A stretch of DNA of 64,000 nucleotides from positions 192,001 to 256,000 of the forward strand of contig CAVOGR010000007.1 in assembly GCA_963695555.1 (NCBI GenBank), in the 5' to 3' direction. A program made the position numbers and the translations under genes. This document shows, one piece after another, positions 1 through 64,000 of the stretch. Numbering within the stretch: position 1 is the stretch's first letter; every line of letters begins with the position of its first letter. The notes under the pieces are model-generated. The model had not been told where the DNA came from, did not search any database, and saw only the letters and a list, made by a program, of their open reading frames with translations. Source of the DNA: an uncultured Gemmatimonadales bacterium. Lineage in GTDB: Bacteria > Gemmatimonadota > Gemmatimonadetes > Gemmatimonadales > GWC2-71-9.

Positions 1-112
1 TGCCGCCAAGGAACACGGGAGTGGTGCCGGTACGGCCCACGACTATCTTCCGCACTGCGGCCGATTCGGAGTTCGATCGCGCCGGCATCCGTACATGTCA
101 GGAGGAGTGGCA

Positions 113-898
113 ATGGTACAGCGCACAACACTGGTGAGCGCCGGGTTTGTGTTCAGTCTTCTCGCAATCCCTGGTGTCGCGTCGAGCCAGGCTCCGCCCA
201 CCCAGGTCATGGTCCGTGTCACCTCCCACGATGCGAAGATCATCGGGTCGGGCGTCGGCGGGGCGACGGTGACGATTCGCGACGCCGTGACCGGACAGGT
301 TCTCGCCCTCGGCAAACAGGAGGGCTCGACCGGTGACACCCGCCGCATCATGACCGAGCCGCACGTGCGGGGCGGCACCGTCTACGATACCGAGGGCGCT
401 GCGGGGTTCCTCGCCACCCTCGAACTCGACGAGCCGACCCTGGTGGAGATCAGCGCGGAAGGCCCCCTCGGCACTCCGCATGCCAGTCAGCGGGCCTCGA
501 AGACGATGCTCCTCGTACCCGGCAAGGACGTGTTGGGCGAAGGCGTCATCCTGGAACTCATGGGCTTTACGGTGGTCCTGGAGGCGCCGAGCGACACAGG
601 ATCGGTGAAGGCGGGCCAGACATTCGAGGTGCGCGCGAGCGTAACGATGCTGTGCGGCTGCCCCACCGAGCCTGGCGGACTGTGGGACGCGGACGATATC
701 GAGATCGTGGCGGTCATCAAGCGTGCGACGCACGTCTTGACGACGGTGCCGCTCGCGTACGCGGGGAAGCGGAATACCTACCGTGCAACGGTCGTGGTGG
801 ACCAGCCGGGGCCACTACTGATTCAGGTGTTGGCGATGGATCCGGGCACGGCCAATTTCGGCATGGCCACAGGCACCCTCGACGTGCTGCCGCGTTGA
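113..898 (+). CDS. Secreted hypothetical protein
   Basis: ORF 95..898; likely start MVQRTT at 113 after GGAGGAG; N-terminal signal peptide; CGCP motif. Confidence 0.6.
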   Translation: MVQRTTLVSAGFVFSLLAIPGVASSQAPPTQVMVRVTSHDAKIIGSGVGGATVTIRDAVTGQVLALGKQEGSTGDTRRIMTEPHVRGGTVYDTEGAAGFLATLELDEPTLVEISAEGPLGTPHASQRASKTMLLVPGKDVLGEGVILELMGFTVVLEAPSDTGSVKAGQTFEVRASVTMLCGCPTEPGGLWDADDIEIVAVIKRATHVLTTVPLAYAGKRNTYRATVVVDQPGPLLIQVLAMDPGTANFGMATGTLDVLPR

Positions 899-3709
899 TC
901 ACCGGCCACTAGACGCCAGATCGCTTTCGAGCACGATCTCGACGGTAACGATGCGATGCGGCGCGAGCGTCACCCGGAGCACCCTGCCCTCCGCAACGAG
1001 TTCCTCCTGGCGCGCCTCGAGGACATCTACCATCCACGCTCCCACGATGTTCTGTCCAAGCGTGAGCATTTCCTCGACAGGGTCTGCCGTGAGATTGTAG
1101 AGCCGGACGACCAACGAGTCGCGGTCCGCATGCTGTTTCACGGCACTGATGGCCGTCGACGCGGATGCTTTCCGCAGGAAGCTCGCACCGCCCGCGACGG
1201 CGTTGTCGGCAACGCCCTGCACCACGAGCACCGGGGTGCGCCAGCCGGCGGCCATGCCTTTGATATCCGCCGAGATGCAGTCACCGGCAAAGGGCACCAC
1301 TGCGTAGCGGAAACGGTGTCGACCCAGACACTGCGCATCCGGCGTCGCGAGCGTGGGGCCGGCGTTCGCAAAGTTTCGCGTAGGGAAGTCGTCCCTCGAA
1401 AGCCACCCGACAGCCCGAAGCAGTGTCAATGACAGGACGACCCCCGAAGCCGGTGGCGTTGCCTCAGCTGCCTGAATCTCCGGGAGGCCTCGGTTGAGCA
1501 CCGCCAAGCCGCGTCCTTGCCCCTCCACCAACGAGAAGTCCTGCTGAGGGTAGGTGCCCGGTGGCGGCTGGGCCCAACCGGCTCCGTCGGGCTGCTCAAC
1601 CGGGCGTCGGTTCAGATAGAAGTGGCCGTCCGAGACAACCGTGTCGCTTTCGATTCCGGTGGGAAAGGCGACTCGAAGCCGGTGGTCTTCGGCTCGATTC
1701 TCAATGGTCGTCTCGATGTCGACGAGCGGACTGCCGCGTGTCAGCCGCACGCGAGTGGTGGCCGTACAGGCGACGCGTTCCTCGCTTCTCCGGCGGCGAT
1801 CTTTCTGGATGCGCGCCGGCAGCATCCATTCGAAACGGGTCTCGACGGCCCCAGCGAGGCCGGTGGCCTCTACGATCGTCGTCTGCCCGCTCAGGCTTTC
1901 CGCGGTGACCGTTTCCGACTGCTCGGATGGCGAATAATCGTACTCGTCGCCGATATCCTCGGTGTCCTCTAGGAGGTTGAGCCCGCTGTAGCGATGCCCG
2001 GTGACCTTGTCGACCAGATCGAACGTCCCGTTCGGATAGAGGCGGAGCGCGCAGAATTCGTTTTCGATCGTCTCGTTGGTGACGGTCACGCCACCCGCGA
2101 GCGGCGCGGGTCTATCCGCGCTCGTGGTCTCCCGCAAGGCGAAGGTGGCGTGCCCCAGGGCCGGAAGATCCTCTGCCAGGAACTGGATCGTCAGGAAGCA
2201 ATCGGTGGCGGGGGTTTGCTGTGGCTCCGTCCGCATACGGTCGGGAAACCGGTCACGATAGACCCGGAATTGCTCCCGCTGGTCACCGTACCAGAGCTGG
2301 GTGCGATAGTCGATGCCCCAAAACCGTTCCATGAAATGTGTTTCGACCACCACGAACGGAACCCGTCGTCCGGCTTCATCGAACAGGCCGAGCCGGTCGA
2401 GGTCGTAGCCCAGCGGCTGCAACACGACGAGCCGGTCGACGACCTCCGTCCGGTCCGCTGGCAGTGGATTGGCCGCGCAAAGGACCGTATCCCGATCCGC
2501 TGCGGCATGGCGCCCGAACGAGGGGGCCAACCGTGTCAACTGGGTTCTGAGCTCCTGCTCCGCAGTCTGTATGACGCCGTCGAACCGCGGGCCCATGTCA
2601 CGATGGACTTCGTCGGTGCTGCAGCCACAAATGGAATCGTGCGGGTGGTTCTCGAGCAGGAGCTTCCAGGCGTACCCGGCCAGCCCCGCGGGATATGGCA
2701 GGCCATGGACGAAGTGCGAATAGGACGACCACGGCTCCAGGTATTGGGTCAGCATGGCCTGGGCGGCGTCGTTCTGCTGCTTCAAGTACATCCGGGCGGA
2801 CCAGACTCCGGACAGGATGAAGTGGAGCCTGCCCTGAACCAGCTCGCCCGTGTACCGGTGGGTTACGAAACCAGCGGACCGGACGGCCGCGAGGTAATCG
2901 GCCAAGCTCGCATGCCGGAACGCCGTACCCGGAAAGGCCTGGCGCAACGCGTCGAGTATCGGCCCGAGCTTCCGCTGCGGCGGATAGTGATCGCAGCCGT
3001 TGCTCACGAGGTAGATATCACCCGCGGAACGCACGGCGAGCGCGTCGAACAACTTCCGGACTTGGTGCACCGCCAGGGCCGGATCCACCTCGCGCTCTGT
3101 GTGGGCGTGCCATCCCTCTTCGAGGCCGAGTGCTCCGGCATTGCAGTAGCCGCCACACTGGTTGATGGCCAGCACCTCGCTTCCGTCCGGCGCTTCCCAC
3201 CAATACTCGTGTCCCAGGTCGTCGATCTCCGCCCCGTTGCCCCGCGTGTAAATGAAGGAATCGATACCAGCCTGCCTCAGGATCTGGGGCATCTGCGCGA
3301 TATGGCCGAAGGAGTCCGGCATATAGCCGACCTTCTGCACCGGCCCGACCCTCCCGCCGGCAGCGTGGCCCAACATGAGATTCCGGACCGTCGCTTCAGC
3401 GCTCACCAAGAACTCGTCGGGCAGGATGTACCACGGACCGATGGAGAGGGATCCCCGGCGCACGAGAGCCGCAATTCGCGACTCGTCCTCTGGGCGAACT
3501 TGGAGATAGTCATCGAGAATGATCGATTGCCCGTCCAGCAGGAAATGCTCGAAGGCATCGTCACCTTCCAGCCGCTCCAGCACCTCCTGGACGACGTTCA
3601 CCAGCATGCCGCGGAATCGGTGAAAGGTCAGGTACCACTCGCGGTCCCAATGGGTGTGGGACACCACGTAGGCGGCCTTCGGGGCGGGACTCACGGGTTC
3701 CTCACGCAT
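899..3709 (-). CDS. GH38 alpha-mannosidase (mannosylglycerate hydrolase-like)
   Basis: HTHWDREWY, LDGQ, GPWYILPDEFLVS, PDSFGH, HDSICGCS motifs; start MREE overlaps the GH130 stop. Confidence 0.9.
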   Translation of the reverse strand: MREEPVSPAPKAAYVVSHTHWDREWYLTFHRFRGMLVNVVQEVLERLEGDDAFEHFLLDGQSIILDDYLQVRPEDESRIAALVRRGSLSIGPWYILPDEFLVSAEATVRNLMLGHAAGGRVGPVQKVGYMPDSFGHIAQMPQILRQAGIDSFIYTRGNGAEIDDLGHEYWWEAPDGSEVLAINQCGGYCNAGALGLEEGWHAHTEREVDPALAVHQVRKLFDALAVRSAGDIYLVSNGCDHYPPQRKLGPILDALRQAFPGTAFRHASLADYLAAVRSAGFVTHRYTGELVQGRLHFILSGVWSARMYLKQQNDAAQAMLTQYLEPWSSYSHFVHGLPYPAGLAGYAWKLLLENHPHDSICGCSTDEVHRDMGPRFDGVIQTAEQELRTQLTRLAPSFGRHAAADRDTVLCAANPLPADRTEVVDRLVVLQPLGYDLDRLGLFDEAGRRVPFVVVETHFMERFWGIDYRTQLWYGDQREQFRVYRDRFPDRMRTEPQQTPATDCFLTIQFLAEDLPALGHATFALRETTSADRPAPLAGGVTVTNETIENEFCALRLYPNGTFDLVDKVTGHRYSGLNLLEDTEDIGDEYDYSPSEQSETVTAESLSGQTTIVEATGLAGAVETRFEWMLPARIQKDRRRRSEERVACTATTRVRLTRGSPLVDIETTIENRAEDHRLRVAFPTGIESDTVVSDGHFYLNRRPVEQPDGAGWAQPPPGTYPQQDFSLVEGQGRGLAVLNRGLPEIQAAEATPPASGVVLSLTLLRAVGWLSRDDFPTRNFANAGPTLATPDAQCLGRHRFRYAVVPFAGDCISADIKGMAAGWRTPVLVVQGVADNAVAGGASFLRKASASTAISAVKQHADRDSLVVRLYNLTADPVEEMLTLGQNIVGAWMVDVLEARQEELVAEGRVLRVTLAPHRIVTVEIVLESDLASSGR

Positions 3710-4667
3710 GGCAGGACGCGAGCAGGTCGCGAATGGTCGTGGTGGCAAGCCCGACACAGGTATCGGCCGCGCCATAGTACACCAACACCCGACTGTCAGG
3801 CTCGGCGAAGCCTGCCTCGTCGTATCGCTCGACGATCATGCCGCTGGGGAAGACGACGTTGGGCACCTGCCCCACCAGCTCATAGAGCTCCCGCGGCTCC
3901 AGGATGTTGTTCCGGCTCCGCGCAAGCACCCGCGACGGATCGACGAGATCCAAGAGAGCGACGCCGGCCTGGTAGATGTTACAGCTTCCGAAATGCGTGG
4001 CGATCCCGTGGTAGAGATGGAGCCAGCCCTGTTTGGTCTTGACCGGCGGAGGACCCGATCCGATGCGCTCGTCCCAGTAATGCGGGCGCCCTCGCATCAC
4101 GCCACGGACCACGGTCCAGTCCACCAAGTCGGTCGACTCGGACAGCCGGATCTCGTCTCCCGACGTCGGCCCGCCCGGGAGGGACACCAAGTTGGGACGG
4201 TCTAGTCGTACATACTTACCACCGATGCGCTCCGGAAACAGCACGCCGTTTCGAATGTCCGGCTCGGCGCCGAAGCCCAGGAATTCGAACCGCTCGAACG
4301 TCTCCGTGCGCGCCACGCCGAGCCGGCATCCGTCGTCGGTGTCGGCCGCGAACATCACGACGTAGGCGCCGTCGATTTCTGTGAGCCGGGGATCATAGAC
4401 GTGATGGATGGTTTCGGGGACCCGCTCGAGGCCCTCGAAACGAACGAGCGCCGGTGCCACGTCGAACTCCACCCCGTCATGGCTATCCGCGAGGAGCAGG
4501 AAGGTCTTCCGTCCACGGCTCTGGACCCGCAGCATGAGCCGATAGCGACCACGGTAGCGAACCGCCCCCGGATTGAACACCGACGTAACATCGTGGAGGG
4601 CCGGCTCGACCTCGGGGATGTCTCGCCGCGTGAGGATCGGGTTCTTCGGGCTCCGGGTCAACACCAC
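3702..4667 (-). CDS. GH130 family glycosidase/mannoside phosphorylase
   Basis: NPIL, VFNPGA, YDPRL, RNGVLFPE, GSGPPP, VPNVVFP, YYGAADT motifs; GTG start inferred just after the SSS stop. Confidence 0.9.
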   Translation of the reverse strand: MVLTRSPKNPILTRRDIPEVEPALHDVTSVFNPGAVRYRGRYRLMLRVQSRGRKTFLLLADSHDGVEFDVAPALVRFEGLERVPETIHHVYDPRLTEIDGAYVVMFAADTDDGCRLGVARTETFERFEFLGFGAEPDIRNGVLFPERIGGKYVRLDRPNLVSLPGGPTSGDEIRLSESTDLVDWTVVRGVMRGRPHYWDERIGSGPPPVKTKQGWLHLYHGIATHFGSCNIYQAGVALLDLVDPSRVLARSRNNILEPRELYELVGQVPNVVFPSGMIVERYDEAGFAEPDSRVLVYYGAADTCVGLATTTIRDLLASCHA

Positions 4668-4669
4668 GA

Positions 4670-6592
4670 CTATTCTCCCGCCTCGACGTAACCGTCGTCC
4701 TTCACGTCGCGTTGCGTGATGCGCAGCTGCGTCAACATGGCCCGCAAGTCCGCGATTCCCCCAATGGCAAACCACACCAGGACGATAATCGAGAGGACCA
4801 CCTGGACGTAGAGATAGAGTCGCCAAAACTCCGCCCATCGCATGTTGTCCACGTGGTGGGTCAGGCTGTACACCGTGCCGGCAATGAATACAGCCACCCA
4901 GAAGAAAGTGTGGGCGTAGGTCACGATGTACAGGATCTTGTCCCGTATCGTGAATTCCTTCCCCATGCCCAGGACCTTCCAGCCGCGGGTCGGCACCTCG
5001 GTCACGACTTGGGTCTCCGACGTTGCATGGGCACCTCGATGCAGCAAGCGGTCCAGATCAAAGGCCTCTCTTCCAAGGAGCGAGACGACGATGTACACCA
5101 CGACCGACACCCCGATGGCAATGGCCGCGAAGACCTGCCCGTTGATGAAGAAGTCCTCGATGATGCGATGGATGATGATGCCGCCTACCGAGATCCCCGA
5201 GCCCACGATCATGGCGGCCCATGCCGCGGCCGTCGTCCCGCGTTTCCAGTAGAGCCCGCCGATGATGACGGAGCCCGCCCCACCGAAGAAGATTGCGCCG
5301 GTGATCGCGAAGAACAGGAAGATGTACTCGCTCTGCTGGAACAAGAGACTGAAGCAGAAGATGAAGCATGCGACACCCAGGATGCTCCAGCGGAGCGCGC
5401 GGAAATGCTGTTCCGGGGTAAACGGGGTCGTTCGGAACGGCATGATGACGTCCTGAATGAAGATGCTCCCCCACGAATGTAGGTAGGTATCGTGCGTACT
5501 GATGAACGCCGCCAGCATGACCGCGGCGAAGGCCCCGAGCAAGCCGACGGGGAGCATGACCTTCAGCACGAGGGGCACGCGCATCTGGTTCTGGAGCGCT
5601 TCCGTCCCCACCGAACTCAACATCGCATTGACCTGCCCCGCCTGCACGGCAAAATCCGGATGATGCATGACGGTATAGGCGATGATCGGGACGAAGAGGA
5701 TCAGGAGATTCTGCGGGTAGTTCCGCCAATTGGTCAGCACGCTGCCCATCTTGGCCTCGTGGGCGCTCTTGGCGGACGCGTTATAGGCCTGGGTTCCCTG
5801 CCACGACATGGTCCCGTACACGTAGATCAGCACACCGATCAGGAAGTACCAGAAGTTGAAGTCTTCCACGTAGCCCGTTTCGAACGGATTGATCAGCGAC
5901 TTGTTTTCCGGCGCCATCGCCAGGGCTTCGACGACCTGCCCCCAATTGACAACGAACATGAGGTAGAGGGGCACGGCAATGAACACCACGTTCATGAACA
6001 GGCCCTGGATGAAGTCCGCGATGATCACCGCGACCTGCCCGCCCCAGAAGACGAAGAAGAGCGCAATGCTCAACAGGACGAGCATCGTGAGCGGGAAGGT
6101 CGAGACGGCGACGCCGAAGATAGTGACGGCCGGCGGCAACCCGGTAAAGGAAATGAAGAATCGGGCCCCGACCGCGGGGAAGATGCCAAAGTTGACCACA
6201 CCGGACGTGAAGGCGATAAGCCCGGCGAAAATCCGAAATCGGCGGCTATAGCGTCGTTCGAAGAATTCGGCCAACGTGAGCGCGCGCGTCTGGCGGTAGC
6301 GATAGATGACCCATCCCGACACCGTCACGATCAGCACCACGACGCTCATAGTGAAGCCCCACCACGTCATGGCAAAGCCGGCCACGTAGTTCATCTCCAG
6401 CAAGCCCACCACGGTGATCGCGCCGAGGGCGGCCGCACCCTGTGAGAGGCTCAGGAGGTAACGACCGGCCGTGCGGCCGGCGGCCAGAAAGTCGGCCACG
6501 CTCCGCATGTAGCTGCGGCTGAGGACCACGCCCACGACCATGACCGCGAGGACCGACAGTACGATGGCCCAATCGAGGGCGGTAAACGTCAT
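4670..6592 (-). CDS. Sodium:solute symporter family transporter
   Basis: DFLAAGR, EFFERRYS, GGLYWKR motifs; many hydrophobic helices. Confidence 0.9.
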   Translation of the reverse strand: MTFTALDWAIVLSVLAVMVVGVVLSRSYMRSVADFLAAGRTAGRYLLSLSQGAAALGAITVVGLLEMNYVAGFAMTWWGFTMSVVVLIVTVSGWVIYRYRQTRALTLAEFFERRYSRRFRIFAGLIAFTSGVVNFGIFPAVGARFFISFTGLPPAVTIFGVAVSTFPLTMLVLLSIALFFVFWGGQVAVIIADFIQGLFMNVVFIAVPLYLMFVVNWGQVVEALAMAPENKSLINPFETGYVEDFNFWYFLIGVLIYVYGTMSWQGTQAYNASAKSAHEAKMGSVLTNWRNYPQNLLILFVPIIAYTVMHHPDFAVQAGQVNAMLSSVGTEALQNQMRVPLVLKVMLPVGLLGAFAAVMLAAFISTHDTYLHSWGSIFIQDVIMPFRTTPFTPEQHFRALRWSILGVACFIFCFSLLFQQSEYIFLFFAITGAIFFGGAGSVIIGGLYWKRGTTAAAWAAMIVGSGISVGGIIIHRIIEDFFINGQVFAAIAIGVSVVVYIVVSLLGREAFDLDRLLHRGAHATSETQVVTEVPTRGWKVLGMGKEFTIRDKILYIVTYAHTFFWVAVFIAGTVYSLTHHVDNMRWAEFWRLYLYVQVVLSIIVLVWFAIGGIADLRAMLTQLRITQRDVKDDGYVEAGE

Positions 6593-6614
6593 GGGGTGGA
6601 GCCAGGCCGTGGAA

Positions 6615-7742
6615 TCACCAGACGCGTCCGTCTTGTGCGATGTGCAGAGCCCCGCCGAGTCGATCGCGCAGGCTCGCCTCGAAGAGATGGGCGGTTGCCT
6701 CGAGCACTACCGTTCCCTCGAACCCCTCGAGCACCGGGGTCTCGAGTCCCAACGCCTGGAGATCATCGGTAAAGCGTCCATGTCGAGCGTGCCAGCGACG
6801 TTCGGCGTAGTACACCTGCCGGAGGAACCAGCGGGCACGATCTTCGGGGCGGTCGACAAACGCATCACCGCCATCCCCGACATCGGCCGCGGAGAACTGC
6901 ACCAGCCCCCACATTTCGGGATAGTGCATGTTGATCAGGCCCTGCGGCGACCACACCCAATTGTCCTCCGGGCGCGTGCGGCCTGGCATCGTATCGATGC
7001 GCACCACGTATCCATCGCTCACGGTGTCGGCGCGCCATTCGACGCGCGAAAAATTCACTCGCCATTGGTCGCCCGGCTCGGGGGGCGACGGTCGATGGGC
7101 CGCCTCCGCCAGGGCCGGCCACGGCAGCGCGATCTCAACCGTCCAGCCGCGATCGATATCGGAAGGCTGGTTGAGTGTCCCATCCACATGGACTGCGGCC
7201 TGGAGATTTCGGATGTACCACCCATTGATGGCGGGGCCCCCATCGCGGTAGGGCTTGACCAGAAACAAATCCCACAGCGTGCCGAGCGCATTGATCTCGA
7301 GTTCGTAATAGTGATGGGTATCACCGTCGGGATCGATGAACACCTCGAAGTCGTTGTCCCGGTAGATCACCGCATCCCGCTCAACCAAGGTGGCCCATAC
7401 CTGCGGCTCCTCCAGGAACGCCCCGATGTAGAGGGTGGCGTCGTCCCAGAGCAGTTTGGCTCGCGTTCGGAAGCGCGGCACCGGCCCAAGCGGCCCTTCG
7501 ATGTCCACGAAGTCGGCGGTCCACGCGGCGGCTTCCCAGGCCGGCTCATCCAGCCGGCCGTCGATCTGGAGCGGGGCCGGCGTCCGGTATGCGACGTAGC
7601 GCTCCGGGTTCCAGTCGATCGCGGGAACCGGGAGGTCATCTCCAGGAGGATTCCCGGCCCGAGTCTCCGCTCGGTCGTTGCACGCGACCACGCATGCCGC
7701 CGCGGCGAGGAGCCAGGCCATGCGCATGACCCGAGTCGTCAC
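6615..7742 (-). CDS. CBM9-like carbohydrate-binding lipoprotein
   Basis: IDGRLDEPAW, DFEVFIDP, YYELEINALG, WTVEIALPW, WRVNFSR; lipobox-like VVAC; start approximate. Confidence 0.8.
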   Translation of the reverse strand: MTTRVMRMAWLLAAAACVVACNDRAETRAGNPPGDDLPVPAIDWNPERYVAYRTPAPLQIDGRLDEPAWEAAAWTADFVDIEGPLGPVPRFRTRAKLLWDDATLYIGAFLEEPQVWATLVERDAVIYRDNDFEVFIDPDGDTHHYYELEINALGTLWDLFLVKPYRDGGPAINGWYIRNLQAAVHVDGTLNQPSDIDRGWTVEIALPWPALAEAAHRPSPPEPGDQWRVNFSRVEWRADTVSDGYVVRIDTMPGRTRPEDNWVWSPQGLINMHYPEMWGLVQFSAADVGDGGDAFVDRPEDRARWFLRQVYYAERRWHARHGRFTDDLQALGLETPVLEGFEGTVVLEATAHLFEASLRDRLGGALHIAQDGRVW

Positions 7743-10126
7743 GGCTCCCCAGCTCCGACACGAACCACGACCGGCGCCGTGTTCATCATCCGACAGGCTT
7801 CGAGTGCCCGCGGAGCGTCTGCCAGCTCGGGCCCCCACGAAACGGCGTACCGGAATTCATAGAATCCTCCAAGGCTCGCCGCGAAGTTGGTCTCCCAGTA
7901 ATTGGTCATGACCCACGCGTACATCTCCGGTTGAAGGTCCTCCAGCTCGGGCGCGCCAGCCAAGTGCCTCGGCCCGGGCTCGAGCGCGCCCAGCTGAATC
8001 AGATTGGTGTCGGGCGTTGCAATGGCAATACCGCCCTTCGCCGACGTGAGCGCGACCCCCGCCTGGATGCTGTAGAAGTCGGTCAGGGTACCGGGCACCT
8101 GATCCACCCAAGGCCGGAATGTTGCCCCCGCCTTGTCGATCCACAGCTCGGAGGGGCCGTCGACGCCGAATGGCAGGGCCACATAGAGATTCTCCGGCTC
8201 CCACACGCTCTCTTTGTGGAGGCGAATCGTCACATCTACACGCGGCGCGTCCATCGATGCCCGAAGCAGCACATCGTACAGGGTCATTCCGTCGACCGCA
8301 TAGCGCAACTCCGCCACGGCGAACACGTTCCCGCAGGAGAGCAGCCGACCGTGCACCAGGTGGCCGACGCTGCGCCGGACGTTGGAGCCCTTCCGGTTCA
8401 GCTGCATGGCGCCGCGAACCGCACACATCTCACTCCGGTCGGCCACCGGGGTCACCTCGTACACGGGAGCAAACGGCGTGTGATGTCGGCCGGGACGGAG
8501 CAGGCTCCGGTCGGCGCGGCGATCGTGCCATGCGGTGATGCCGTCCGGCCCCCACGCGATCCGGACGAAGGGCGTCTCGAGCATCGGAGCGTCGTGCGAT
8601 CCGGACTCGTCGGACATGACCGGGTCGGTTGCCGTGGCGGGGCGAAGCTCGAGCACGCACTCGGACCTGGGGGCGAGCACGAGGTGCGCGCAGAAGTCAC
8701 AACCGCCCGGGACGAAGTCCCGCTCCACCGCGATCTCACGGTTCGCGGCGGTGTCCCACACGATCGTCGGCCGGTCGAGTCCCAATTCCCGATACTCGAA
8801 GTGGCCCACATGGAGCCGCGCAACGCCAGTCAGGGGCGTCGTTGAGGCATTGAGGACACGGTAGCGGAGCGGCCGGCCGACGGCGAGGTCGGCTCCACCC
8901 AGGGTCGTCAGGGCGCGATCGGTCAGCCGCTCAACCGCCTCGAGGGCCTCGCTGGCATAGGCATTCTTCCGCCCCGCGATCGCGTGCACCGAGGGATGCC
9001 ACGGCTCGGACATCGCGACGGCATGGCTGAACGTGTGCTCGGCGTAGCGGGCAAGGTCGTACTCGACGTGGTCGGTGGCTTCCCGGATCAGTCGCGGAAA
9101 GCAGTCGAGCAGCTGGTGATAGGCGCGGAGATTCCGTTGTGCTTGGCGAAAGAGCTTGGTCGCCGCCGGGGTGCCGGCACAGCCGTCAGACCACCAATCG
9201 GGCCAATCGCCACGATACGTTGGGATGTCGACATCCTCGCTCCGCAGGCGCCGGAAGAATTCACTCAGGGTGGTCATCTCGACCCGGCAGACATCGCTGT
9301 GGTGTCGATTCCACCGCGCGCAGAACTCGGCGATAGCAGGATTTGGCGGGGCGTTGTCGGTTCGCAAACCGGAGACCATCACCGGCACGAACGGATAGGG
9401 GTATCCGGCGCGCGCGAGCCGGTCGAGGTACCTGGGGATGCGCAGCTCCGCGACGCTCCAGTGATCGCCGAATATCATTTCGGCGTCGCATTCGTCCTTG
9501 GTGAGGTAGCTCGATACCGCCCCTGGGACGACACCGAGTTCATTGCCGAAGTGGTAGTGTTCCCCGCTCCATACCAGGATGCGCTGCCCGGACGGTGTTT
9601 CCCACCAAAATGGGACCTGGGTACGGCCGAGCGGGAACATGCCGTGATGGGTGTGAATGCAGGTGAAGAGGTGCTCGATTCCTGCGTCGCAGAGCGCCTG
9701 AGAGAATCCCCAGCTGTAGCCGTTGATGTCCGCCGTCATTGCGGAGTCGATCGGATAGCCGATGGACTTCCCAAAACTAGCCGCGCGCTTGGTCAGTGCC
9801 GTCAGGAGGTCATAGTCGGGCAGCTCGTTCAGGTTGAGATAGCTGCCCGACAACCCGAGGTGCCCTGAACCGACGGCGCCCACGAACGCGGCCCGATGGC
9901 CGGCGGATGCAGCCTCCCAGAACCGTTCCACCGCCCAGAACGTCTCACACTGCCACTTCCAGCCGCCGGGTGCCCGACCGCCAGAGCGTGCGATGATGTC
10001 CAGCGCTTGGTGAATGAACCCCACATGCCACCGCTCCACCCGGCTCTGTGTTTCAGTGTAGCCGAGATCGGTGTGGCTGTGATGGATGAGGAAGAGAGTC
10101 CTGGGACTAGGTTCGGCGGCCGTCAC
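7739..10126 (-). CDS. GH38-like glycoside hydrolase
   Basis: HHSHTDLGYT, MTADINGYSW, GDWPDWW, EHTF, NYWETNF motifs. Confidence 0.8.
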   Translation of the reverse strand: MTAAEPSPRTLFLIHHSHTDLGYTETQSRVERWHVGFIHQALDIIARSGGRAPGGWKWQCETFWAVERFWEAASAGHRAAFVGAVGSGHLGLSGSYLNLNELPDYDLLTALTKRAASFGKSIGYPIDSAMTADINGYSWGFSQALCDAGIEHLFTCIHTHHGMFPLGRTQVPFWWETPSGQRILVWSGEHYHFGNELGVVPGAVSSYLTKDECDAEMIFGDHWSVAELRIPRYLDRLARAGYPYPFVPVMVSGLRTDNAPPNPAIAEFCARWNRHHSDVCRVEMTTLSEFFRRLRSEDVDIPTYRGDWPDWWSDGCAGTPAATKLFRQAQRNLRAYHQLLDCFPRLIREATDHVEYDLARYAEHTFSHAVAMSEPWHPSVHAIAGRKNAYASEALEAVERLTDRALTTLGGADLAVGRPLRYRVLNASTTPLTGVARLHVGHFEYRELGLDRPTIVWDTAANREIAVERDFVPGGCDFCAHLVLAPRSECVLELRPATATDPVMSDESGSHDAPMLETPFVRIAWGPDGITAWHDRRADRSLLRPGRHHTPFAPVYEVTPVADRSEMCAVRGAMQLNRKGSNVRRSVGHLVHGRLLSCGNVFAVAELRYAVDGMTLYDVLLRASMDAPRVDVTIRLHKESVWEPENLYVALPFGVDGPSELWIDKAGATFRPWVDQVPGTLTDFYSIQAGVALTSAKGGIAIATPDTNLIQLGALEPGPRHLAGAPELEDLQPEMYAWVMTNYWETNFAASLGGFYEFRYAVSWGPELADAPRALEACRMMNTAPVVVRVGAGEP

Positions 10127-10153
10127 CGGTAGCCCGGGGGAACGGCTCGCCGT

Positions 10154-11818
10154 TCAGACATGTTCGCGATAGTTCGGGTCATACATCAGGGACGTGATAT
10201 GCGCCTTCAGGTCGGCCGGCGGCGGCCCGGCCGCCTGGCCGTGCTCGAACGCCACGTGGGCCACGCTCAACGCCACAGCCGCGGACACCTCCCGGATCGA
10301 CTCGAGCGGCGGATAGATCGACCCCTGCTTCAACAGATCTTCATCGACGCTTTCCGCGAGCGTCTTGGCGGCCGCATGGAACATGGCATCGGTCACCCGA
10401 GTTGCGCCCGAGGCAATGACGCCCAAGCCCACGCCCGGAAAGATGTAGGCATTGTTGCCTTGGCCCGGAACGAATGTCTGGTCTCGGTAGGTGACCTCGT
10501 CAAACGGGCTCCCGCTGGCAAAGACCGCCCGGCCCTCGGTCCAGCCGTAGGCCTCCTCCGCCGTGCACTCCGACTTCGAGGTCGGGTTCGACAGCGCCAA
10601 GACAATGGGTCGGTCGTTCAACCGCGCCATGGCGCGCAGAATCGGCTCGGTGAACGTCTTCGGCTGCGCTGACACTCCCACTAACGCCGTCGGCCCGAGC
10701 GCCTCGACCGCGCCGAGGAGATCGGGAATGAAGGCATGGTCATGCGCGAATGGGAGCTTATGCTCCGCGAGATCGCGACGCGATGCCACGACCAACCCCT
10801 TGGAGTCCACGAACCAGCAGCGCCGCATCGCTTCGGCCTCGTCCATGCCCTGGCCCATCATGGCGGAGGCGATGAGGTGGGCGATGCCGGTGGCCGCGGA
10901 TCCCGCGCCCAGGAATAGCACGGTTTGATCGGTGAGCTTCAAGTCGACGATACGGCCGGCCGAGAAGAGCCCGGCCAGGGTGACCGCGGCCGTGCCCTGG
11001 ATATCGTCGTTGAACATGCAGGCCCGATCTCGATAGACCTCGAGCAGATGCACCGCATTTTGCGTGGCGAAGTCTTCGAACTGGATGAGGACCCCGGGGA
11101 AGACGTCTTGAACGGCCTCGACGAATTCCTCGATGAGCGCGTCGTACTCCTCGCCCCGCTGCCGGTGCTGGGTGAGGCCGATGTAGAGCGGATCTTTGAG
11201 CAGCTCTTCGTTGTTAGTCCCGACATCGAGTGTGATTGGAAGGCAACGCGCGGGATCGATCCCGGCGCAAGCGGAGTAGAGCGAGAGTTTCCCGATCGGG
11301 ATGCCCATGCCCTGCGCTCCGAGGTCGCCAAGGCCCAAAATGCGCTCCCCGTCCGTCACCACGATGATGTCGACCTTGCCTTCGGGCCAATTCCGAAGCA
11401 CGTCGCGAATCCTGCCTCGGTCGTTGATCGTGATGTAGAGGCCTCGGGGGCGCCGGAAGATGTGCCCAAACTTCCGACATGCCTCACCCACCGTGGGCGT
11501 GTAGATGATTGGCATCATCTCGCGGATGTTGTCGATCACGGCACGATAGAACAGGGTCTCGTTCCGATCCTGGAGCGACGTGAGGAAGATGTACTTCTCC
11601 AGCTCGGACTCTTTGCGGCGCAGGTTCTCCAAGACGCGCCATTGCTGCTCGGCGAGCGTGAAGATGCGCGGCGGGAGGAGTCCGCGGATCTTCAGCGTGT
11701 CGCGCTCGGCGTCAGTGAATGCCGTGCCCTTGTTGAGCCTGGGGTCATGCAAGAGTTCCTCGCCCATCGGGATCTTGCTCTTCGCGGGTCGCGATGCGAC
11801 CGTCTTGTTCGCCGCCAC
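10154..11818 (-). CDS. maeA: NAD-dependent malic enzyme
   Basis: NKGTAF, YTPTVG, VTDGERILGLGDLG, FNDDIQGT, GAGSA, LSNPT, QGNNAYIFPG. Confidence 0.95.
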   Translation of the reverse strand: MAANKTVASRPAKSKIPMGEELLHDPRLNKGTAFTDAERDTLKIRGLLPPRIFTLAEQQWRVLENLRRKESELEKYIFLTSLQDRNETLFYRAVIDNIREMMPIIYTPTVGEACRKFGHIFRRPRGLYITINDRGRIRDVLRNWPEGKVDIIVVTDGERILGLGDLGAQGMGIPIGKLSLYSACAGIDPARCLPITLDVGTNNEELLKDPLYIGLTQHRQRGEEYDALIEEFVEAVQDVFPGVLIQFEDFATQNAVHLLEVYRDRACMFNDDIQGTAAVTLAGLFSAGRIVDLKLTDQTVLFLGAGSAATGIAHLIASAMMGQGMDEAEAMRRCWFVDSKGLVVASRRDLAEHKLPFAHDHAFIPDLLGAVEALGPTALVGVSAQPKTFTEPILRAMARLNDRPIVLALSNPTSKSECTAEEAYGWTEGRAVFASGSPFDEVTYRDQTFVPGQGNNAYIFPGVGLGVIASGATRVTDAMFHAAAKTLAESVDEDLLKQGSIYPPLESIREVSAAVALSVAHVAFEHGQAAGPPPADLKAHITSLMYDPNYREHV

Positions 11819-11995
11819 GGCGTTTGTCCTCAGGTAATGGATGAAACCGGTGCGCGCCCTCCGGGCGCGCTCGATCGAGCCGGTCTAAGTTCGCCTTCCC
11901 AGTTTGTCGCTCCGGGGGCCGCCCGGCAAGACCAGCAAAACCCCGCCCAGAGCCTGAGGCGCCGGGCGGGGTCATGCCGGTTCGGCGCCCCTCGT

Positions 11996-14146
11996 TCAGC
12001 GGGTTGCAGGCTGAGCCACCCCCTGCAGCTCGTCGGCGATCCGATCGGCGTCATACACCTTCCGGAGCGCCTCGACAATGCCTGCCGAGTGGACGCTGAC
12101 CGACCGGGACACCTCGTCGGTGAAAATGAACCGGTTAGGCAACATCTCGATGTTCCCGTCGAAGATGAGGCCGACCACCTCCGCATTGCGATTGATCACC
12201 GGGCTGCCCGAATTCCCACCGATGATGTCGTTGGTCGACACGAAGTTGATGGGCGTCGTCAGGTCGAGCCGGTCTTTACGGTCCAGCCACCGCTGCGGCA
12301 GGTCCCACGGGGGCTGGTAATCGAATTCGGCGGCTCGGCCGAACAACCCATAGAGGCTCGTCTTGTAGGGCGCGACCGTTCCGTTCATCGGGTAGCGCTT
12401 GACAACGCCGTCACTGATGCGAAGGGTAAACGTCGCATCGGGCGGCAGCGCCTTTCCGTACGCTGCGAAGATCGCCTGCCCCACGAGCTCGGCGTTGGCC
12501 GAGATCACGTCATTGAGGGCCGTGGCCCGGTCTGCTTGCGCGCGGGCGAGCGGCTCGAGCTTCCGAGCGAGCACGATCATGGGATCGTTGGAGGCCGCAA
12601 TGGCCTTGGTACCGCCGTCGAGCAAGGCCTTTCGGGCACCCGCATCGGTCAGCGTGCTGGCGTTGATCAGCGCCTCGGCCGCAACTTCGGGGCTCCGACC
12701 GCCGAGAATCGCTACCAGGAACGGGTCATTGGCCGGGAGGTCTCGCTGGGCTTCACTCAGGAAGGCCGCGAAGGCGAGCTTGTCGGCCTCGGTATCGATG
12801 GGCTGATCGCGCAGGATGAAGCCCTTGATCCGGTCGAGCCCTTCGCCGCGATACTGCGGCAGCCTGAGCTCATCGGCCATCGCCGCTTGCGCCGGCCAAC
12901 GGACGATGCCGCCGGCCAAATTCAGCAGTTGCGAGCCGCCGAAGCCGTAATACCGCGCCTCGGTAGCAAAGCTGGCCAGTTCCGTCTGGGCCTTGGCGAT
13001 GTTGTCCCAGGCTGGGCCGTACTTCTGCTTGAGTGCCGGGTCGGCATCGATGCGCCCACGGAAGTCGGCTTCGAAGCGCTGCTTCTTCGCCATGATGCCG
13101 GGATCGAGGAGTCCGGTCAGGTATCCCGTGATCGCCTTGTGGGCGTTCTCGAGACCAAAGATTTGATTCTCATACTGACGGCGAGCTTCCTCGCTTGCCT
13201 GTGCCAGCTCCCGAGTAACGTCGAGCTGCCGCTCGATGGCGCGGAGCTGCGCTGGATACTGGATATCCCGCAAGTACTCCATCTGCGCCATGGTGAGGAG
13301 CCGCCCCGTCGAGCCCGGGTTGCCGGTGACGAAAACCAGTTCGCCTTCGGCCGCGCCGTTCTTGCTCCACGGGAAGTAATGCGCTGGCTTGTACGGCTGG
13401 CCACCTTCATACGCGCGCAGCAGCGTCAGGTCGAGATCGTATCGTGGGTAGGTGAAGTTGTCGGGATCGCCGCCAAAGAAGCTCGTCCGACCCTCTGGAG
13501 CAAACACCAACCGGATGTCGCTGAAGCGCTTGTAGCGATACAGCGAGTACATACCGCCCTGGTAAAATCGAACTACCTGGCAGTTGAAGCCGGTGCCGCT
13601 CTGGCATTGGTTCTCGATGGCCTCGATGATCGAGTCGCGCTGGGCGACTTGCTTGGCCGGTGTGGTAGCGGTGACAGCCCCGCGTACCCTGGTCGTGACG
13701 TCCTCGATGGACTGCAGCTGGTCCACCCACAGGCCCGGGCAGGCACGCTCTTCCTCCTGCGTCCGCGCGCTGAAGCCGGTATCCTGGTAGTTGGTGTCCG
13801 CCGGCGAGACCGCGGTAATGCAGCCGCGGGAACAGTGGTGATTGGTCATCACGAGCCCGTTATCGGACACGAACGAGGAGGAGCAATTCGGCAGCCGAAC
13901 CGACGCAAGCCGAACCCTGTCCAGCCAGGCCTGATCCGGAGCGAAGTCGTACGTCGCCTTCCAATAGTCGAGTGGAGGGGCGTCGAACGTCCACATCGTC
14001 CCGAATTCTTTGATGAATGTCGATTGTGCGGCCGGCTTGGCCTTTGCCTCTGCCTTTGGCGCCTGTGCGGCTGAGGTGGTCACGGCTCCCAGGAGCCCTC
14101 CAACAGCAAGCAGCATGATGGAACCCAACGACTGAATGCGACTCAT
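11996..14146 (-). CDS. S46 family dipeptidyl peptidase
   Basis: MWTF, CSSSFVS, TNHHC, FGGDPDNF, PDATFTLR, DIIGGNSGSP, FDGN; signal peptide; GGAG RBS before 14146. Confidence 0.92.
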   Translation of the reverse strand: MSRIQSLGSIMLLAVGGLLGAVTTSAAQAPKAEAKAKPAAQSTFIKEFGTMWTFDAPPLDYWKATYDFAPDQAWLDRVRLASVRLPNCSSSFVSDNGLVMTNHHCSRGCITAVSPADTNYQDTGFSARTQEEERACPGLWVDQLQSIEDVTTRVRGAVTATTPAKQVAQRDSIIEAIENQCQSGTGFNCQVVRFYQGGMYSLYRYKRFSDIRLVFAPEGRTSFFGGDPDNFTYPRYDLDLTLLRAYEGGQPYKPAHYFPWSKNGAAEGELVFVTGNPGSTGRLLTMAQMEYLRDIQYPAQLRAIERQLDVTRELAQASEEARRQYENQIFGLENAHKAITGYLTGLLDPGIMAKKQRFEADFRGRIDADPALKQKYGPAWDNIAKAQTELASFATEARYYGFGGSQLLNLAGGIVRWPAQAAMADELRLPQYRGEGLDRIKGFILRDQPIDTEADKLAFAAFLSEAQRDLPANDPFLVAILGGRSPEVAAEALINASTLTDAGARKALLDGGTKAIAASNDPMIVLARKLEPLARAQADRATALNDVISANAELVGQAIFAAYGKALPPDATFTLRISDGVVKRYPMNGTVAPYKTSLYGLFGRAAEFDYQPPWDLPQRWLDRKDRLDLTTPINFVSTNDIIGGNSGSPVINRNAEVVGLIFDGNIEMLPNRFIFTDEVSRSVSVHSAGIVEALRKVYDADRIADELQGVAQPATR

Positions 14147-14650
14147 GATGAATCTCCACACGAGGAAGCGGTGCACGCGGCGGGGCCCGCCGAGCGGGTC
14201 ACCCTCCAATCCGAGAAGGAATGCACTGGATACGATGAAAGAACCATGAAGCAGCGGTGAATCCACTCAGAGAATTCGCCCCTTAGCAAGAACCTGACGG
14301 ACGAAGGAGAGGCGCGAACTCGTTGACGCGAGGACACAAGTCACCGCGCCGAGAACCGGGCACAAAGGCGGGCTCGGCGGGCGGCTCCGGCGACAGGATC
14401 ATAACTTAACCGGGTCGGGGCCGGCATAGGCCGGGACCCAGGCGGATCCATGGCCTCCGGGCTGCCAAACCAGGCAGCTCACCGGCGCCCGCTTGCGACT
14501 ACCCCCGCTAGTTAAGCATACGTCTGCCTCTACTCGTCCGTTTCAGCACGAAATGTTGCGTTGGAAGTGGCCCACGTAAGCAATGAGGCATGAGGGCATT
14601 CGCTTTATGCGCTCTAAACGCTGGCCCCACGGCCGACATCCAATGGGTAG

Positions 14651-15232
14651 ATGCCCGTGAGCGCGAGATCCAGGGATTCCAAGCCCGAGGCCGGCAGGGC
14701 CGCCTCATCGACCCCCGACGTCCCTGCCCTGGTGGCGCGGGTGCAGGCGGGGGAGATCGAGGCATTTGAGCCGCTCTACCGACATCATGTCGATCGGGTC
14801 TACGCCCTCTGCCTGCGCATGACCGGGCACACAGGTCGGGCGAAGGAACTGACTCAAGATGTGTTCGTGCGATGCTGGGAGCGAATCGGAAGTTTCCGCG
14901 GCGACAGTGCATTCGGAACCTGGCTCCATCGAGTTGCAGTCAACCTCGTCCTCGAGCAGCACCGGGCCACGGCACGCCGCGAAAGGCGGGTGGAGCCGCG
15001 AGCCGACCTGGAGAACTTGCCGCATGTGGCGCTCTCCGGAACAGAGGACCAGCGACTGGATCTGGAGGCCGCCATCCAGACCCTGCCGCCGAAGGCCAGA
15101 CAGGTCTTCGTGCTCCACGACATCGAGGGCTACACCCATGATGAGATTGCCCGCTTCACAGGCTCGGCGCCGGGAACGATGCGGGCGCATCTCCACCGCG
15201 CACGCCAGCTGCTAATGAAGAGGCTATCATGA
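14651..15232 (+). CDS. ECF RNA polymerase sigma factor
   Basis: ELTQDVFVRCW, FGTWLHRVAVN, LHDIEGYTHDEIA, LHRARQLL. Confidence 0.92.
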   Translation: MPVSARSRDSKPEAGRAASSTPDVPALVARVQAGEIEAFEPLYRHHVDRVYALCLRMTGHTGRAKELTQDVFVRCWERIGSFRGDSAFGTWLHRVAVNLVLEQHRATARRERRVEPRADLENLPHVALSGTEDQRLDLEAAIQTLPPKARQVFVLHDIEGYTHDEIARFTGSAPGTMRAHLHRARQLLMKRLS

Positions 15233-15903
15233 CGCCCCACCTGCGGGACGAAGAACTCCACGACCTGGTCGATGGAGTACTGCCAGAGGCCGGACGGCAG
15301 ACTGTCGACGCGCACATAGCTTCCTGCCTGGAGTGCAGCGAGCGGGTCGAGCGGCTGAGACGGCTCCTGGCCATGGCGCGGGAGGCACCGCGCGGAGTCG
15401 CCCCGCCAGACGACTGGTGGCCGGCCATCCGCAGCACGATCAACCAGCGGAAGATCGTCCCGCTCGGGGCTGTTCCGAACCAGCCTTCCCGGCCATGGTG
15501 GACGAGGCCGTGGGCCTTGGCCGCCGCCGCCATGCTGTTGGTCGCGGTGTCGGCCGCCGTCACCGCAATCGTGCTCCGGCCGCCGCCGCAGGTCCCGATT
15601 GCACGTGCGTCGGATTCCGGGTTCAGCGTACCATCGGTCTCCCCTCGCTTGGCCACCATGACTGCCAACTATGAGGGACTGACCCGGCAACTCTTAATCG
15701 ACTTCGACAGCCGGCGCGCCGCACTCCCCCCCGCGGCCGTGGCCCAGGTCGAGCAGAACCTGCGAGTCATCGACATAGCTATCAGTGAGATCGTGACCGT
15801 GCTCCAAGCCGAGCCGGACAATGACGTTCTGCTCGAATTGCTGGACACATCCTATCGACAGAAGGTGGCGGTATTGGAACACGCCACGGAGTCGGTGTCA
15901 TGA
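15229..15903 (+). CDS. Anti-sigma factor (zf-HC2) with transmembrane helix
   Basis: HIASCLEC (HxxxCxxC); TM segment; ATGA overlap with the sigma gene. Confidence 0.85.
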   Translation: MTPHLRDEELHDLVDGVLPEAGRQTVDAHIASCLECSERVERLRRLLAMAREAPRGVAPPDDWWPAIRSTINQRKIVPLGAVPNQPSRPWWTRPWALAAAAMLLVAVSAAVTAIVLRPPPQVPIARASDSGFSVPSVSPRLATMTANYEGLTRQLLIDFDSRRAALPPAAVAQVEQNLRVIDIAISEIVTVLQAEPDNDVLLELLDTSYRQKVAVLEHATESVS

Positions 15904-16784
15904 ATCTGTCCCGGGCAGCCATCGGCGTGACGGTCGCGGGCATCGCGTTCGGGGGTGGGCCGACCCTGACGCGCGCGCAGGAACGCATCGATCGCGGGCA
16001 TCCTGCGGCGCATGATGTCCGGCTCAAGGTCTGGGCCCCGGCCGGCTCGGTCCGACTCGAGGCCTGGGACCGTGACTCCCTCCAGATTCGAGGCACCGTC
16101 GACCAGGGGAAGCTGTTCGCGGGCGGCGGGCGCGACGCGATGAAGGTGGCGGTTGAGGACCCCACAGGGGCGAATCTCTCGCCTGTGGCCGACCTGGTGA
16201 TTCGAGTTCCACGCGGCGCCCAAGTCTCCGTCAAGACCGTGACCGGCGCGATCGAAGCCGTCGATGTGACCGGCTGGTATAACTCAGTGAGCGGGAGTAT
16301 CCGGCTCCGCGGCGCGGCACGGCGGCTCGAAGCCGAGAGCCTGGACGGCGACATCACGCTTCAGGCCGAAGCCCCATGGGTGCGGGTACGCACCGGGAGC
16401 GGTACCCTCACCATCGAGGGACGGTACCGCGATCTCCTGGCGTCCAGCGTCAGCGGACCGATCCGTGTCGTGAACAAGGAAGTCGAACGGGGCCGTCTCG
16501 AATCGGTTACTGGAGACATCCACTATTTCGGCCGGTTTCGGGCCGGTGGATCGGTGGATTTCGACAGTCACAGCGGCACGATTACGCTCGAGCTGCCGGC
16601 GGAGATGGCCGGCCGGCTCGACCTCACCTCGGTGAGCGGCTCCATCGACAATCAGTTCACCGCGGATCGGCCGTCCAAGACTGCCACGGGAGCGGGCCAG
16701 CGGCTGGACCTCACCCGCGGATCGGGCGGTGTAACCATCACGGTCCGATCGTTCAAGGGCACGATCCGCCTGTTGCGAATGTGA
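15900..16784 (+). CDS. DUF4097-like beta-strand repeat protein
   Basis: Repeated SVSGxI/TVTG/SHSG motifs; signal peptide; typical third gene of ECF operons. Confidence 0.8.
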   Translation: MNLSRAAIGVTVAGIAFGGGPTLTRAQERIDRGHPAAHDVRLKVWAPAGSVRLEAWDRDSLQIRGTVDQGKLFAGGGRDAMKVAVEDPTGANLSPVADLVIRVPRGAQVSVKTVTGAIEAVDVTGWYNSVSGSIRLRGAARRLEAESLDGDITLQAEAPWVRVRTGSGTLTIEGRYRDLLASSVSGPIRVVNKEVERGRLESVTGDIHYFGRFRAGGSVDFDSHSGTITLELPAEMAGRLDLTSVSGSIDNQFTADRPSKTATGAGQRLDLTRGSGGVTITVRSFKGTIRLLRM

Positions 16785-16853
16785 GAAAGCGTCGCGGCTA
16801 AACACCGGAGCATCCGGCGGCATCTCATTGACGACACCCACTCAGGAGCTTCC

Positions 16854-17372
16854 ATGTCACGCACCACAATTGCTGCACTCAGTATCGCCGGGTTGCTGCT
16901 TGCGCTGCCTCTCATCGGGGCGGCGGCTACCAAGCCCTACGGACCGCCCTGGATCGCCGTCGAGTTGCCCGCCAACCCGCTGAACCCCGCAACCCGCGGT
17001 GCGGCGCTCGTGGTCCGCACCTACCGCCACGCTACACCCGAGCCAATGCCCTTGCGCGGCACGGCCGAGGGCCTCGTCCGGACCGAGCGGCGCTCGATCC
17101 CGCTCGAATTTGAATCCACCACCCAGCCCGGCGTGTACCGGGTCGATCAGAGCTGGCCGGCCGAGGGCAGCTGGATCATCGCTATTTCCGCGGGTGATGA
17201 TGCGAATATGGTGATCGAATTGGGGGGCAGCGATGGTGGGGTGAGCCGGGCCTCGTATTACGGCCAGTCAGCGACCGGCCTCGCCATCCGCTCGATTCGG
17301 ACCAACCAGGGCCGGCTTTCGATGCAGGGCATCGACCGGGGTCTCAAGGCACTCGCGCTCGCAGGCGAGTAG
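16854..17372 (+). CDS. Secreted hypothetical protein
   Basis: AGGAG RBS; signal peptide; GPPWIAVELPANP. Confidence 0.65.
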   Translation: MSRTTIAALSIAGLLLALPLIGAAATKPYGPPWIAVELPANPLNPATRGAALVVRTYRHATPEPMPLRGTAEGLVRTERRSIPLEFESTTQPGVYRVDQSWPAEGSWIIAISAGDDANMVIELGGSDGGVSRASYYGQSATGLAIRSIRTNQGRLSMQGIDRGLKALALAGE

Positions 17373-17423
17373 CAGGCGCGCCGGTCCGACGACAGTGAGG
17401 CGAATCCGCTTGATGGGTTCGCC

Positions 17424-17936
17424 TCACTTGTTGATCCTCACGTAGTAATAGACCGCGACATTGCGGGGCCGGGTCTCGGCAGCGCCGTAGGTCGCTGACG
17501 CGACGTCGATGCCGGCCGTGCCAGCCGGCCCTGATTTTCGGGACGAAATACCGCCCGCTCCGCGGCCGCGTGCCGCATGCACGGGGTGAGCGTGGGCCTT
17601 GAGTCCGTCGGGTTGCCAACTGCCGGCCACTCGTCCGGCGCCGTTCGGATCGCCCTCGCCCTCGTGACGCTGCCCCATCGCTTCATCGAAGCGGTTGAGG
17701 CCTCGTAGGAAGACACCACGGAGGTCAACCGCCACCGGCTCGTCGCGGCCATTGCGCGGCAGCGTCCAGTTGCGCTGCTCGGCTTTGCGGGCCAGATCCG
17801 ACTCCTCGATGCTTCGAGAATCGGCCGGTGCCCACCGGCTGCGCGCCGGCTCGAAGGGGAACGGATCGCCCACTTCCCGGGCGTAGGCCTCGGGGTCGAG
17901 CATCGAGGCAATGATGGTTCCGAGGGGAACGGCCAT
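17424..17936 (-). CDS. Phage tail-collar-like domain protein
   Basis: VPLGTIIA, DLRGVFLRG, Q.D.LKAHAH, ETRPRNVAVYYYVR motifs; GGAGG RBS. Confidence 0.65.
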   Translation of the reverse strand: MAVPLGTIIASMLDPEAYAREVGDPFPFEPARSRWAPADSRSIEESDLARKAEQRNWTLPRNGRDEPVAVDLRGVFLRGLNRFDEAMGQRHEGEGDPNGAGRVAGSWQPDGLKAHAHPVHAARGRGAGGISSRKSGPAGTAGIDVASATYGAAETRPRNVAVYYYVRINK

Positions 17937-18093
17937 GAATGTCCTCCACCTGATTCTTGATGACGCAGCGCGGCCTCGTCACAGCCCCGCAACTGGCATA
18001 ATGGACGGGATTCCTCCGGAACGCTACATTCACACCGGGCTCACGGGCGGTCCCGAGGCCGCGCAGTTTCGATTGCACGTTAAGGAGGAACGC

Positions 18094-18345
18094 ATGGCAG
18101 GATCGATCACGGTCGAGCGTTTGGTCCAGGAGCTCGAGAAACTCAAGACCCAGATGGATGCCGGGGAGCTCAAGCACAGCGAGTACGACCAGCGCTTGTC
18201 GCGGGTCATCTCTGAGCTGCGCGAGCGCGGCATCGATGCGGACCGGGCTGCGATCACGGCGGCGCTGGATGGGCTGCTTCAGAAGGGCACTATTGTCCCA
18301 TCGGTCAAGCAACACCTCGAGAAGCGGCTGGGCTTGACGTCGTAG
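18094..18345 (+). CDS. Small hypothetical protein (83 aa)
   Basis: Strong AAGGAGG RBS before ATG 18094; helical, charged product MAGSITVERL... Confidence 0.75.
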   Translation: MAGSITVERLVQELEKLKTQMDAGELKHSEYDQRLSRVISELRERGIDADRAAITAALDGLLQKGTIVPSVKQHLEKRLGLTS

Positions 18346-18356
18346 ACGACGCGACG

Positions 18357-18563
18357 ATGAACGACGAGACGTTCAACGTGACCCTCCGGCCATTCCTCAA
18401 GCAGTTCGGCATTACCGGCCAGCGCGAGATCGAGAAGGCGGTGGACCGGGCGCTCGCGTCCAGGTAGCTCACCGGGTCCGAGACGCTCCGGGCCCGGGCT
18501 CGCCTCGAAATCGGGGGACTTGCGCTCGAGACGGTGGTGGAGGGAGACATCAGTCTGTCCTAG
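18357..18563 (+). pseudogene. DUF6494-like small protein interrupted by in-frame TAG
   Basis: MNDETFNVTLRPFLKQFGITGQREIEKAV...SR*LTGSETLRARARLEIGG...VEGDISLS; TAG at 18465-18467; missing from the ORF track. Confidence 0.6.
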
Positions 18564-18869
18564 GCCACTGGGCAGACGCCGGTGCCTCGCTGGACGCCGT
18601 ACACACCACAAAGCGGCGCGAGGCGCCCAGAATCGACCAGTTTCCGGTCGCTATCGACTAGCCTGTCGACAACGCGCGCGAAGTGCAACATTCCGCATAG
18701 CCTTGCGGGGGCACTTGCCGTGTTGCACAACAGCAGCACTGCCCCCTTTGCTCACCAGTCCGAGCGTTACCTCTAAACCACCAGTGCAGTAGGGTTAGCT
18801 GGACTGAGACCCTGGCACGCCCGTTGCTCTACCTACTGCCGAGGATTCTCTCGCCGGCAGAGGGTGTGA

Positions 18870-20669
18870 ATGACGGATTCCCGAACACTCAGGAAACGAA
18901 CCGGGGCGCTGGGGCTCGACCAGGGCGGATTCGCTCTGGAGGCCACCATCTTCGTGCTGGTGCTCATGTCCGCCCTGACGATGGTGGCGGTGGTGGGGGT
19001 AGTCACCGCGACCCGGACGGCCAATTACGACTACCGCTATACGCAAGTCTCCTTTGCAGCCGAGGCGGGCGCGGACGCCATTATGGCCCAATTAGAGGAC
19101 GCCATCCACGACGGGGCCATTACCGACGCGGAGCTGGCCGCCATCGTCCCGCCGAGCATCCCCGGCTTCACCTTCAGCGCGGTGAACGCCAACCGCCTGG
19201 GAGGGGTCCAAGTCCAGTCGATCACGGACGGCCCGTTCGCAGGTCTGTACGCGCTCACCCAATTCATCGACATCTTCTCCGAGGTCCGGGATCCGATCGA
19301 CAACTCGGCTGCCGCGATCGTAACGGCCAAAGCCCAGTCGATTCCCATCTTCCAATTCGGCGTGTTCTACGAAAAGGACCTGGAAATCACCAACGGACCG
19401 CCGCTCGACTTCGAGGGATGGGTCCACTCCAACGGCAACATCTACCTGAGCTCTAACAACGCGTGGTATCGCGAAGTCATCACCACGCCGAACAAGGTGT
19501 TTCACGACCGGAAGGATTTCCACAACATCCTGAACGGTGTCTTCATCAACGACGCCGTCGGCACCGAGGTACCGCTCGATTTCGACAGCCGGAGCCATCC
19601 GACTCCGGCCGGGTTCATGACCGAGAGCCATGCCAAGTTCGACGACCGGCTGAAGACCGGTGCGTACGGGGTGGACACGCTCCGCGTACCGCTGCCGAAC
19701 GGCTTCCCGCCGGCGGAAATCGTGGCGCCCCGGCGGGTCACCGATGGGGCGATCGAGCGGCGAGCCAAGTTTTCGTGGAAAGCCGACTGGGCAATTACCA
19801 TCGATCTCGCCGGCCTCAACAACCCAGCGGACAACCTGTGCGCGGTCCTGGCGTCGATCCGGGACGGTGGCGAGCAAGTTCCGTCCGGGATCGACTGCGA
19901 CACCATCTTCCGCTTCACGTGGGATGCCTGGTTCGAGGGCCGTGAGAAGCGCTACGTCGACGTGCTGAACATCGATCTGCAGCAGCTGTTCAACTGGGTG
20001 GGCGGCAACCCGAGCCGTATGACCCAGATTCTGCACGTCACCTTTACCGGAACGGGCTACGATCCGAAGGGCGACGGGAACTTCCCGGTGGTCCGGCTGG
20101 TGAACGGCGACCAGATCGGCAACCCGTTCACATTCTCCACCGACTACCCGCTCTACGTCCAGGGACACTACAACCGCACCAACTGGAAGCCGTCGGCCCT
20201 GACCGGCGACGCCATCACGATGCTCTCGAACGCCTGGAACGACGCCCAGCACCAGTGCACCACCTACACTCCTGCGGCGCTCACCCCGGCGACCATCTGC
20301 GGCGGCTTCGTCCAGCGCCCGGCGGCCGCCACCCAAGTGTGGGCCGCGGTGCTGGCCGGCCATACCCCGACCCCGTGCGACCACGAGCTTCCGGGGTGCC
20401 CCGGCGGATACGCGGATTTCTACGGCGGCGGCGTCGAGAACTTCCCGCGCTTCCTGGAGAACTGGAGCGGGGTCACGCTGACCTACCGCGGCTCGCTGGT
20501 GTCGCTCCACTTCTCGGCCAAGGCGGTCGGCACCTGGAACGGCACCTACTATACCCCGCCGACCCGGGACTGGCGGTTCGAGACCCGGTTCCACGACCCC
20601 GCCAACCTCCCGCCGGGCACCCCGGTGGTCGGGAACGTCATTCACACGGCCTTCCGGCCGGTGTACTGA
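18870..20669 (+). CDS. PilX-like pilus assembly protein with large C-terminal domain
   Basis: QGGFALEATIFVLVLM prepilin-like N-terminus; AAEAG; GWVHSNGNI; GGVENFPRFLENW. Confidence 0.75.
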   Translation: MTDSRTLRKRTGALGLDQGGFALEATIFVLVLMSALTMVAVVGVVTATRTANYDYRYTQVSFAAEAGADAIMAQLEDAIHDGAITDAELAAIVPPSIPGFTFSAVNANRLGGVQVQSITDGPFAGLYALTQFIDIFSEVRDPIDNSAAAIVTAKAQSIPIFQFGVFYEKDLEITNGPPLDFEGWVHSNGNIYLSSNNAWYREVITTPNKVFHDRKDFHNILNGVFINDAVGTEVPLDFDSRSHPTPAGFMTESHAKFDDRLKTGAYGVDTLRVPLPNGFPPAEIVAPRRVTDGAIERRAKFSWKADWAITIDLAGLNNPADNLCAVLASIRDGGEQVPSGIDCDTIFRFTWDAWFEGREKRYVDVLNIDLQQLFNWVGGNPSRMTQILHVTFTGTGYDPKGDGNFPVVRLVNGDQIGNPFTFSTDYPLYVQGHYNRTNWKPSALTGDAITMLSNAWNDAQHQCTTYTPAALTPATICGGFVQRPAAATQVWAAVLAGHTPTPCDHELPGCPGGYADFYGGGVENFPRFLENWSGVTLTYRGSLVSLHFSAKAVGTWNGTYYTPPTRDWRFETRFHDPANLPPGTPVVGNVIHTAFRPVY

Positions 20670-20672
20670 GGC

Positions 20673-21242
20673 GTGGCACTCGTGACCGAATCGCGGAGGG
20701 GCTTCACCCTGGTCGAAGCGGTGACCGTGATGGTGGTGATGGGCCTCATGCTGGCCATCGGCATCCCCTACCTTCGGGTCAGCCCGTACCAGGAGGTGCG
20801 GAGCGCCGGGCTGCAACTGGCGCGTGACCTCGAGGCGGTCCGCACCCGCGCCCTCGCCACTCGCAGCACCGCCCGGATCGTGTTCGATGCTGCGGGCGGG
20901 AGCTACACCGGGTTCCTCGACGACGACCGGGACGGAGTGCTCACCGAGAGCTCGGTGGAACAGAGCGCGCTGCGCGCCTTTGCCGGCAATCGTGCGCTGG
21001 GAAGCAGCGTCACCTTCGGAAGCGGCGTCGCCGGGCCGGTGCCGACCGACACTGCGACGGGCCCGATCACCTTCATCAATGACCGGGTGGAATTCGACGG
21101 CCGCGGGGTGACCACACCGTTCGGCACGCGTGGGGTGGTCTACTTGGTCAATCAGCGCGAGCCGACCGCGGTCGCGGCCGTTGCCGTATCGGGCGCCGGG
21201 TCGCTCAAGCTCTGGGTCTACCGGGAGGGAGCATGGCAGTGA
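20673..21242 (+). CDS. FimT/GspH-like minor pilin
   Basis: RRGFTLVEAVTVM type IV prepilin cleavage/methylation motif; FDGRG. Confidence 0.85.
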   Translation: MALVTESRRGFTLVEAVTVMVVMGLMLAIGIPYLRVSPYQEVRSAGLQLARDLEAVRTRALATRSTARIVFDAAGGSYTGFLDDDRDGVLTESSVEQSALRAFAGNRALGSSVTFGSGVAGPVPTDTATGPITFINDRVEFDGRGVTTPFGTRGVVYLVNQREPTAVAAVAVSGAGSLKLWVYREGAWQ

Positions 21243-21616
21243 GGAAGGATGCCGGTTTCAGCTTGATCGCGGTACTGGTCGCGATCGTGTTGCTCTCTAT
21301 CGGGCTGCTCGCGATCTCGCGCGCAAGCACCCAAGTCCTGGCCATGCATACGTCCGCGGCCTCGCGCTCGGCAGGGCTCGCGGTGGCCCGAACCCACATG
21401 GAGACCCTCCGGAGCCAAGATCCGGCCACCATCGTCTCGCAGAGCGAGGTGGCCGTGGACGCCGAGGGGCAACTGGATGCCTCCGGTCCGTTTCATCGGA
21501 CCGTCGTGGTCGACAGCGTCTCCCACAACCTGAAGGCCATCCGCGTTCGGGTGACGTGGCCGCGCGCCAGCGCCCCCGTCGAGCTCGTCACGATGGCCTT
21601 CTTCAGCATCGAGTAG
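21233..21616 (+). CDS. PilV-like minor pilin
   Basis: AGFSLIAVLVAIVLLSIGLLA; VRVTW. Confidence 0.8.
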   Translation: MAVRKDAGFSLIAVLVAIVLLSIGLLAISRASTQVLAMHTSAASRSAGLAVARTHMETLRSQDPATIVSQSEVAVDAEGQLDASGPFHRTVVVDSVSHNLKAIRVRVTWPRASAPVELVTMAFFSIE

Positions 21617-21624
21617 TGACCCTC

Positions 21625-22554
21625 ATGCCGTCACCCGTCGCGGGTCGCCGCGGATTTACCCTGGTGGAGATTCTGATCTCCCTGGTCATCGGGTTGATCG
21701 TGATCGGCGCCGCGATGACCTTTGCCGTCAACACGGTGCGCAGCGTCGAAGCCACCGGACTCCGCGAGGGCGTCACGCGCAACTCGCGCTTCATGGCGAT
21801 GTCGCTCGAGCGCGATTTCACTGGAACGGGTGTCGGAATCGAAAGCACCATCGCCTACGGGTCGGTGCGGGTGCGGGGCGACACGCTGCTGGTCCTCGGG
21901 GTGCCGTTCGACAGCGTGATGTCGCCGCCGTATGACCTGATTCCACCGCCAGCCGCCACCAATCCCCTGCCGGCCGGCGGCACCTGTGGCGCCACGTGCC
22001 TCGACCTGATGAAGGCCGCCGACAGCACGTTCGACCTTCAGGTCGGGGACATCGGCCGACTGCAGGTCGGCGGAGAGCGGCGGCTGCTCCGCGTCGAGAG
22101 CATGACGTCGAACGATACAGCAGTCCAGCTCGCCTTCACGCCGCTTCCCGAGATCTTCCTTCACCCGGCGAGCCTCTCGGGTGGCCTCTTGCTCGATCCC
22201 TACAACACCTACGTGCAGAAGCTCGAGCCGGTGGCCTATTGGGTGGAGTCCGGAAACCTCATGCGGGCGACCAGGGTCGAGGGCAGTGGTTCATTCAAGG
22301 GCGAGGTCGTAGCGGACGGAATCCAGTCGTGGGAGGTCAGTCTCATCTTCCAGGACGGGGACGAGCTGGACAACGCCGACCCGACGGACGGCGACCCGAC
22401 CAATGATTACGACGATATCCTGTCGATCAGAATCCGTGCCGTCGTGGCCGCCAATCGGGTGGATCGCCACGTGAATGCGGGTACGCTGTTTACCCGGTCG
22501 TACGATTGGCGCTTCACGCCGCGAAACCTCATGTACGAGCGTAACCGGCGCTAA
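21625..22554 (+). CDS. PilW-like minor pilin
   Basis: RRGFTLVEILISL within ORF 21130..22554; C-terminal PRNL. Confidence 0.82.
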   Translation: MPSPVAGRRGFTLVEILISLVIGLIVIGAAMTFAVNTVRSVEATGLREGVTRNSRFMAMSLERDFTGTGVGIESTIAYGSVRVRGDTLLVLGVPFDSVMSPPYDLIPPPAATNPLPAGGTCGATCLDLMKAADSTFDLQVGDIGRLQVGGERRLLRVESMTSNDTAVQLAFTPLPEIFLHPASLSGGLLLDPYNTYVQKLEPVAYWVESGNLMRATRVEGSGSFKGEVVADGIQSWEVSLIFQDGDELDNADPTDGDPTNDYDDILSIRIRAVVAANRVDRHVNAGTLFTRSYDWRFTPRNLMYERNRR

Positions 22555-22725
22555 GGGGCGCTGAGCGCCGGTTGCAGGGTTGGCTCCGCGACGTCGCCTC
22601 GAGTCCTGGGGCTTCCGAGGAGCGGACGCTCCGATCGAGGCGGTGGCCTCGTGTTGCGTCACGAGCCGAATCGCGGTTCGGCTATTGCGCAACCCGGCCG
22701 GGGCATTACCTTTTAGAGGCTTGAT

Positions 22726-22934
22726 GCACCCAAGGGGTGCGCGCTGAGAACCGGAGATATCTGTTACAGAGGGATCTGGCTCGGAGCTGGATCCCTCGTT
22801 CTGTTTCAAGTGTTAGGCCGATCGTTTCACAAGTGGATCGGCAGCCTGCTACGAGGCCTTATCGTGGCGAATATGTCTCGGTGGTGCGGAATCTCCGAAC
22901 TCCGACGACAGCTTTTATCAAGAGGAGTACGAGT
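22726..22934 (+). promoter_or_regulatory. Structured 5' leader of cold-shock gene 1
   Basis: Series of hairpins conserved with the leader of the second csp gene. Confidence 0.6.
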
Positions 22935-23144
22935 ATGCGTACCACCGGAACCGTCAAGTGGTTCAACGACGCCAAGGGATTTGGCTTCATCACCCCCGAG
23001 AATGGCGAGAAGGACTGCTTCGTGCACCACTCGGCGATTCAGGCAGAGGGCTTCAAGTCTCTGTCCGAGGGCGACAAGGTCGAGTTCGACGTGACCCAGG
23101 GCCAAAAGGGCCCGGCCGCGGAAAACGTCGTCAAGATCAGCTAA
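22935..23144 (+). CDS. csp: Cold-shock protein (CspA family)
   Basis: [41 protein letters not shown]. Confidence 0.97.
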
Positions 23145-23182
23145 CGACTGATTGAGCGTCCCCGAACAGGGGAAGCAAAGGG

Positions 23183-23213
23183 AAGGCCGTCCCGAAGTTC
23201 GGGGCGGCCTTTT
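23183..23213 (+). terminator. Rho-independent terminator after csp1
   Basis: AAGGCCGTCCCG-loop-CGGGGCGGCCTT followed by T residues. Confidence 0.75.
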
Positions 23214-23307
23214 CCGCGTCCGGATCTGCCGGTGGTTCACACCGACCTGAACCCCGGGCCGAGGTATTGCGAAAACAGGCCAGGTCATTAGCTTAGTGCA
23301 GCTTACC

Positions 23308-23516
23308 GCGCACCCGGGTACTGTGCGCCTGAGGACCGAGATACCGCACGAGGGATCTGGCTCAGCGCTGGATCCCTCGTCGCGTAGAGACGTTCCGCCG
23401 ACCGCGCACTAACGCCGGCTGGCAGCCTGCCGCGGGGCGTGTCCGCGGCAATGTCGACGGATGGTACGGCAACGCCGGACTCCGAAGACACAGATTCCAC
23501 CAAGAGGAGTACGGCA
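23308..23516 (+). promoter_or_regulatory. Structured 5' leader of cold-shock gene 2
   Basis: Same hairpin architecture and same distance (209 nt) to ATG as leader 1. Confidence 0.6.
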
Positions 23517-23726
23517 ATGCGCACCACCGGAACCGTCAAGTGGTTCAACGATGCCAAGGGCTTCGGCTTCATCACCCCCGAGAACGGAGGCAAGGACTGC
23601 TTCGTGCATCACTCGGCGATTCAGGCCGAAGGCTTCAAGTCGCTGTCCGAAGGCGATAAGGTCGAATTCGACGTCGTCCAAGGGCAGAAGGGCCCGGCGG
23701 CGGAGAACGTGGTCAAGGTCAGCTAA
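23517..23726 (+). CDS. csp: Cold-shock protein (CspA family), tandem paralog
   Basis: Nearly identical protein to 22935..23144. Confidence 0.97.
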
Positions 23727-23766
23727 CCGCTGACCGCGATCCCCTCTCACGAGGGGCAACACACCA

Positions 23767-23802
23767 GGAGCCGCCCTGCACCAGCAGGGCGGCTCCGTGT
23801 TT
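23767..23802 (+). terminator. Rho-independent terminator after csp2
   Basis: GGAGCCGCCCTGC-ACCA-GCAGGGCGGCTCC then GTGTTT. Confidence 0.75.
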
Positions 23803-23938
23803 ACGGCTGAGAGCACGACAAAATCGAAGCTCCCGCGAAGGAAGAGGCCCGCCTTGCGAAGGGCCGCGCCATGGGGTATATCGAAATCTGGCCCGCACCG
23901 ATGGTACGGGCACGGCTCCTTCTTACCACGGAGGCTGG

Positions 23939-24139
23939 ATGGGCAAGGGACACGAAGACCTGCACACGCTGCACGAGGCGCTGGCCACATTCGAGGAGGC
24001 CATTCGGCAGCGCGAGCGCCGAAGCCCCCTCTCGAGCAAGGTGTCGGCAAAACAGACCGCCGACGAAGCTCGCCAGAATGTCGTTGAGGTAGTCGTCAAG
24101 ATGGTCACGGCCGCGCGGATGGGCCGCGAATCCTCCTGA
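23939..24139 (+). CDS. Small hypothetical protein (66 aa)
   Basis: GGAGG RBS; helical product. Confidence 0.6.
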   Translation: MGKGHEDLHTLHEALATFEEAIRQRERRSPLSSKVSAKQTADEARQNVVEVVVKMVTAARMGRESS

Positions 24140-24167
24140 ACCACCTCACCCCTTGACCCTGTAGCGT

Positions 24168-24204
24168 AAACAAGGCCCCGGGCACCGATCGGCGCCCGGG
24201 GCCT
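24168..24204 (-). terminator. Terminator downstream of the aldehyde dehydrogenase
   Basis: On - strand AGGCCCCGGGCGCC-GATC-GGTGCCCGGGGCCT then TGTTT. Confidence 0.7.
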
Positions 24205-24224
24205 CCATCGCCTTCACTCCGTAG

Positions 24225-25811
24225 CTACCCGCCGAACTTGATGCCCTGCGCCAGCGGCAGCTCGGTGCTCCAGTTGACGGTGTTGGTCTGGCGGCGCATG
24301 TAGACCTTCCACGCATCGGAGCCCGACTCGCGGCCGCCGCCGGTTTCCTTCTCGCCGCCGAAGGCGCCGCCGATCTCGGCGCCGCTGGTGCCGATGTTCA
24401 CGTTGGCGATGCCGCAGTCGCTGCCGCGGTGCGACAGGAAGTACTCCGCCTCGCGCACGTGCTCGGTGAAGATCGCCGACGACAGCCCCTGCGGCACGCC
24501 GTTGTGGAGTCGCCATGGCCTCCTCGATCTCGGCCACCGCCTGCTGCGGCGAGGCGTCGCTTGCTGCCGTAGCCGATGATGTAGAGGATCGGCGCGAACG
24601 TCTCCTCCTGCACGATCTCGAACTCGTTCTTCGCCGCCGCGATGCACGGCTTCACGTAGTGGCCGCCCGGGTAGTCCGGGCCGTCGAGCGCTTCGCCGCC
24701 GTACAGGATCTCGCCGCCCTCCTGCCTGCACCCGCTCGATCGCATTCTGCAGATCCTCGACGGCCGCCGTGGTGACCAGCGGTCCCATCAGCGTCGTCCG
24801 GCTTCCGCGGGTCGCCGATCGCGGATGCCCTCGTAGGCCCGCGCGAGCCGCGCCGACGAGCTCGTCTCGTGATCGACTCGTGCACGATGATCCGCCGCGT
24901 GACGGTGCAGCGCTGGCCGGCCGTGCCCACCGCGCCGAACAGGATCGCCGGCAGCGCCAGGTCCAGGTTGGCGTGCGGCGTGACGATGATCGCGTTGTTG
25001 CCGCCGAGCTCGAGGATGGTGCGGCCGAGGCGCTTCCCACGACCTCGCCGACGCGGTACCCGACCTGGCAGCTGCCGGTGGCCGAGACCAGCGGGACGCG
25101 CCGGTCGTGCAGCATCCGGTCGCCGACGGTCGAGCCCTTGCCGATCGATGAGCGAGAAGATGGCCGGGTCGACGTCGTTCTCCTCGGCACACCTGCTGCC
25201 GCGATCTTGGTGCACGCGATCGCGGTGAGCGGCGTCTTGCTGGCCGGCTTCCAGAGCACGCTGTCGCCGCAGACCGCGGCGATGGCCGTGTTCCAGCTCC
25301 AGACGGCGACCGGAAAGTTGAACGCGCTGATCACGCCGACCACGCCGAGCGGATGCCACTGCTCGAACATGCGGTGGTCCGGCCGCTCCGACTGCATGGT
25401 GAGCCCGTAGAGCTGGCGCGAGAGGCCGATGGCGAAGTCGCAGATGTCGATCATCTCCTGCACTTCGCCCTCGCCCTCGGCCAGGATCTTGCCCATCTCG
25501 AGCGTGACGAGCTGACCCAGCTCGTGCTTCACCTCGCGCAGCCGGTTGCCGAGCTGCCGGACGAGCTCGCCGCGGCTCGGGGCCGGCACGCGGCGCCAGG
25601 CGAGGAAGGCCTCGTGGGCGCGGTCCACGATCCGGTCGTACTCCTCTTCGGTGACCTGCTGCACGGTCGCGATCCGCGAGCCGTCGATGGGGGTGATGAC
25701 CTCGAGCTCGGGACCGGAGCCGATCCACTCGCCGTCGAAGCCGCCCGCGTTGGTCTCCGTAATTCGCAGGCTCGCCAGGAAATCGCTCAGGACTGGGGCC
25801 GTCGTTGCCAT
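24225..25811 (-). CDS. Aldehyde dehydrogenase, ALDH7/piperideine-6-carboxylate dehydrogenase-like (frameshifted in this sequence)
   Basis: [67 protein letters not shown] spread over three frames. Confidence 0.88.
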
Positions 25812-26047
25812 GGTTCTACCCACCGTATGTCTCGCTGGAAAGAAAGTGCTGTGTGGAGTTCTAGTACTGACGTCGGATTCTAGCATGGTCCGGCGGGCGA
25901 GGCCACTCCGCACTCAATGGGCGCTAATAGCGAACAACCCATGAAATCTGGAGATCCACGACCCGTGCCGTTACGTCGAAGTACCCGCCATCCTGGCGGC
26001 GTCGAGCCGGCTACCGTAGTTTGCCGCAGACTCCGGAGGCAATCACC

Positions 26048-27985
26048 ATGCACATGCTTGCTCGTCGACCACGTTTCCGATACCCTGCCCTCACCGCCCT
26101 GGCACTGGGACTGATCACGTGGCCCATGGCCGGCGCCGCGGCACAAGGCACCACCCGATGGTCGGGCCCGTCCCCGTTCCGGCCCCTCGACCTCCCGGCC
26201 GCCACCACCATCCGCACCGGCGCGGGACGCCCGGGCCCGGATTACTGGCAGCAACAGGTCGACTACAATCTCCAGGCGGCGGTCGACACCGCCACCCGGC
26301 TCCTCACGGGCTCGGGAACCATGACGTACCGGAACAACTCCCCCGAAAGCCTGTCTTTCCTCTGGCTCAAACTCGACGCCAACCGCTGCGGCGACGAGAG
26401 CGAGGCCGCAGTGCTCAACGTGCCACCGCTCCTCTTCGGCGACGCGGTGTTCGACTTCTCGTGCCGCGGCGGCAGCGGCATGACGCTCGAGCGGGTGACT
26501 TCTTCGCGGCGGGCCCTGCCTTACCAGGTGTCCGGGACGGTAGCCCGCGTGGAGTTACCCCATCCGATCCAGCCTGGCGGAACGATCGATATCGAGCTCG
26601 CCTGGCGGTGGACCCTGCCGGATTACGGCTACGGCCGCATGGGGCGTGACGGGACCCTCTATCAGATCGCGCAGTGGTATCCACGGGCTGCGGTGTATGA
26701 CGATGTGAGCGGCTGGAACATCGCGCCGTTCCTGGGCGCCGGTGAGTTCTACCAGGAATACGGCAACTTCAAGGCGGCGGTGAGCGTACCGGCCGGCTAC
26801 GTCGTCACGGCCACGGGTACCATCGACAACCCGGAGACGGTCCTGACAAGCGACCAGCGCGAGCGGCTCGCGCGAGCGCGGGCGTCGGAAACGGCCGTTG
26901 CGATCGTCACACGAGCGGAGGCGCTTCGCGCGCGACGGACAGCCGTCGCGGGGACCAAGACCTGGCACTTCTCTGCCCAGAACGTGCGGGACTTTGCCTT
27001 TGCCATGGCGCCCGATTTCCGCTGGGACGCGAGCAGCTGGGACGGTACACTGATCCAGACCTTCTATCGGCCTGAGGCGACGCTCTGGGAGGAAGCCAAC
27101 CGAATGTCGTGGGTCACGATCAAGCACTTCTCCGAGCGGCTGGCCCGCTATCCCTACCCGCACGCGACGACGGTGGAGGGCCCGAACGAGGGCATGGAAT
27201 ACCCCATGCTGACGTTCGTGCCGCGCGGCGCCTCGCGCGAAGAGCTTTACTGGGTGCTGACCCACGAATTCGGCCACGAGTGGTACCCGATGTTGGTCAA
27301 CTCCAACGAGCGGCTCCATCCGTGGATGGATGAGGGGTTCAATACCTTCATCGACATCGGATCGGTCGAAGAGTACTTCGCGGGGCAGGCCTACGCCGAC
27401 ACTATCGATCTGCAACCGCTGCATCTCTTTCCATTGCATGCGATCGAAGGACAGGAGCAGCCCATGGCGCTGCCGCCCGACGAGCAGCACGATCTCTACT
27501 GGGCCGCGTACTTCAAGCCGGCGCTCATGCTGCACCTCCTGCGAACGGAGGTCCTGGGCGCCGAGCGATTCGACCGCGCGTTTTCGGAGTACACCAAGGC
27601 GTGGAGCTTCAAGCACCCAACGCCGGCCGATTTCTTCCGGTTCATGGAGAATGCCTCAGGCAAGCAGATCGACTGGTTCTGGCGGGAGTGGATCTACTCG
27701 ACCGCCCGGCTCGACCAGGCCATCGATCGGGTGACCCCGGGAGCCGACGGCGTCGCAACGACGGTCTATCTGCACAGCCGTGGCGACATGCTGATGCCCG
27801 CCGAGCTGGCGCTGACCTTCATCGACGGCAGCAAAGAGACCGTCCGCCTTCCGGTCGAGATGTGGAAGCTCGGCCCGGAGTTCGCCTATCGCGTGCGCGG
27901 CGGCCGGCACCTCGCCCGCGCCGAGCTGGACCCGCGGGGCGTGTATCCGGACGTGGATCGCGGCAACAACGTGTGGCAACGGTAG
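26048..27985 (+). CDS. M1 family metallopeptidase, secreted
   Basis: DYWQQ, QWYPR, GMEYPM, HEFGHEW...WMDEG; signal peptide. Confidence 0.92.
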   Translation: MHMLARRPRFRYPALTALALGLITWPMAGAAAQGTTRWSGPSPFRPLDLPAATTIRTGAGRPGPDYWQQQVDYNLQAAVDTATRLLTGSGTMTYRNNSPESLSFLWLKLDANRCGDESEAAVLNVPPLLFGDAVFDFSCRGGSGMTLERVTSSRRALPYQVSGTVARVELPHPIQPGGTIDIELAWRWTLPDYGYGRMGRDGTLYQIAQWYPRAAVYDDVSGWNIAPFLGAGEFYQEYGNFKAAVSVPAGYVVTATGTIDNPETVLTSDQRERLARARASETAVAIVTRAEALRARRTAVAGTKTWHFSAQNVRDFAFAMAPDFRWDASSWDGTLIQTFYRPEATLWEEANRMSWVTIKHFSERLARYPYPHATTVEGPNEGMEYPMLTFVPRGASREELYWVLTHEFGHEWYPMLVNSNERLHPWMDEGFNTFIDIGSVEEYFAGQAYADTIDLQPLHLFPLHAIEGQEQPMALPPDEQHDLYWAAYFKPALMLHLLRTEVLGAERFDRAFSEYTKAWSFKHPTPADFFRFMENASGKQIDWFWREWIYSTARLDQAIDRVTPGADGVATTVYLHSRGDMLMPAELALTFIDGSKETVRLPVEMWKLGPEFAYRVRGGRHLARAELDPRGVYPDVDRGNNVWQR

Positions 27986-28024
27986 CGGCGACATCGACTA
28001 GACAACCAGACAGGGAGAGGCGTG

Positions 28025-29185
28025 ATGGGGCAGAGCGGAAACAAGACGTTCGACATGGCCGCCGTGCAACGAGGCGCCCGGCTCCGGCGCTCGCCATTCT
28101 TCGAGGCGACGCTGGCGGCAGGGTGCCGGGGCTACACGGTCTACAACCACATGTTCCTCCCGATCGCCTATGCCGACCTGGAAGAGGAGTATTGGCGGCT
28201 GCTCAACGACGTGACCGTGTGGGATGTGTCGGTCGAGCGCCAGGTCGAGATCACCGGTCCGGACGCTTTTCGGCTGACCAACCTCCTGACCCCGCGCGAC
28301 CTGACCAAGTGCCAGGTCGGGCAGGGCAAATACGTCGTGATCACGGCGGAAGACGGGTGCATCATCAACGACCCGGTACTACTGCGCCTGGGCGAGAGCC
28401 ATTTCTGGCTGGCCCTCGCCGATAGCGACGTGCTCCTCTGGGCGCGCGGCGTGGCCTACAACTCGGGAATGGATGTCGAGATCACCGAGCCGGACGTCTC
28501 ACCGCTCCAGATTCAAGGGCCCAAGTCGAAGCCGGTAGTGCAGGCGCTGTTCGGGAACCGGGTGCTCGAGCTGCCGTACTACTACTTCATCGAGACCGAG
28601 TTGGACGGGATCCCGGTGGTGGTGACCCGCACGGGATGGAGCGGAGAGGTCGGGTACGAGATCTACCTGCGCGACGGAAGCCGCGGGACCGAGCTGTGGG
28701 ACCGGGTCATGGCGGCCGGCAAGCCGCACAACATAGCCCCGACCGGACCGTCGGACATCCGACGGATCGAGGCCGGCATCCTGAACCACGGCGTCGATAT
28801 CACGCTGGACGACACGCCCTACCATGTGGGACTCGAGTGGTTGGTGAACTTGGGCCAGAAAGCCGACTTCATCGGGAAGGACGCGCTTCGCCGATTGGAA
28901 GCGAAAGGGGTGAGCCGGAAACTGGCTGGAGTCGAGATCGCCGGCGACCCGCTGGACCTCAACATCACCCGCTGGCCGGTCCATGCCCGAGGCACGCAGG
29001 TGGGATCGGTCACGTCGGCGGTCTACTCGCCCCGCCTGGAGCGGAACATCGGCTACGTTATGGTGCCGACCAAGTACGCAAAGCTCGGCACCGAGCTCAC
29101 CGTCCATACGCCGGCGGGCGAACGGGAGGCCACCGTGGTCGTCAAGCCGTTTGTCGATCCGAAGAAGGACGTGCCAAAGTCCTAA
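28025..29185 (+). CDS. GcvT-family aminomethyltransferase (DmdA-like)
   Basis: YTVYNHM, WDVSVERQVEITGPDA, RTGWSGEVGYEIY, RRIEAG. Confidence 0.85.
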   Translation: MGQSGNKTFDMAAVQRGARLRRSPFFEATLAAGCRGYTVYNHMFLPIAYADLEEEYWRLLNDVTVWDVSVERQVEITGPDAFRLTNLLTPRDLTKCQVGQGKYVVITAEDGCIINDPVLLRLGESHFWLALADSDVLLWARGVAYNSGMDVEITEPDVSPLQIQGPKSKPVVQALFGNRVLELPYYYFIETELDGIPVVVTRTGWSGEVGYEIYLRDGSRGTELWDRVMAAGKPHNIAPTGPSDIRRIEAGILNHGVDITLDDTPYHVGLEWLVNLGQKADFIGKDALRRLEAKGVSRKLAGVEIAGDPLDLNITRWPVHARGTQVGSVTSAVYSPRLERNIGYVMVPTKYAKLGTELTVHTPAGEREATVVVKPFVDPKKDVPKS

Positions 29186-29226
29186 GCGGTTCGATCATGG
29201 TGTATCTGCCCGCATCGGTGGCGTGG

Positions 29227-31281
29227 TTACTTCCACGCCACCGCACCCACCTCCACGAGGTCTTCCAGGTAGCGTCCCACGAGTAACGTGGACACAGGGC
29301 CGTACTCGGCACTCAGCGCGTTTCGAATGTCGGTGACGGTCCGTGCCCCATCGATGAAGTTGACCAGCTCGAAGCGCTGATTTCCGTTCAGGGTGAATAC
29401 GGGTGAGGCGTACCAGGCTGCGCGATCCGGATCCAATCCGCTTTCGGGAAGGCCGAAGTCCAACGGTCCACGGGTCAGCCGGATCGGGACCCGTGAATCG
29501 GTGGCGGTCGTCGGTCGACCGGCGGGCAGACCCGCGGTCCGCGCCTCATCGCCGAGCGCCGTTCGTAGGGCGGCGGCAACCTGATCGAGCCTATTCCCTG
29601 CGGCGCGGACCGCACGCCGGGCTTCCTCGCCTTCATTGAAGAGTCCAACCGACGCGACTGCCGCCTGTTCCCACGCCGCCGTGTGGGTCAGCGCGTTCCG
29701 GCCTTCGAACCAGGCCGATGCGCGATTCTCACCCGACGCCGCCAGCATCGCCGACCGGATCTCGCGCGCCGCAGCACCCAGCCGCGCCATGCCGTTCTGC
29801 CCGACCAGGTAGGCCAGATCGGCCGCCTCGGTCGGACTCAGGTCTGACAGATAGACGGCTGTTGCCGCGGCGATGATCTCGCTCCGCTCGAGTTCCACCG
29901 GATCCACTTTGTCCGGCGTGTCCTCCGAAGTGTGGTGGGTGTAGTCGGGGCCGTGGCCCAGCATGATGCCCGGCACCTTCCGGTCGATGAACATCATGTG
30001 GTCGCTGCCGCCGGAATACGGCGTGACCCGGTAGTTCATGGCGGACAGGCTGCCACGCGGGGTGCGCACATCCATCCGCGATACCATCTCCGCCATGTTG
30101 GCCACCACGTCGTTCAGCGCCGATGGGATCGAGGCCGGTGTCATGGTCAATCCCATTTTGGAGTGAATGATCTCGAGGTTCTCCCCCACCATGTCGAGGT
30201 TCAAGTTGGCCAGCACCCGCCCACCGAGTGTGGGGCCTCGGAGTTCGGGGTGGCGGTCGATGTAGGCCATGGTGCCGTACCACTCGGGCACCCAGAGGAA
30301 CCGGAGGGTGCGCTTGGGCCGCGGCAGCCGACCGGACTCGATCAGCTGATGCAGTGTCGCTGCGATGTCGACCAGCGCGGCCGAGCCCGACGCGTTGTCG
30401 TTCGCCGACTCCTTGGGGTGATCGAGGTGGGCGCTGAAGACGATCTCTTCGTCGGGACGCTCCGAGCCCCGGATGACGGCCACCGGCACGTCCATGAAGT
30501 AGGGCTCGAGCCCGATGCCGGTGACCCGCCCATGGAGCACCACCTTGGTGCCGCGTTCGAGCAGAGATCGAAGCCCCGCGCCCTGCCGGTTGGTCAGGTT
30601 GAACCCGAAGGTGACCCGTCCCAGCTCCTCGGTCAGGGGCCACATACCGGTATACGCGAGCATGTCGGGGTATTCCCGGGCCCGGTCGTCCTCGAGATAG
30701 CACACAACCGCGGCTGCGCCGTACTTGAGCACGGCGAGCCGGTGCACCGACCCGCCGTAGCCGGTCGCCAGGACGAACTTGCCCGCAACATCCTTTCCTT
30801 CATAGTCCGCGTCGCTGGTCCCACTTCCCACCCAAACCAACTCGGCTGTGACGTCGCCGGGATTGGAGTAGGTGATGACGCTCATCGCGATCTCGGGATA
30901 CCCGACGATCCGCTCCTCCCGGGGCTCGACCATGCGAAGCTCGCCGGACGTGATGTCCCAGCCCGAGGGCGACTGCCAGGTCTGGTAGTCGATCCGGCCG
31001 TCCGACGGGAACGACTCGGTCAAGGCGTCGGATTCGGCAAACCCCGCCGCCCGAAGCGCCGCCTCGACGTACTCGGCCGCGTGGCGGTAGCCGCGCGATC
31101 CCTGGATCCGGTGGTGGCGGCTGATCTGGATCACGTGATCCTTGGCGCGCTCACCGGACAGGGTCTCGTGCAGCAGGTCGCGGCGATTGGAGTCGAGCAA
31201 CGGGGCAAAGTCTTGGGCCGGGAGTGGCGGCGGGAAGGCGGTCAGTAGAAAGGCGGTCAGGATGGCAATCGACGTTTTCAT
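29227..31281 (-). CDS. M28 family peptidase (PA/DUF4910-like)
   Basis: SAHLDH, ANDNASG, PEWYG, NLDMVG, GGSDH, HHTSED; signal peptide. Confidence 0.85.
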   Translation of the reverse strand: MKTSIAILTAFLLTAFPPPLPAQDFAPLLDSNRRDLLHETLSGERAKDHVIQISRHHRIQGSRGYRHAAEYVEAALRAAGFAESDALTESFPSDGRIDYQTWQSPSGWDITSGELRMVEPREERIVGYPEIAMSVITYSNPGDVTAELVWVGSGTSDADYEGKDVAGKFVLATGYGGSVHRLAVLKYGAAAVVCYLEDDRAREYPDMLAYTGMWPLTEELGRVTFGFNLTNRQGAGLRSLLERGTKVVLHGRVTGIGLEPYFMDVPVAVIRGSERPDEEIVFSAHLDHPKESANDNASGSAALVDIAATLHQLIESGRLPRPKRTLRFLWVPEWYGTMAYIDRHPELRGPTLGGRVLANLNLDMVGENLEIIHSKMGLTMTPASIPSALNDVVANMAEMVSRMDVRTPRGSLSAMNYRVTPYSGGSDHMMFIDRKVPGIMLGHGPDYTHHTSEDTPDKVDPVELERSEIIAAATAVYLSDLSPTEAADLAYLVGQNGMARLGAAAREIRSAMLAASGENRASAWFEGRNALTHTAAWEQAAVASVGLFNEGEEARRAVRAAGNRLDQVAAALRTALGDEARTAGLPAGRPTTATDSRVPIRLTRGPLDFGLPESGLDPDRAAWYASPVFTLNGNQRFELVNFIDGARTVTDIRNALSAEYGPVSTLLVGRYLEDLVEVGAVAWK

Positions 31282-31469
31282 GACGGCTAAACTCCCTCAG
31301 TGGAACTGCCCCTTGGGCACACTCTCGATCGTCAACAACGATGGTTCGACGGAATCTCGCAAAACGATGTCATCCCCTGAGCATACCGCTCGACCGCCAA
31401 ACCCGCCATCTTCGTAGCGTTCGGCAAACGACATGTGCCGCCATCCATGACCAGCAACACCGAGCGATC

Positions 31470-32236
31470 ATGAACGAACTCAATGGAAAGCGCGCCCTGG
31501 TGACCGGCGCCACCAGCGGCATCGGCCGGGCCACGGCCAGGCTCCTGCTGGAGCGCGGGGCGACCGTGGTCGGCACCGCCAGGCGGAAGGAAGCGCTCGA
31601 TCAGGCCGCGACCGACCTCGGCGCAGGGAAACGGTGGATCCCAATCGCAGGAGACTTAACATCGGCCGATTTCCGGACCTCGCTGGTCGGGGCGGCGCAG
31701 AAACAGGCCGGCGGCCTCGACCTCCTGGTCAACGCCGCGGGTATCCTGACCACGGGGACCTGGGAGACGACCAGCCTGGACGACTGGGACCGGATGCTCG
31801 ACATCAATCTCCGGAGCGTGTTCGGCCTCACCCGGCTCGCGATTCCGTTATTGAAGGAAAGCCGAGGCGCGATCGTCAACGTGAGCAGCGTGACCGGAAC
31901 ACGAGCGTTCCCGGGGTGCTGGCCTACTGCGTGAGCAAGGCGGGGGTCGATCAGCTGACCCGTTGCTTGGCACTCGAGCTGGCAGCCGACGGGGTCCGGG
32001 TGAACGCGGTCAATCCGGGGGTGGTGCGCACCAACTCCACCGCGCCGGCGGGATGGACCAAGCGGCCTACGCGGCCTTTCTGGAGCGGAGCAAAACGACC
32101 CACCCGCTGGGACGGGTCGGTCGAGCCGGAGGAAGTCGCGGATCTGATCGCGTTCCTCGGATCGTCGCGTGCCGGTTGGATCACCGGGGAGACCATCGCC
32201 ATCGACGGCGGCCGGGCCCAGACCTGTAACCGCTGA
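31470..32236 (+). CDS. SDR family oxidoreductase (frameshifted)
   Basis: TGATSGIG, LVNAAG, NVSS, YCVSK, NPGVV, ITGETIAIDGG across frames. Confidence 0.85.
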
Positions 32237-32239
32237 GGG

Positions 32240-32794
32240 TTATTCGCCCGACCGCTCGACCTGCTCCAGCACCCCGATGTACGGTAGGGTTCGATATTGT
32301 TCGGCGTAGTCCAGGCCGTAGCCGACCACCCACACATCGGGAATGTCGAAGCCGAGGTAGTCCACCCGGACATCGCGCTCGGCGCGGCTCAGCTTCCGCA
32401 CCAGCACACAGGTGCGGATGGAGGAGGGATTCCGCGCTTGTAACAGGTCGATCAGGTAATGAAGGGTGTTGCCGGAATCGACGATGTCTTCGACGATCAG
32501 CACGTGCTTCCCCTCCACCCGATGGCGCAGGTCCATTTCGAGCCGCACCTCCCCCGACACGCTGCCCTGCTCGTAGCTCGACAGCCCGATGAACTCGATC
32601 CGCCGCGGGATGGTCAGGCGGCGGGACAAGTCGGCAAGCAGAACGAACGCCCCCTTGAGCACGCCGACCAGCACCACTTCGCCCTTGGCGCGGTAGTCCC
32701 GCGAGATCTGGGAGGCCAGGTCGATCACCCGCTCCCGAATGGTTTCCTCGGTGATCAGGACGGTCGGTTCTGGTGACTCGGCGTGGCTTGGCAT
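32240..32794 (-). CDS. hpt: Hypoxanthine phosphoribosyltransferase
   Basis: GVLKGA, VLIVEDIVDSGNTL, WVVGYGLDY. Confidence 0.95.
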   Translation of the reverse strand: MPSHAESPEPTVLITEETIRERVIDLASQISRDYRAKGEVVLVGVLKGAFVLLADLSRRLTIPRRIEFIGLSSYEQGSVSGEVRLEMDLRHRVEGKHVLIVEDIVDSGNTLHYLIDLLQARNPSSIRTCVLVRKLSRAERDVRVDYLGFDIPDVWVVGYGLDYAEQYRTLPYIGVLEQVERSGE

Positions 32795-32886
32795 AGACGA
32801 TAAGTTGGCGCCCACTCGGGAAAATGCAATCTCGGCCCATCCCGCCCGCATGACGCGGCGGCTCGATCGCCGTAGATTGTGGCCTC

Positions 32887-33834
32887 ATGCCGACCACCGA
32901 TTCCGCACACACCGCACGGCGCCGCATCCTGACCGGGCATCTGTCCCTGGGCGCGGCGCAGGTGGGCTTCGGGCTCTTTCCAGTGTTCGGGACCATCGTG
33001 TTCGGACCAGGCGGCGTGTCGCCGCTCGGGGTCGGCACCTGGCGAATCGGGGCAGGCGGCGTCATCCTGGGCGCCCTCGCCTTCCTGCTCCACGGCAGGG
33101 CCGCCCTGCCCGAGCGGCGCGACCTGGCTCGGCTCTTCTGGTGCGCTCTCCTGGGCGTGGTGATCAACCAGGGGATGTTCCTGGTCGGGCTGTCCCGCTC
33201 GACCCCCATGAATGCCGGCCTGGTGATGTCGATGATTCCGGTGTTCACCTTCGCCATCGCCGCGGCCGTGGGTCAGGAACGCTTCAGCGCTCTACGTGCC
33301 GCCGGAGTGATGATTGCGCTCGTGGGCATGGCGCCGCTCCTATTCGGGGACGGCGGCGGGGCCCGGATTCTGGCACACTATGGCCCGGGCAACCTGCTCA
33401 TGGTCGGCAACGCGCTGTCCTATTCCATCTATCTCGTCATCGCGAAGCCGCTGACCGAGCGGTATCCGGCGCTGGTGATCCTGGCCTGGAACTACGTCCT
33501 GTCGTTCGTGGCGCTGCCCTTCTTTGCCTCCGGGGCCAAACTCCTCCCCGATCCCGGCGCGACGAGTGCCTGGTGGTCCCTGGCCTTCATCATCGCGTTC
33601 CCGACCGTCATCAGCTACCTCCTGGCCATGATAGGGTTGGCGCGGGTCCGGGCCTCGACCACCGCGATTTACGTGTACAGCCAGCCGCTCATCGCGGGCA
33701 TTGCCAGCTGGTTGGTGTTCGGCGAGGAGCCGACGACCGCCATGTTGATTGCGGCCGTGGCATTGTTCATCGGTATCTGGCTGGTGGCGCGGAGACCTCC
33801 CCCGCCTAAGCTTCCCGTCGTCGAGGAAGCCTGA
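32887..33834 (+). CDS. DMT/EamA family transporter
   Basis: About 10 hydrophobic helices in two EamA repeats; GQER, YSQPLIA, FGE. Confidence 0.88.
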   Translation: MPTTDSAHTARRRILTGHLSLGAAQVGFGLFPVFGTIVFGPGGVSPLGVGTWRIGAGGVILGALAFLLHGRAALPERRDLARLFWCALLGVVINQGMFLVGLSRSTPMNAGLVMSMIPVFTFAIAAAVGQERFSALRAAGVMIALVGMAPLLFGDGGGARILAHYGPGNLLMVGNALSYSIYLVIAKPLTERYPALVILAWNYVLSFVALPFFASGAKLLPDPGATSAWWSLAFIIAFPTVISYLLAMIGLARVRASTTAIYVYSQPLIAGIASWLVFGEEPTTAMLIAAVALFIGIWLVARRPPPPKLPVVEEA

Positions 33835-33836
33835 CC

Positions 33837-34638
33837 CTATTCCTCGATGGTCCCGTCGACCACGCGGACGCGATGTTGCTTGCCCGCGCTCACCGCCACG
33901 AACGAATAGCCACGGTCGGTCCGCTGGTAGCCCTCGATGGCGGACAATGTGCGAAGGATCGAGCGACTGCCGATGGGATCCCAGTTCTCCACATCGGATA
34001 GCGAGAGCTGCGACGGGTAGGCGCCCTCTTCCGCGTTCATCGTCTCCAGGTAGATCACGAGATGCCGCGTAGCCGCCCGGGTCTGGGCCCGCTCTGCCTG
34101 GGAGTGCGCGGCACCGACGTACACCGGCCCCGTCGAGTATCGTCTCCACCTGCTCCCTCTGTGCCCGGGTCAGGTCCCGCTCGAGCAGGGGGCGCACCAC
34201 CTCACTGCCCTCCTCCCATCGCTGGCGCACCATGAGCCATTGCGCCTGGCCGAGGTAGAAGTCGAACGCGAGATGCTCCTTCGCGCTCTCGCCGGCGGAT
34301 GTTTCCGGCAAGTGGGTCGCGAGATCTTGGAGCATGCCCTCGGCGCGATCGAAGTCGCCCTCGCGGGCGATCTCACGGGCCTCGTGGTAGCGGCCGTCGG
34401 CGAGTGAACGGAGGCGGGCGATTTCCGCTTCGACCTCGGTGACGATCTCATACCTGCTGTTGGCGGCCATGAACGTGGTGAGCCGAGCGACGGATACGCC
34501 CGGGAGCTGTTCATCCACCGTGGCGAGCAGGGACCGGAACTCCGCATCGACCTCGGCCGGGGTGGGTTGGGGTTTCGAGCAGCCAAGCGCGACGGGCGAC
34601 AGGACGAGGGCAACCAGGGCAAAGCTGCGAAGGCGCAT
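33837..34638 (-). CDS. Hypothetical lipoprotein, TPR-like with pilin-like C-terminus (frameshift near 34125)
   Basis: MRLRSFALVALVLSPVALGC lipobox; C-terminal part in ORF 33837..34124. Confidence 0.55.
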
Positions 34639-34700
34639 CGCGAGTCTCCTTGAGAGGGCCGAACTAAATGGCCGAGGCTGCAAATTCTGCGCCTTATCCC

Positions 34701-35528
34701 TCATTCCCCGATCACCACGCCCGCGATCCGCACCGGCCCACCGCTGCCCCCGGCAATCTTCATGGGGAGGGCCACGATGTATGCCCCGGTCAGTGGCATC
34801 CGGTCGAGCGCGGCCACGTTTTCCAGGGCCGGGATGTTCTCGGCGTAGAGGATTCGATGACTCTCGAACAGGGTCGATTGGCCGTAGTCGATGCTCGGTG
34901 TATCGATCCCGAGCGCGTCGATGTTTCGATTCTGTACCAACCACCGGGCCGCATCCGGATGGAGCCCCGGGAAGTGCAGCTCCGGAACCGCTTCCGGGCC
35001 GGTGAGAGTGGTGCCCAGGTACCGCGCCCGGTCGGGCCAGCGCGATCCCCATCCGCTCCGTAGCAGGAGCACCGCACCGTCCGGTATCGCACCGTGCGCT
35101 TCCTCCCAAGCCTCGAGATCGGCCACGCTCACCTGATAGTCGGGATCCGAGGCGGCGCCAGCGCTTACGTCCACCACGACCGCGGCCCCGATCAATCGGT
35201 CGATCGGTATCTGATCGTTGGTGTGCCGCCCCTCCGAAAAGTGGACCGGCGCGTCGAGATGGGTTCCGCCATGCTCCGCCATGCAGAAGTTGTTGGCAGC
35301 GTAGTAGTAGCCACCCTCGGTCATTCCCGCCGCGACGACTTCCAGCTTGAATGGTTCCGCGGTCGGCCAAAACACCGTACGGTCATCATAGGCGTAGCTC
35401 AGATCCACCCACGTGACCCCGTCACTCGCGAACAGCTGAGCCAGCGTCTCAGCCGTGCTCGCCGGAGCCGGCCGGCATCCGAGTGTCACTAGTACCGCGC
35501 TCAAGGAGAAGAGGGTCACGCGTTGCAT
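34701..35528 (-). CDS. Cyclase family protein (kynurenine formamidase-like), lipoprotein
   Basis: HGGTHLDAPVHF, FPG, GIDTPSID, LENV, GSGGPVR. Confidence 0.9.
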   Translation of the reverse strand: MQRVTLFSLSAVLVTLGCRPAPASTAETLAQLFASDGVTWVDLSYAYDDRTVFWPTAEPFKLEVVAAGMTEGGYYYAANNFCMAEHGGTHLDAPVHFSEGRHTNDQIPIDRLIGAAVVVDVSAGAASDPDYQVSVADLEAWEEAHGAIPDGAVLLLRSGWGSRWPDRARYLGTTLTGPEAVPELHFPGLHPDAARWLVQNRNIDALGIDTPSIDYGQSTLFESHRILYAENIPALENVAALDRMPLTGAYIVALPMKIAGGSGGPVRIAGVVIGE

Positions 35529-35549
35529 GACGGAGCTCCGGATTAGGCG

Positions 35550-36071
35550 TTACTCGTCAGTTCCGGCGAGTACCGTGATCTGGTCGCGACGCACTTGAAG
35601 CATAACCGGAGTGCCGAAGGCCGCGCCGGGAATGAATCCCGCGACGATTTCCACCGTCGAGGGATCGTGCTGGTGCTCCGGCTTCGTCTCGGGATGAGGG
35701 TAGTAGACGTACCCGCGATAGGTCTTGTCGTCGAGGGTCACGCGGCAGGGCGCAAAGGAAAAATCCTCCGCCGGCGCCTGGCCTGTCCACTTGACCTGCC
35801 GGAAGGTGTGTTCGGGATAGCGGAGCGCGAACGAGAATGGAGCGATGGAGACGTTGAGGGTCGCGGGGTAGAAGCTCGAGAAATCGAGCCCGAGTTCTTG
35901 GAAGAAGGGCAGTTGGGTGGTGATGGTGCCTTCCGGGTATGGGCTATCCTCGCTCATTCCCGACGCGACGCCGTAGCCCTCGACCACCACGCCCGGGATG
36001 GTGACCCACTCACCGTTCTCGGTAGCCATGTCCTCTCCTGGCTCTCCCTCATCCTCAGTGGCCATTCCCAA
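35550..36071 (-). CDS. Hypothetical protein, possible CTP-dependent riboflavin-kinase-like fold
   Basis: GVVVEGYGVAS, YPATLNV, VEIVA motifs. Confidence 0.5.
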   Translation of the reverse strand: MGMATEDEGEPGEDMATENGEWVTIPGVVVEGYGVASGMSEDSPYPEGTITTQLPFFQELGLDFSSFYPATLNVSIAPFSFALRYPEHTFRQVKWTGQAPAEDFSFAPCRVTLDDKTYRGYVYYPHPETKPEHQHDPSTVEIVAGFIPGAAFGTPVMLQVRRDQITVLAGTDE

Positions 36072-36315
36072 ACTCCCGGCAGGATCCCGATCGCGTGTGT
36101 GAACAGCGAGATGCGCGTGGAGCGCGCCTAGGCTGACTCAATGCGGCCTGCTACCAAAGATGTCCGCGTCAACCGCCGAAAGGGAGGTCCAACGCGGATC
36201 TGATTGCAGGCCGAACCTGCCTCACTTTGCCCAATCCCCGGGTCGCGTCCTATCTTCAGTGTTACTGGGGGCCGACCCTCAGTCCGCCCCAGAGTAACCC
36301 CAACGCAGGGCGCTC

Positions 36316-38975
<2,660 letters not shown>

Positions 38976-38979
<4 letters not shown>

Positions 38980-41111
38980 GCACGCTCGTTCCCATTCCGC
39001 TCGCGGACCTGGTCCGGCGCATGCGGCGCGAGGCCCAGGCGAGCCAGGCCGTCTTCGACCTGCCGGCCCGCAAGTGGTTCATTCCCGACGGCGACTTCGA
39101 TTTCAGCGCCATCCACTTCTCGCGCCGGGCCGCAACGCCGGTCGGGCCCGCAGCCGGCCCGCACACGCAGCTGGCCCAAAACATCGTGCTCGCCTGGCTC
39201 GCGGGCAGCAGGATCATCGAGCTCAAGACGGTGCAGGTCAACGACCGGCTGGAGATCCCGCGGCCGTGCATCCACGTTCCGAATATCGGGTACAACGTGG
39301 AGTGGTCGCAGGAACTCAGGGTCGAGGAGTCTACCAAGGAATACGCCAAGGCGGTGTTTCTGATCGAGATCCTCAAGGCGACGCGGGCCTTCAGTCTGTT
39401 CCCGGACACCCCCGCAACCTATGCCGCGTTGGATACGGTCTACGACATCAGCGTGGGGTACGACCTCGAAGGCATCCAATCGGACAAAGTGAACAGGTTC
39501 CTCCAGGCGTTGAAGCAGCCCGCGGCGCTGTTCGACGAGCTGCGTGGCGAGCTGGCACGTGAATTCCCGGAGTACCGGGATCTCCCGCTGCCGGAATCGA
39601 TTTCGGATTGCGTCACGCTCTCCACCTTCCATGGCTGCCCGGCCGACCAGATCGAGGCCATCGGCCGGTATTTGCTCGAGGAGTGCGGGCTCCACACTAT
39701 CATTAAGCTGAACCCGACGCTGCTGGGGTACGAGCGCGTGCACGAACTCCTGATCGAGCGGCTGGGTTACCGGCACCTCGAGCTCCGCCCGGACGCGTTC
39801 GATCACGATCTCCAGTATGACGACGGCCTGGCCATCCTCCGCAACCTACGCGCCGTGGCAGCACGCCTCGGCTCGACCATCGGCGCCAAGTTTACCAACA
39901 CGATGGTCGTGGCCAACAAGGCCGACGTGTTTCCGACCCAGGCCGATCCTTATATGTACGTGTCGGGCCCGCCGCTCCACGTGATCGCGATGACGCTGAT
40001 GCAGCGCTTCCGTGAAGACCTGGGCTTTGAGTTCCCGGTCTCGTTCTCCGCCGGCGTCGACGCCAAGAATTTTCCGGCCGCGGTGGCGTGCGGTATGGTG
40101 CCCGTTACCACCTGCACCGATCTGCTGCGCCAAGGGGGCTACGGCCGGTTACCGGCGTACCTCCGCGCCCTGGGCAGAGAGATGCAACGGGTCGGCGTGA
40201 CCTCGCGCGAAGCCTTCGTGCTGGCCGCCCGAGGGCGGGGAGCGGAGGCCGCCAAGGCAGCGCTCAAACTGGTGAGCGTCGATGCCGGGTTGTGGCACCG
40301 CGAAGGGACCGGCCTCACCAAGACCGCCGAGGAACATCCGGACGACCTGCCACGAGCGCTCCGGGCGCTGGCGCCCGCGCAAGGACTCGTTCCCGACGAC
40401 TTGGTACTCCTCGCCACCCGCCTCGCGGGCCGGCTGAACGGGAATGACATCGTCCCGCTCCTCCCCAGCGACACGCGCTATCACGCGGACGCCAACGCCA
40501 AGCCGCCGCGTACGATCGACAGCACACTCGACCTCTACGATTGCATCAACTGCGACCTCTGCATCGCCGCCTGCCCCAATGACGCCATCTTCGCCTACGA
40601 GTCCACACCAGTCGCGACCGACACCGTGCGTCTCGAGACGGACGGCGCAGGAGGGATCCGGCGCCTGGCGGGCCGCGGATTCACCATCAACGAGGCTCAC
40701 CAGCTCGCGGTGATCGAGGGGGCGTGCAACGAGTGCTCCAACTGCGAAGTGTACTGCCCCGAGGTCGGCGCCCCGTTCGTGGTGAAAGAGCGGCTGTTCC
40801 TGACCCACGGCGATTTCGACCGGGCGCACCATCTCGACGGATTCGTTCGCGAAGGGAATGTTCTCCTGGCGCGCCTGGACGGACGGAACCTGAGGCTCCG
40901 GCAGGACCATGCGGCGAATCGCGCAATAGTGACCGGAGAAGGAATCGACCTCCAGCTCAGCCTGGATCCATTCGAGGTAACCGGCGGAATGGTGTCGGAT
41001 GACGGAGCAATCGATACGGCGGTCCTCTGGAGGATGAAGACGGTGTGGGACTCGATCTTCTGCGCCGCCGCCCCAAACATGCTCAACTCGATGCACCACA
41101 CCGATGAGTGA
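38976..41111 (+). CDS. YgfK-like Fe-S oxidoreductase (N-terminal domain + ferredoxins, no FAD-binding part seen)
   Basis: TPVGPAAGPHTQLAQNI, ELKTVQ, YNVEWSQEL, LSTFHGCP, KLNPTLLG, CINCDLCIAACPN, CNECSNC; first ATG 39021, frame open from ATA 38976. Confidence 0.8.
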
Positions 41112-42481
41112 TACCATCCTGCTCGGCAACGGGGTGGTGGCGACCCCATGCATTTCCGATGAGTCTGCTGAACCACGTATCGTTCCTAACGGCGCGGTCG
41201 TCTGGCGCGGCGATCGGATCCTCGGTGTCGGGCCGGAAGCGAATCTCCGGCGAGAATTTCCCGACGCCGGGTTCATGGACGCCCACGGCGGCCTGATCAT
41301 CCCGGGGCTGATCAACCTGCATCATCACTTCTACTCGGCGCTGGCGCGTGGGCTCGATCCCAACACGCCAATGAAAGATTTCGGCGAGGTGCTGGACCGG
41401 CTGTGGTGGCGGCTCGATCGCGCACTCGACCTGGAAGCGGTGCGGATCTCCGCCCAACTGTCGGCGGCGGATTGCATCCGCTCGGGCTGCACGACGGTGT
41501 TCGACCACCACGCATCGCCGCAACGCCATCGCCGGCAGCCTGGATACGATCGCCGACGCGATGGAAGACGCCGGCCTGTCGGCGGCACTGTGTACGAAGT
41601 CACCGACCGAAACGGGCACGACCAGGCGGTGGCCGGCCTCGACGAGAACCTCCGCTTCGTGCGCCAGCGCCAGCGTCCCGGATTCGCGGTCTCCTGGGGC
41701 TCCACGCGAGCTTCACCCTGCGGGACGAGACCATGAAGCTCGCGGCCGAACGCCGCCAGGACGGCATGGGCTGCCACATCCACGTGGCCGAGGACCCGAT
41801 CGACGTTACCGCGCTCGGAGGAGGCCTTCGGCAGGCGGCCGGTCGAACGGCTGGAGCAGTTCGGGTTGCTCGACTCGCGCTGTCTCATGGCGCACGGCAT
41901 TCACCTGGCCGCCGACGATTACCGCACCATCGCGGCGCACGACGCGGTGATGATCCACAATCCCGAGTCGAACGCCAACAACGGCGTCGGTCGACTTGAA
42001 CGTGGTGGACACTACCGGCTCACGGCTGCCTGGTGGGGCTCGGCACCGACGGGATGTCGTCCGCCGTGCTGCGCGCGCTCCGCTTCGCGTTCCTCACCCA
42101 TCGCGGCCTCCAGCGCGACCCGCTCGAGCGGGTTCCCGGCGCTACCCGACCTGCTCTCGAACAACGCGCGCGTCGCCCGGCGCTTCTTCGACGAGCCCAT
42201 GCTCGGCGAGTTAGCCACCGACGCGCCGGCGGACATCGCGGTGCTCGACGCGCCGCCGCCCACTGCCGATCGAAGCGGGCAACGTGTTCGCCCATCTGGT
42301 CTACGGCGCGAGCGAGGCGCCGGTGCGGCATACCATCGCCCGCGGGCATGTGCTGCTTCAGGACTTCCACCATACCGCCGTCGACACCGAACGCCTGGCC
42401 GCCCGGGCCCGCGAGGCGTCCCCCGCCCTCTGGGACCGGTTTCACGCCTTGCCATGGGGCACTAGCTTTCTCGGCACTTGA
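41104..42481 (+). CDS. ssnA: SsnA-like amidohydrolase (frameshifted)
   Basis: PGLINLHHHFYSALARG, LWWRLDRAL, DHHASP, GLHASFTL, HIHVAE, HNPESNANN, GLGTDG across frames. Confidence 0.82.
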
Positions 42482-42513
42482 TTCCCAGCCACCGGGCCAG
42501 ACGGGTATACCGC

Positions 42514-43985
42514 ATGCCGGCACCAGAGAAGACGACCAAGAGCGAGAAGCGCCGCCGCGCGGTAGCGACATGTCGCGAGCGCGGCATCTTGATCCCGACG
42601 TTCGCCCAGATGCGCGATCCCGATAGCATCGACCCGGTCATCACGGCCAAGCTCTCGCGGCATCGACATGCAGGCGGTGCGATCCGCTCAACCTGTTCCG
42701 CATCACCTGGCACAACGATCCCGAGACCGGCGGCTTCGGGTCGGTCAACGCGCTCGAGCTTCCGCCCGTCGCTGACCGGCGTGCCGGCGCGGATCGTGGG
42801 GCTGGTGGGCGAGCACTTCCCCACCGGCGCCCACAAGGTGGGCGCGGCCTTCGGTTGCCTGGTGCCGCGGCTCGTTTCCGGCGAGTTCGACCCCACCACC
42901 CAACGCGCGGTCTGGCCGTCGACCGGCAACTACTGCCGCGGCGGCGCGTTCGACAGCGCGCTGCTCGGCTGCCATGCGGTGGCCATCCTGCCCGAGGAGA
43001 TGAGCCGGGAGCGGTTCGAATGGCTGGAACAGATCGGCGCCGAGGTCATCGCGACGCCCGGCTGCGAGAGCAACGTCAAGGAGATCTTCGACGCCTGCTG
43101 GGAGATCCGCCGGACCAGCCCCGAGGCGGTGATCTTCAACCAGTTCGACGAGTTCGGGAACTACCTGTGGCATTACGGCGTGACTGGGCCGGCCGCGGAG
43201 GAGGCGTTCCGGCGCCGAAGCGGCCCGGCGACCAGTTCGCCGCATGGGTCGGCGCCACCGGCTCGGCCGGCACACTGGCGACCGGAGACTATCTGAAGCG
43301 CGCACTTCCCGGGTTGCGCCATCACCGCCGCCGAGGCGCTCCAGTGCCCGACCCTGCTACGCAGGCGGGCTTCGGCGGACACCGCATCGAGGGCATCGGT
43401 GACAAGCACGTGCCGTGGATCCACAACGTGCGGAACACCGACCTGGTCACGGCCATCGACGACGAGGCCACCATGCGCCTCATGCGGCTGTTCAACGAGC
43501 CGGCGGGCCACGCGGTGCTGGCGCGCTACGGCGTGCCCGATGCCACCATCGCCGCAGCTTCCGCTCCTCGGCATCTCGAGCATCTGCAACCTGCTCGCCG
43601 CCATCAAGACGGCGCAAGTACTACGAGTTCGACGACGCACGACATGCTGTTCACGTCGTTCACCGATTCGGTGGATCTCTACCGGACCCGCCTGGTCGAG
43701 CTGCAGCGAACAGCACGGGCCGTACACCGAGCTGGCCGCGGCCGATCGACTTCGAGCGCTACCTGCTGGGCACCGCGACGGACCATTTGCGGGAGCTGCG
43801 GTACACCGACCGGAAGGCGATCCACAACTTGAAGTACTTCACCTGGGTCGAGCAGCAGGGCAAGACCGCAGAGGAGCTCGACGCGGTTGTGGAGCCCGGC
43901 GTTCTGGCAGGAACTTGCCGGGCAGCTGCCGGGGCTGGACGAGCAGATCAGGGCGTTCAACAGCGACACCGGACTGGGCAGCTAG
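42514..43985 (+). CDS. PLP-dependent enzyme, fold type II (frameshifted)
   Basis: FPTGAHKVGA, WPSTGNYCRGG, NQFDEFGN, GSAGT, HRIEGIGDKH, LKYFTWVEQQG across frames. Confidence 0.8.
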
Positions 43986-44023
43986 CCGGCCCGGTCGAGA
44001 CAATGAGACGGAGACACGAGAGC

Positions 44024-45269
44024 ATGACTCAGGCGAGTAAGCAGGCTCTGGCCGATGCCGGCCGGTACGAGGCCGACATCGTCGCGTTTCTTGCGGGAGA
44101 TGATCGCCATTCCCGCCGAGAGCCTGAAGGAAGGCGAGCGGTGCGAGCGGGTGCGGACGGAGTATCAGAAGCTGGGCTTCGACGAGGTCTTCTTCGATAC
44201 CCTGGGGAACGTCATCGCCAAGGTCGGCGATGGCCCGCTCACCATACTGATGGACGGCCATATCGATTGCGTGGGCGTGGGCGACCGCGGCGCCTGGGAG
44301 TTCGACCCGTTCGAGGGCAAGCTCGAGGACGGCAAGGTGTGGGGCCGCGGCGCGGTGGACGAGCTGCCGGCCGTGGCCTGCATGGCTTATGCCGCCAAGC
44401 TGATCATGGAACGCGGCCTGCCCAAGGACGTGACGCTCTATTTGTCGGCCACGATCATGGAAGAGGACTGCGACGGCTACTGCCTGTTGCACATGATCGA
44501 AAAGGAGAACATCCAGCCCGACGTGGTGATCATCGGCGAGCCCACAGATTTGAACGTGTATCGCGGGCATAGGGGCCGAGTCGAGATCATGATCCGCACC
44601 AAGGGCGTGTCGGCCCATGCGGCGCATAGCGAGCGCGGGGTGAACGCGCTCTACAAGGCGGCGCGCATCATGCTCGACATCGAGGCGCTGAACCAGCGGC
44701 TCCCGGTGGACGACTTCCTGGGCAAGGGATCGATTGTGGTGTCATCGGTCGAGTGCACTACCGCGTCGCTCAATGCCGTACCGGACAGTGCCACGATCTA
44801 TGTCGACCGCCGCATGACCGCAGGCGAGACGGTCGACGGCGTGCTGGCCGAACTCCGGGCGCTGCCGCAGTTGGGCGACGCCACGGTTGAGGTAATGAAT
44901 TACGATGTGACCAGCTGGCTCGGCGAGCGGGCCCATCAGGAGAAATTCTACCCCACCTGGGTCATGCCCGAGGATCATCCGTTGATCCAGGGTGTGGCGC
45001 ACGCGGTCGAGGCGGTACTCGGTACTCGGCCCAAGATTTCCCGCTGGGGGTTCTCCACCAACGGCGTCGCCAGCATGGGCCGGCACGGCATTCCGACCGT
45101 GGGGTTCGCGCCGGGGCTGGAGGAGCTGGCACACACGACCAAGGAATGGGTGTCGGTGGAAGATCTGGTGAAGGCCACCGCTGTGTACAGCGTCATTCCG
45201 CAATTATTGGCCGAACGCAAGGATCAACTCTTGGCGGCCCCTCAAGGGTCGGAGAAGGTTGGCAGCTAG
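44024..45269 (+). CDS. ygeY: YgeY family M20 metallohydrolase (one frameshift near 44090)
   Basis: DGHIDCVG, GRGAVDE, EEDCDG, RGHRGR, FSTNG. Confidence 0.85.
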
Positions 45270-45272
45270 CCA

Positions 45273-46247
45273 ATGGACAAGAAACTCAAGGGCCGCGACT
45301 TCATCAGTACCCAGGACTGGACCCAGGAGGAGCTCGAGGCCCTGTTCGCGCTGGCGGCGGAGCTCAAGGCGGCGAAGCGCGCAGGGAAGCCCACGCCGAT
45401 GCTCGCGGCCAAGACGCTGTACATGATCTTCTTCGACGCGTCGACCCGCACCCGGAATTCCTTCGAGACCGGCATGACCCAGCTGGGCGGGCATGCCATT
45501 TACCTCTCACCCGACAGGATGCAGATCAGCCACGGCGAGAACGCGCGCGACACGGCCAACGTCCTGTCGCGCTACGGCGACGGCATTGCCATCCGCCACT
45601 GCGCCTACGGCGAGGGCAACAAGTATCTGAACGACGTGGCCAAGCACGCCAGCATCCCGCTGCTCAACATGCAGTGCGACATCTACCATCCGTGCCAGAT
45701 TCTGGCCGACTACCTGACCATCCGGGAGAAGTTCGGCGACACCAAGGGGCTCAAACTCGGCGTGTCGTGGACCAGTGCTCCGAACTACGTGCGGCCGCTC
45801 TCGGTGCCGCAGAGCCTGATCCTGATGATGCCTCGGTTCGGGATCGACGTGACCCTGGCCTACCCGCCCGAGTTCAAGCTCATGCCGCACATCGAGGCGC
45901 AGGCTAAGGCCAACGCCAAGGCGGCGGGGACCAAGTTCGAGATCACTCATGAGTTCGAGGATGCGTTCCGCGACGCCGACGCGGTGGTCCCCAAGTCGTG
46001 GGGCCCGCTGGTCACCACCGAGGACACGAAGCAGGGCTTGGCCCTGATCGAGAAGTACCCCACCTGGCGCACCGGCATGGATCACATGCGGCTCGGCAAG
46101 AAGCACCTGATTTACATGCATCCCCTCCCGGCCGACCGTGGGCGCGAGGTGACCGACGAGGTGATCGACGGGCCGCAGTCGGTGGTGTACGACGAGGCTG
46201 AGAACCGGCTCCATGTGCAGAAGGCGCTCATGGCGCTGACCATGTAG
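45273..46247 (+). CDS. Carbamoyltransferase, YgeW/knotted OTC-like
   Basis: STRTRNSF, HPCQ, MHPLPAD, EAENR; SWTSAPNYVRPLSVPQ segment resembling YgeW-type enzymes. Confidence 0.85.
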   Translation: MDKKLKGRDFISTQDWTQEELEALFALAAELKAAKRAGKPTPMLAAKTLYMIFFDASTRTRNSFETGMTQLGGHAIYLSPDRMQISHGENARDTANVLSRYGDGIAIRHCAYGEGNKYLNDVAKHASIPLLNMQCDIYHPCQILADYLTIREKFGDTKGLKLGVSWTSAPNYVRPLSVPQSLILMMPRFGIDVTLAYPPEFKLMPHIEAQAKANAKAAGTKFEITHEFEDAFRDADAVVPKSWGPLVTTEDTKQGLALIEKYPTWRTGMDHMRLGKKHLIYMHPLPADRGREVTDEVIDGPQSVVYDEAENRLHVQKALMALTM

Positions 46248-46259
46248 CGTGGTGACGTC

Positions 46260-47493
46260 GTGAGCGGCTTTGGGTTTCGCTGCACCGAGTGCGCCAAGGC
46301 GTATGGCGAGGACGACGTCCGGCTGGTGTGTCCCGCCTGCAAAGGGAAGCAGGAGCCCGGCGGCGTTACTCGGGGCGTGCTCGAGGTGGAGATCGATGAG
46401 CTGCCGACCAGTTGGCCCGATGCACCGCCCTCTCATCCCGATTTCCTGACCGCGTTTCTGCCCATCGAGTCGGCGGAGCATTTGCCGCCGCTCCCGGTGG
46501 GCGGCACACCGCTCCTGCCGGTGCCGGAACTGCGTCGCGCGCTCGAGATGCCGCGGCTTTGGCTGAAGGACGATACCCGAAACCCCAGCGGCTCGACCAA
46601 GGACCGGGCATCGCTCCTGGTGGTGGCCAAGGCGCGGCAGTACGGCTACGACACCGTGGCCGCCGCATCCACTGGGAACGCCGCGACCGCGCTCGCGGCC
46701 GTGTCGGCCGCCGCCGGTACACGAGCGATCCTGTTTCGTGCCGGCGGCGGCACCCGAGGCCAAGCTGGTGCAGATGCTGAGCTATGGCGCGACCGTGCTG
46801 CCCATCGACGGCAACTACGACGACGCGTTCGAGCTGTGCCTGGCCGCGTGCGAGGAGTTCGGCTGGTACAACCGGAACACCGCACTCAATCCGTTCACGA
46901 TCGAAGGAAAGAAGACCGCGGGGCTCGAGATCGCGTTGAGTATGGCGCCGGAGGTGCCGGACGCGGTGCTGGTGCCCACCGGCGACGGGGTCATCCTGGC
47001 CGGCGTGGCCAAGGGGTTCGCCGATCTGGTGCGTTCAGGGCTGATCGATCGCATGCCGCGGATGATCGCGGTCCAGCCCGAGGGCGCGGCGGCGATCGTC
47101 ACCGCCCTTAAGGAAGGCAGCGAGACCATCACGCCGGTGCCGGGTGCACACAGCGTGGCCGATTCACTGACTGTCGAGGCGCCGCGGAACGCGCTTCAGT
47201 GCCTCCGGGTCATTCGCGCCTCGGGCGGAAGCGGCGTCGCCGTACCCGACGCCGCTATCCTCGAGGCTATTCCCCGCCTAGCCGGCCTCAGCGGCGTCTT
47301 CGCCGAGCCGTCGGCGGCGGCGGGGTTGGCGGGGCTGGAGGTGGCGGTGGAGGAGGGCTTGGTGGAGCGGGGCGAGCGGGTGGTATTGTTGGTGACCGGC
47401 ACCGGGCTCAAGGACGTACCGGCGGCGGCCCGGGCGGTGGAGCGGCCGGCTACCATAGCACCGAGGTTGGAGGCGGTGGCGGGGCGGGTGTGA
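46260..47493 (+). CDS. Threonine synthase-like PLP enzyme (frameshift near 46735)
   Basis: CxxC..CxxC N-terminus, NPSGSTKDR, ASTGNAA, EGKKT, PTGDG, FAEP, TGTGLKD. Confidence 0.85.
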
Positions 47494-47544
47494 GGCGATT
47501 GTCGGCGGCCGTGGCTCCGTCATCCAGGTCCTACCATCGTTGCA

Positions 47545-47560
47545 CTAGGGTTTCCCCTAG
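47545..47560. promoter_or_regulatory. Palindrome CTAGGG-TTTC-CCCTAG
   Basis: Inverted repeat at the left edge of the accessory region; near-identical copy at 51976-51991. Confidence 0.4.
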
Positions 47561-47715
47561 CCCACGGGGTCATGGGGTGGCAGGATCGTGCAAGCCTGTC
47601 AAACTTAGAATGCTCTCCGGCGACACACCCCATGTCCTCCCCAGATCTGCGCAGTCCATTTCTGGGCTAGGCGACATCACCGGCCGCCGCTGACCCGCCA
47701 CCGAGGAGTCCTACA

Positions 47716-48462
47716 ATGGAGCAGCTGCAGGCACGCACGCAGCTTGTACGCATCCGTGCGGAACTGATTGCTGCCGACCTGGAGGCGCACGACACCGCGT
47801 TCCCGTCCCTTCGGTCAGTCGATGCACGTGTCCGCGAGGTCAAGCTCATTCTGAGCAGCATTGGTGCCACGCTGCTTCTAGATGAGATGGAGAAGGACGC
47901 CGACTTCGGCGCGAACAGCCGGCGCGTTAGACTCGAGGCGCTCGCAAACTACTGCGCGACAGCACTAACCTTCCTTGACGCTGGCGCTTTGGGCCGTAAG
48001 AGACAGCTGGTTCGGGGTCCCTCCTTTCACCGCTTGACCGTGGTTATGCCAGGCCTGGAGGAAGTTGTGCAAGAGCGCTGGCTCGAGGCCCAGCGGTGCC
48101 AGCATGCGAAGGCTTATCTTGCCGCTGTCATAATCATGGGTAGCATTCTTGAGGGCCTGCTCCTTGCGCGCGCGTCTCTCGATGCTCCTGCCGCTTTCCG
48201 AGCAGCAGCGGCCCCGCGGGCTCGCGACGGCAAGAACGTCGCCCTGCAGGACTGGAAGCTCTCGGCGCTGATCGATGTTGCTGTCGAGCTGCGTTGGCTC
48301 AAGAGTGACCGAGGTAGCTTCTCCCACGCGCTCCGGCAGTCACGCAACGTGTTACACCCATGGGAGCACGTATCCAATGCAGCAAATTTTGATGAGGCGA
48401 CCTGCGGAACGTGCTGGCACGTCCTGAACGCGGCTGTCCAGGACCTCCTCGTCTCTATTTAG
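47716..48462 (+). CDS. HEPN-like domain protein
   Basis: AYLAAVIIMGSILEGLL helix and LRQSRNVLHP motif; GAGGAG RBS. Confidence 0.6.
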   Translation: MEQLQARTQLVRIRAELIAADLEAHDTAFPSLRSVDARVREVKLILSSIGATLLLDEMEKDADFGANSRRVRLEALANYCATALTFLDAGALGRKRQLVRGPSFHRLTVVMPGLEEVVQERWLEAQRCQHAKAYLAAVIIMGSILEGLLLARASLDAPAAFRAAAAPRARDGKNVALQDWKLSALIDVAVELRWLKSDRGSFSHALRQSRNVLHPWEHVSNAANFDEATCGTCWHVLNAAVQDLLVSI

Positions 48463-48495
48463 CAGACTTTCACCCCGGAGCCACTAGCTGCGCGA

Positions 48496-49716
48496 ATGAC
48501 CGAGAACAAACCGGTATCGCTGCCGAGCGTTGCGCTCGTTCAAGCATCGGAAGTGCCATCGCTGCTAGAATGCATCCGCCCGTCGTGGCAGGCTAAGAAT
48601 CTCATCGGGCGCGTCAAGAAACTCATTGAGGTCGACCCCAGCAGTGCGTGCCAGCGCTTGTTCAACGCTGCCATTCACGACCTGAGGGAGAAGATCGTCG
48701 TTGCTGGCCTCGACATTGCGCGCGAGGCAGCGAAGCAAAATAAGCTCCCCCCGGTCGACCGGCCTGAGGATGTTGAGAATTACTCTACTGAGCGACTGAT
48801 CGAACTTGCCTATCGTGTCGGTTTGCTTACGCGTCCAGATTGGCGTCGGCTCTCACGCTGCTACGAGATTCGCCGGGACCTTGAGCACGAGGACGATGAG
48901 TATGAGGCGGGTGTAGAGGATTGCATCTATATCTTCAAGACCTGTATTGAAGTTGTTCTTTCTCGCGATCCGGTACACTTGATAAGAGTCGCCGATCTGC
49001 GCGATGTTGTCGAGCAGCCCACACCCGCCATTCTCGCTGACTCCCTTGTCGCGGATTTTGCCGCCGCACCGCAGCCCCGGCAGGATGAAATCGCGCGTTT
49101 TCTAATCAGCATTGCACTCGACAAGGATCAGTCTGAGATAGTTCAACAGAACGCCTTCAATGCGATTGCCCGCCTCGCTGCCCATACCCAGAACGCGGTC
49201 AAGCTCCAACTCGCTACACATTTCCAGGAGCGGATCGGCAAGAAGGGGTTGGATCGCCGCCATGCACGGGTTGCTTATGCGGCAGGTGTGCTACCCTACC
49301 TCAAGAAGGCTGATGTCGTTCAATGCTTCGAGGACGTGTACGCCCAAATGAAGAAAGTCGGGTCGCACTGGAGCGGCCACACTGAACATGGCGAGCTGCT
49401 TCGTTCGTTTCGAGAGTTGGGCGGCGTCGGCGCTGTGCCGGCGGAGTCACGAGCCAAGTTCCTAAAATGGATGGTGTTCACGTACTTAGGGGAACCTGGC
49501 GGCATGACATCGTACGGCAATGTACGGCATGTTTTCTACAGCAACACGGCGGCCCCGTTGATCACGACCCAGATCCGCGAGGCAGCCCACCTCATCGGCA
49601 GCGAACTCAAGAAGCTTAAAGCCGACAAGGATGTCGCTACGCTTTGCACCAACGCCCACATCGCTCGGCGGTTTGAGCTCCTCCTCGACAAAGTCGAGGG
49701 TCCAGATGTGGCCTAA
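48496..49716 (+). CDS. Hypothetical protein with HEPN-like N-terminal region
   Basis: SSACQRLFNAAIHDLREKI and RRDLEH (Rx4H); helical C-terminal region. Confidence 0.5.
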   Translation: MTENKPVSLPSVALVQASEVPSLLECIRPSWQAKNLIGRVKKLIEVDPSSACQRLFNAAIHDLREKIVVAGLDIAREAAKQNKLPPVDRPEDVENYSTERLIELAYRVGLLTRPDWRRLSRCYEIRRDLEHEDDEYEAGVEDCIYIFKTCIEVVLSRDPVHLIRVADLRDVVEQPTPAILADSLVADFAAAPQPRQDEIARFLISIALDKDQSEIVQQNAFNAIARLAAHTQNAVKLQLATHFQERIGKKGLDRRHARVAYAAGVLPYLKKADVVQCFEDVYAQMKKVGSHWSGHTEHGELLRSFRELGGVGAVPAESRAKFLKWMVFTYLGEPGGMTSYGNVRHVFYSNTAAPLITTQIREAAHLIGSELKKLKADKDVATLCTNAHIARRFELLLDKVEGPDVA

Positions 49717-49812
49717 CCGGGCGTGACCCTTCGGGCACGGATGTCCTTGGATCTCATTGCCTAGGGCCGAGGGTATGCCCCAGTCGTTAGACAGCTCCTG
49801 ACTTGAGGTAGC

Positions 49813-50514
49813 ATGGATCCTTGGATACCTGGGTCGACACCAGTCTCCGTTAAGCAAGCCCACTACCTTGACGGACTACGGTTCTGCTTTGAAGCCGCAA
49901 GTTTGGCCGGGCCTCGACTGGAAGAATCCCTCCTCAAGACAGCTAGAGCACTTGTACTGAAGGAGAGGAACTACCGAGTTCCCACTATCAATGCACTTAC
50001 AGATGCATGGCTCGTTGTTGATGCAGTGTTCCGTGCCCGAAGACTAATCTCGGGGCTTCCAGGCCTAAAGCATAAGAGATCTCCTGGCAGGACTGTCTTC
50101 TTGAAGAGAACGGCCGAAGTCGAGCCGCTGCGCAACACGATTCAGCACCTCGATACCGATATGAAAGATCTGACGGACGTAGAAGAACGGGCTTGGGGTA
50201 CTCTAGAGTGGTTTGCTTCTCTTCCAGAAACCGGGCACAAAGTTCATTCCCTGTTGCTGGTTCCTGGCTTTAAGGGCGGCGGTACATACCGACTCTGCAC
50301 AATCGCCAGAGCTCCACTTACGCAGCGCATCGACCAGATCATTTTGCGCTGTCGCAAGGCCCAGTTGAATATTTCAGATGCTGTTCTGGCAATGAACGAA
50401 CTGGATCAAGGTCTTCGCAAATCGCTCGGCACACCATATGCAGGTCCTCCAATCGATGAAAGAGACATGCTGTTCCACGCTGTCGCGCGCATCGACCCAG
50501 TTAATGATCGATGA
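49813..50514 (+). CDS. Hypothetical protein with HEPN-like motif
   Basis: LRNTIQH (Rx4H); GAGG RBS; visibly lower GC. Confidence 0.5.
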   Translation: MDPWIPGSTPVSVKQAHYLDGLRFCFEAASLAGPRLEESLLKTARALVLKERNYRVPTINALTDAWLVVDAVFRARRLISGLPGLKHKRSPGRTVFLKRTAEVEPLRNTIQHLDTDMKDLTDVEERAWGTLEWFASLPETGHKVHSLLLVPGFKGGGTYRLCTIARAPLTQRIDQIILRCRKAQLNISDAVLAMNELDQGLRKSLGTPYAGPPIDERDMLFHAVARIDPVNDR

Positions 50515-50580
50515 ATGATCTCCAACCAGCGCTGCTCAACGCCAGACCGCTTACTGCAAAACGCCGATCGCCTGGATTAG

Positions 50581-51693
50581 ATGCGCCTAATCACTGCGAA
50601 CTACCTCATCCCCCTCCTTGGCCTGGCCATGCTGCTGTCAGCATGTCGGCCTCCCGACAACAGTGCACTCCCTGGTACGATGTGGCAGGGCGACCCCCAA
50701 CCCACCCTAACCCTCACCAGCGACCGCCTCCCCGAGGGCCACGAGCTGAACGGGATCTACTCGGCGCTCGAGCTGCCGGACGGCTCGCTGCTCATCGCCA
50801 ACTCGGGCGCCCACGAATTGCTTCTGGTCGACTCCGTCGGCCAATACCTGCGCACCGTGGGCCGGAGCGGCCAGGGCCCCGGCGAGTACTCGGACAACCT
50901 GCAGCTCTTCCACGGTGCGGGCGACACGGTGGTGGTGTACGACGGCGGCGCCTTACGATGGACATACTTAACGCCTTCTTTCGAAGTGGCGCGAACGGTG
51001 GTCGAGTACAACGCCGACCTGCCAAGCCCGAGCTGGCTGTACCAGGGATCGCTGGTGACCGACACCAAGATCCGGCAGAACCGGGAGCGGGCCCGCGAGA
51101 TCCTCACATCCGTACGGTCGAGCGACCCGGGCTTCGGACGTCTGCTCATCGCGAGACAGGACGCCCAGGGTGCCGTCTGGGTGCGGCGGCTCGACGACGC
51201 CACCGAGTGGGAGGTGTACCCGGGCGGCGACACGACCTACGCCCGGGTCACCCTGCCACCGGGACTGGACCTCATCGCCATCGGAAGGCAGGCGGTCGTA
51301 GGCGTCACCCGCGACAGCCTGGGCGAGGAGCAGGTCCAGGTGCACCGCCTCGCCCGGCCGCCGGGCAGCACCAGCCCCGTAACCGTCGCGGAGGCGGAAG
51401 CCCCTGCCCCGGCGGCGGCGGTGCCGGCCGAGCGGCCACCGCTCGCTCGGGACCTGGTGAATCTGGTGACCGCGCAGGAGGCCTACTACTCGAACCACGC
51501 CAGCTATGCCGACGTGGCCGATAGCCTTCGGTTTCGAATCGAGGGAGGGGGCCGGCTCTTTATTCTCTACGCCGACGAGCGCCACTGGGCCGGTGTGGCG
51601 GTGATGCCAAGCACCGGACTGACCTGCGGCATGGCGGTAGGGTATCCGACGCCGGCCAGTTGGCAGGAGGGGGTGCCGGTCTGCGACAGGTAA
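50581..51693 (+). CDS. Lipoprotein, 6-bladed beta-propeller-like, fused to pilin-like C-terminal domain
   Basis: LLSAC lipobox; GRSGQGPGEY; C-terminal DLVNLVTAQEAYYSNHASYA and terminal Cys pair. Confidence 0.65.
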   Translation: MRLITANYLIPLLGLAMLLSACRPPDNSALPGTMWQGDPQPTLTLTSDRLPEGHELNGIYSALELPDGSLLIANSGAHELLLVDSVGQYLRTVGRSGQGPGEYSDNLQLFHGAGDTVVVYDGGALRWTYLTPSFEVARTVVEYNADLPSPSWLYQGSLVTDTKIRQNRERAREILTSVRSSDPGFGRLLIARQDAQGAVWVRRLDDATEWEVYPGGDTTYARVTLPPGLDLIAIGRQAVVGVTRDSLGEEQVQVHRLARPPGSTSPVTVAEAEAPAPAAAVPAERPPLARDLVNLVTAQEAYYSNHASYADVADSLRFRIEGGGRLFILYADERHWAGVAVMPSTGLTCGMAVGYPTPASWQEGVPVCDR

Positions 51694-51951
51694 GGCGGAA
51701 GGTCGGGATGGCGGGAAGTCGGGAAGAGTGAGGAGTAGGAGTTGGTCGGTGGCGGGTTGCGCCGAGCAACCTCCTGGAGGCAGAATGGACGCCCTTGGAG
51801 CCTGCTGATGCTTGGGGGGTGTGCGCCCTGGGGGCTAGGACTTCTTACGGTCATTACCGGCTGGCGCGATTCGACCGGACTGAGCTCACGATGAGATCGT
51901 GTTCTCATCCAACCAGGTCGGCTTCATCCGACTTCACACCCTGAACGCGAA

Positions 51952-51994
51952 AGTCAGACTAGAGCTCGAGTCAGACTAGGGTTTTCCCTAGTCT
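51952..51994. promoter_or_regulatory. Direct repeat plus palindrome, candidate operator upstream of the NarL-type regulator
   Basis: AGTCAGACTAG at 51952 and 51969; AGACTAGGG-TTTT-CCCTAGTCT at 51973-51994. Confidence 0.5.
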
Positions 51995-52230
51995 TAGGAG
52001 ACGTTCGCACCCGATTCCGTGTGACCTGCGTCACAAACAGTCGCGGTTTGCCGGCAGGCGCTTGCGTTCTTCGCAGAGCCAGTAAATTGTGAGGGGAGCG
52101 AACGCATTGGCCGCAGCTGTCGCCAGACTTGGAAGGCGGCGTCGGCACCGCGGCGCGATTCGCTCCACCCCCTGCCGTGTGCGTCCTAGGCCGCGGTCAG
52201 CTCTGTTCTTCTTGCCTGGCGAGGCCCGCG

Positions 52231-52881
52231 GTGATCAGGACGGTTATCGCAAGCGATTTCACCCTCTTTCGCGAGGGCTTGGCGCGCATCTTCGCGTCTG
52301 CCGAGTCGATTGAATTGGTAGGTGTTGCGGGAAACGACATCGACTTGATGACACTCATCACCGAGCGGTCCCCACAGATCGCGGTGGTAGACATGGCAAT
52401 CGCCCGAAGCCGTGACTTGATTGCATGGATCCAGTCGGCTGGTGCAGAAACCGGCGTGGTTGCACTCGGCGTTCGGGAGGTAGAAGAGGAAGTCATCGCA
52501 TGCGCCAGCGCCGGCGTCATGGGCTACGTACCCCGCGACGGCTCGATCGAGGACCTGCTATCAGTGGTGCGAAGTACCGCCAACGGGGAGTTGCTCTGCT
52601 CGCCGAAGATCGCTGGCGCCCTACTCCGTCACGTTGCTACCTTGTCCCAAGCCGGAGCAGCCCTCGGTCCCGAGCCCGAATTGACCGCCCGAGAGCAGGA
52701 AGTTGCGGTCCTCATCGATCGAGGCATGTCTAACAAAGAGATCGCCCGTCACCTGAACATCGAAGTGTCGACGGTGAAGAACCACGTTCACCACCTCCTC
52801 GAGAAGCTAGGGGTCCATCGTCGCTCGCATGCCGCCGCGCGCATCCGGCGGAAGTTATCCTACCGCAAGCTGGTCCGGTAA
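52231..52881 (+). CDS. NarL/FixJ family response regulator (LuxR HTH)
   Basis: Receiver domain plus LTAREQEV..GMSNKEIA..TVKNHVHHLLEKL; GTG start inferred. Confidence 0.92.
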   Translation: MIRTVIASDFTLFREGLARIFASAESIELVGVAGNDIDLMTLITERSPQIAVVDMAIARSRDLIAWIQSAGAETGVVALGVREVEEEVIACASAGVMGYVPRDGSIEDLLSVVRSTANGELLCSPKIAGALLRHVATLSQAGAALGPEPELTAREQEVAVLIDRGMSNKEIARHLNIEVSTVKNHVHHLLEKLGVHRRSHAAARIRRKLSYRKLVR

Positions 52882-52990
52882 CAGAGGAACTACACCTTTC
52901 TCTCCAAGCAACCTCGTCCCAAAATGCATCCAACGATGCATGTTGGGAGTCTTGGGCCCACTCTATTCTTGATGCTGGGCCATCAGCGAC

Positions 52991-53400
52991 GTGCTTACCA
53001 TCCGCGTTCTTGTTACCGGGTTGTCCCGGCTTCGTGGCGACGTGCTTCGACACATCGTCGCCGCGCAACCGGACATGATGCTGCTGGACGAGTTACTGGA
53101 CCCTGACGTCATCCTCTCGGGCGGAGAAACCTTCCTTCCAGACATCGTGATCACCGGCCTAGAAGCTGATTGTGTAACTGCCCCATGCACTGCCCTGCTG
53201 TACTTCGATCACCATCTCGAGGTGCTGGCGCTCAGTGGGGAGACGGGAGAGGGCGTCCTCTTCAGAGCCGGCCACCCCAGGATGTCGCTGGGACGGCTAT
53301 CCACTGAGGGCCTACTCGATGTCATTCGCCACGCACCACCAGCGCGTTCTGCGCCACATCCCGACGAGGATCTAGATCCAGTTCTGAACCCAAAATGGAC
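52991..53400 (+). CDS. Degenerate receiver-like protein (in frame with the downstream precursor; end uncertain)
   Basis: IRVLVTGLSRLRGDVLRHIVAAQPDM..PDIVIT resembles a receiver fold; N-terminal part of ORF 52991..54265. Confidence 0.45.
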
Positions 53401-53572
53401 TCTATGGCCCATTGAGCACCTTACAGACGAGGCCCATATTGAGCGTCAGTTCCATGCGCTACCGTCAGCAGAGACTGCGCGCGCCGGGGCCGCACGTGAG
53501 GCCCGATCGACTCGCGCAGGCTCTGTACTTCGTCTTGGCACTTCTAACACGCAGTGGGAGGCGCGACTCGCC

Positions 53573-54265
53573 ATGACCGACAAAGAACAACTCAAGTTCT
53601 GGCGCGAGCTGAGAAACCTCCGCGACCGCATCCAACAAGACCCCAGGCTGTACCGGAAGTTCCAGGAGAACCCAACCGAGATTTTCCAGCAGTTTGAGCT
53701 CGATGTGGAGGTACCCGCGGGCCCATTGGGGAAAGAGGGCCGCCGGCTATCCGACTACCTTGACGCGCTCCGCCCGGAAGAACGACCGATCGTCGCGGAG
53801 TCGTTGCTCGAGTTGAGCGTCGCGGATGATATCGGGAAAGTCGCGATCGCACTCGCACTCGCGAATGCAGTCGCCCTGGCCAATGCAGCCGCCAACGCCA
53901 ATGCAGCCGCCAACGCCAACGCAGGGGCCAACGCAAACGCCGGGGCAAACGCCAACACCAATACGAATACGAGTGGGGTGGGGATTGGAGATCTGGTGGC
54001 AAATCCGTGGGCACGCATGGTCCTGGCCTCTGATTTCGCCGAGTCTGCGCTGGCCCGCACGCTGGCCGACCTACACTTGAATCCGGCCCGCCAGAGCGCG
54101 TTGCTCAGGCGTGTGCTGACCGATGACGAGAGTGTTCTGAGTTCCAAGGTGGTCGGCGATGCGGAGTTCCGACTCGCACAGTACTCCTTCCGCGGTACGG
54201 TATTCCAGGTTGAGGGGTTGCTTCGAGGTGACGTGATCGAGGTCGTCAACACCCGGCTCATGTAG
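53573..54265 (+). CDS. RiPP precursor 1: NHLP-like leader, internal Ala/Asn core, C-terminal follower domain (230 aa)
   Basis: GGGAGG RBS; RIQQDPRLYRKFQENPTEIFQQFELDV leader-like segment; core VAIALALANAVALANAAANANAAANANAGANANAGANANTNTNT; directly upstream of maturases. Confidence 0.8.
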   Translation: MTDKEQLKFWRELRNLRDRIQQDPRLYRKFQENPTEIFQQFELDVEVPAGPLGKEGRRLSDYLDALRPEERPIVAESLLELSVADDIGKVAIALALANAVALANAAANANAAANANAGANANAGANANTNTNTSGVGIGDLVANPWARMVLASDFAESALARTLADLHLNPARQSALLRRVLTDDESVLSSKVVGDAEFRLAQYSFRGTVFQVEGLLRGDVIEVVNTRLM

Positions 54266-54300
54266 CGGAGTCGACCACACTCCGAGATGCAAGAACCGCG

Positions 54301-56262
54301 ATGGCATCCGCGCGGGAGAATCGGTCGTTTATGGGATCTGGACGGGGTAATCTGCTGCTGCTCCACATGCCGATGGCTGCGCCGAACCTGCCGAATCTGG
54401 CCATCGAGCAGCTCGCGCAGATTCTTCGCCGTGCCGGATTCCGGTGCGACGTCTCCTACCCGAACCTGCGGCTTCCCCGCTCCGTCAGCGCCCGACTCGT
54501 CCACGGCCTTCCCGGACCCGCGATCTTCGCACCCCACCGGTTCCGCATTCCTGCAGAGCAGGTGGCGGACGCGGTGGCCGCAGAGCTCAACCGCATTGCC
54601 CAGGCCGCCGGACTGTCTCGGCCAGATACTTACGACGACACCGCCACCGAGTACCTCCTGGGCATCGAAGCGGCAGGGCAGTGTCTGGACGGCACGTTGG
54701 CCGCGATTCCCGTGGGTAGCTACGACGCCATCGGCTTCTCAGTGATCTTCGATGCCCAGAAGCTGCCCTCTTGCGCCTTAGCGCATCGCCTGAAACAGCG
54801 TGAGCCTCGGATTCGGGTGCTTTTCGGCGGGACAGGTTGCGACGGGGAAATGGGCGCGGCATTGCTCGAACACTTCCCAGAGGTCGACGCGGTGCTTCAA
54901 GGCGAGGCCGATAGGACCGTTGTAGCTGCGTTCGATGCCCTGTTGGACGGTGAACTGGAAACCGTGCCCGGGCTTCTGTATCGTGATGGCGACGAGATCC
55001 TGCGTTCTTCCGTACCCGAGGATGAGCCGCCGCTTATCGGGGACGTGGTGCCAGACTATGCCACCTTCGTCGAGCAACGATCCGCCAGCGCATATCGTGA
55101 CGAACCCCTCGTTCTCTTCTACGAGGCGTCACGTGGCTGCTGGTACGGTCGCAAACAGCATTGCAACTTCTGCGGAATCAAGAACGTCGACGGGGCATAC
55201 CGAGAGAAGGCGCCGGACGCACTCCTCCAAGAGATGCTCTCGCTGTCGAAGCGCTACGATCCGGAAACCCTATACGCGACCGATGCAATCCTGAGCCGAC
55301 AGCATATCAGCACGGTGCTCGCGGACATAGCTACGATGCGCCAGGTCGGATTGAGGCTGCCTGCCTTGTTTTTTGAAACCAAATCGAACCTGAAACCCGA
55401 AGAGATCGGACTTCTCGCCGCTGCCGGCACCAAACAAATGCAACCGGGAATCGAGAGTTTTAGCACCAACACCCTGCGTTTGATGCGCAAGGGTGCAACC
55501 ATGTTACAGCAACTCTCTTGTCTCAAGTGGTCCCGTGCGTACGGCGTCGAGTTGGTATACAGTATTCTCACCGGTACCCCCGGAGAGTCCGATGCCGACC
55601 GCGACGCCATGGCCGCGCTAATGGAGCATCTGCACCACCTGCCACCACCATATCAGACCAATCGACTCGGGCTACACCGTTTCAGCCCATACTTCAAGGA
55701 CTCAGCTGCGTTCGGGATCACCGACGTTCGTCCGTTTGCGCTGCAGAAGACCATCTATCAGACCGAGAACGTCGACCTGTTGTGCCGACTCTGCTATGAG
55801 CTGGAGTACAGCCTTGAGCCTGAAGTGGTACCGATCGGACCAGGAAGCATGGAACGTCTGTCCGAGGCGGTCAGGCGATGGCGTGAAGCGTACTTTGCCG
55901 GCTGTAGGATGGTGGTCCGACCACTCGCCGGAGGTGCCATAGTGATCCGAGCCATCGCCGATCAGGGTCCAAGGATCGACCGATATGAAGGAGTGGACGC
56001 AACCGTGCTCCTCGAAGCGGGGACGGTCGTTGGGATCGGGACGTTGGCCCGCCGCATTGGTGTGCCGGAGGCCGAGGTCGACGCGGCGGCCACGAGGCTC
56101 GAATCGCTCCACCTTCTCGTCAGGGAGGAGCGCAACCTTCTGGCACTGCCGGTGCCCCCGGCAGAGCCATGGAGGCCGCGATCCCCTCGAGCCACCCGCG
56201 ATGTTGACGCCCCCGCCCAACCCGAGGTGCTCGTTCAGGCGCGGGCCGACGCGCCGTGCTAG
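54301..56262 (+). CDS. B12-dependent radical SAM C-methyltransferase, RiPP maturation type (PoyB/PoyC-like)
   Basis: MPMAAPNLPNLAI, FGG..C.GEMG, GEAD, EASRGCWYGRKQHCNFCG (Cx7Cx2C), QPGIES, LMRKG, RFSPYF. Confidence 0.9.
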   Translation: MASARENRSFMGSGRGNLLLLHMPMAAPNLPNLAIEQLAQILRRAGFRCDVSYPNLRLPRSVSARLVHGLPGPAIFAPHRFRIPAEQVADAVAAELNRIAQAAGLSRPDTYDDTATEYLLGIEAAGQCLDGTLAAIPVGSYDAIGFSVIFDAQKLPSCALAHRLKQREPRIRVLFGGTGCDGEMGAALLEHFPEVDAVLQGEADRTVVAAFDALLDGELETVPGLLYRDGDEILRSSVPEDEPPLIGDVVPDYATFVEQRSASAYRDEPLVLFYEASRGCWYGRKQHCNFCGIKNVDGAYREKAPDALLQEMLSLSKRYDPETLYATDAILSRQHISTVLADIATMRQVGLRLPALFFETKSNLKPEEIGLLAAAGTKQMQPGIESFSTNTLRLMRKGATMLQQLSCLKWSRAYGVELVYSILTGTPGESDADRDAMAALMEHLHHLPPPYQTNRLGLHRFSPYFKDSAAFGITDVRPFALQKTIYQTENVDLLCRLCYELEYSLEPEVVPIGPGSMERLSEAVRRWREAYFAGCRMVVRPLAGGAIVIRAIADQGPRIDRYEGVDATVLLEAGTVVGIGTLARRIGVPEAEVDAAATRLESLHLLVREERNLLALPVPPAEPWRPRSPRATRDVDAPAQPEVLVQARADAPC

Positions 56263-57361
56263 TCCTCCGTCCGCGACAGCTCACGGTGCTCGCCACCAGC
56301 AACTGCACAGCTACGTGCAGCCACTGCTCGATGCAATCCGCGCCGGGACGTCGGGAGTACCTGACGTTCGCTCAAATGCGCCAAGCAATCGACGAGCTGC
56401 ATACGCTGAGTCCGCTTCGCGTTGTGATCTTCGCCGGCGGCGAACCTACACTCCTCGGCGAGGCACTGCTCGATGCGATCGCGTACGCCGATGGGCTCGG
56501 CATCCTGACCCGCTTGGTTACGAACGCGTATTGGGCCACCAATCCGGCGCGCGCGCGCGCACGCCTCATAGCGTTTCGGGAAGCGGGCCTTCGTGAACTC
56601 AACTTGAGTGCGGACGACCAACATCTTCCCTTCGTGCCATTCGAGCGAATCGAATATGCTTGGCATGCCAGCAAGGGCCTGGGGTTTCAGGCGGTCATCA
56701 TCGCCAACTGCTCAGGCCCGCGGAGCCGCGTCACCCCGTCCTACATCGAAGACCGTCTTGGGGAATCCTTGGTAAGACGATTCGATGAGGATGGATCACC
56801 GCTTCCCCTCGCTGCCCCGGCACCGGATGGCACCGTGTACGGCCTGTCCAACGCGCTATTTGCAGCGACTGGGCCGCGGCAAAGACTTACCGGATCAGGA
56901 TTTGATCTTCCCCGACACAGAAGAGGCGCTGAACACCCCGTGCCCCTGGGCCGTGCGTAGTGCAGCATTGTCCCCCTCCAATCACCTCGTCGCCTGCTGC
57001 GGTATCGAGGCCGAGGGAAATCCCGTACTCGACTTCGGTTCGGCCTCGGAGATGTCGGTCACAACGCTCGTAAACCGAGCGGACAATAGCCTCCTCGTCA
57101 ATGCAATCGCCCTGCTTGGACCCGTCTATCTGAAGCGATTTCTGACGGAGCGCGCGCCGGAGATCGCGTGGCGGCCTCGCTACAGTAGTGTGTGTGAAGT
57201 GTGTGAGCATCTGGTCACTCGTCCAGAGGTCACTTGGTGCCCTCCGCTCTCACTCGGCCGAACTTGCCCTTCAACTCCTACCCGTGCGCGACGCACTGGA
57301 GGAGGTCGCTCCCGCGGATGCGGAAACCTCAGATGCTTATCACCTCACAGGCACCTACTGA
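56256..57361 (+). CDS. Radical SAM enzyme, putative peptide epimerase (PoyD-like); frameshifts near 56855 and 57235
   Basis: CTATCSHC, FAGGEP, VTNAYWA, LSADDQH; C-terminal CPW..ACCG..CEVC in the next frame. Confidence 0.75.
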
Positions 57362-58429
57362 ACTCGAAGGCGGCTCCCTAGGCCGGCTGGGCGACGAACT
57401 GCAGCACACTGGCTATGCTGAGTTCTGCTCCACGTTCTTCCCGCTTGCACCACGGCTGGAACACTGGATCGAACATCGGGACGACGCACCCCAGGAGCTG
57501 CGAAGCCTGGTCGATCTCTTTCTCCTGGCGCAGCCAACGAGCTATGACGACTTGCCACGCGGACTACGCGCGGTCGTGGAAGCGCTTGTGGAAATCGGGA
57601 TTCTGGTTGACAGAACGGATGGGATGGTCAGTACGCCTGGCCTGGTCGCTGCTGCCCGTGTTCGGCTACTGGCTCTTTTTCCAGAAACCAACCCGGAATC
57701 CAGCACTCTACTTCGGCGATGACTCCGTAGCCCTGGCCTGCCGCATCCGCCCACGCCACGGGGGGAGCACGCTGGACCTGTGCGCCGGTCCTGGCATTCA
57801 GTCCCTGGTGGCAAGCGGCATCAGCGGTTCAGTGACGGCCGTGGAAATCAACCCAGCCGCGGCCGAGATCGCGAAATTGAACGTCATGATTAACCGTCGC
57901 GACGATCGGATTTCAGTACTCACCGGGGACTTGTATGAACCCCTCTCACCTGACCTGCGGTACGATCACGTAGTAGCAAATCCACCCCTCTTACCCGTGC
58001 CAAGGAACATGCAGTATCCCTTTGTCGGCGACGGGGGACCGGACGGCCTCACCGTGACGCGACGTATCCTCTCCGGACTGCCAACTAGGCTCCACCCGGC
58101 CGGCACCGCGCAGATAATCGGTACCTGTCTCAGCGATGGGATCTTGCCGTTCGCTGCCGACGAGATGGCCGAATGGACCCGTAGAACGGATATGGACCTT
58201 CGGATGACTGTGGCCGCGCACGTCCCGCTTTCCCCTGGTACCCCGATGTTTCAAGGGCTGGTCGAGACGGCTGGCGGACCGGATTTGGCGGAATCCTTCG
58301 CGTCGTTTCTTGCTGCGCGAGCGCGCCGGGTACTTGGCAACCTTCTTTCTGCATGTGAGGTGGGGTCAGGGACGTTTCACGGTACAAGACATGTCCAGGG
58401 ACGGACATGCCGGACTCTGGTTCGTCTGA
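57318..58429 (+). CDS. SAM-dependent N-methyltransferase (PoyE-like Asn side-chain methyltransferase candidate); frameshifts near 57647 and 58322
   Basis: YFGDDS, LDLCAGPGIQ, VEIN, GDLYEP, VANPP, GGPDGL; GGAGGAGG RBS. Confidence 0.78.
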
Positions 58430-58480
58430 CATGGCCGGGGCAGCGTGCCCCGCGCGAACGAGCAATGGGAGAGGATCATC

Positions 58481-60045
58481 ATGGCTGACGTGACGGATGG
58501 AGCGGAAGGACGTGGCGCACCTCGAATCAAGCGTGACAATTTCGTCGCGAGAATCGTGACCGACCCAGAGCGCCCGGTCGGCGCACTTGTGGTTGGCGGG
58601 TACATCGGTGACGCAGCCGAAGACTCAGCGCTGCGCATCTACTTCGACGCTTCGCTGACCAGCTTTCTGGATATCGAGAAGCAAGACGTTCTTGCTTTCA
58701 AGGAGGTGCCCGAACGCGTCGATCCCCTGGGATCTACAATTCTGTGGCTCGCGCGTGACGCCAGTGTGAAGTACGGCCTGACCGAGCCAAAGCCTGGTCT
58801 TGGTGCTGCAGTGACAGCCACTGTATCGGAGCCACCACCTCCACCTCCGCCGACGGTGACACTCCCTCTGACCCCCACCTTGACAAATTATGGGGGGACC
58901 TGGGGCCCGACTCGGTCCCAGCCCAGCTGGCCGACGCACCCGACGGTGCCCGCCGCCGACCTGGCCCACGGCAACCCACCGTGCCCACGCGGACGACGAC
59001 GCCGCCGACCATGTCGCAACCGAGCTGGCCCACCCAACCGACGGCCACCCCGCCGACCTGGCCCACGGAACCCACCGTGCCCACGCGGACGATGACGCCG
59101 CCGACCATGTCGCAGCCCAGCTGGCCCACCCAGCCCACGGCCTCACCCCCGACCTGGCCTACGGCACCGACGATGACCCCGCCGACCATGTCGCAGCCCA
59201 GCTGGCCCACCCAGCCCACGGCCTCACCCCCGACCTGGCCTACGGCACCGACGATGACCCCGCCCACCATGTCGCAACCCAGCTGGCCCACCCAGCCCAC
59301 GGCCTCACCCCCGACCTGGCCCACGGCACCGACGATGACCCCGCCGACCATGTCGCAGCCCAGCTGGCCTACCCAGCCCACGGCCTCACCGCCGACCTGG
59401 CCCACGGCACCGACGATGACCCCGCCCACCATGTCGCAGCCCAGCTGGCCTACCCAGCCCACGGCCTCACCCCCGACCTGGCCCACGGCACCGACGATGA
59501 CCCCGCCGACCATGTCGCAGCCCAGCTGGCCTACCCAGCCCACGGCCTCGCCGCCGACCTGGCCCACGGCACCGACGATGACCCCGCCGACCATGTCGCA
59601 GCCCAGCTGGCCTACCCAGCCCACGGCCTCGCCGCCGACCTGGCCCACGGCACCGACGATGACCCCGCCCACCATGTCGCAGCCCAGCTGGCCTACCCAG
59701 CCCACGGCCTCACCGCCGACCTGGCCCACGGCGCCGACGATGACCCCGCCCACCATGTCGCAGCCCAGCTGGCCCACCCAGCCCACGGCCTCACCGCCGA
59801 CCATGTCGCAACCCAGTTGGCCCACGGAACCCACCGTGCCCACCCGCACGATGACGCCGCCCACGATGTCGCAACCCAGCTGGCCGACGCAACCGACGGC
59901 CACGCCGCCCACGATGTCACAACCCAGCTGGCCCACCCAACCAACGGCCACACCGCCCACGATGACCCCGCCGACCATGTCGCAACCGACGGTCACAATC
60001 ATCCCTACGGGCCCGGGGCATTGGGGATGGGGATGGCAGTGGTGA
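58481..60045 (+). CDS. RiPP-like precursor 2: globular N-terminal domain plus long Thr/Ser/Pro repeat region (~520 aa after correcting two apparent insertions at ~58950-58975)
   Basis: GGAGAGGA RBS; DNFVARIVTDP..GYIG..RIYFD..WLARDA domain; repeat text starts in frame 58445 and continues in ORF 58981..60045. Confidence 0.75.
59101..59800 (+). repeat. 81-bp coding tandem repeat, 8 full units plus a partial unit, with degenerate flanking units (58910-59990)
   Basis: Unit starts at 59101, 59182, 59263 etc.; encodes TMSQPSWPTQPTASPPTWPTAPTMTPP. Confidence 0.95.
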
Positions 60046-60111
60046 TTTGCTCTGCGGCTGAACAAGCTACCGCCGAGGCACCCATGTATCGCGCCTGAGA
60101 GGGAGAGGTTA

Positions 60112-61282
60112 TTGCACTTCAGTTGCCCGGGACTTGTTCAATACCTTCTCGAGACGGGCTGGCTCACAAGAGCCAGCCTAGTCCGGGCTATGCTCGAGAT
60201 CGTTCCCGTTGGACGACGCAATCGAAATTTCCGCGTGATGATCGGAAAGTCGGGGGGCCTTTTCGTTAAGCAGATTCAACGCGACGAGGTCTGCTGCGTG
60301 GCACACTGTGCGGCGTGAAGCACTCTTCTATCGTGAAGTGGCAGCACGGGAGCCACTGAAGGAAATGCGCCCGCTTGTGCCCCGCTTCTTGGGATGGGAT
60401 GCCGAACGAAGTACGGTCATCACCGAACTTGTCGAAGAGGCACAGACACTCCTCGCCGTCTCAGGGCAACCAGGGCAACATCGTTTTGCGATGATTGGCC
60501 GCACATTGGCTGCGGTCCACGGTTCGCGGGATGCGCTGAGCCGAGAGCAATCCTTGCACCAAGAGCTTGAGAATCGGGTACCTTGGATCCTGGACCTTGC
60601 GATGAATCCCTCCGCATTCATCCGAATTGGTGGGGGCGACATGATTACGTTCCTGGCGCTCCTGGAGGAGTATCCAGCCTTATTGAAGTGGCTAGGCCAC
60701 GCGCGGTCCGCGTGGGTTTGCGATGCCTTTATTCATGGCGACCTGCGCTGGGACAACATTCTCCTCGTCTCGAAGAACGGCTATTCCTCAAGGGTGGTTT
60801 TCGCGGATTGGGAACTATACGATCTTGGGGACTCTGCCTGGGATATCGCGACCATCATCAGAGATGCTTTGTTGATCGAGTTCTTTCAGCCAGGCTCCCT
60901 TCGGGCCCGCGGCCCCGCGATCCCGGCGCTGCTGGCAGCCTATCTCGATTGCCGGCCGGCACTGCGGCCAGACTTTGGCCAGTGGCGCTCTCGGGTAGTC
61001 ATCTACGCTGTCACTCAGTTGTGTCTTGCTGCGTTCGAGCAGCTCGCCGCTCGCGTCCGTGCTGGCAATGAGGTGCGGGCTTTAGTGGGTTGGGCGGATC
61101 AGCTTGGTCGTTCGACTGAGAGCGCTCGACTGGGTCTTCCCGGATGTCCGAGTCCCTTAGTCGCGCGGCTATCCGCCAGGCGATCACGTGGGTCCTCCGG
61201 GATCTACGGTTGTATCCCGCTGCCTTCATGCTGCGGGGCCGAGCCTACCCGTTGCCCCCCCAGCCAGGAGATCATTTACTAG
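60112..61282 (+). CDS. APH-family phosphotransferase (class V lanthipeptide-type kinase); frameshift near 60300, true end possibly near 61150
   Basis: RRNRNFRV..LFVKQ, RREALFY, IHGDLRWDNIL, DWE..GD.AWDIA. Confidence 0.82.
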
Positions 61283-62142
61283 CGCTCCGCGCGGCCCTTC
61301 AGCAAGTACTGTACGAGGTCTGTTACACCCGCCTATTGTCTGACTCCACATTCGACCAGTGGCGACCCAGTACCACGTCGGATGCCGACAATGGGTTCAC
61401 CGAAGTGTTGGCTCAGGCTGTCGGAGGGGCCCCGCGCTGGGAAGGGGGGTGGCGCGCAGCGAGCTCACCTGGGCCCGAAGGCATTTGGCTCACGAAACGT
61501 GAAACCTGTCGATGGGCCCAGACAGGCCACTACCTTCCAAGTTCGGAGGCCGGCCTCGATGGATACATTTGGCTTCTGATTCACCGTGAATGGCGGCACC
61601 CACTGCCCGGCTTCTACTTCATCAATGGAAGGACTCCAGGCGACGAGTGGGACGAGGCGCACCCGGCACGTTTCTACCTTCATACGCGCGCATCAACGGC
61701 AGTTGCCGTGAGCGAAATAGTCGTGAAGTTGCTGGACACCTACGAGGTCCCGTTCCGTTTCAAGACGCTGAACGTGGCATCCATGTACGATCGAGCCGAC
61801 GCTAGCGTGCTCTACGTTGGAACACAGCACGCTGCCGTCGTCGAGCGGCTTTTGCGGTATGCTTTCGCGAACGGGTCAAGCCGATGGCTGGACGAATCAG
61901 TCCCACTATTTACCATGTGCATCATTCCTGGGGTTGGGTTCGCCGTGGACCCGGGTACGGGAGAAAGCTTCGGTACAGACAGATGCAGGATCCTCGCCGA
62001 AGGAATCCTTGACGCTTGGCAAACCGGCGATACATCCGTCGATGGACGCTGGAGCGCAGTGGAAGCCAGATTCGCTGCCGTGGGTGTCGATTTGGATCAC
62101 GCATATCTCGGCGTTGATCAGGCCTCGTGGTTCGAATGCTAA
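61144..62142 (+). CDS. HopA1-like protein (class V lanthipeptide-type phospho-lyase)
   Basis: PGFYF, RFYLH, PFRFK, RADASVLYV, PLFT, GESFGTDRCRILAEG. Confidence 0.82.
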   Translation: MSESLSRAAIRQAITWVLRDLRLYPAAFMLRGRAYPLPPQPGDHLLALRAALQQVLYEVCYTRLLSDSTFDQWRPSTTSDADNGFTEVLAQAVGGAPRWEGGWRAASSPGPEGIWLTKRETCRWAQTGHYLPSSEAGLDGYIWLLIHREWRHPLPGFYFINGRTPGDEWDEAHPARFYLHTRASTAVAVSEIVVKLLDTYEVPFRFKTLNVASMYDRADASVLYVGTQHAAVVERLLRYAFANGSSRWLDESVPLFTMCIIPGVGFAVDPGTGESFGTDRCRILAEGILDAWQTGDTSVDGRWSAVEARFAAVGVDLDHAYLGVDQASWFEC

Positions 62143-62930
62143 GAGGCGCTCTGTCCCCGGCAGCGTCTCTGGAGGTGGCCACCCGCATCGGGCGGCGGCT
62201 GTGCCGGGATGCCATCTGGGACCACGATTGCTGTACTTGGCTCGGGTGGCAACCCCCGAACGAGAGCGCGGACATGGTCCCCGTCTACGGCGCGTGTGGA
62301 GGTGGATTCTATGATGGAACCGCCGGCATCGGCTGCTTCCTGCAGCATTTGAGTCAAGCGAGCCCGGATCCGCTTGTCCGTCTCACAGCGGACGGCGCTG
62401 TCCGTCAGGCCATCGGGATCGATACCGCGGCCATCCCAATATTTCCAGGTTCTCGCAGGCCTCAGGGCTCTCACCGGACAACTGTCGTTGACGCTCTTGC
62501 TGTCCTCCGTTGGAGTCTGAAAGAGACCGAGTCAGTTGGCGAGGGGGGAATCTGCAACGAGGAGATTCGCCACGCTGCTCAGTTGCTCATAGACCACCTC
62601 GGCTTCAGCCTTCAGCAGAGTTGGCTCCCGGCTTCGATGTTCGATGGGTGGTGTGGCGTCGCCGATGCGCTGCTCCTGTATGAGTGCCACAATCCAAACG
62701 CCGGTGCTAAATCCGTTGTCGAAGCAGTAGCAGCAAAGGCATACACGGTCCACGAACAATGGGGAATTCCCTGGCCCTGCGGCGGACCTGGAGGCGCCGA
62801 GACCCCCGACCTCTTACACGGCCTCGCCGGAATCGGGTGGTGCTATCTACGACTTGCCGATCCGCTGGCCGTGCCTTCGCCGTTTGCCCTGGTGGCCGGG
62901 AGGGAGAACGCGCCTGAAGGAGATAAATAG
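62127..62930 (+). CDS. Short LanC-like protein lacking CHG zinc motifs
   Basis: IGRRLCRDAIW..CTW, YDGTAGIG, WPCG..ETPDLLHGLAGIG..YLRL. Confidence 0.72.
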   Translation: MVRMLRGALSPAASLEVATRIGRRLCRDAIWDHDCCTWLGWQPPNESADMVPVYGACGGGFYDGTAGIGCFLQHLSQASPDPLVRLTADGAVRQAIGIDTAAIPIFPGSRRPQGSHRTTVVDALAVLRWSLKETESVGEGGICNEEIRHAAQLLIDHLGFSLQQSWLPASMFDGWCGVADALLLYECHNPNAGAKSVVEAVAAKAYTVHEQWGIPWPCGGPGGAETPDLLHGLAGIGWCYLRLADPLAVPSPFALVAGRENAPEGDK

Positions 62931-63256
62931 TGATTAGACTGCTGACTTTCGCACTTCCCGCGCTCTTTGTGCTGGCGGGCATTCCGCTTCGTCTCGGATG
63001 GGTTCCGCCTAACCGCTGGTACGGCTATCGGACGGCGCTCACGTTTCGCAATCCGGACGTATGGTACTCGGTGAACCGGGAGCTGGGTGTTGCCATGCTG
63101 GTCGCCGGTGTGCTGGGCCTCGCGGTTGGAGTGGCTCTGCTTCGACTCGCCCCGACCTGGCGCGGAGAGACCAGGCTTCTCGTGAGCATCATCAGCCAGA
63201 GTCTCCTGCTGTTTGCGGCGCTGTTGATTGTGGTGCTCAGAACTCAGCGTATATGA
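62930..63256 (+). CDS. SdpI family immunity protein
   Basis: VPPNRWYGYRT..W..NR signature; three TM helices. Confidence 0.85.
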   Translation: MIRLLTFALPALFVLAGIPLRLGWVPPNRWYGYRTALTFRNPDVWYSVNRELGVAMLVAGVLGLAVGVALLRLAPTWRGETRLLVSIISQSLLLFAALLIVVLRTQRI

Positions 63257-63263
63257 CAGGCGA

Positions 63264-64000
63264 TCACGGCGCCGCGACGTCCAGAATCCATCGCCCCAGT
63301 TCGGTCGTCACAGTGGCAGAGATCCGCCGCCGCCGGTCACCGTATGAGGCAAACCCGGAGGAATTGGTTACATGCCGCAGCAGATGGTCATGGTGAGGGA
63401 GCAATATCAAACGGCCTTTCAGGCCTGCGGCGCGGGCCGCGCGAAGAAGCAGGTGTGCATCCGCGACGGTTACCTGCAGGTCCGCCTTGCCTTGCAGGAT
63501 GAGGACAGGGCACCGGACAGCACCCAGCAGGTGCAAGGGATCGCGAACGTCGAGGCTTCGGTACCAGCGCCGAAGGTGCCGGAGCAGCACCAGCCCAGCC
63601 GGGACCCGGCCGGAAGTCCAACGAGGTGATCGCCGAGCGTGATAAAACAACTCCCGTACCTCCGCCTGTCTATGAGCAAGCCATTCCGAACCCAAACGAA
63701 GCTTGCGGGCCTGTATCGCAACCTGCTCCAGCAAAACAGACTCAATCGGACGACCCGCAGTGGCCAGCAGGGCCAAGCCGGCTACATTCCGATTTCTGCC
63801 GGCGACTTCCATTGCAAGCAGCCCCCCTTCACTGTGTCCGATCAAGAACGTAGGAACGCCCTGCACTTCCTGCCGCGAGCGAAGAACTGCAAACGCTGCA
63901 CGGGCCCGTGCCAACAACGATTCAAATCGTGGTTCCTCTGCAACCTCGAGCGTCTTCTCATATCGAAGGGTAGCGATACCCGCAGGCGCGAGTCGATTCG
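63264..64000 (-). CDS. Alpha/beta hydrolase (5' end probably outside the window)
   Basis: GHSEG nucleophile elbow, ILQGKADLQV, HDH; upstream frame reads like RYEKT.. Confidence 0.82.
   Translation of the reverse strand, partial: NRLAPAGIATLRYEKTLEVAEEPRFESLLARARAAFAVLRSRQEVQGVPTFLIGHSEGGLLAMEVAGRNRNVAGLALLATAGRPIESVLLEQVAIQARKLRLGSEWLAHRQAEVRELFYHARRSPRWTSGRVPAGLVLLRHLRRWYRSLDVRDPLHLLGAVRCPVLILQGKADLQVTVADAHLLLRAARAAGLKGRLILLPHHDHLLRHVTNSSGFASYGDRRRRISATVTTELGRWILDVAAP

Follow-up and report, generated by a model that had tools for sequence, protein, structure and literature searches.

Polytheonamide-type proteusins carry a C-terminal core whose N-terminal threonine is dehydrated by PoyF, and in the origamins an Asn N-methyltransferase is paired with OpgD, an epimerase of the radical SAM type. 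The class V lanthipeptides rely on different machinery, an APH kinase and a separate HopA1 lyase, and HopA1 proteins have been described as lying near, or being fused to, LanC in 20% of cases (Eyles et al., PMC8153245). The window analyzed here, a stretch of 64,000 nucleotides from an uncultured Gemmatimonadales bacterium, contains relatives of both kinds of system. The original prediction that two pathways are joined in one locus, each beside its own precursor, is upheld: in the sister genome (G023) both flanks are joined directly and the island is absent from that site, and by comparison with this genome all of it is one inserted block, ending just past a reductase gene. The explanation that we favor, with somewhat more confidence than doubt, is that two interleaved peptide-maturation pathways were acquired together and would run side by side, with separate precursors as their substrates. 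In the literature we searched (titles and the beginnings of abstracts) we found no combined cluster of this kind, and no paper that treats LanK/LanY together with radical SAM enzymes.

The island is 14.3 kb long and continues past the end of the window, which makes it larger than the cluster first noted. Both termini lie within a GAGTGAG-rich repeated intergenic element, and GC3 in the island is 0.64-0.70 versus 0.86 in four flanking genes. Pfam and NCBIfam profile searches confirm the gene order and identities that had been proposed for the run from the regulator to the SdpI gene and the convergent alpha/beta hydrolase. All of the listed genes are present, but the list was incomplete: an additional ORF, a longer hydrolase and a reductase have to be added (Table 1). 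The additional ORF has no match in Pfam or NCBIfam and none to the partner of the Runella regulator; judged by eye only, it looks receiver-like. Frame splits affect four of the 12 biosynthetic genes, namely those for the epimerase, the methyltransferase, precursor 2 and the kinase, compared to 5/29 orthologous flanking genes in the same assembly and 6/29 in the sister genome, so that, judged from the assemblies alone, assembly errors are the likely cause. No sigma-70-like promoter was detected, terminator-like sites occurred at chance level (10 versus 7.5), and no exporter was recognized among the island genes. Both the split genes and the lack of a recognized exporter count against the explanation that we favor.

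Table 1. Features of the island, in window positions; numbers above 64,000 continue the same numbering beyond the window.
Feature	Position	Strand	Basis or remark
Island	51743..64000, on to ~66,030 beyond window	.	direct flank junction in G023; GC3
NarL/LuxR-type response regulator	52231..52881	+	PF00196, PF00072; NF007935 E 3e-31, below cut-off
Additional ORF between regulator and precursor 1	52991 to ~53350, feature span to 53572	+	in frame with precursor 1 in assembly
Precursor 1	53573..54265	+	PF19394 DUF5969
Predicted B12-dependent radical SAM C-methyltransferase	54301..56262	+	TIGR03975; Cx7Cx2C; intact
YydG/EpeE-like radical SAM protein, predicted epimerase	56256 to ~57300	+	TIGR04078 best model; frame-split
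AerE-like NPP methyltransferase, predicted Asn side-chain N-methyltransferase	~57330-58429	+	PDB 7RC2 best; frame-split
Precursor 2	58481..60045	+	leader domain family and repeats; one frame break
APH-type kinase, LanK-like	~60112-61180	+	NF038156 LxmK; motifs; frame-split
HopA1-family lyase, LanY-like	61144..62142	+	PF17914; intact
Short LanC-like remnant	62127..62930	+	central catalytic region missing
SdpI-family membrane protein	62930..63256	+	PF13630
Alpha/beta hydrolase, convergent	63264 to ~64,838 (start beyond window)	-	homologues beside module 1
Aldo/keto-reductase-like gene	64,892-65,779	+	plasmid homologues; last island gene

From the sequences, we assign to module 1 the DUF5969 precursor, the TIGR03975 B12 methyltransferase, the YydG/EpeE-like epimerase, the AerE-like N-methyltransferase, SdpI and the hydrolase. 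Precursor 1 (46.5 bits against PF19394, cut-off 25) is divided into a helical NHLP-clan-like leader (residues ~1-85), an internal Ala/Asn core (~86-134) and a folded DUF5969 follower (~145-230); it contains no Cys. The Asn residues of the core form two ladders with i+6 spacing (98-104-110-116-122-128 and 108-114-120-126-132). All 12 occupy even positions, an arrangement equalled in 21 of 200,000 shuffles, and this parity is common to 22 members of the precursor-1 family, most of which have every Asn in one register. The one-register Asn at i+6 is a feature shared with the polytheonamide/aeronamide proteusins (PoyA-F, AerA-F), as are the TIGR03975 methyltransferase with its Cx7Cx2C motif and, probably, the AerE-like methyltransferase; matches to the NHLP leader models TIGR04509/NF038399 are weak and confined to 5 of 18 members of the alignment (best E 8e-5), the copy in the window having none. 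Unlike in those proteusins, the core is internal and followed by a folded 85-aa domain, the Asn ladders number two, no PoyF/LanM-type dehydratase domain occurs among the island genes, and the partners are SdpI and an alpha/beta hydrolase.

The B12 radical SAM protein scores 421 bits against TIGR03975 (cut-off 282), and its Cx7Cx2C motif matches PoyC. The candidate epimerase appears to differ from the polytheonamide/aeronamide type (PoyD) in being nearest to YydG/EpeE of the epipeptides (YydF/YydG, EpeE), both among the models (TIGR04078 YydG, 63 bits on the N-terminal radical SAM piece only, far under the cut-off of 300) and among PDB structures; in contrast to the epipeptides, its substrate would be 230 aa long with many candidate sites. 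Its gene is broken near 56,860-56,920 and near 57,235, and intact homologues have 54-62% identity in the Rhizobium locus and 48-57% in locus L010; a search of viral contigs found no relative of the epimerase. For the NPP methyltransferase, whose gene is broken near 57,640 and 58,280, the best PDB match is AerE (7RC2, E 8e-12). The equivalent of AerE Asn231 is aligned, Tyr137/Asp141 are matched by spacing only, and Phe234, which AerE requires for activity (PMC9060474), is replaced by Leu here and in 4/4 homologues (NPPL instead of NPPF). This Leu and the sub-cut-off epimerase score count against the module-1 chemistry as we propose it. SdpI homologues adjoin module 1 in the Klebsiella, Thermus and Rhizobium loci, and hydrolase homologues come after the methyltransferase in genome G401 and in Rhizobium; elsewhere both genes accompany module 1 and not module 2, and they belong with module 1. 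SdpI is likely an immunity protein and the hydrolase likely a peptidase. An in-place inversion of the hydrolase gene was considered and rejected, a single 12-nt inverted pair among 68 being taken as chance.

Under the explanation that we favor, the epimerase would invert alternating residues in the internal core, the AerE-like enzyme would N-methylate D-Asn side chains along the two ladders, with the B12 enzyme contributing C-methyl groups. The product may be a membrane-active, polytheonamide-like beta-helix of ~45 residues, which the hydrolase would cut free of both leader and folded follower while SdpI shields the membrane of the producer. In its enzyme logic module 1 resembles the origamins, and by this analogy it may be the same as, or related to, that family.

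Precursor 2, of about 520 aa, consists of a ~100-aa leader domain from a large unnamed family, ~13 Cys-free QPSWPT-type repeats and a Trp-rich C-terminus; in the DNA the repeat is an 81-nt unit present in 8.8 copies at 97%, and one frame break lies near 58,950-58,980. As read, neither part has a Cys, compared to at least three in 129 of the 137 family tails. Other open frames across the repeat (58890-60098, plus strand; 58734-60065, minus strand) were rejected, because the leader frame runs on into the first QPSWPT unit and GC3 in the chosen frame is 0.88. The leader had no match in a word search among longer proteins, in 300 genomes of the same order or in 401 of the phylum of G401, and a plasmid search with P0042 gave no relevant match. 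In Deinococcus, such a leader with a Cys-containing core is followed by an APH gene and then by a fusion of HopA1 and LanC in which the motifs WCHG and CHG are present. The link between precursor 2 and the kinase depends on position here and in 1 of the 11 other kinase/HopA1 loci, which counts against our explanation.

The kinase scores 54 bits against NF038156 LxmK (cut-off 315) and has the motifs HGDLRWDN and DWE, in a gene broken near 60,300 and probably again near the C-terminus. The LanC-like protein, of 267 aa, is missing ~150 central residues together with GxxHG, WCHG and CHG, whose roles in LanC we presume from NisC and all three of which occur in 25/36 full-length matches. The lyase (106 bits against PF17914, cut-off 22.7) has the catalytic residues R176, K207, R217 and Y224, matched to those given for CaoY (PMC9486802), at a spacing of 31/10/7 versus 32/10/7 in CaoY. 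The split kinase and lyase with their catalytic residues, and a LanC-derived gene downstream of the lyase, are shared with the class V lanthipeptides (cacaoidin and lexapeptide; SmoA of class Vb, with LanK, LanY and LanC). The island differs from these in its Cys-free precursor, in the deleted catalytic region of LanC, in having neither the LanD of class Va (LanD/LanX; no LanD-like gene was found in the island) nor the intact LanC of class Vb, and in the length and repeats of its precursor, where PMC9486802 gathered ORFs under 110 residues. The class V lanthipeptide character originally proposed therefore holds for dehydration and fails for ring formation: as read, module 2 is unable to form lanthionines because precursor 2 is Cys-free and the LanC-like protein is without its catalytic middle. 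The reductase, with an intact frame and no Pfam match, has two plasmid matches at E<=1e-12, both annotated as aldo/keto reductases and both directly after APH-HopA1; this gene belongs with module 2. Precursor 2 has 129 Ser/Thr, many of which the kinase and lyase would dehydrate; lacking both Cys and a functional cyclase, the pathway would yield a product that remains linear. Possible targets of the reductase are some of the dehydro residues or an N-terminal keto group. Module 2 likely descends from a class Vb-type LanK/LanY/LanC system that lost both ring-forming partners.

Module 1 occurs without the kinase/lyase in all five informative loci (Rhizobium L022, Klebsiella L046, Collinsella L047, Thermus L048 and G401), and none of the 11 other loci with the kinase/HopA1 cassette, six from the same phylum and five from plasmids, contains module 1. 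The first count leaves out a Streptomyces epimerase locus (L049), on the grounds that its precursor differs and that it lacks a matching methyltransferase, and L002 (2.3 kb), because it is too short; the plasmid records examined were 5 of 11 for HopA1 and 5 of 12 for the epimerase. A scan for the repetitive Asn pattern of precursor 1 found at least one locus in 11/64 parts of genome_contigs and at least one in 3/64 parts of metagenome_contigs, and among the matches listed for these parts there was no second locus with both modules. Precursor 1 was found in none of 400 genomes from the same phylum and, among 300 from the phylum of G401, in none besides G401 itself. Neither the co-occurrence of the two halves in other genomes nor their functional coupling, suggested earlier as a two-component toxin or a toxin plus scaffold, is borne out by these loci. 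The two gene sets are likely regulated and inherited together while acting on different substrates.

A true hybrid, in which enzymes cross between modules (for instance by dehydrating T129/T131/T133/S134, where core 1 ends on its C-terminal side, or by methylating or epimerizing the repeats) or the products form one two-component agent, is rather unlikely in our view. A single island, one co-directional run and the interleaving of accessory genes are consistent with it, and elsewhere module 1 gains varied partners (the B12 enzyme in Rhizobium and G401; an acyltransferase and an exporter in Klebsiella). A single rearrangement would not produce the A-B-A-B interleaving, which could be a sign of genuine co-function and to that extent counts against the parallel-pathway view. 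However, the other half is found in 0/5 module-1 loci and 0/11 kinase/HopA1 loci, and the GC3 of the modules (0.69 over 2123 codons against 0.64 over 1332) is in line with separate origins.

That module 2 is a decaying passenger, its Cys loss, LanC deletion and frame breaks reflecting pseudogenization, appears unlikely. The shortened LanC, the split genes in the island compared to its flanks, and the long branch that leads to the short LanC pair in a quick tree (the LanC-like protein and P0181 form one clade, support 100) would agree with decay. Nevertheless, the short form is retained in intact proteins of 250 aa (P0181, an independent relative with 47% identity, and P0218 from the same cluster), and the catalytic residues of kinase and lyase and the reductase frame are all intact. 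The tail of the nearest relative of precursor 2 (P0030, 62%) is also without Cys, though it may be chimeric.

Precursor 1 might instead be a modified protein toxin, whose D/L N-methyl-Asn helix acts as a membrane-crossing needle that delivers a RelE/BECR-fold DUF5969 effector into rival bacteria; we consider this doubtful. The follower is modeled with confidence (pLDDT 93), and in the VIA comparison the top 16 rows are all toxins of CDI or toxin-antitoxin systems, the best with Z 7.7 (rmsd 3.1, 83/93 residues), which is below 8 and thus in the range that the tool calls common; the best Foldseek E is 0.014. Arg173 is invariant and basic residues occur at 179 and 207 in 21/22 sequences, the conserved positions being R173, K/R179, basic 207 and E214. 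The predicted topology is that of BECR/RelE-fold toxins (CdiA-CT Kp342 6CP9, MqsR, RelE), but identity is 9-15%, the alignment conserves no His and, on the last strand, which holds the sites of Colicin-like BECR proteins, no polar residue, and the follower is attached to a RiPP core. The models are weakly suggestive of a RelE/BECR toxin-like fold. Against a toxin, too, the tail of the Thermus relative is merely a short one, and no cytoplasmic immunity gene was recognized. Just as doubtful is a stably integrated two-product weapon, in which DUF5969 precursors, as a widespread and uncharacterized class, would deliver a RelE/BECR-fold payload by the attached polytheonamide-like D/L helix and be co-selected with a ring-less class V derivative making a giant poly-dehydro repeat partner.

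The earlier idea that the kinase/lyase stands in for a PoyF-type dehydratase and caps the N-terminus of core 1 is very improbable despite the Thr in a TP(V/I)AN motif just ahead of the Asn repeats in several relatives, as residues 86-128 of the island's precursor 1 contain no Ser/Thr and the Thr-bearing relatives in Rhizobium and G401 lack a neighboring kinase/lyase or, in the case of G401, come from an assembly without a HopA1 match.

The parallel-pathway explanation gives DUF5969, on which we found no papers in the literature searched, a likely role as the follower of a precursor family that occurs in Rhizobium, in Collinsella and in uncultured bacteria; Klebsiella and Thermus have the same set of enzymes. 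Module 1 likely makes a polytheonamide-like membrane-active helix from this uncharacterized precursor family, and its occurrence in Klebsiella, Thermus, Rhizobium and Collinsella offers culturable hosts for testing a second route to such helices. The product of module 2 is likely a repeat peptide that is heavily dehydrated and linear: a class V system without cysteines or a cyclase core is predicted to yield a linear product with up to 129 dehydratable sites, which would be a direct test of the processivity of the LanK/LanY pair.

The run of genes named in the original prediction is present at the locus according to profile searches. For the B12 enzyme, the TIGR03975 score of 421 bits clears the threshold of 282, and HopA1, SdpI and DUF5969 each score above their own Pfam cut-offs; the family matches of the epimerase, kinase and LanC are partial and under the cut-off. 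The genes lie in a 14.3-kb island that is absent as one block from the sister genome G023 and that stops directly after the aldo/keto-reductase-like gene, outside the window. Because both ends fall in a repeated GAGTGAG-rich intergenic element, the island may have been gained here or lost from the sister by recombination. The low GC3 of module 1 (0.69) and module 2 (0.64; four flanking genes, 0.86) favours gain. Four of the 12 biosynthetic genes in the island are frame-split. Since flanking orthologous genes are also split in both assemblies (5/29 here, 6/29 in the sister), and since the indel listing contains a dense patch of single-base gaps, these breaks are likely assembly errors.

Features of the locus (window numbering, continued past 64,000) and of compared loci
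Location	Feature	Observation
41.5-43.9 kb	Crowded single-base gaps	Within frames open in sister
47,496-50,614	Second insertion missing in G023	Three low-GC genes (248, 406, 233 aa), no Pfam match
51,690-51,745; about 65,850-66,450	GAGTGAG-rich element	Many copies in G023
51,742; 66,032	G023 alignment	End of left flank; resumption
52,991-54,265	ORF upstream of precursor 1	Same frame as precursor 1, no stop between
53,573	Later Met	Start of all precursor 1 relatives; has GGAGG site
C7 69,060-70,046	ORF with DGCYARAH motif	Motif presumably resembles protein-glutamine glutaminases; outside island, also in sister; similar gene before APH-HopA1 in Runella
L046:6862-16582	Klebsiella sp. PL-2018 plasmid, module 1	With 562-aa unknown protein, toxin-activating lysine acyltransferase, type I exporter; precursor with Asn core, diverged follower
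L022:15742-18670	Rhizobium leguminosarum Vaf10 plasmid	Insertion sequence interrupts module 1 B12 methyltransferase gene
L029:3396-3689; L030:9921-10124; L034:9740-9997	Short Lys-rich precursors	GPGC-containing tail; upstream of intact APH-HopA1-LanC; three related genomes
L036:8726-9160 (-); L037:9418-9786	Cys-poor precursors at LanC-less APH/HopA1 loci	Trp/His-rich C-termini, recalling Trp-rich end of precursor 2

Precursor 1 is predicted to have a helical leader and a C-terminal domain that folds well, separated by an Ala/Asn stretch modelled at low confidence, and DUF5969 is found in all 17 relatives recovered by word search. All 12 core Asn occupy even positions, forming two i+6 ladders (matched by 21 of 200,000 shuffles), and a single Asn register is kept, with few exceptions, across 22 family members. 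In polytheonamide, N-methyl-Asn at 16, 22 and 28 stabilise the beta-helix (passages of PMC11285071). The top PDB match of the methyltransferase is an entry identified as AerE in passages of PMC9060474; the equivalent of Asn231 is present, Tyr137/Asp141 are matched by spacing, and Phe234 is replaced by Leu here and in 4/4 homologues. The PDB matches of the epimerase are YydG/EpeE only. We consider it somewhat probable that two pathways run in parallel, module 1 likely leading to a D/L N-methyl-Asn helix and module 2 likely to a linear poly-dehydro peptide; all chemistry, product release, immunity and bioactivity are putative.

The precursor-epimerase-methyltransferase set recurs in Rhizobium (with B12 enzyme, hydrolase and SdpI), Klebsiella (SdpI, acyltransferase, exporter), Collinsella and Thermus (SdpI, serine hydrolase) records and in the genome G401 (B12 enzyme, hydrolase and S8 protease, spread over three contigs). 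Co-occurrence of the two halves in other genomes, a check proposed with the original prediction, was not seen at the loci compared: a kinase/HopA1 pair accompanies module 1 at none of the five loci within the stretches retrieved, the fragmented G401 assembly yields no HopA1 or precursor-2 match, and module-1 genes lie near none of the 11 kinase/HopA1 cassettes, which come from 6 of 400 same-phylum genomes and five examined plasmids. No second joint locus is among the matches listed in two collection scans, and few of the sampled genomes carry either precursor. The island runs from the module 1 core through the module 2 core to SdpI and the hydrolase (module 1 accessories) and the reductase (module 2 accessory), and this interleaved order, more than adjacency, suggests co-inheritance in a single instance. 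Weighing that order together with the separate occurrence of the halves, we regard a hybrid with cross-talk between the modules as unlikely.

The leader of precursor 2 is a member of a large family that has no name, with 997 clusters matched at E<=0.001. Among its best 150 matches, 137 have tails of at least 40 aa; 129 of these tails contain three or more Cys, and Cys precedes Pro-Thr more often than any other residue does (43%). Precursor 2 has lost Cys entirely and carries 129 Ser/Thr in 354 residues and 13 QPSWPT units, with Trp in front of Pro-Thr at 22 places; Cys may have been replaced by Trp before the repeats expanded. The LanC-like protein has lost its core, about 150 central residues, together with all three motifs that are retained in 25 of 36 full-length matches. 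Its relatives P0181 and P0218 (250 aa) are just as short, and a quick tree groups P0181, 47% identical, with it (support 100). The deletion is therefore inherited, and an assembly slip is ruled out by the same observations. Module 2 might be decaying, as such a truncation could imply, a doubtful reading beside the kinase, whose motifs are present, and the lyase, which retains R176, K207, R217 and Y224 (spacing 31/10/7 versus 32/10/7 in CaoY). The CaoY equivalents are tested or described in PMC9486802, and class Vb systems use LanK, LanY and LanC (passages of PMC11186320). Elsewhere, one of the 11 cassettes, from Deinococcus, combines an intact HopA1-LanC fusion with a leader of the precursor-2 type and a core that contains Cys, and both plasmid matches of the reductase stand immediately after APH-HopA1.

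Modelled alone, the DUF5969 follower reaches a pLDDT of 93. Its top 16 structural matches are all CDI or toxin-antitoxin toxins. The best of them aligns 83/93 residues at rmsd 3.1 with a Z of 7.7, below the value of 8 under which, by the tool's own caution, matches are common; the best Foldseek E is 0.014. The helix-helix-four-strand order of the model fits the Colicin-like topology described in passages of bioRxiv 10.64898/2026.08.28.747851, in the main text of which DUF5969 is absent. No conserved His occurs across the family. The modelled likeness to a toxin fold is a lead, and it is improbable that precursor 1 is a payload-delivering toxin.

The island would work similarly to the polytheonamide pathway, yet it falls outside it, with an internal core and no PoyF step; replacement of PoyF by the kinase/lyase is very improbable. 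Likewise, the dehydratase would work as in class V lanthipeptides, but the system is not one of them, as no lanthionine is possible as read. The origamin family probably has enzymes similar to those of module 1. No description of such a cluster was found in the literature searched; the supplements of PMC8153245 may contain related HopA1-LanC precursors. A different NHLP hybrid, combining YcaO, a LanM-like dehydratase and an epimerase, appears in passages of PMC10676384, and therefore hybrid proteusins as such are already known. The two-module cluster is a variant of already known kinds of system.

Follow-up and report, generated by a model that had tools for sequence, protein, structure and literature searches.

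Architecture of the precursor locus

The window, meaning the whole 64,000-nucleotide stretch of DNA analysed here, encodes a three-part RiPP precursor followed by genes for two methyltransferases, a radical SAM epimerase, an SdpI-family membrane protein and, on the opposite strand, an alpha/beta hydrolase (Table 1). A purine-rich, ribosome-binding-like site is located 5' of the precursor at 53556-53561, and no sigma-70-like promoter was found at 52800-54400. Immediately upstream of the precursor lie a regulator of LuxR/NarL type and another receiver-like ORF (52129-53400), which likely control the precursor cluster.

Table 1. Features of the precursor cluster, in positions of the window.
Feature	Position	Strand	Basis
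RiPP precursor of 230 aa with leader, Asn/Ala core and DUF5969 follower	53573..54265	+	ORF, DUF5969 match, homologue searches
Helical leader, residues 1-89, weakly NHLP/LigA-clan-like	53573..53839	+	Structure model; weak profile and PDB matches
Core, residues 90-133	53840..53971	+	Hydrophobic first 14 residues, then two period-6 Asn ladders; boundaries inferred
DUF5969 (PF19394) follower, folded: strand, two helices, four strands	54011..54262	+	Profile match and model
Helix predicted to dock the epimerase (residues 170-186); Arg173, Gln174 and Leu177 near-invariant	54080..54130	+	Homologous-pair complex model mapped to window; conservation
B12 radical SAM C-methyltransferase, intact	54301..56262	+	TIGR03975, 421 bits (cut-off 282)
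EpeE/YydG-type radical SAM epimerase, twitch domain	56256..57361 (end approximate)	+	Split over three frames, with breaks near 56860 and 57230
AerE/PoyE-like Asn side-chain N-methyltransferase	57318..58429 (start approximate)	+	Split over three frames, with breaks near 57645 and 58295
SdpI-family membrane protein, likely immunity	62930..63256	+	PF13630, 47.5 bits; recurs across loci
Alpha/beta hydrolase, 524 aa, candidate protease	63264..64000, past window to about 64838	-	Rhizobium-cluster counterpart

The first 89 residues of the precursor are modelled as a small helical leader with weak PDB matches to LigA/SonA (E 0.02-0.1). The profiles TIGR04509 and NF038399 match weakly in 5 of 18 aligned family members (best E 8e-05), and no NHLP match was found in the protein of the window. 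At the other end, residues 147-229 match DUF5969 with 46.5 bits (cut-off 25) and are modelled confidently, with pLDDT above 90. The Atlas gave a DUF5969 cluster (0.83) as the sole match and none after skipping DUF5969, and a word-limited search found no free-standing short follower. With 97 residues C-terminal to it, including DUF5969, the core is not at the precursor C-terminus. The likeness to PoyA and AerA drawn in an earlier note on this DNA goes only so far in this respect, as the core is internal, between the leader and a folded follower that had been overlooked.

Translation of the core interval on the forward strand reproduces the 44 residues quoted in the earlier note, whose description of them is borne out. 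Asn is found at odd positions only (9, 15, 19, 21, 25, 27, 31, 33, 37, 39, 41 and 43), each of the 22 even positions holds Ala (19 times) or Thr (3 times), and charged residues are absent. The Asn residues form two ladders, 9-15-21-27-33-39 and 19-25-31-37-43, with Asn 41 extra. All 12 share one parity, as did 6.5e-5 of 200,000 shuffles, and none of the 200,000 shuffles reached the nine N-x5-N pairs held by the core. The genome has 18,178 frames of at least 100 aa from stop to stop, and such an Asn segment occurs in one of them, the precursor's own. The first 14 residues are hydrophobic (GRAVY 2.39) and the last 30 polar (GRAVY -0.54 before modification); the core has no N-terminal Thr, and the placement of both its ends is putative. 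AlphaFold renders the core as a low-confidence helix, which is meaningless for a D/L peptide.

The asparagine register and gene neighbourhood across the family

A word search returned 17 homologues and a profile search 206 representative clusters (E up to 0.001; 150 of the 206 listed); the search profile included the core, and the relatives are not independent. Among the matches listed, leader and follower are both present in 116 of the 175 sequences collected. Dropping 17 of these 116 (15 near-duplicates and two mis-split rows) left 99 cores, 76 with at least four Asn and 23 with fewer. In the 76 cores, 788 of 810 Asn lie on one parity and 60 cores are perfect, compared with a mean of 0.61, a maximum of 0.63 and at most four perfect cores in 1,000 shuffles. 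Asn recurs at i+6 with a frequency of 0.77, at i+12 with 0.66 and at i+2 with 0.50, while the other even lags give 0.44-0.50 and the odd lags 0.01-0.02. The earlier note had named loss of the Asn register among homologous proteins as one outcome that would count against its prediction, and the register is conserved. The double ladder, by contrast, is not peculiar to this copy: among the 72 cores with at least five in-register Asn, two filled faces are the commonest state (37 cores), ahead of one (25), three (9) and none (1). The Asn blocks total 2,360 residues, 41 of them charged; single blocks span 19 to 50 residues (5th-95th percentile), the shortest being too short alone to cross a bilayer.

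The DUF5969 precursor family is widespread yet patchy, and it was absent from the 400 other genomes of the same phylum that were searched. A single match among 60 relatives, short, of low complexity and lying in a 1,212-aa frame, was rejected as a family member. Scans of collections for the Asn/Ala pattern were swamped by low-complexity matches and are read as at least one locus each. The 23 cores with fewer than four Asn among the 99 are Val/Ala-rich, and some members (P0061, P0063, P0066, P0044 and P0104) have leaders in duplicate, a second core or a long extension at the N-terminus.

An epimerase and a methyltransferase lie 3' of the precursor in all four other DUF5969 loci of sufficient length (L005, L006, L008 and L009), two of which were found through the epimerase and are hence not independent. 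Furthermore, an SdpI or DUF1648 gene is present in three of three complete DUF5969 loci and in Thermus (SdpI at L006, L008 and L010; DUF1648 at L009). In the accessible text of PMC2910880, SdpI of B. subtilis is a toxin immunity protein and most of its relatives are putative. The recurrence of SdpI-type immunity genes beside the cluster suggests an antibacterial, membrane-acting product, one that targets bacteria.

On the Rhizobium leguminosarum Vaf10 plasmid the order is SdpI, precursor, B12 enzyme, epimerase, methyltransferase and hydrolase, the last being a full-length counterpart of the hydrolase in the window (30% identity over 530 aligned positions). The B12 methyltransferase ORF of the Rhizobium plasmid locus, as read from the sequence, ends early at a transposase-like ORF (L006:10727-13272). 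Elsewhere, the order is precursor, epimerase and methyltransferase (L005) or S8 protease, precursor and the start of a B12 enzyme (L001). The Klebsiella and Collinsella loci, found via the epimerase, hold follower-bearing precursors (E 2e-12 and 2e-24 to the follower profile) as well as a methyltransferase and an SdpI or DUF1648 gene. On Klebsiella plasmid pmk4 (L008:5862-14990) the leader has an end of double-glycine type, and the cluster encodes an HlyC-like acyltransferase, HlyD, an ABC exporter that contains a peptidase and a 562-aa protein without a Pfam match, which points to a variant that is acylated and exported. In Collinsella aerofaciens (L009:5418-9179) the cluster is reduced to four genes, namely a DUF1648 membrane protein, the precursor, the epimerase and the methyltransferase, with no protease or exporter found in it; an unrelated PqqD/rSAM cluster lies just upstream. 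Among plasmid records, 20 carry the epimerase, four of these 20 the methyltransferase too, and all four of the latter an Asn-alternating precursor. Three further plasmid records have the methyltransferase without the epimerase, and no precursor was seen at the methyltransferase-only locus L011.

On plasmid pTA14 of Thermus aquaticus (L010:2599-3504), the same epimerase type, SdpI and the methyltransferase adjoin a precursor variant that lacks DUF5969, has an N-terminus like that of twin-arginine lipoproteins and carries an alternating Asn core rich in aromatic residues. Right past the hydrolase, at L007:2848-3780, a 310-aa ORF has no Pfam match at E 0.05 and appears aldo-keto-reductase-like by reading. 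In the window, a class V lanthipeptide-like cassette at 58445-62930 (a Thr/Pro repeat protein, an LxmK-like kinase, a HopA1-type lyase and a short LanC-like gene) splits the cluster between the methyltransferase and the SdpI/hydrolase genes and could act on the Thr/Ser end of the core. As a stand-in for PoyF in the core system it was rejected, being missing from the complete loci L006, L008, L009 and L010.

Maturation enzymes and predicted docking to the follower

The best family of the epimerase is TIGR04078 (YydG), at 63 bits against a cut-off of 300 for a scan of the N-terminal piece only. An intact homologue, modelled at pLDDT 96, matches EpeE over its full length (TM 0.70-0.81, E 1e-18, 18-19% identity), with the next-best enzyme match at E 1e-8, and no close PDB entry was found for the epimerase. 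The twitch cysteines are invariant in all 65 aligned homologues and present in the pieces encoded in the window. More specifically, a Cys pair aligns with Cys222/Cys223 of EpeE (after a 25-residue tag offset, counted by hand), and the C-terminal CxxC is shared; Cys223 is described as the H-atom donor of EpeE in excerpts of PMC13012085. Proteusin epimerases are portrayed in the available parts of PMC13012085 and PMC8326336 as having no twitch cluster, the PoyD/AerD type containing a single cluster plus an RRE at the C-terminus. The epimerisation expected in the earlier note is in keeping with a radical SAM epimerase adjacent to the precursor; judged by alignment and model, the enzyme belongs to the epipeptide lineage and is of EpeE/YydG type, not PoyD/AerD type. 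EpeE itself inverts two residues only, Val and Ile, according to excerpts of PMC13012085, and about 20 inversions, including Asn, are an extrapolation from these two.

The N-methyltransferase, which is likewise adjacent and fits the Asn N-methylation foreseen in that note, has AerE as its best PDB match (7rc2) and keeps the equivalents of AerE Tyr137, Asp141 and Asn231. Phe234 of AerE is replaced by Leu in the window and in all four plasmid homologues read. According to the accessible portions of PMC9060474, AerE methylates D-Asn only and needs Tyr137, Asp141, Asn231 and Phe234, its Phe234Ala variant being nearly inactive. From a D-Asn-requiring enzyme beside a parity-locked Asn core we infer that Asn parity is D parity, and this is our strongest argument. 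The C-methylation of Val and Ile foreseen in the earlier note is supported by the adjacent TIGR03975 enzyme; yet this B12 C-methyltransferase occurs in only two of five other DUF5969 loci and is optional in the family, making Val/Ile methylation an add-on.

Conservation of the follower is concentrated in one helix, with Arg173 at 97%, Gln174 at 82%, Ala176 at 74% and Leu177 at 86% (n=115). To model its contact with the epimerase, the P0013 follower was folded with the P0186 epimerase, a metagenomic pair presumed cognate from the equal length of their contigs, and not the proteins of the window. The docking score was 0.81, against 0.02 for the best of three controls; the docking mark is attained by 116 of 157 solved complexes and by 2 of 215 mismatched pairs. 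Runs have no less than 60% of their contacts in common, and partner pLDDT is at least 76. In the model, the follower helix with the invariant Arg and Leu faces epimerase residues 72-84, 108-111 and 141-143, and the epimerase of the window is at the family consensus in 13 of 17 interface positions. Recall of a solved complex is unlikely, as a PDB sequence search gave no DUF5969 structure. Speaking against the docking, conservation of the interface on the epimerase fails to separate follower-bearing from follower-less systems: three follower-less relatives keep 6-7 of the 17 consensus positions versus 7 of 17 in Collinsella. As modelled, the helix carrying Arg173 probably binds the outer face of the epimerase, substituting for the RRE absent from this enzyme type.

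Proposed product, alternatives and known systems

Starting from the observed architecture, Asn register, gene content and catalytic residues, we propose that a leader-core-follower precursor is converted by a docked EpeE-type epimerase and AerE-like methylation into a polytheonamide-like beta-helix that damages bacterial membranes, an explanation to which, as a whole, we assign a probability of roughly 0.55. The follower is predicted, with good probability, to hold the RRE-less EpeE-type epimerase during the inversion of alternate core residues. The odd, Asn-bearing positions, at most 20 residues without counting Gly, would very probably be inverted to D and their Asn N-methylated, with the AerE-like enzyme capping D-Asn after epimerisation. 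On balance, the B12 enzyme would add C-methyls to Val, Ile and Thr here, and it seems rather probable that leader and follower would be cut off by the hydrolase or by host proteases. The 44-mer is slightly favoured to form a helix of roughly six residues per turn, clamped by its two Asn ladders, that would insert with its hydrophobic N-terminus and cause a cation leak against which SdpI would protect the producer. By analogy with polytheonamide, it would make about seven turns, with its two Asn ladders on the outside, an anchor formed by the hydrophobic N-terminus and a polar remainder. In the accessible parts of PMC11285071 and PMC10849128, the N-methyl-Asn chains of polytheonamide stabilise the helix, and excerpts of PMC9060474 describe epimerised, methylated AerA as unstructured in polar solvent. 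Channel formation, based on this analogy, appears to be the least secure step.

An unlikely but sizeable alternative is confined to the product: an epimerised and methylated core that forms no transmembrane channel but acts at the membrane surface, serves as an epipeptide-like envelope-stress signal or forms stacked fibres. The polarity of the last 30 residues, the three Asn faces of 9 of the 72 cores, the existence of short cores and an epimerase of epipeptide lineage would fit it, but the hydrophobic N-terminus, the near absence of charge and the combination of a six-residue period with an N-methyltransferase, the helix stabilisers of polytheonamide in the accessible text of PMC11285071, favour the helix. 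Less probable still is that the follower is not removed and the product is a modified small protein, its D/L core tethered to a folded domain. The Collinsella cluster is without a protease, protease type varies among loci (S8, peptidase-ABC exporter, alpha/beta hydrolase), and PoyJ, a comparable hydrolase, failed to cleave PoyA (PMC9505594); against this, in 58 of the 72 cores the last Asn has a Gly no more than four residues behind it, with a variable linker thereafter, and the Klebsiella precursor, with its double-glycine-type leader end, is encoded beside a peptidase-containing exporter. We consider it very improbable that the follower is a RelE/BECR-type RNase payload carried into target cells by the D/L core. 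Compared by structure, residues 139-230 match toxin chains of contact-dependent-inhibition or toxin-antitoxin systems in all of the first nine places (Z 5.0-7.8), the best RelE/BECR matches reaching Z 7.1-7.8 with an rmsd of about 3 Å over 78-81 residues. However, Z under 8 may reflect a common arrangement, Foldseek gave no match with E below 0.001, and no soluble immunity gene recurs. Moreover, the catalytic residues of RelE/BECR RNases are located on the sheet. The conserved residues of the follower lie not there but on one helix, which is also the predicted epimerase interface, and, judged by sequence conservation, no polar sheet residue is conserved in at least 50% of 115 sequences.

Unrelated proteins also carry Ala/Asn repeats, as seen in circumsporozoite matches and at locus L003, and the core might in principle be a low-complexity linker with no special chemistry; with a register kept across the family, a segment unique in the genome and syntenic enzymes, we regard this as the most improbable reading of all. 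A different doubt concerns this copy alone. The epimerase and N-methyltransferase genes, which the earlier note had paired with the precursor for co-expression, are in place, but in this assembly each is broken by two frameshifts. These four breaks in neighbouring genes, together with intact rpoB, rpoC and gyrA, would be expected if the family worked as described while this copy was decaying and made no modified peptide, a situation compatible with the explanation preferred here. The assembly has patches of indel errors, however: ileS, the fourth essential gene examined, is divided among several frames (G000:C1:1038142-1040587), and metabolic genes at 41100-47500 also look split. The split ileS and the 76-78% identity of the epimerase pieces to the intact homologue, with all catalytic Cys kept, make assembly error likelier than decay; the frameshifts are probably assembly errors, and decay is unlikely.

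Returning to the beta-helical reading, the system's likely mode of action resembles that of polytheonamide-type proteusins, but its product is assembled along another route. With polytheonamide and aeronamide (PoyA-F, AerA-F) it shares an uncharged core of small residues with N-x5-N Asn, an AerE-like N-methyltransferase, a B12 rSAM C-methyltransferase, an alpha/beta hydrolase, as with PoyJ, and, weakly, an NHLP-clan-like leader shape. It differs in its internal core followed by a folded DUF5969, its twitch-type epimerase in place of the PoyD/AerD type, a conserved gene set without the PoyF/AerF dehydratase, a core without N-terminal Thr, denser Asn (one to three ladders) and an SdpI-type immunity gene. 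Two features of proteusins, a C-terminal core and a PoyD-type epimerase, are thus absent. The epipeptide system of Bacillus subtilis (EpeX/EpeE) has the same epimerase fold, Cys222/223, C-terminal CxxC and lack of an RRE, as well as antibacterial membrane activity, the likely role here. In contrast, EpeE is 18-19% identical and inverts two residues of a short secreted peptide, and the epipeptide system has ABC-type immunity and neither an Asn methyltransferase nor a follower domain. No short EpeX-like precursor, EpeP or EpeAB was found among the neighbours scanned, and the precursor here is a three-part protein of 230 aa. Bottromycin, among the follower-guided RiPPs, likewise has a precursor region C-terminal to the core, according to excerpts of PMC11285071. 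Unlike bottromycin, the precursor described here combines an 85-residue folded follower with an 89-residue leader.

So-called origamins, made by Opg enzymes, are reportedly peptides with many D-residues and N-methyl-Asn, produced by a distinct rSAM epimerase and an Asn methyltransferase. They could be the DUF5969 precursor family or a neighbour of it; if they are the same family, its chemistry is known already and follower docking remains the new part. In the literature searched, which included few subscription journals, we found no description of the DUF5969 precursor family, of follower docking of the epimerase, or of origamin or OpgD.

Tentatively, and at slightly less than even odds, DUF5969 precursors may represent an independent route to polytheonamide-like D/L beta-helical membrane channels. 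On this route their own folded docking domain, which may be a RelE-like fold put to a new use, would keep an RRE-less EpeE-type epimerase attached while it makes about 20 alternating inversions; the roughly 200 sequence clusters, found from rhizobia to Collinsella of the gut, would then amount to a natural collection of antibacterial channels bearing between one and three Asn ladders. Such a route would assign a function to the uncharacterised domain DUF5969 and reverse the usual recognition logic, in that the substrate rather than the enzyme bears the folded recognition module. Should the follower prove portable, it would be a tag that recruits an epimerase to any fused peptide. The natural variants, differing in ladder number, in length (about 20 to 60 residues) and in the presence of C-methylation, would make questions about beta-helical channels testable, and the family is available in culturable hosts with as few as two enzymes. 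The EpeE lineage would also be extended past its single characterised product. A Streptomyces canus plasmid (L013:3286-5053) shows a further type of precursor for this enzyme lineage: there, a distant EpeE-like enzyme is encoded after a 229-aa protein whose leader is weakly similar and whose Val/Ala/Phe-rich core has no Asn.

Follow-up and report, generated by a model that had tools for sequence, protein, structure and literature searches.

Organization of the locus and of the repeat gene

The window analyzed in this study is the whole stretch of 64,000 nucleotides from an uncultured Gemmatimonadales bacterium, and nine genes from 53573 to 63256 run through it on one strand (+), overlapping or separated by short gaps. 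The run starts with gene X (53573-54265), the product of which combines DUF5969 with a conserved (Ala-Asn)n block, and continues with an intact gene for a B12 radical-SAM C-methyltransferase of full model length (54301-56262), followed by genes for a YydG-like radical-SAM enzyme (56256-57381) and a HemK-like methyltransferase (57234-58488), each of the latter two with a frame break. The ORF end of the methyltransferase gene overlaps the ATG (58481) of a gene encoding a large repeat protein, hereafter referred to as the precursor. Genes for an APH-type kinase (LanK), a HopA1-type lyase (LanY), and a relic of LanC follow, and the last gene of the same-strand run encodes an SdpI/YfhL-family membrane protein (62930-63256, +; PF13630 at E 2e-12).

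Reading of the sequence revealed a Shine-Dalgarno-like GGGAGAGG at 58467-58474 (+), which is followed by 6 nt and the ATG at 58481. The frame opened by this ATG (coordinate mod 3 = 2) encodes the N-terminal domain, residues 1-100 (58481-58780, +). A Pro/Thr-rich linker (58781-58914, +; ..AVTATVSEPPPPPPPTVTLPLTPTLTNYGGTWGPTR) comes next and is common to the closest relative, P0001, the alignment with which reaches residue ~140. The Thr/Ser/Pro/Trp repeat array (58915-59988, +) contains 14 SQPSWPT motifs and is coded in the frame mod 3 = 1 from ~58978; it is followed by the non-repeat C-terminal end TVTIIPTGPGHWGWGWQW and the stop (59989-60045, +). The preliminary description of this DNA had reported an N-terminal domain of approximately 100 aa followed by repeats that include eight identical 27-mers. 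This layout was found, with ~375 aa of repeats and exactly eight occurrences of the 27-mer TMSQPSWPTQPTASPPTWPTAPTMTPP at 59104-59751 (+).

We employed Tandem Repeats Finder, which identified an 81-nt unit in 8.8 copies at 59088-59802 (97% matches, score 1297). The Thr/Ser/Pro/Trp reading of the repeats corresponds to the frame mod 3 = 1 (ORF 58981-60045), for which synonymous third-position variation had already been put forward as support. The first eight full units bore this out: all of their eight variable DNA columns lie at third codon positions of this frame, the peptides of the eight 27-residue units are identical, and the DNA differences are synonymous only. The 8/8 synonymous sites point to selection on the tail frame and support a coding tail. 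The ninth unit, at which the array switches unit type, brings nine more variable columns, all confined to that unit. The G+C content by codon position was 0.48, 0.85, and 0.91 in 59100-59800. No second copy of the repeat was found elsewhere in the genome, a search of proteins of 194-620 aa with the repeat region gave nothing at E<=1e-5, and no stem-loop was found between the precursor gene and LanK (z = +1.65).

The two apparent insertions mentioned in the preliminary description are present in the assembly as two single-base frame breaks in 58952-58978 (+; frame 2 -> 0 -> 1), both at the junction of the domain and the repeats, where the first unit of the 96-nt type (from 58915) measures 98 nt and the next copy 96 nt. 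As assembled, the ORF from 58481 ends at the stop at 59095 and comprises 204 aa, the last ~47 of which are out-of-frame and Arg-rich and include 3 Cys. Read through in three pieces, the gene encodes 520 residues (135 Pro, 113 Thr, 44 Ser, and 30 Trp) with no Cys, as had been noted for the reconstructed protein. After residue 100, the precursor contains 148 Ser and Thr in 420 residues, and the repeat tail has 29 Gln.

A comparison with a same-genus genome revealed that 29 of 189 orthologue-like genes in this metagenome-assembled genome (MAG) are split over frames. Among the 41 frame-breaking indels located in conserved genes, 33 involved a single base, mostly outside homopolymers, and they clustered locally (up to nine in one 2.5-kb gene); the gene for a PALP enzyme within the window is likewise split. 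Because so many conserved genes are split in the same manner, the two frame breaks in the precursor gene are probably assembly errors, and the full 520-aa protein is therefore probably made by the organism. Real pseudogenization had first been favored because rpoB and rpoC are intact, and the 189-gene comparison overturned this view. The frameshifts of this MAG should not be taken for biology without reads, and a search for sequencing runs covering 58300-60400 listed none.

The N-terminal domain and its family

A phmmer search with a 106-aa query comprising the N-terminal domain (N-domain) retrieved 989 cluster representatives at E<=1e-3, 141 of them at E<=1e-10. The matches are N-terminal (for 146 of the best 150 relatives, the start lies at or before residue 37), and the proteins are 80-1200 aa long. 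P0001 is the best relative (2e-33, 63% identity) and the only close one; its tail is different and hydrophobic. The residues that are invariant in the family (D28, G40, G43, R52, and Y54) are all present in the window protein. Close relatives were found neither among the longer proteins of a 90%-cluster collection, in a search that missed P0001 as well and thus carries little weight, nor in metagenome contigs, whether the query was the single protein or a two-sequence alignment. No paper describing this precursor family was found in a literature search conducted largely outside subscription journals.

AlphaFold2 modeled the N-domain as a small six-strand beta-barrel (mean pLDDT 84.4). Neither Pfam nor NCBIfam models, NHLP and Nif11 included, matched residues 1-140 of the precursor, and the N-domain profile matched no PDB sequence. 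A Foldseek search with the model gave a best E of 0.11, and VIA-align reached a best Z of 3.7, with generic small barrels of the Hfq/Sm/SH3 kind. The ESM Atlas search returned unnamed clusters only.

The tails of the family are hypervariable in sequence, and ordinary ones contain 8-13% Cys. Among the best 150 relatives, 137 have tails of >=60 aa; at least 6% Cys was found in 121 of these, and five were Cys-free, tails without Cys thus being rare in the family. The median Ser+Thr to Cys ratio of the tails was 1.44, and 41 of the 116 tails of >=100 aa were visibly repetitive. The window tail, which has no Cys, hence lacks the Cys-rich character that is a typical, but not universal, family trait. 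On the basis of these sequence comparisons, we regard the N-domain as putatively leader-like and as the mark of a large family in which tails are, as a rule, rich in Cys and of the lanthipeptide type.

Kinase, lyase, LanC relic, and synteny

As described before, the precursor gene is immediately followed by the APH-type and HopA1-type genes. The gene for the LanK-type kinase with an APH fold (60112-61153, +) was identified using a family LanK in tblastn (E 3e-34, residues 3-362, two frames). It is split in two frames, with residues 1-57 at 60112-60282 and residues 65-362 at 60305-61144, and the motifs RRNRNF, FVKQ, HGDLRWDN, and DWELYDLGD, among them those of the catalytic loop, are kept. The kinase scored below threshold with both Pfam APH (PF01636; 22.3 bits, cut-off 23.2) and NCBIfam LxmK (54 bits, cut-off 315) and had no sequence match in the PDB. 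The gene for the LanY-type phospho-Ser/Thr lyase of the HopA1 family (61144-62142, +) is intact. Its product matched PF17914 at 105.8 bits (cut-off 22.7) and, over the HopA1 core, chain 9dk1_B of the LxmY lyase (E 6.1e-7), and it retains every column that is invariant across five family LanY proteins.

The LanC relic (62127-62930, +) comprises 267 aa, compared with 409-428 aa in relatives, and roughly 145-170 residues are missing. The GFSHG and WCHG motifs belong to the absent middle of the protein, and SMFDG stands in place of SLCHG, so that none of the three Cys/His ligand motifs is left. The relic scored 21.3 bits with Pfam LANC_like, below the cut-off of 23.2.

The preliminary description had proposed that the precursor is linked to the kinase/lyase pair and that homologues of its N-domain should be checked for the same neighbors. 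We fetched 13 loci with N-domain relatives; 12 were linked to APH/HopA1 genes, and the 13th ends at the contig edge, leaving 12 informative loci. All 12, which represent four taxonomic groups (Acidobacteriota, including Bryobacteraceae; Verrucomicrobiia; Alphaproteobacteria; and Myxococcaceae), showed the genes A-LanK-LanY-LanC in this order and in the same orientation. The window has this family arrangement as well, with LanC as a relic. Because A-LanK-LanY-LanC is the class Vb gene set, a role of the precursor as a kinase/lyase substrate is supported by synteny.

A locus from Myxococcaceae (L020:4645-5265) encodes an intact family member of 206 aa, the 102-aa tail of which contains no Cys, 35 Ser and Thr, 33 Pro, and PTWPT/PPTWPT motifs. 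Its C-terminus is Trp-rich (..GTMGWPYPW), and the window protein is Trp-rich at its end too. LanK-LanY-LanC follow downstream of the L020 precursor, and this LanC has kept its ligands although the tail is Cys-free; therefore, the loss of Cys and the loss of LanC function are not always coupled. A common origin of the two Cys-free tails was considered but found no support, a tail-to-tail BLASTP comparison giving only E 0.021. In a tree of N-domains, the window protein paired with P0001 (support 100/95), and L020 lay on a long branch whose placement the tree leaves open. The L020 protein was not found in 200 other genomes of its order.

Proposed role of the precursor

Leaders of the NHLP and Nif11 types (proteusins and prochlorosins) are conserved over ~80-100 residues and precede a hypervariable core, and the cores within each family are very diverse. 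The N-domain family shares the long conserved leader and the hypervariable core, whereas the window N-domain matches neither model and is a predicted beta-barrel, not helical. Linaridins and thioamitides are RiPPs that keep dehydrobutyrine or dehydroalanine, and thioamitides use an APH/HopA1 pair. They share with the proposed pathway that dehydrated Ser/Thr can be the end product and not a ring precursor; however, they are short peptides with other class-defining modifications, and the window ORFs scanned included neither YcaO/TfuA nor linaridin genes.

Class Vb lanthipeptide systems offer a further comparison. In PMC12291118, class Vb is defined by LanK (PF01636), LanY (PF17914), and LanC, and an example is mSmoA, made by SmoK/SmoY/SmoC (PMC12291118, PMC12328550). 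The window shares with class Vb the separate kinase, lyase, and LanC genes, in that order and right after the precursor gene, and both LanK and LanY are present. The two differ in their precursors: those of the window family have a folded N-domain of ~95 residues and tails of up to ~1,070 residues, whereas those of class Vb have a short leader. The hosts of the N-domain family belong to Acidobacteriota, Verrucomicrobiota, Pseudomonadota, Myxococcota, and the window's own phylum, not to Streptomyces. The window further differs in that its Cys-free tail provides no core with both Cys and Ser/Thr and its LanC has lost the Cys/Cys/His zinc ligands of a functional cyclase. In class Va, CaoK/CaoY dehydrate CaoA through phosphorylation and elimination, as reported in PMC9486802, and the kinase-plus-lyase complexes CaoK/CaoY (cacaoidin) and LxmK/LxmY (lexapeptide; PDB 9dk1) dehydrate Ser/Thr iteratively. 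The window LanY matches LxmY, but the scan of the window ORFs revealed neither LanD nor LanX. The precursor mining reported in PMC9486802 considered only ORFs of <110 residues with Cys and Ser/Thr, which would therefore have excluded the N-domain family by design.

Taken together, we consider it somewhat more probable than the alternatives combined that the gene encodes the LanA-like precursor in a class Vb-like system of three genes (kinase, lyase, and cyclase), and the protein it encodes is most likely the substrate of the lanthipeptide-type kinase and lyase. According to the mechanism we propose, residues ~15-100 would fold into the small beta-barrel and be bound as a recognition ("leader") domain, the APH-fold kinase LanK would phosphorylate Ser and Thr of the tail, and the HopA1-type lyase LanY would eliminate the phosphate, yielding dehydroalanine or dehydrobutyrine. 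In ordinary family members, LanC may then close many thioether rings in the Cys-rich tail. The pathway in the window probably halts before ring closure: because the tail is Cys-free and LanC is a relic without zinc ligands, it should stop at dehydration, or at phosphorylation, and no lanthionine would be formed within the protein. Such a pathway would yield a linear polypeptide, rich in Pro and studded with Trp, that carries many dehydro residues, or pieces of this polypeptide.

The state of LanC is also compatible with decay, that is, with a horizontally acquired class Vb-type cluster that is being lost and makes no product, in which the cyclase has been gutted, a runaway tandem expansion has replaced the Cys-rich tail, and the precursor, kinase, radical-SAM, and methyltransferase genes are truly broken. 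The ~3.5 kb between ~56.9 and 60.3 kb contain at least five frame breaks, compared with a genome mean of ~1 per 7 kb in conserved genes; real decay is therefore possible. The G+C content of the island is 0.58-0.63, below that of the rest of the window. The N-domain profile gave no match in a sample of 400 further genomes of the phylum, the single-protein query matched none of 60 relatives save for one borderline match (E 0.006), and gene X was not found in 300 other genomes of the phylum. These results mark the island as foreign to its lineage. Nevertheless, the single-base indels match, in kind and clustering, those in conserved housekeeping genes of the same assembly, LanK and LanY retain all family-invariant motifs, and the B12 radical-SAM gene has remained intact. 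The purely synonymous differences among repeat units and the intact L020 protein, whose tail is of the same type, also argue against decay, which we regard as unlikely.

The upstream enzymes raise the question of a hybrid pathway, in which the tail would also or mainly be a substrate of the radical-SAM C-methyltransferase, the YydG-like enzyme, and the HemK-like enzyme, with its 29 Gln or its Thr/Pro/Trp carbons as possible targets, or in which the kinase and lyase would serve the (Ala-Asn)n protein as well. The C-methyltransferase scored 421 bits (cut-off 282) with TIGR03975, a RiPP-maturation C-methyltransferase family, and the single-strand run of nine genes and the overlap at the precursor ATG also speak for it. 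However, the flanking ORFs scanned in the 12 syntenic loci included no such radical-SAM or methyltransferase genes, and the same tail type in L020 is served by LanK/LanY/LanC alone. Gene X, a second candidate substrate in the same operon-like run, has its (Ala-Asn)n block just before these enzymes and is the more obvious substrate for them (no paper naming DUF5969 was found in the literature); the hybrid pathway is thus improbable. An ordinary Pro/Thr-rich structural or linker protein with an incidental kinase/lyase neighborhood is disfavored and very improbable, given the linkage of the N-domain to LanK-LanY-LanC in 12/12 informative loci and the absence of an N-terminal hydrophobic stretch on reading the translation, even though GC-rich genomes commonly encode Pro/Thr-rich tails of low complexity and the tail matches no Pfam or NCBIfam model.

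To our knowledge, descriptions of class V lanthipeptide chemistry have so far concerned short peptides. According to a 2025 review (PMC12328550), class V has been found only in actinobacteria. The N-domain ties this chemistry to a large family of long precursors across several other phyla. Returning to the kinase/lyase substrate, the window member and the intact L020 suggest a branch in which dehydration no longer leads to ring closure within the protein. A bolder proposal, which we offer tentatively and hold to be rather doubtful, is that a class V-type kinase/lyase pair has become independent of ring formation through the loss of the substrate Cys and of the cyclase zinc site. The pair would now make from the 520-residue repeat protein a linear polymer with up to ~150 dehydrobutyrine/dehydroalanine residues, or 14 copies of a short dehydrated peptide. 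The same proposal holds, more broadly, that the N-domain may mark hundreds of undescribed "lanthi-proteins," which would be precursors 200-1200 residues long with as many as ~100 Cys that LanK/LanY/LanC mature in Gram-negative soil phyla. The branch without ring closure, if real, would offer a ribosomal way of making very long stretches that are rich in dehydro-amino acids and would provide a natural case for studying LanK/LanY recognition and how far substrate processing goes.

Gene order in the N-domain family

The N-domain (residues 1-100 of the precursor, the Thr/Ser/Pro/Trp repeat protein encoded at 58481..60045) had no match in Pfam or NCBIfam. We employed phmmer for an exhaustive search of 1.84 billion cluster representatives, and 989 proteins were identified at E<=1e-3, of which 141 were at E<=1e-10. 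Among the best 150 of these 989 proteins, which were 80 to 1200 residues long, the match began in the first 37 residues in 146. AlphaFold2, supplied with a 34-sequence alignment, confidently predicted a small six-strand beta-barrel (mean pLDDT 84.4, with residues 40-100 >90), and comparison with the PDB by sequence, Foldseek, and VIA-align yielded no convincing match. No description of the family was found in the literature searched, mostly outside subscription journals, and it appears to be undescribed.

The tails following the N-domain are hypervariable. Tails of at least 60 aa were present in 137 of the best 150 proteins, and among these 137 at least 6% Cys was found in 121, no Cys in 5, and two or fewer in 8. 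The median Ser+Thr to Cys ratio of the Cys-rich tails was 1.44, and of the 116 tails that reached 100 aa, 41 were visibly repetitive. Ser+Thr accounted for approximately 35% of the window tail, compared with a maximum of 22% among the best 150 proteins. Four members (P0132, P0122, P0078, and P0073; 792-1200 residues) have tails with as many as 104 Cys and contain long internal repeats, for example GCPQTSTCTPQT(L/K/R)M(L/I); we know of no lanthipeptide precursor anywhere near this size.

The preliminary description proposed the precursor as the probable substrate of the kinase/lyase pair, and we looked for linkage between N-domain homologues and APH/HopA1 genes. A narrower N-domain alignment yielded 13 loci from species-representative genomes, the hosts being Bryobacteraceae and other Acidobacteriota, Verrucomicrobiia, Alphaproteobacteria, and Myxococcaceae. 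The results revealed that in 12 of the 13 loci, codirectional genes for an APH-fold kinase (LanK), a HopA1-family protein (LanY), and a full-length cyclase (LanC) come, in that order, after the N-domain gene; at the 13th, the contig ends 51 bases after the match. One locus (L016:9566-12118) contains two tandem N-domain genes (400 and 380 aa, with 32 and 28 tail Cys) ahead of one LanK-LanY-LanC set. This gene order supports the proposal that the precursor would be a substrate of LanK and LanY.

The family loci carry the same gene set as that presented for class Vb lanthipeptides in PMC12291118, namely LanK (PF01636), LanY (PF17914), and LanC. According to a 2025 review, class V systems are known only from actinobacteria (PMC12328550), and one published mining of class V precursors was restricted to ORFs of <110 residues containing both Cys and Ser/Thr (PMC9486802). 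The distribution of the family was patchy: members turned up in 3 of 150 other genomes drawn from the order to which one Bryobacterales host belongs, and in none of 400 others drawn from the window's phylum. A single-protein N-domain query found none in 60 relatives, apart from one borderline match at E 0.006.

Repeat tail, frame breaks, and a second Cys-free precursor

Reading of the sequence placed GGGAGAGG six bases before ATG 58481 of the precursor. The frame from this codon (coordinate mod 3 = 2) encodes a well-behaved stretch of approximately 100 residues followed by a Pro-rich linker, and a tandem array is present from approximately 58915. Tandem Repeats Finder reported an 81-nt unit in 8.8 copies (59088-59802; 97% identity; score 1297), flanked by related unit types of 96, 63, and 48 nt. 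Openness of a frame is uninformative by itself here, because stop codons are lacking from the array in every forward frame and in one of the reverse frames. In frame mod 3 = 1 (ORF 58981-60045), it encodes Thr/Ser/Pro/Trp units, and all eight variable DNA columns among the first eight full units are third codon positions that leave the peptide unchanged; at the other nine variable columns, the ninth unit alone differs, and the unit type changes there. The G+C content by codon position was 0.48, 0.85, and 0.91. These findings agree with the earlier statement that unit differences are synonymous and indicate that mod 3 = 1 is the selected frame of the array.

When read through, the precursor comprises 520 residues, with 148 Ser+Thr after residue 100 and the C-terminal end ..GPGHWGWGWQW. 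The previously described architecture, an approximately 100-aa N-terminal domain with a Thr/Ser/Pro repeat tail devoid of Cys, was recovered: the 27-mer occurs in exactly eight copies (59104-59751), SQPSWPT occurs in 14, and Cys is absent throughout.

The N-domain and the repeats lie in different frames, and the two apparent insertions noted previously are present in the assembly, at their junction. The first repeat unit is 98 nt, compared with 96 nt in the next copy, and reading 2 -> 0 -> 1 between approximately 58952 and 58978 gives back the unit consensus (..THPTVP / PPTWPTAT / TVPTRT..). As assembled, translation from 58481 would end at 59095 after an out-of-frame Arg-rich stretch. Frame breaks on the same strand (+) also split the YydG-like radical-SAM gene (56256-56960 and 56785-57381), the HemK-like methyltransferase gene (57234-57722 and 57415-58488), and LanK (60112-60282 and 60305-61144).

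Local decay was first favored on the basis of intact rpoB and rpoC in the MAG (3.57 Mb, 14 contigs, 87% complete); a control with the same-genus genome G002 changed this view. In 400 kb of G002, 218 ORFs were 250 aa or longer; for 189 of them an orthologue-like gene was identified in the MAG, and 29 of these 189 genes were split over at least two frames. Aligning the high-identity cases at the DNA level placed 41 frame-breaking indels (33 single-base; 14 insertions and 27 deletions). The majority fall outside homopolymers, and they occur in clusters, as many as nine within a single 2.5-kb gene. In conserved coding sequence, the indel error rate is thus at least 1 per 7 kb. Within the window itself, a PALP-enzyme gene (46260-47493) is likewise split over two frames. 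The precursor breaks are like the single-base indels of conserved genes across the MAG, and its two extra bases look like assembly errors. Real decay is nevertheless a possible explanation, given a local density of at least five breaks in approximately 3.5 kb, which is above the MAG mean. Because single-base frameshifts are frequent in conserved genes, pseudogene calls in this MAG are not safe from the assembly alone.

We compared tail Cys in the 14 precursors of the 13 loci. Thirteen contained 4-40, and one, from a Myxococcaceae MAG (L020:4645-5265), contained none. The latter gene lies on a short-read contig as one uninterrupted ORF of 206 codons. Its tail of 102 residues includes 35 Ser+Thr and 33 Pro, carries PTWPT/PPTWPT/LPSWPV motifs, and is Trp-rich at the end (..GTMGWPYPW). 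The intact operon (L020:4645-8634) encodes this 206-aa N-domain protein, LanK, LanY, and full-length LanC, which shows that a Cys-free Thr/Pro/Trp tail occurs in an unbroken gene ahead of LanK-LanY-LanC. The window and L020 tails matched weakly in composition-corrected BLASTP (E 0.021, 18/34 identical), and the N-domain tree did not support a common origin of the two: the window protein grouped with its closest relative, P0001, at 100/95, with L020 on a long, unresolved branch. The L020 LanC keeps its zinc-ligand motifs beside a Cys-free tail, which argues against any simple rule by which losing Cys would also mean losing the cyclase; this LanC could have a different role.

Upstream genes and origin of the island

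The precursor occupies the fifth position in a nine-gene operon-like run on one strand (+) with overlaps or short gaps: gene X (53573-54265; DUF5969), a B12 radical-SAM C-methyltransferase (TIGR03975, 421 bits), the YydG-like and HemK-like genes, the precursor, LanK, LanY, a LanC relic, and an SdpI-family membrane protein. Gene X lies directly ahead of the three radical-SAM and methyltransferase genes. It encodes 230 aa; the proteins of its family are 213-279 aa long and carry a C-terminal DUF5969 (PF19394; 17 homologues), and the nine members that were aligned, including that of the window, all retain an (Ala-Asn)n block, ANANAxANANAGANANAxANANTNTNG. We found no paper naming DUF5969. For the three upstream enzymes, gene X is a more obvious substrate than the precursor, and it may represent a conserved poly-(Ala-Asn) substrate within a proteusin-like module.

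Radical-SAM and methyltransferase genes were absent from the flanking ORFs scanned at the other syntenic loci, and we therefore treated this module and the precursor-LanK-LanY-LanC module as separate but co-transcribed, with cross-talk between them kept as a rival explanation. A search of 300 other genomes of the window's phylum also failed to find gene X, so the whole island is probably foreign to its lineage. Four consecutive ORFs at 47716-51693 (+; 233-406 aa; no Pfam match) lie in the window's lowest-GC patch (0.58) and probably belong to the same island.

Putative dehydrating enzymes, cyclase relic, and proposed product

The window LanK matched the family kinases at E 3e-34 and keeps the RRNRNF, FVKQ, HGDLRWDN, and DWELYDLGD motifs. 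LanY (61144-62142) is intact, matched PF17914 at 105.8 bits and the lexapeptide lyase chain 9dk1_B at E 6.1e-7, and keeps all columns invariant in five family LanY proteins. The LanC-like gene (62127-62930) encodes 267 residues, compared with 409-428 in relatives, and aligns only at the first ~95 and last ~110 residues; the segment bearing GFSHG and WCHG is absent, and SMFDG stands where relatives have SLCHG. No further LanC-like segments were found in other frames nearby, and the following gene begins at 62930, so the loss looks real rather than a frame artefact. The comparison suggests that both dehydrating enzymes are conserved and the Cys-requiring enzyme is gutted, beside a Cys-free substrate.

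The window system resembles class V lanthipeptide dehydration, the kinase-then-lyase chemistry of which is described as reconstituted for CaoK/CaoY in PMC9486802. However, core Cys and the zinc ligands of LanC, two features that define lanthipeptide systems, were tested for and are both missing, so the system cannot be classed as a lanthipeptide system. No dedicated protease was seen in the precursor operon; only an alpha/beta-hydrolase gene is present, on the opposite strand (63264-63998).

On the basis of family gene order and published class V enzymology, we infer that the N-domain may act as a recognition domain for the enzymes, that LanK would phosphorylate Ser/Thr of the tail, and that LanY would eliminate the phosphate. 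Since Cys and a functional cyclase are both lacking, the product, whether an intact polymer or shorter units, would retain dehydro residues, or phosphates only.
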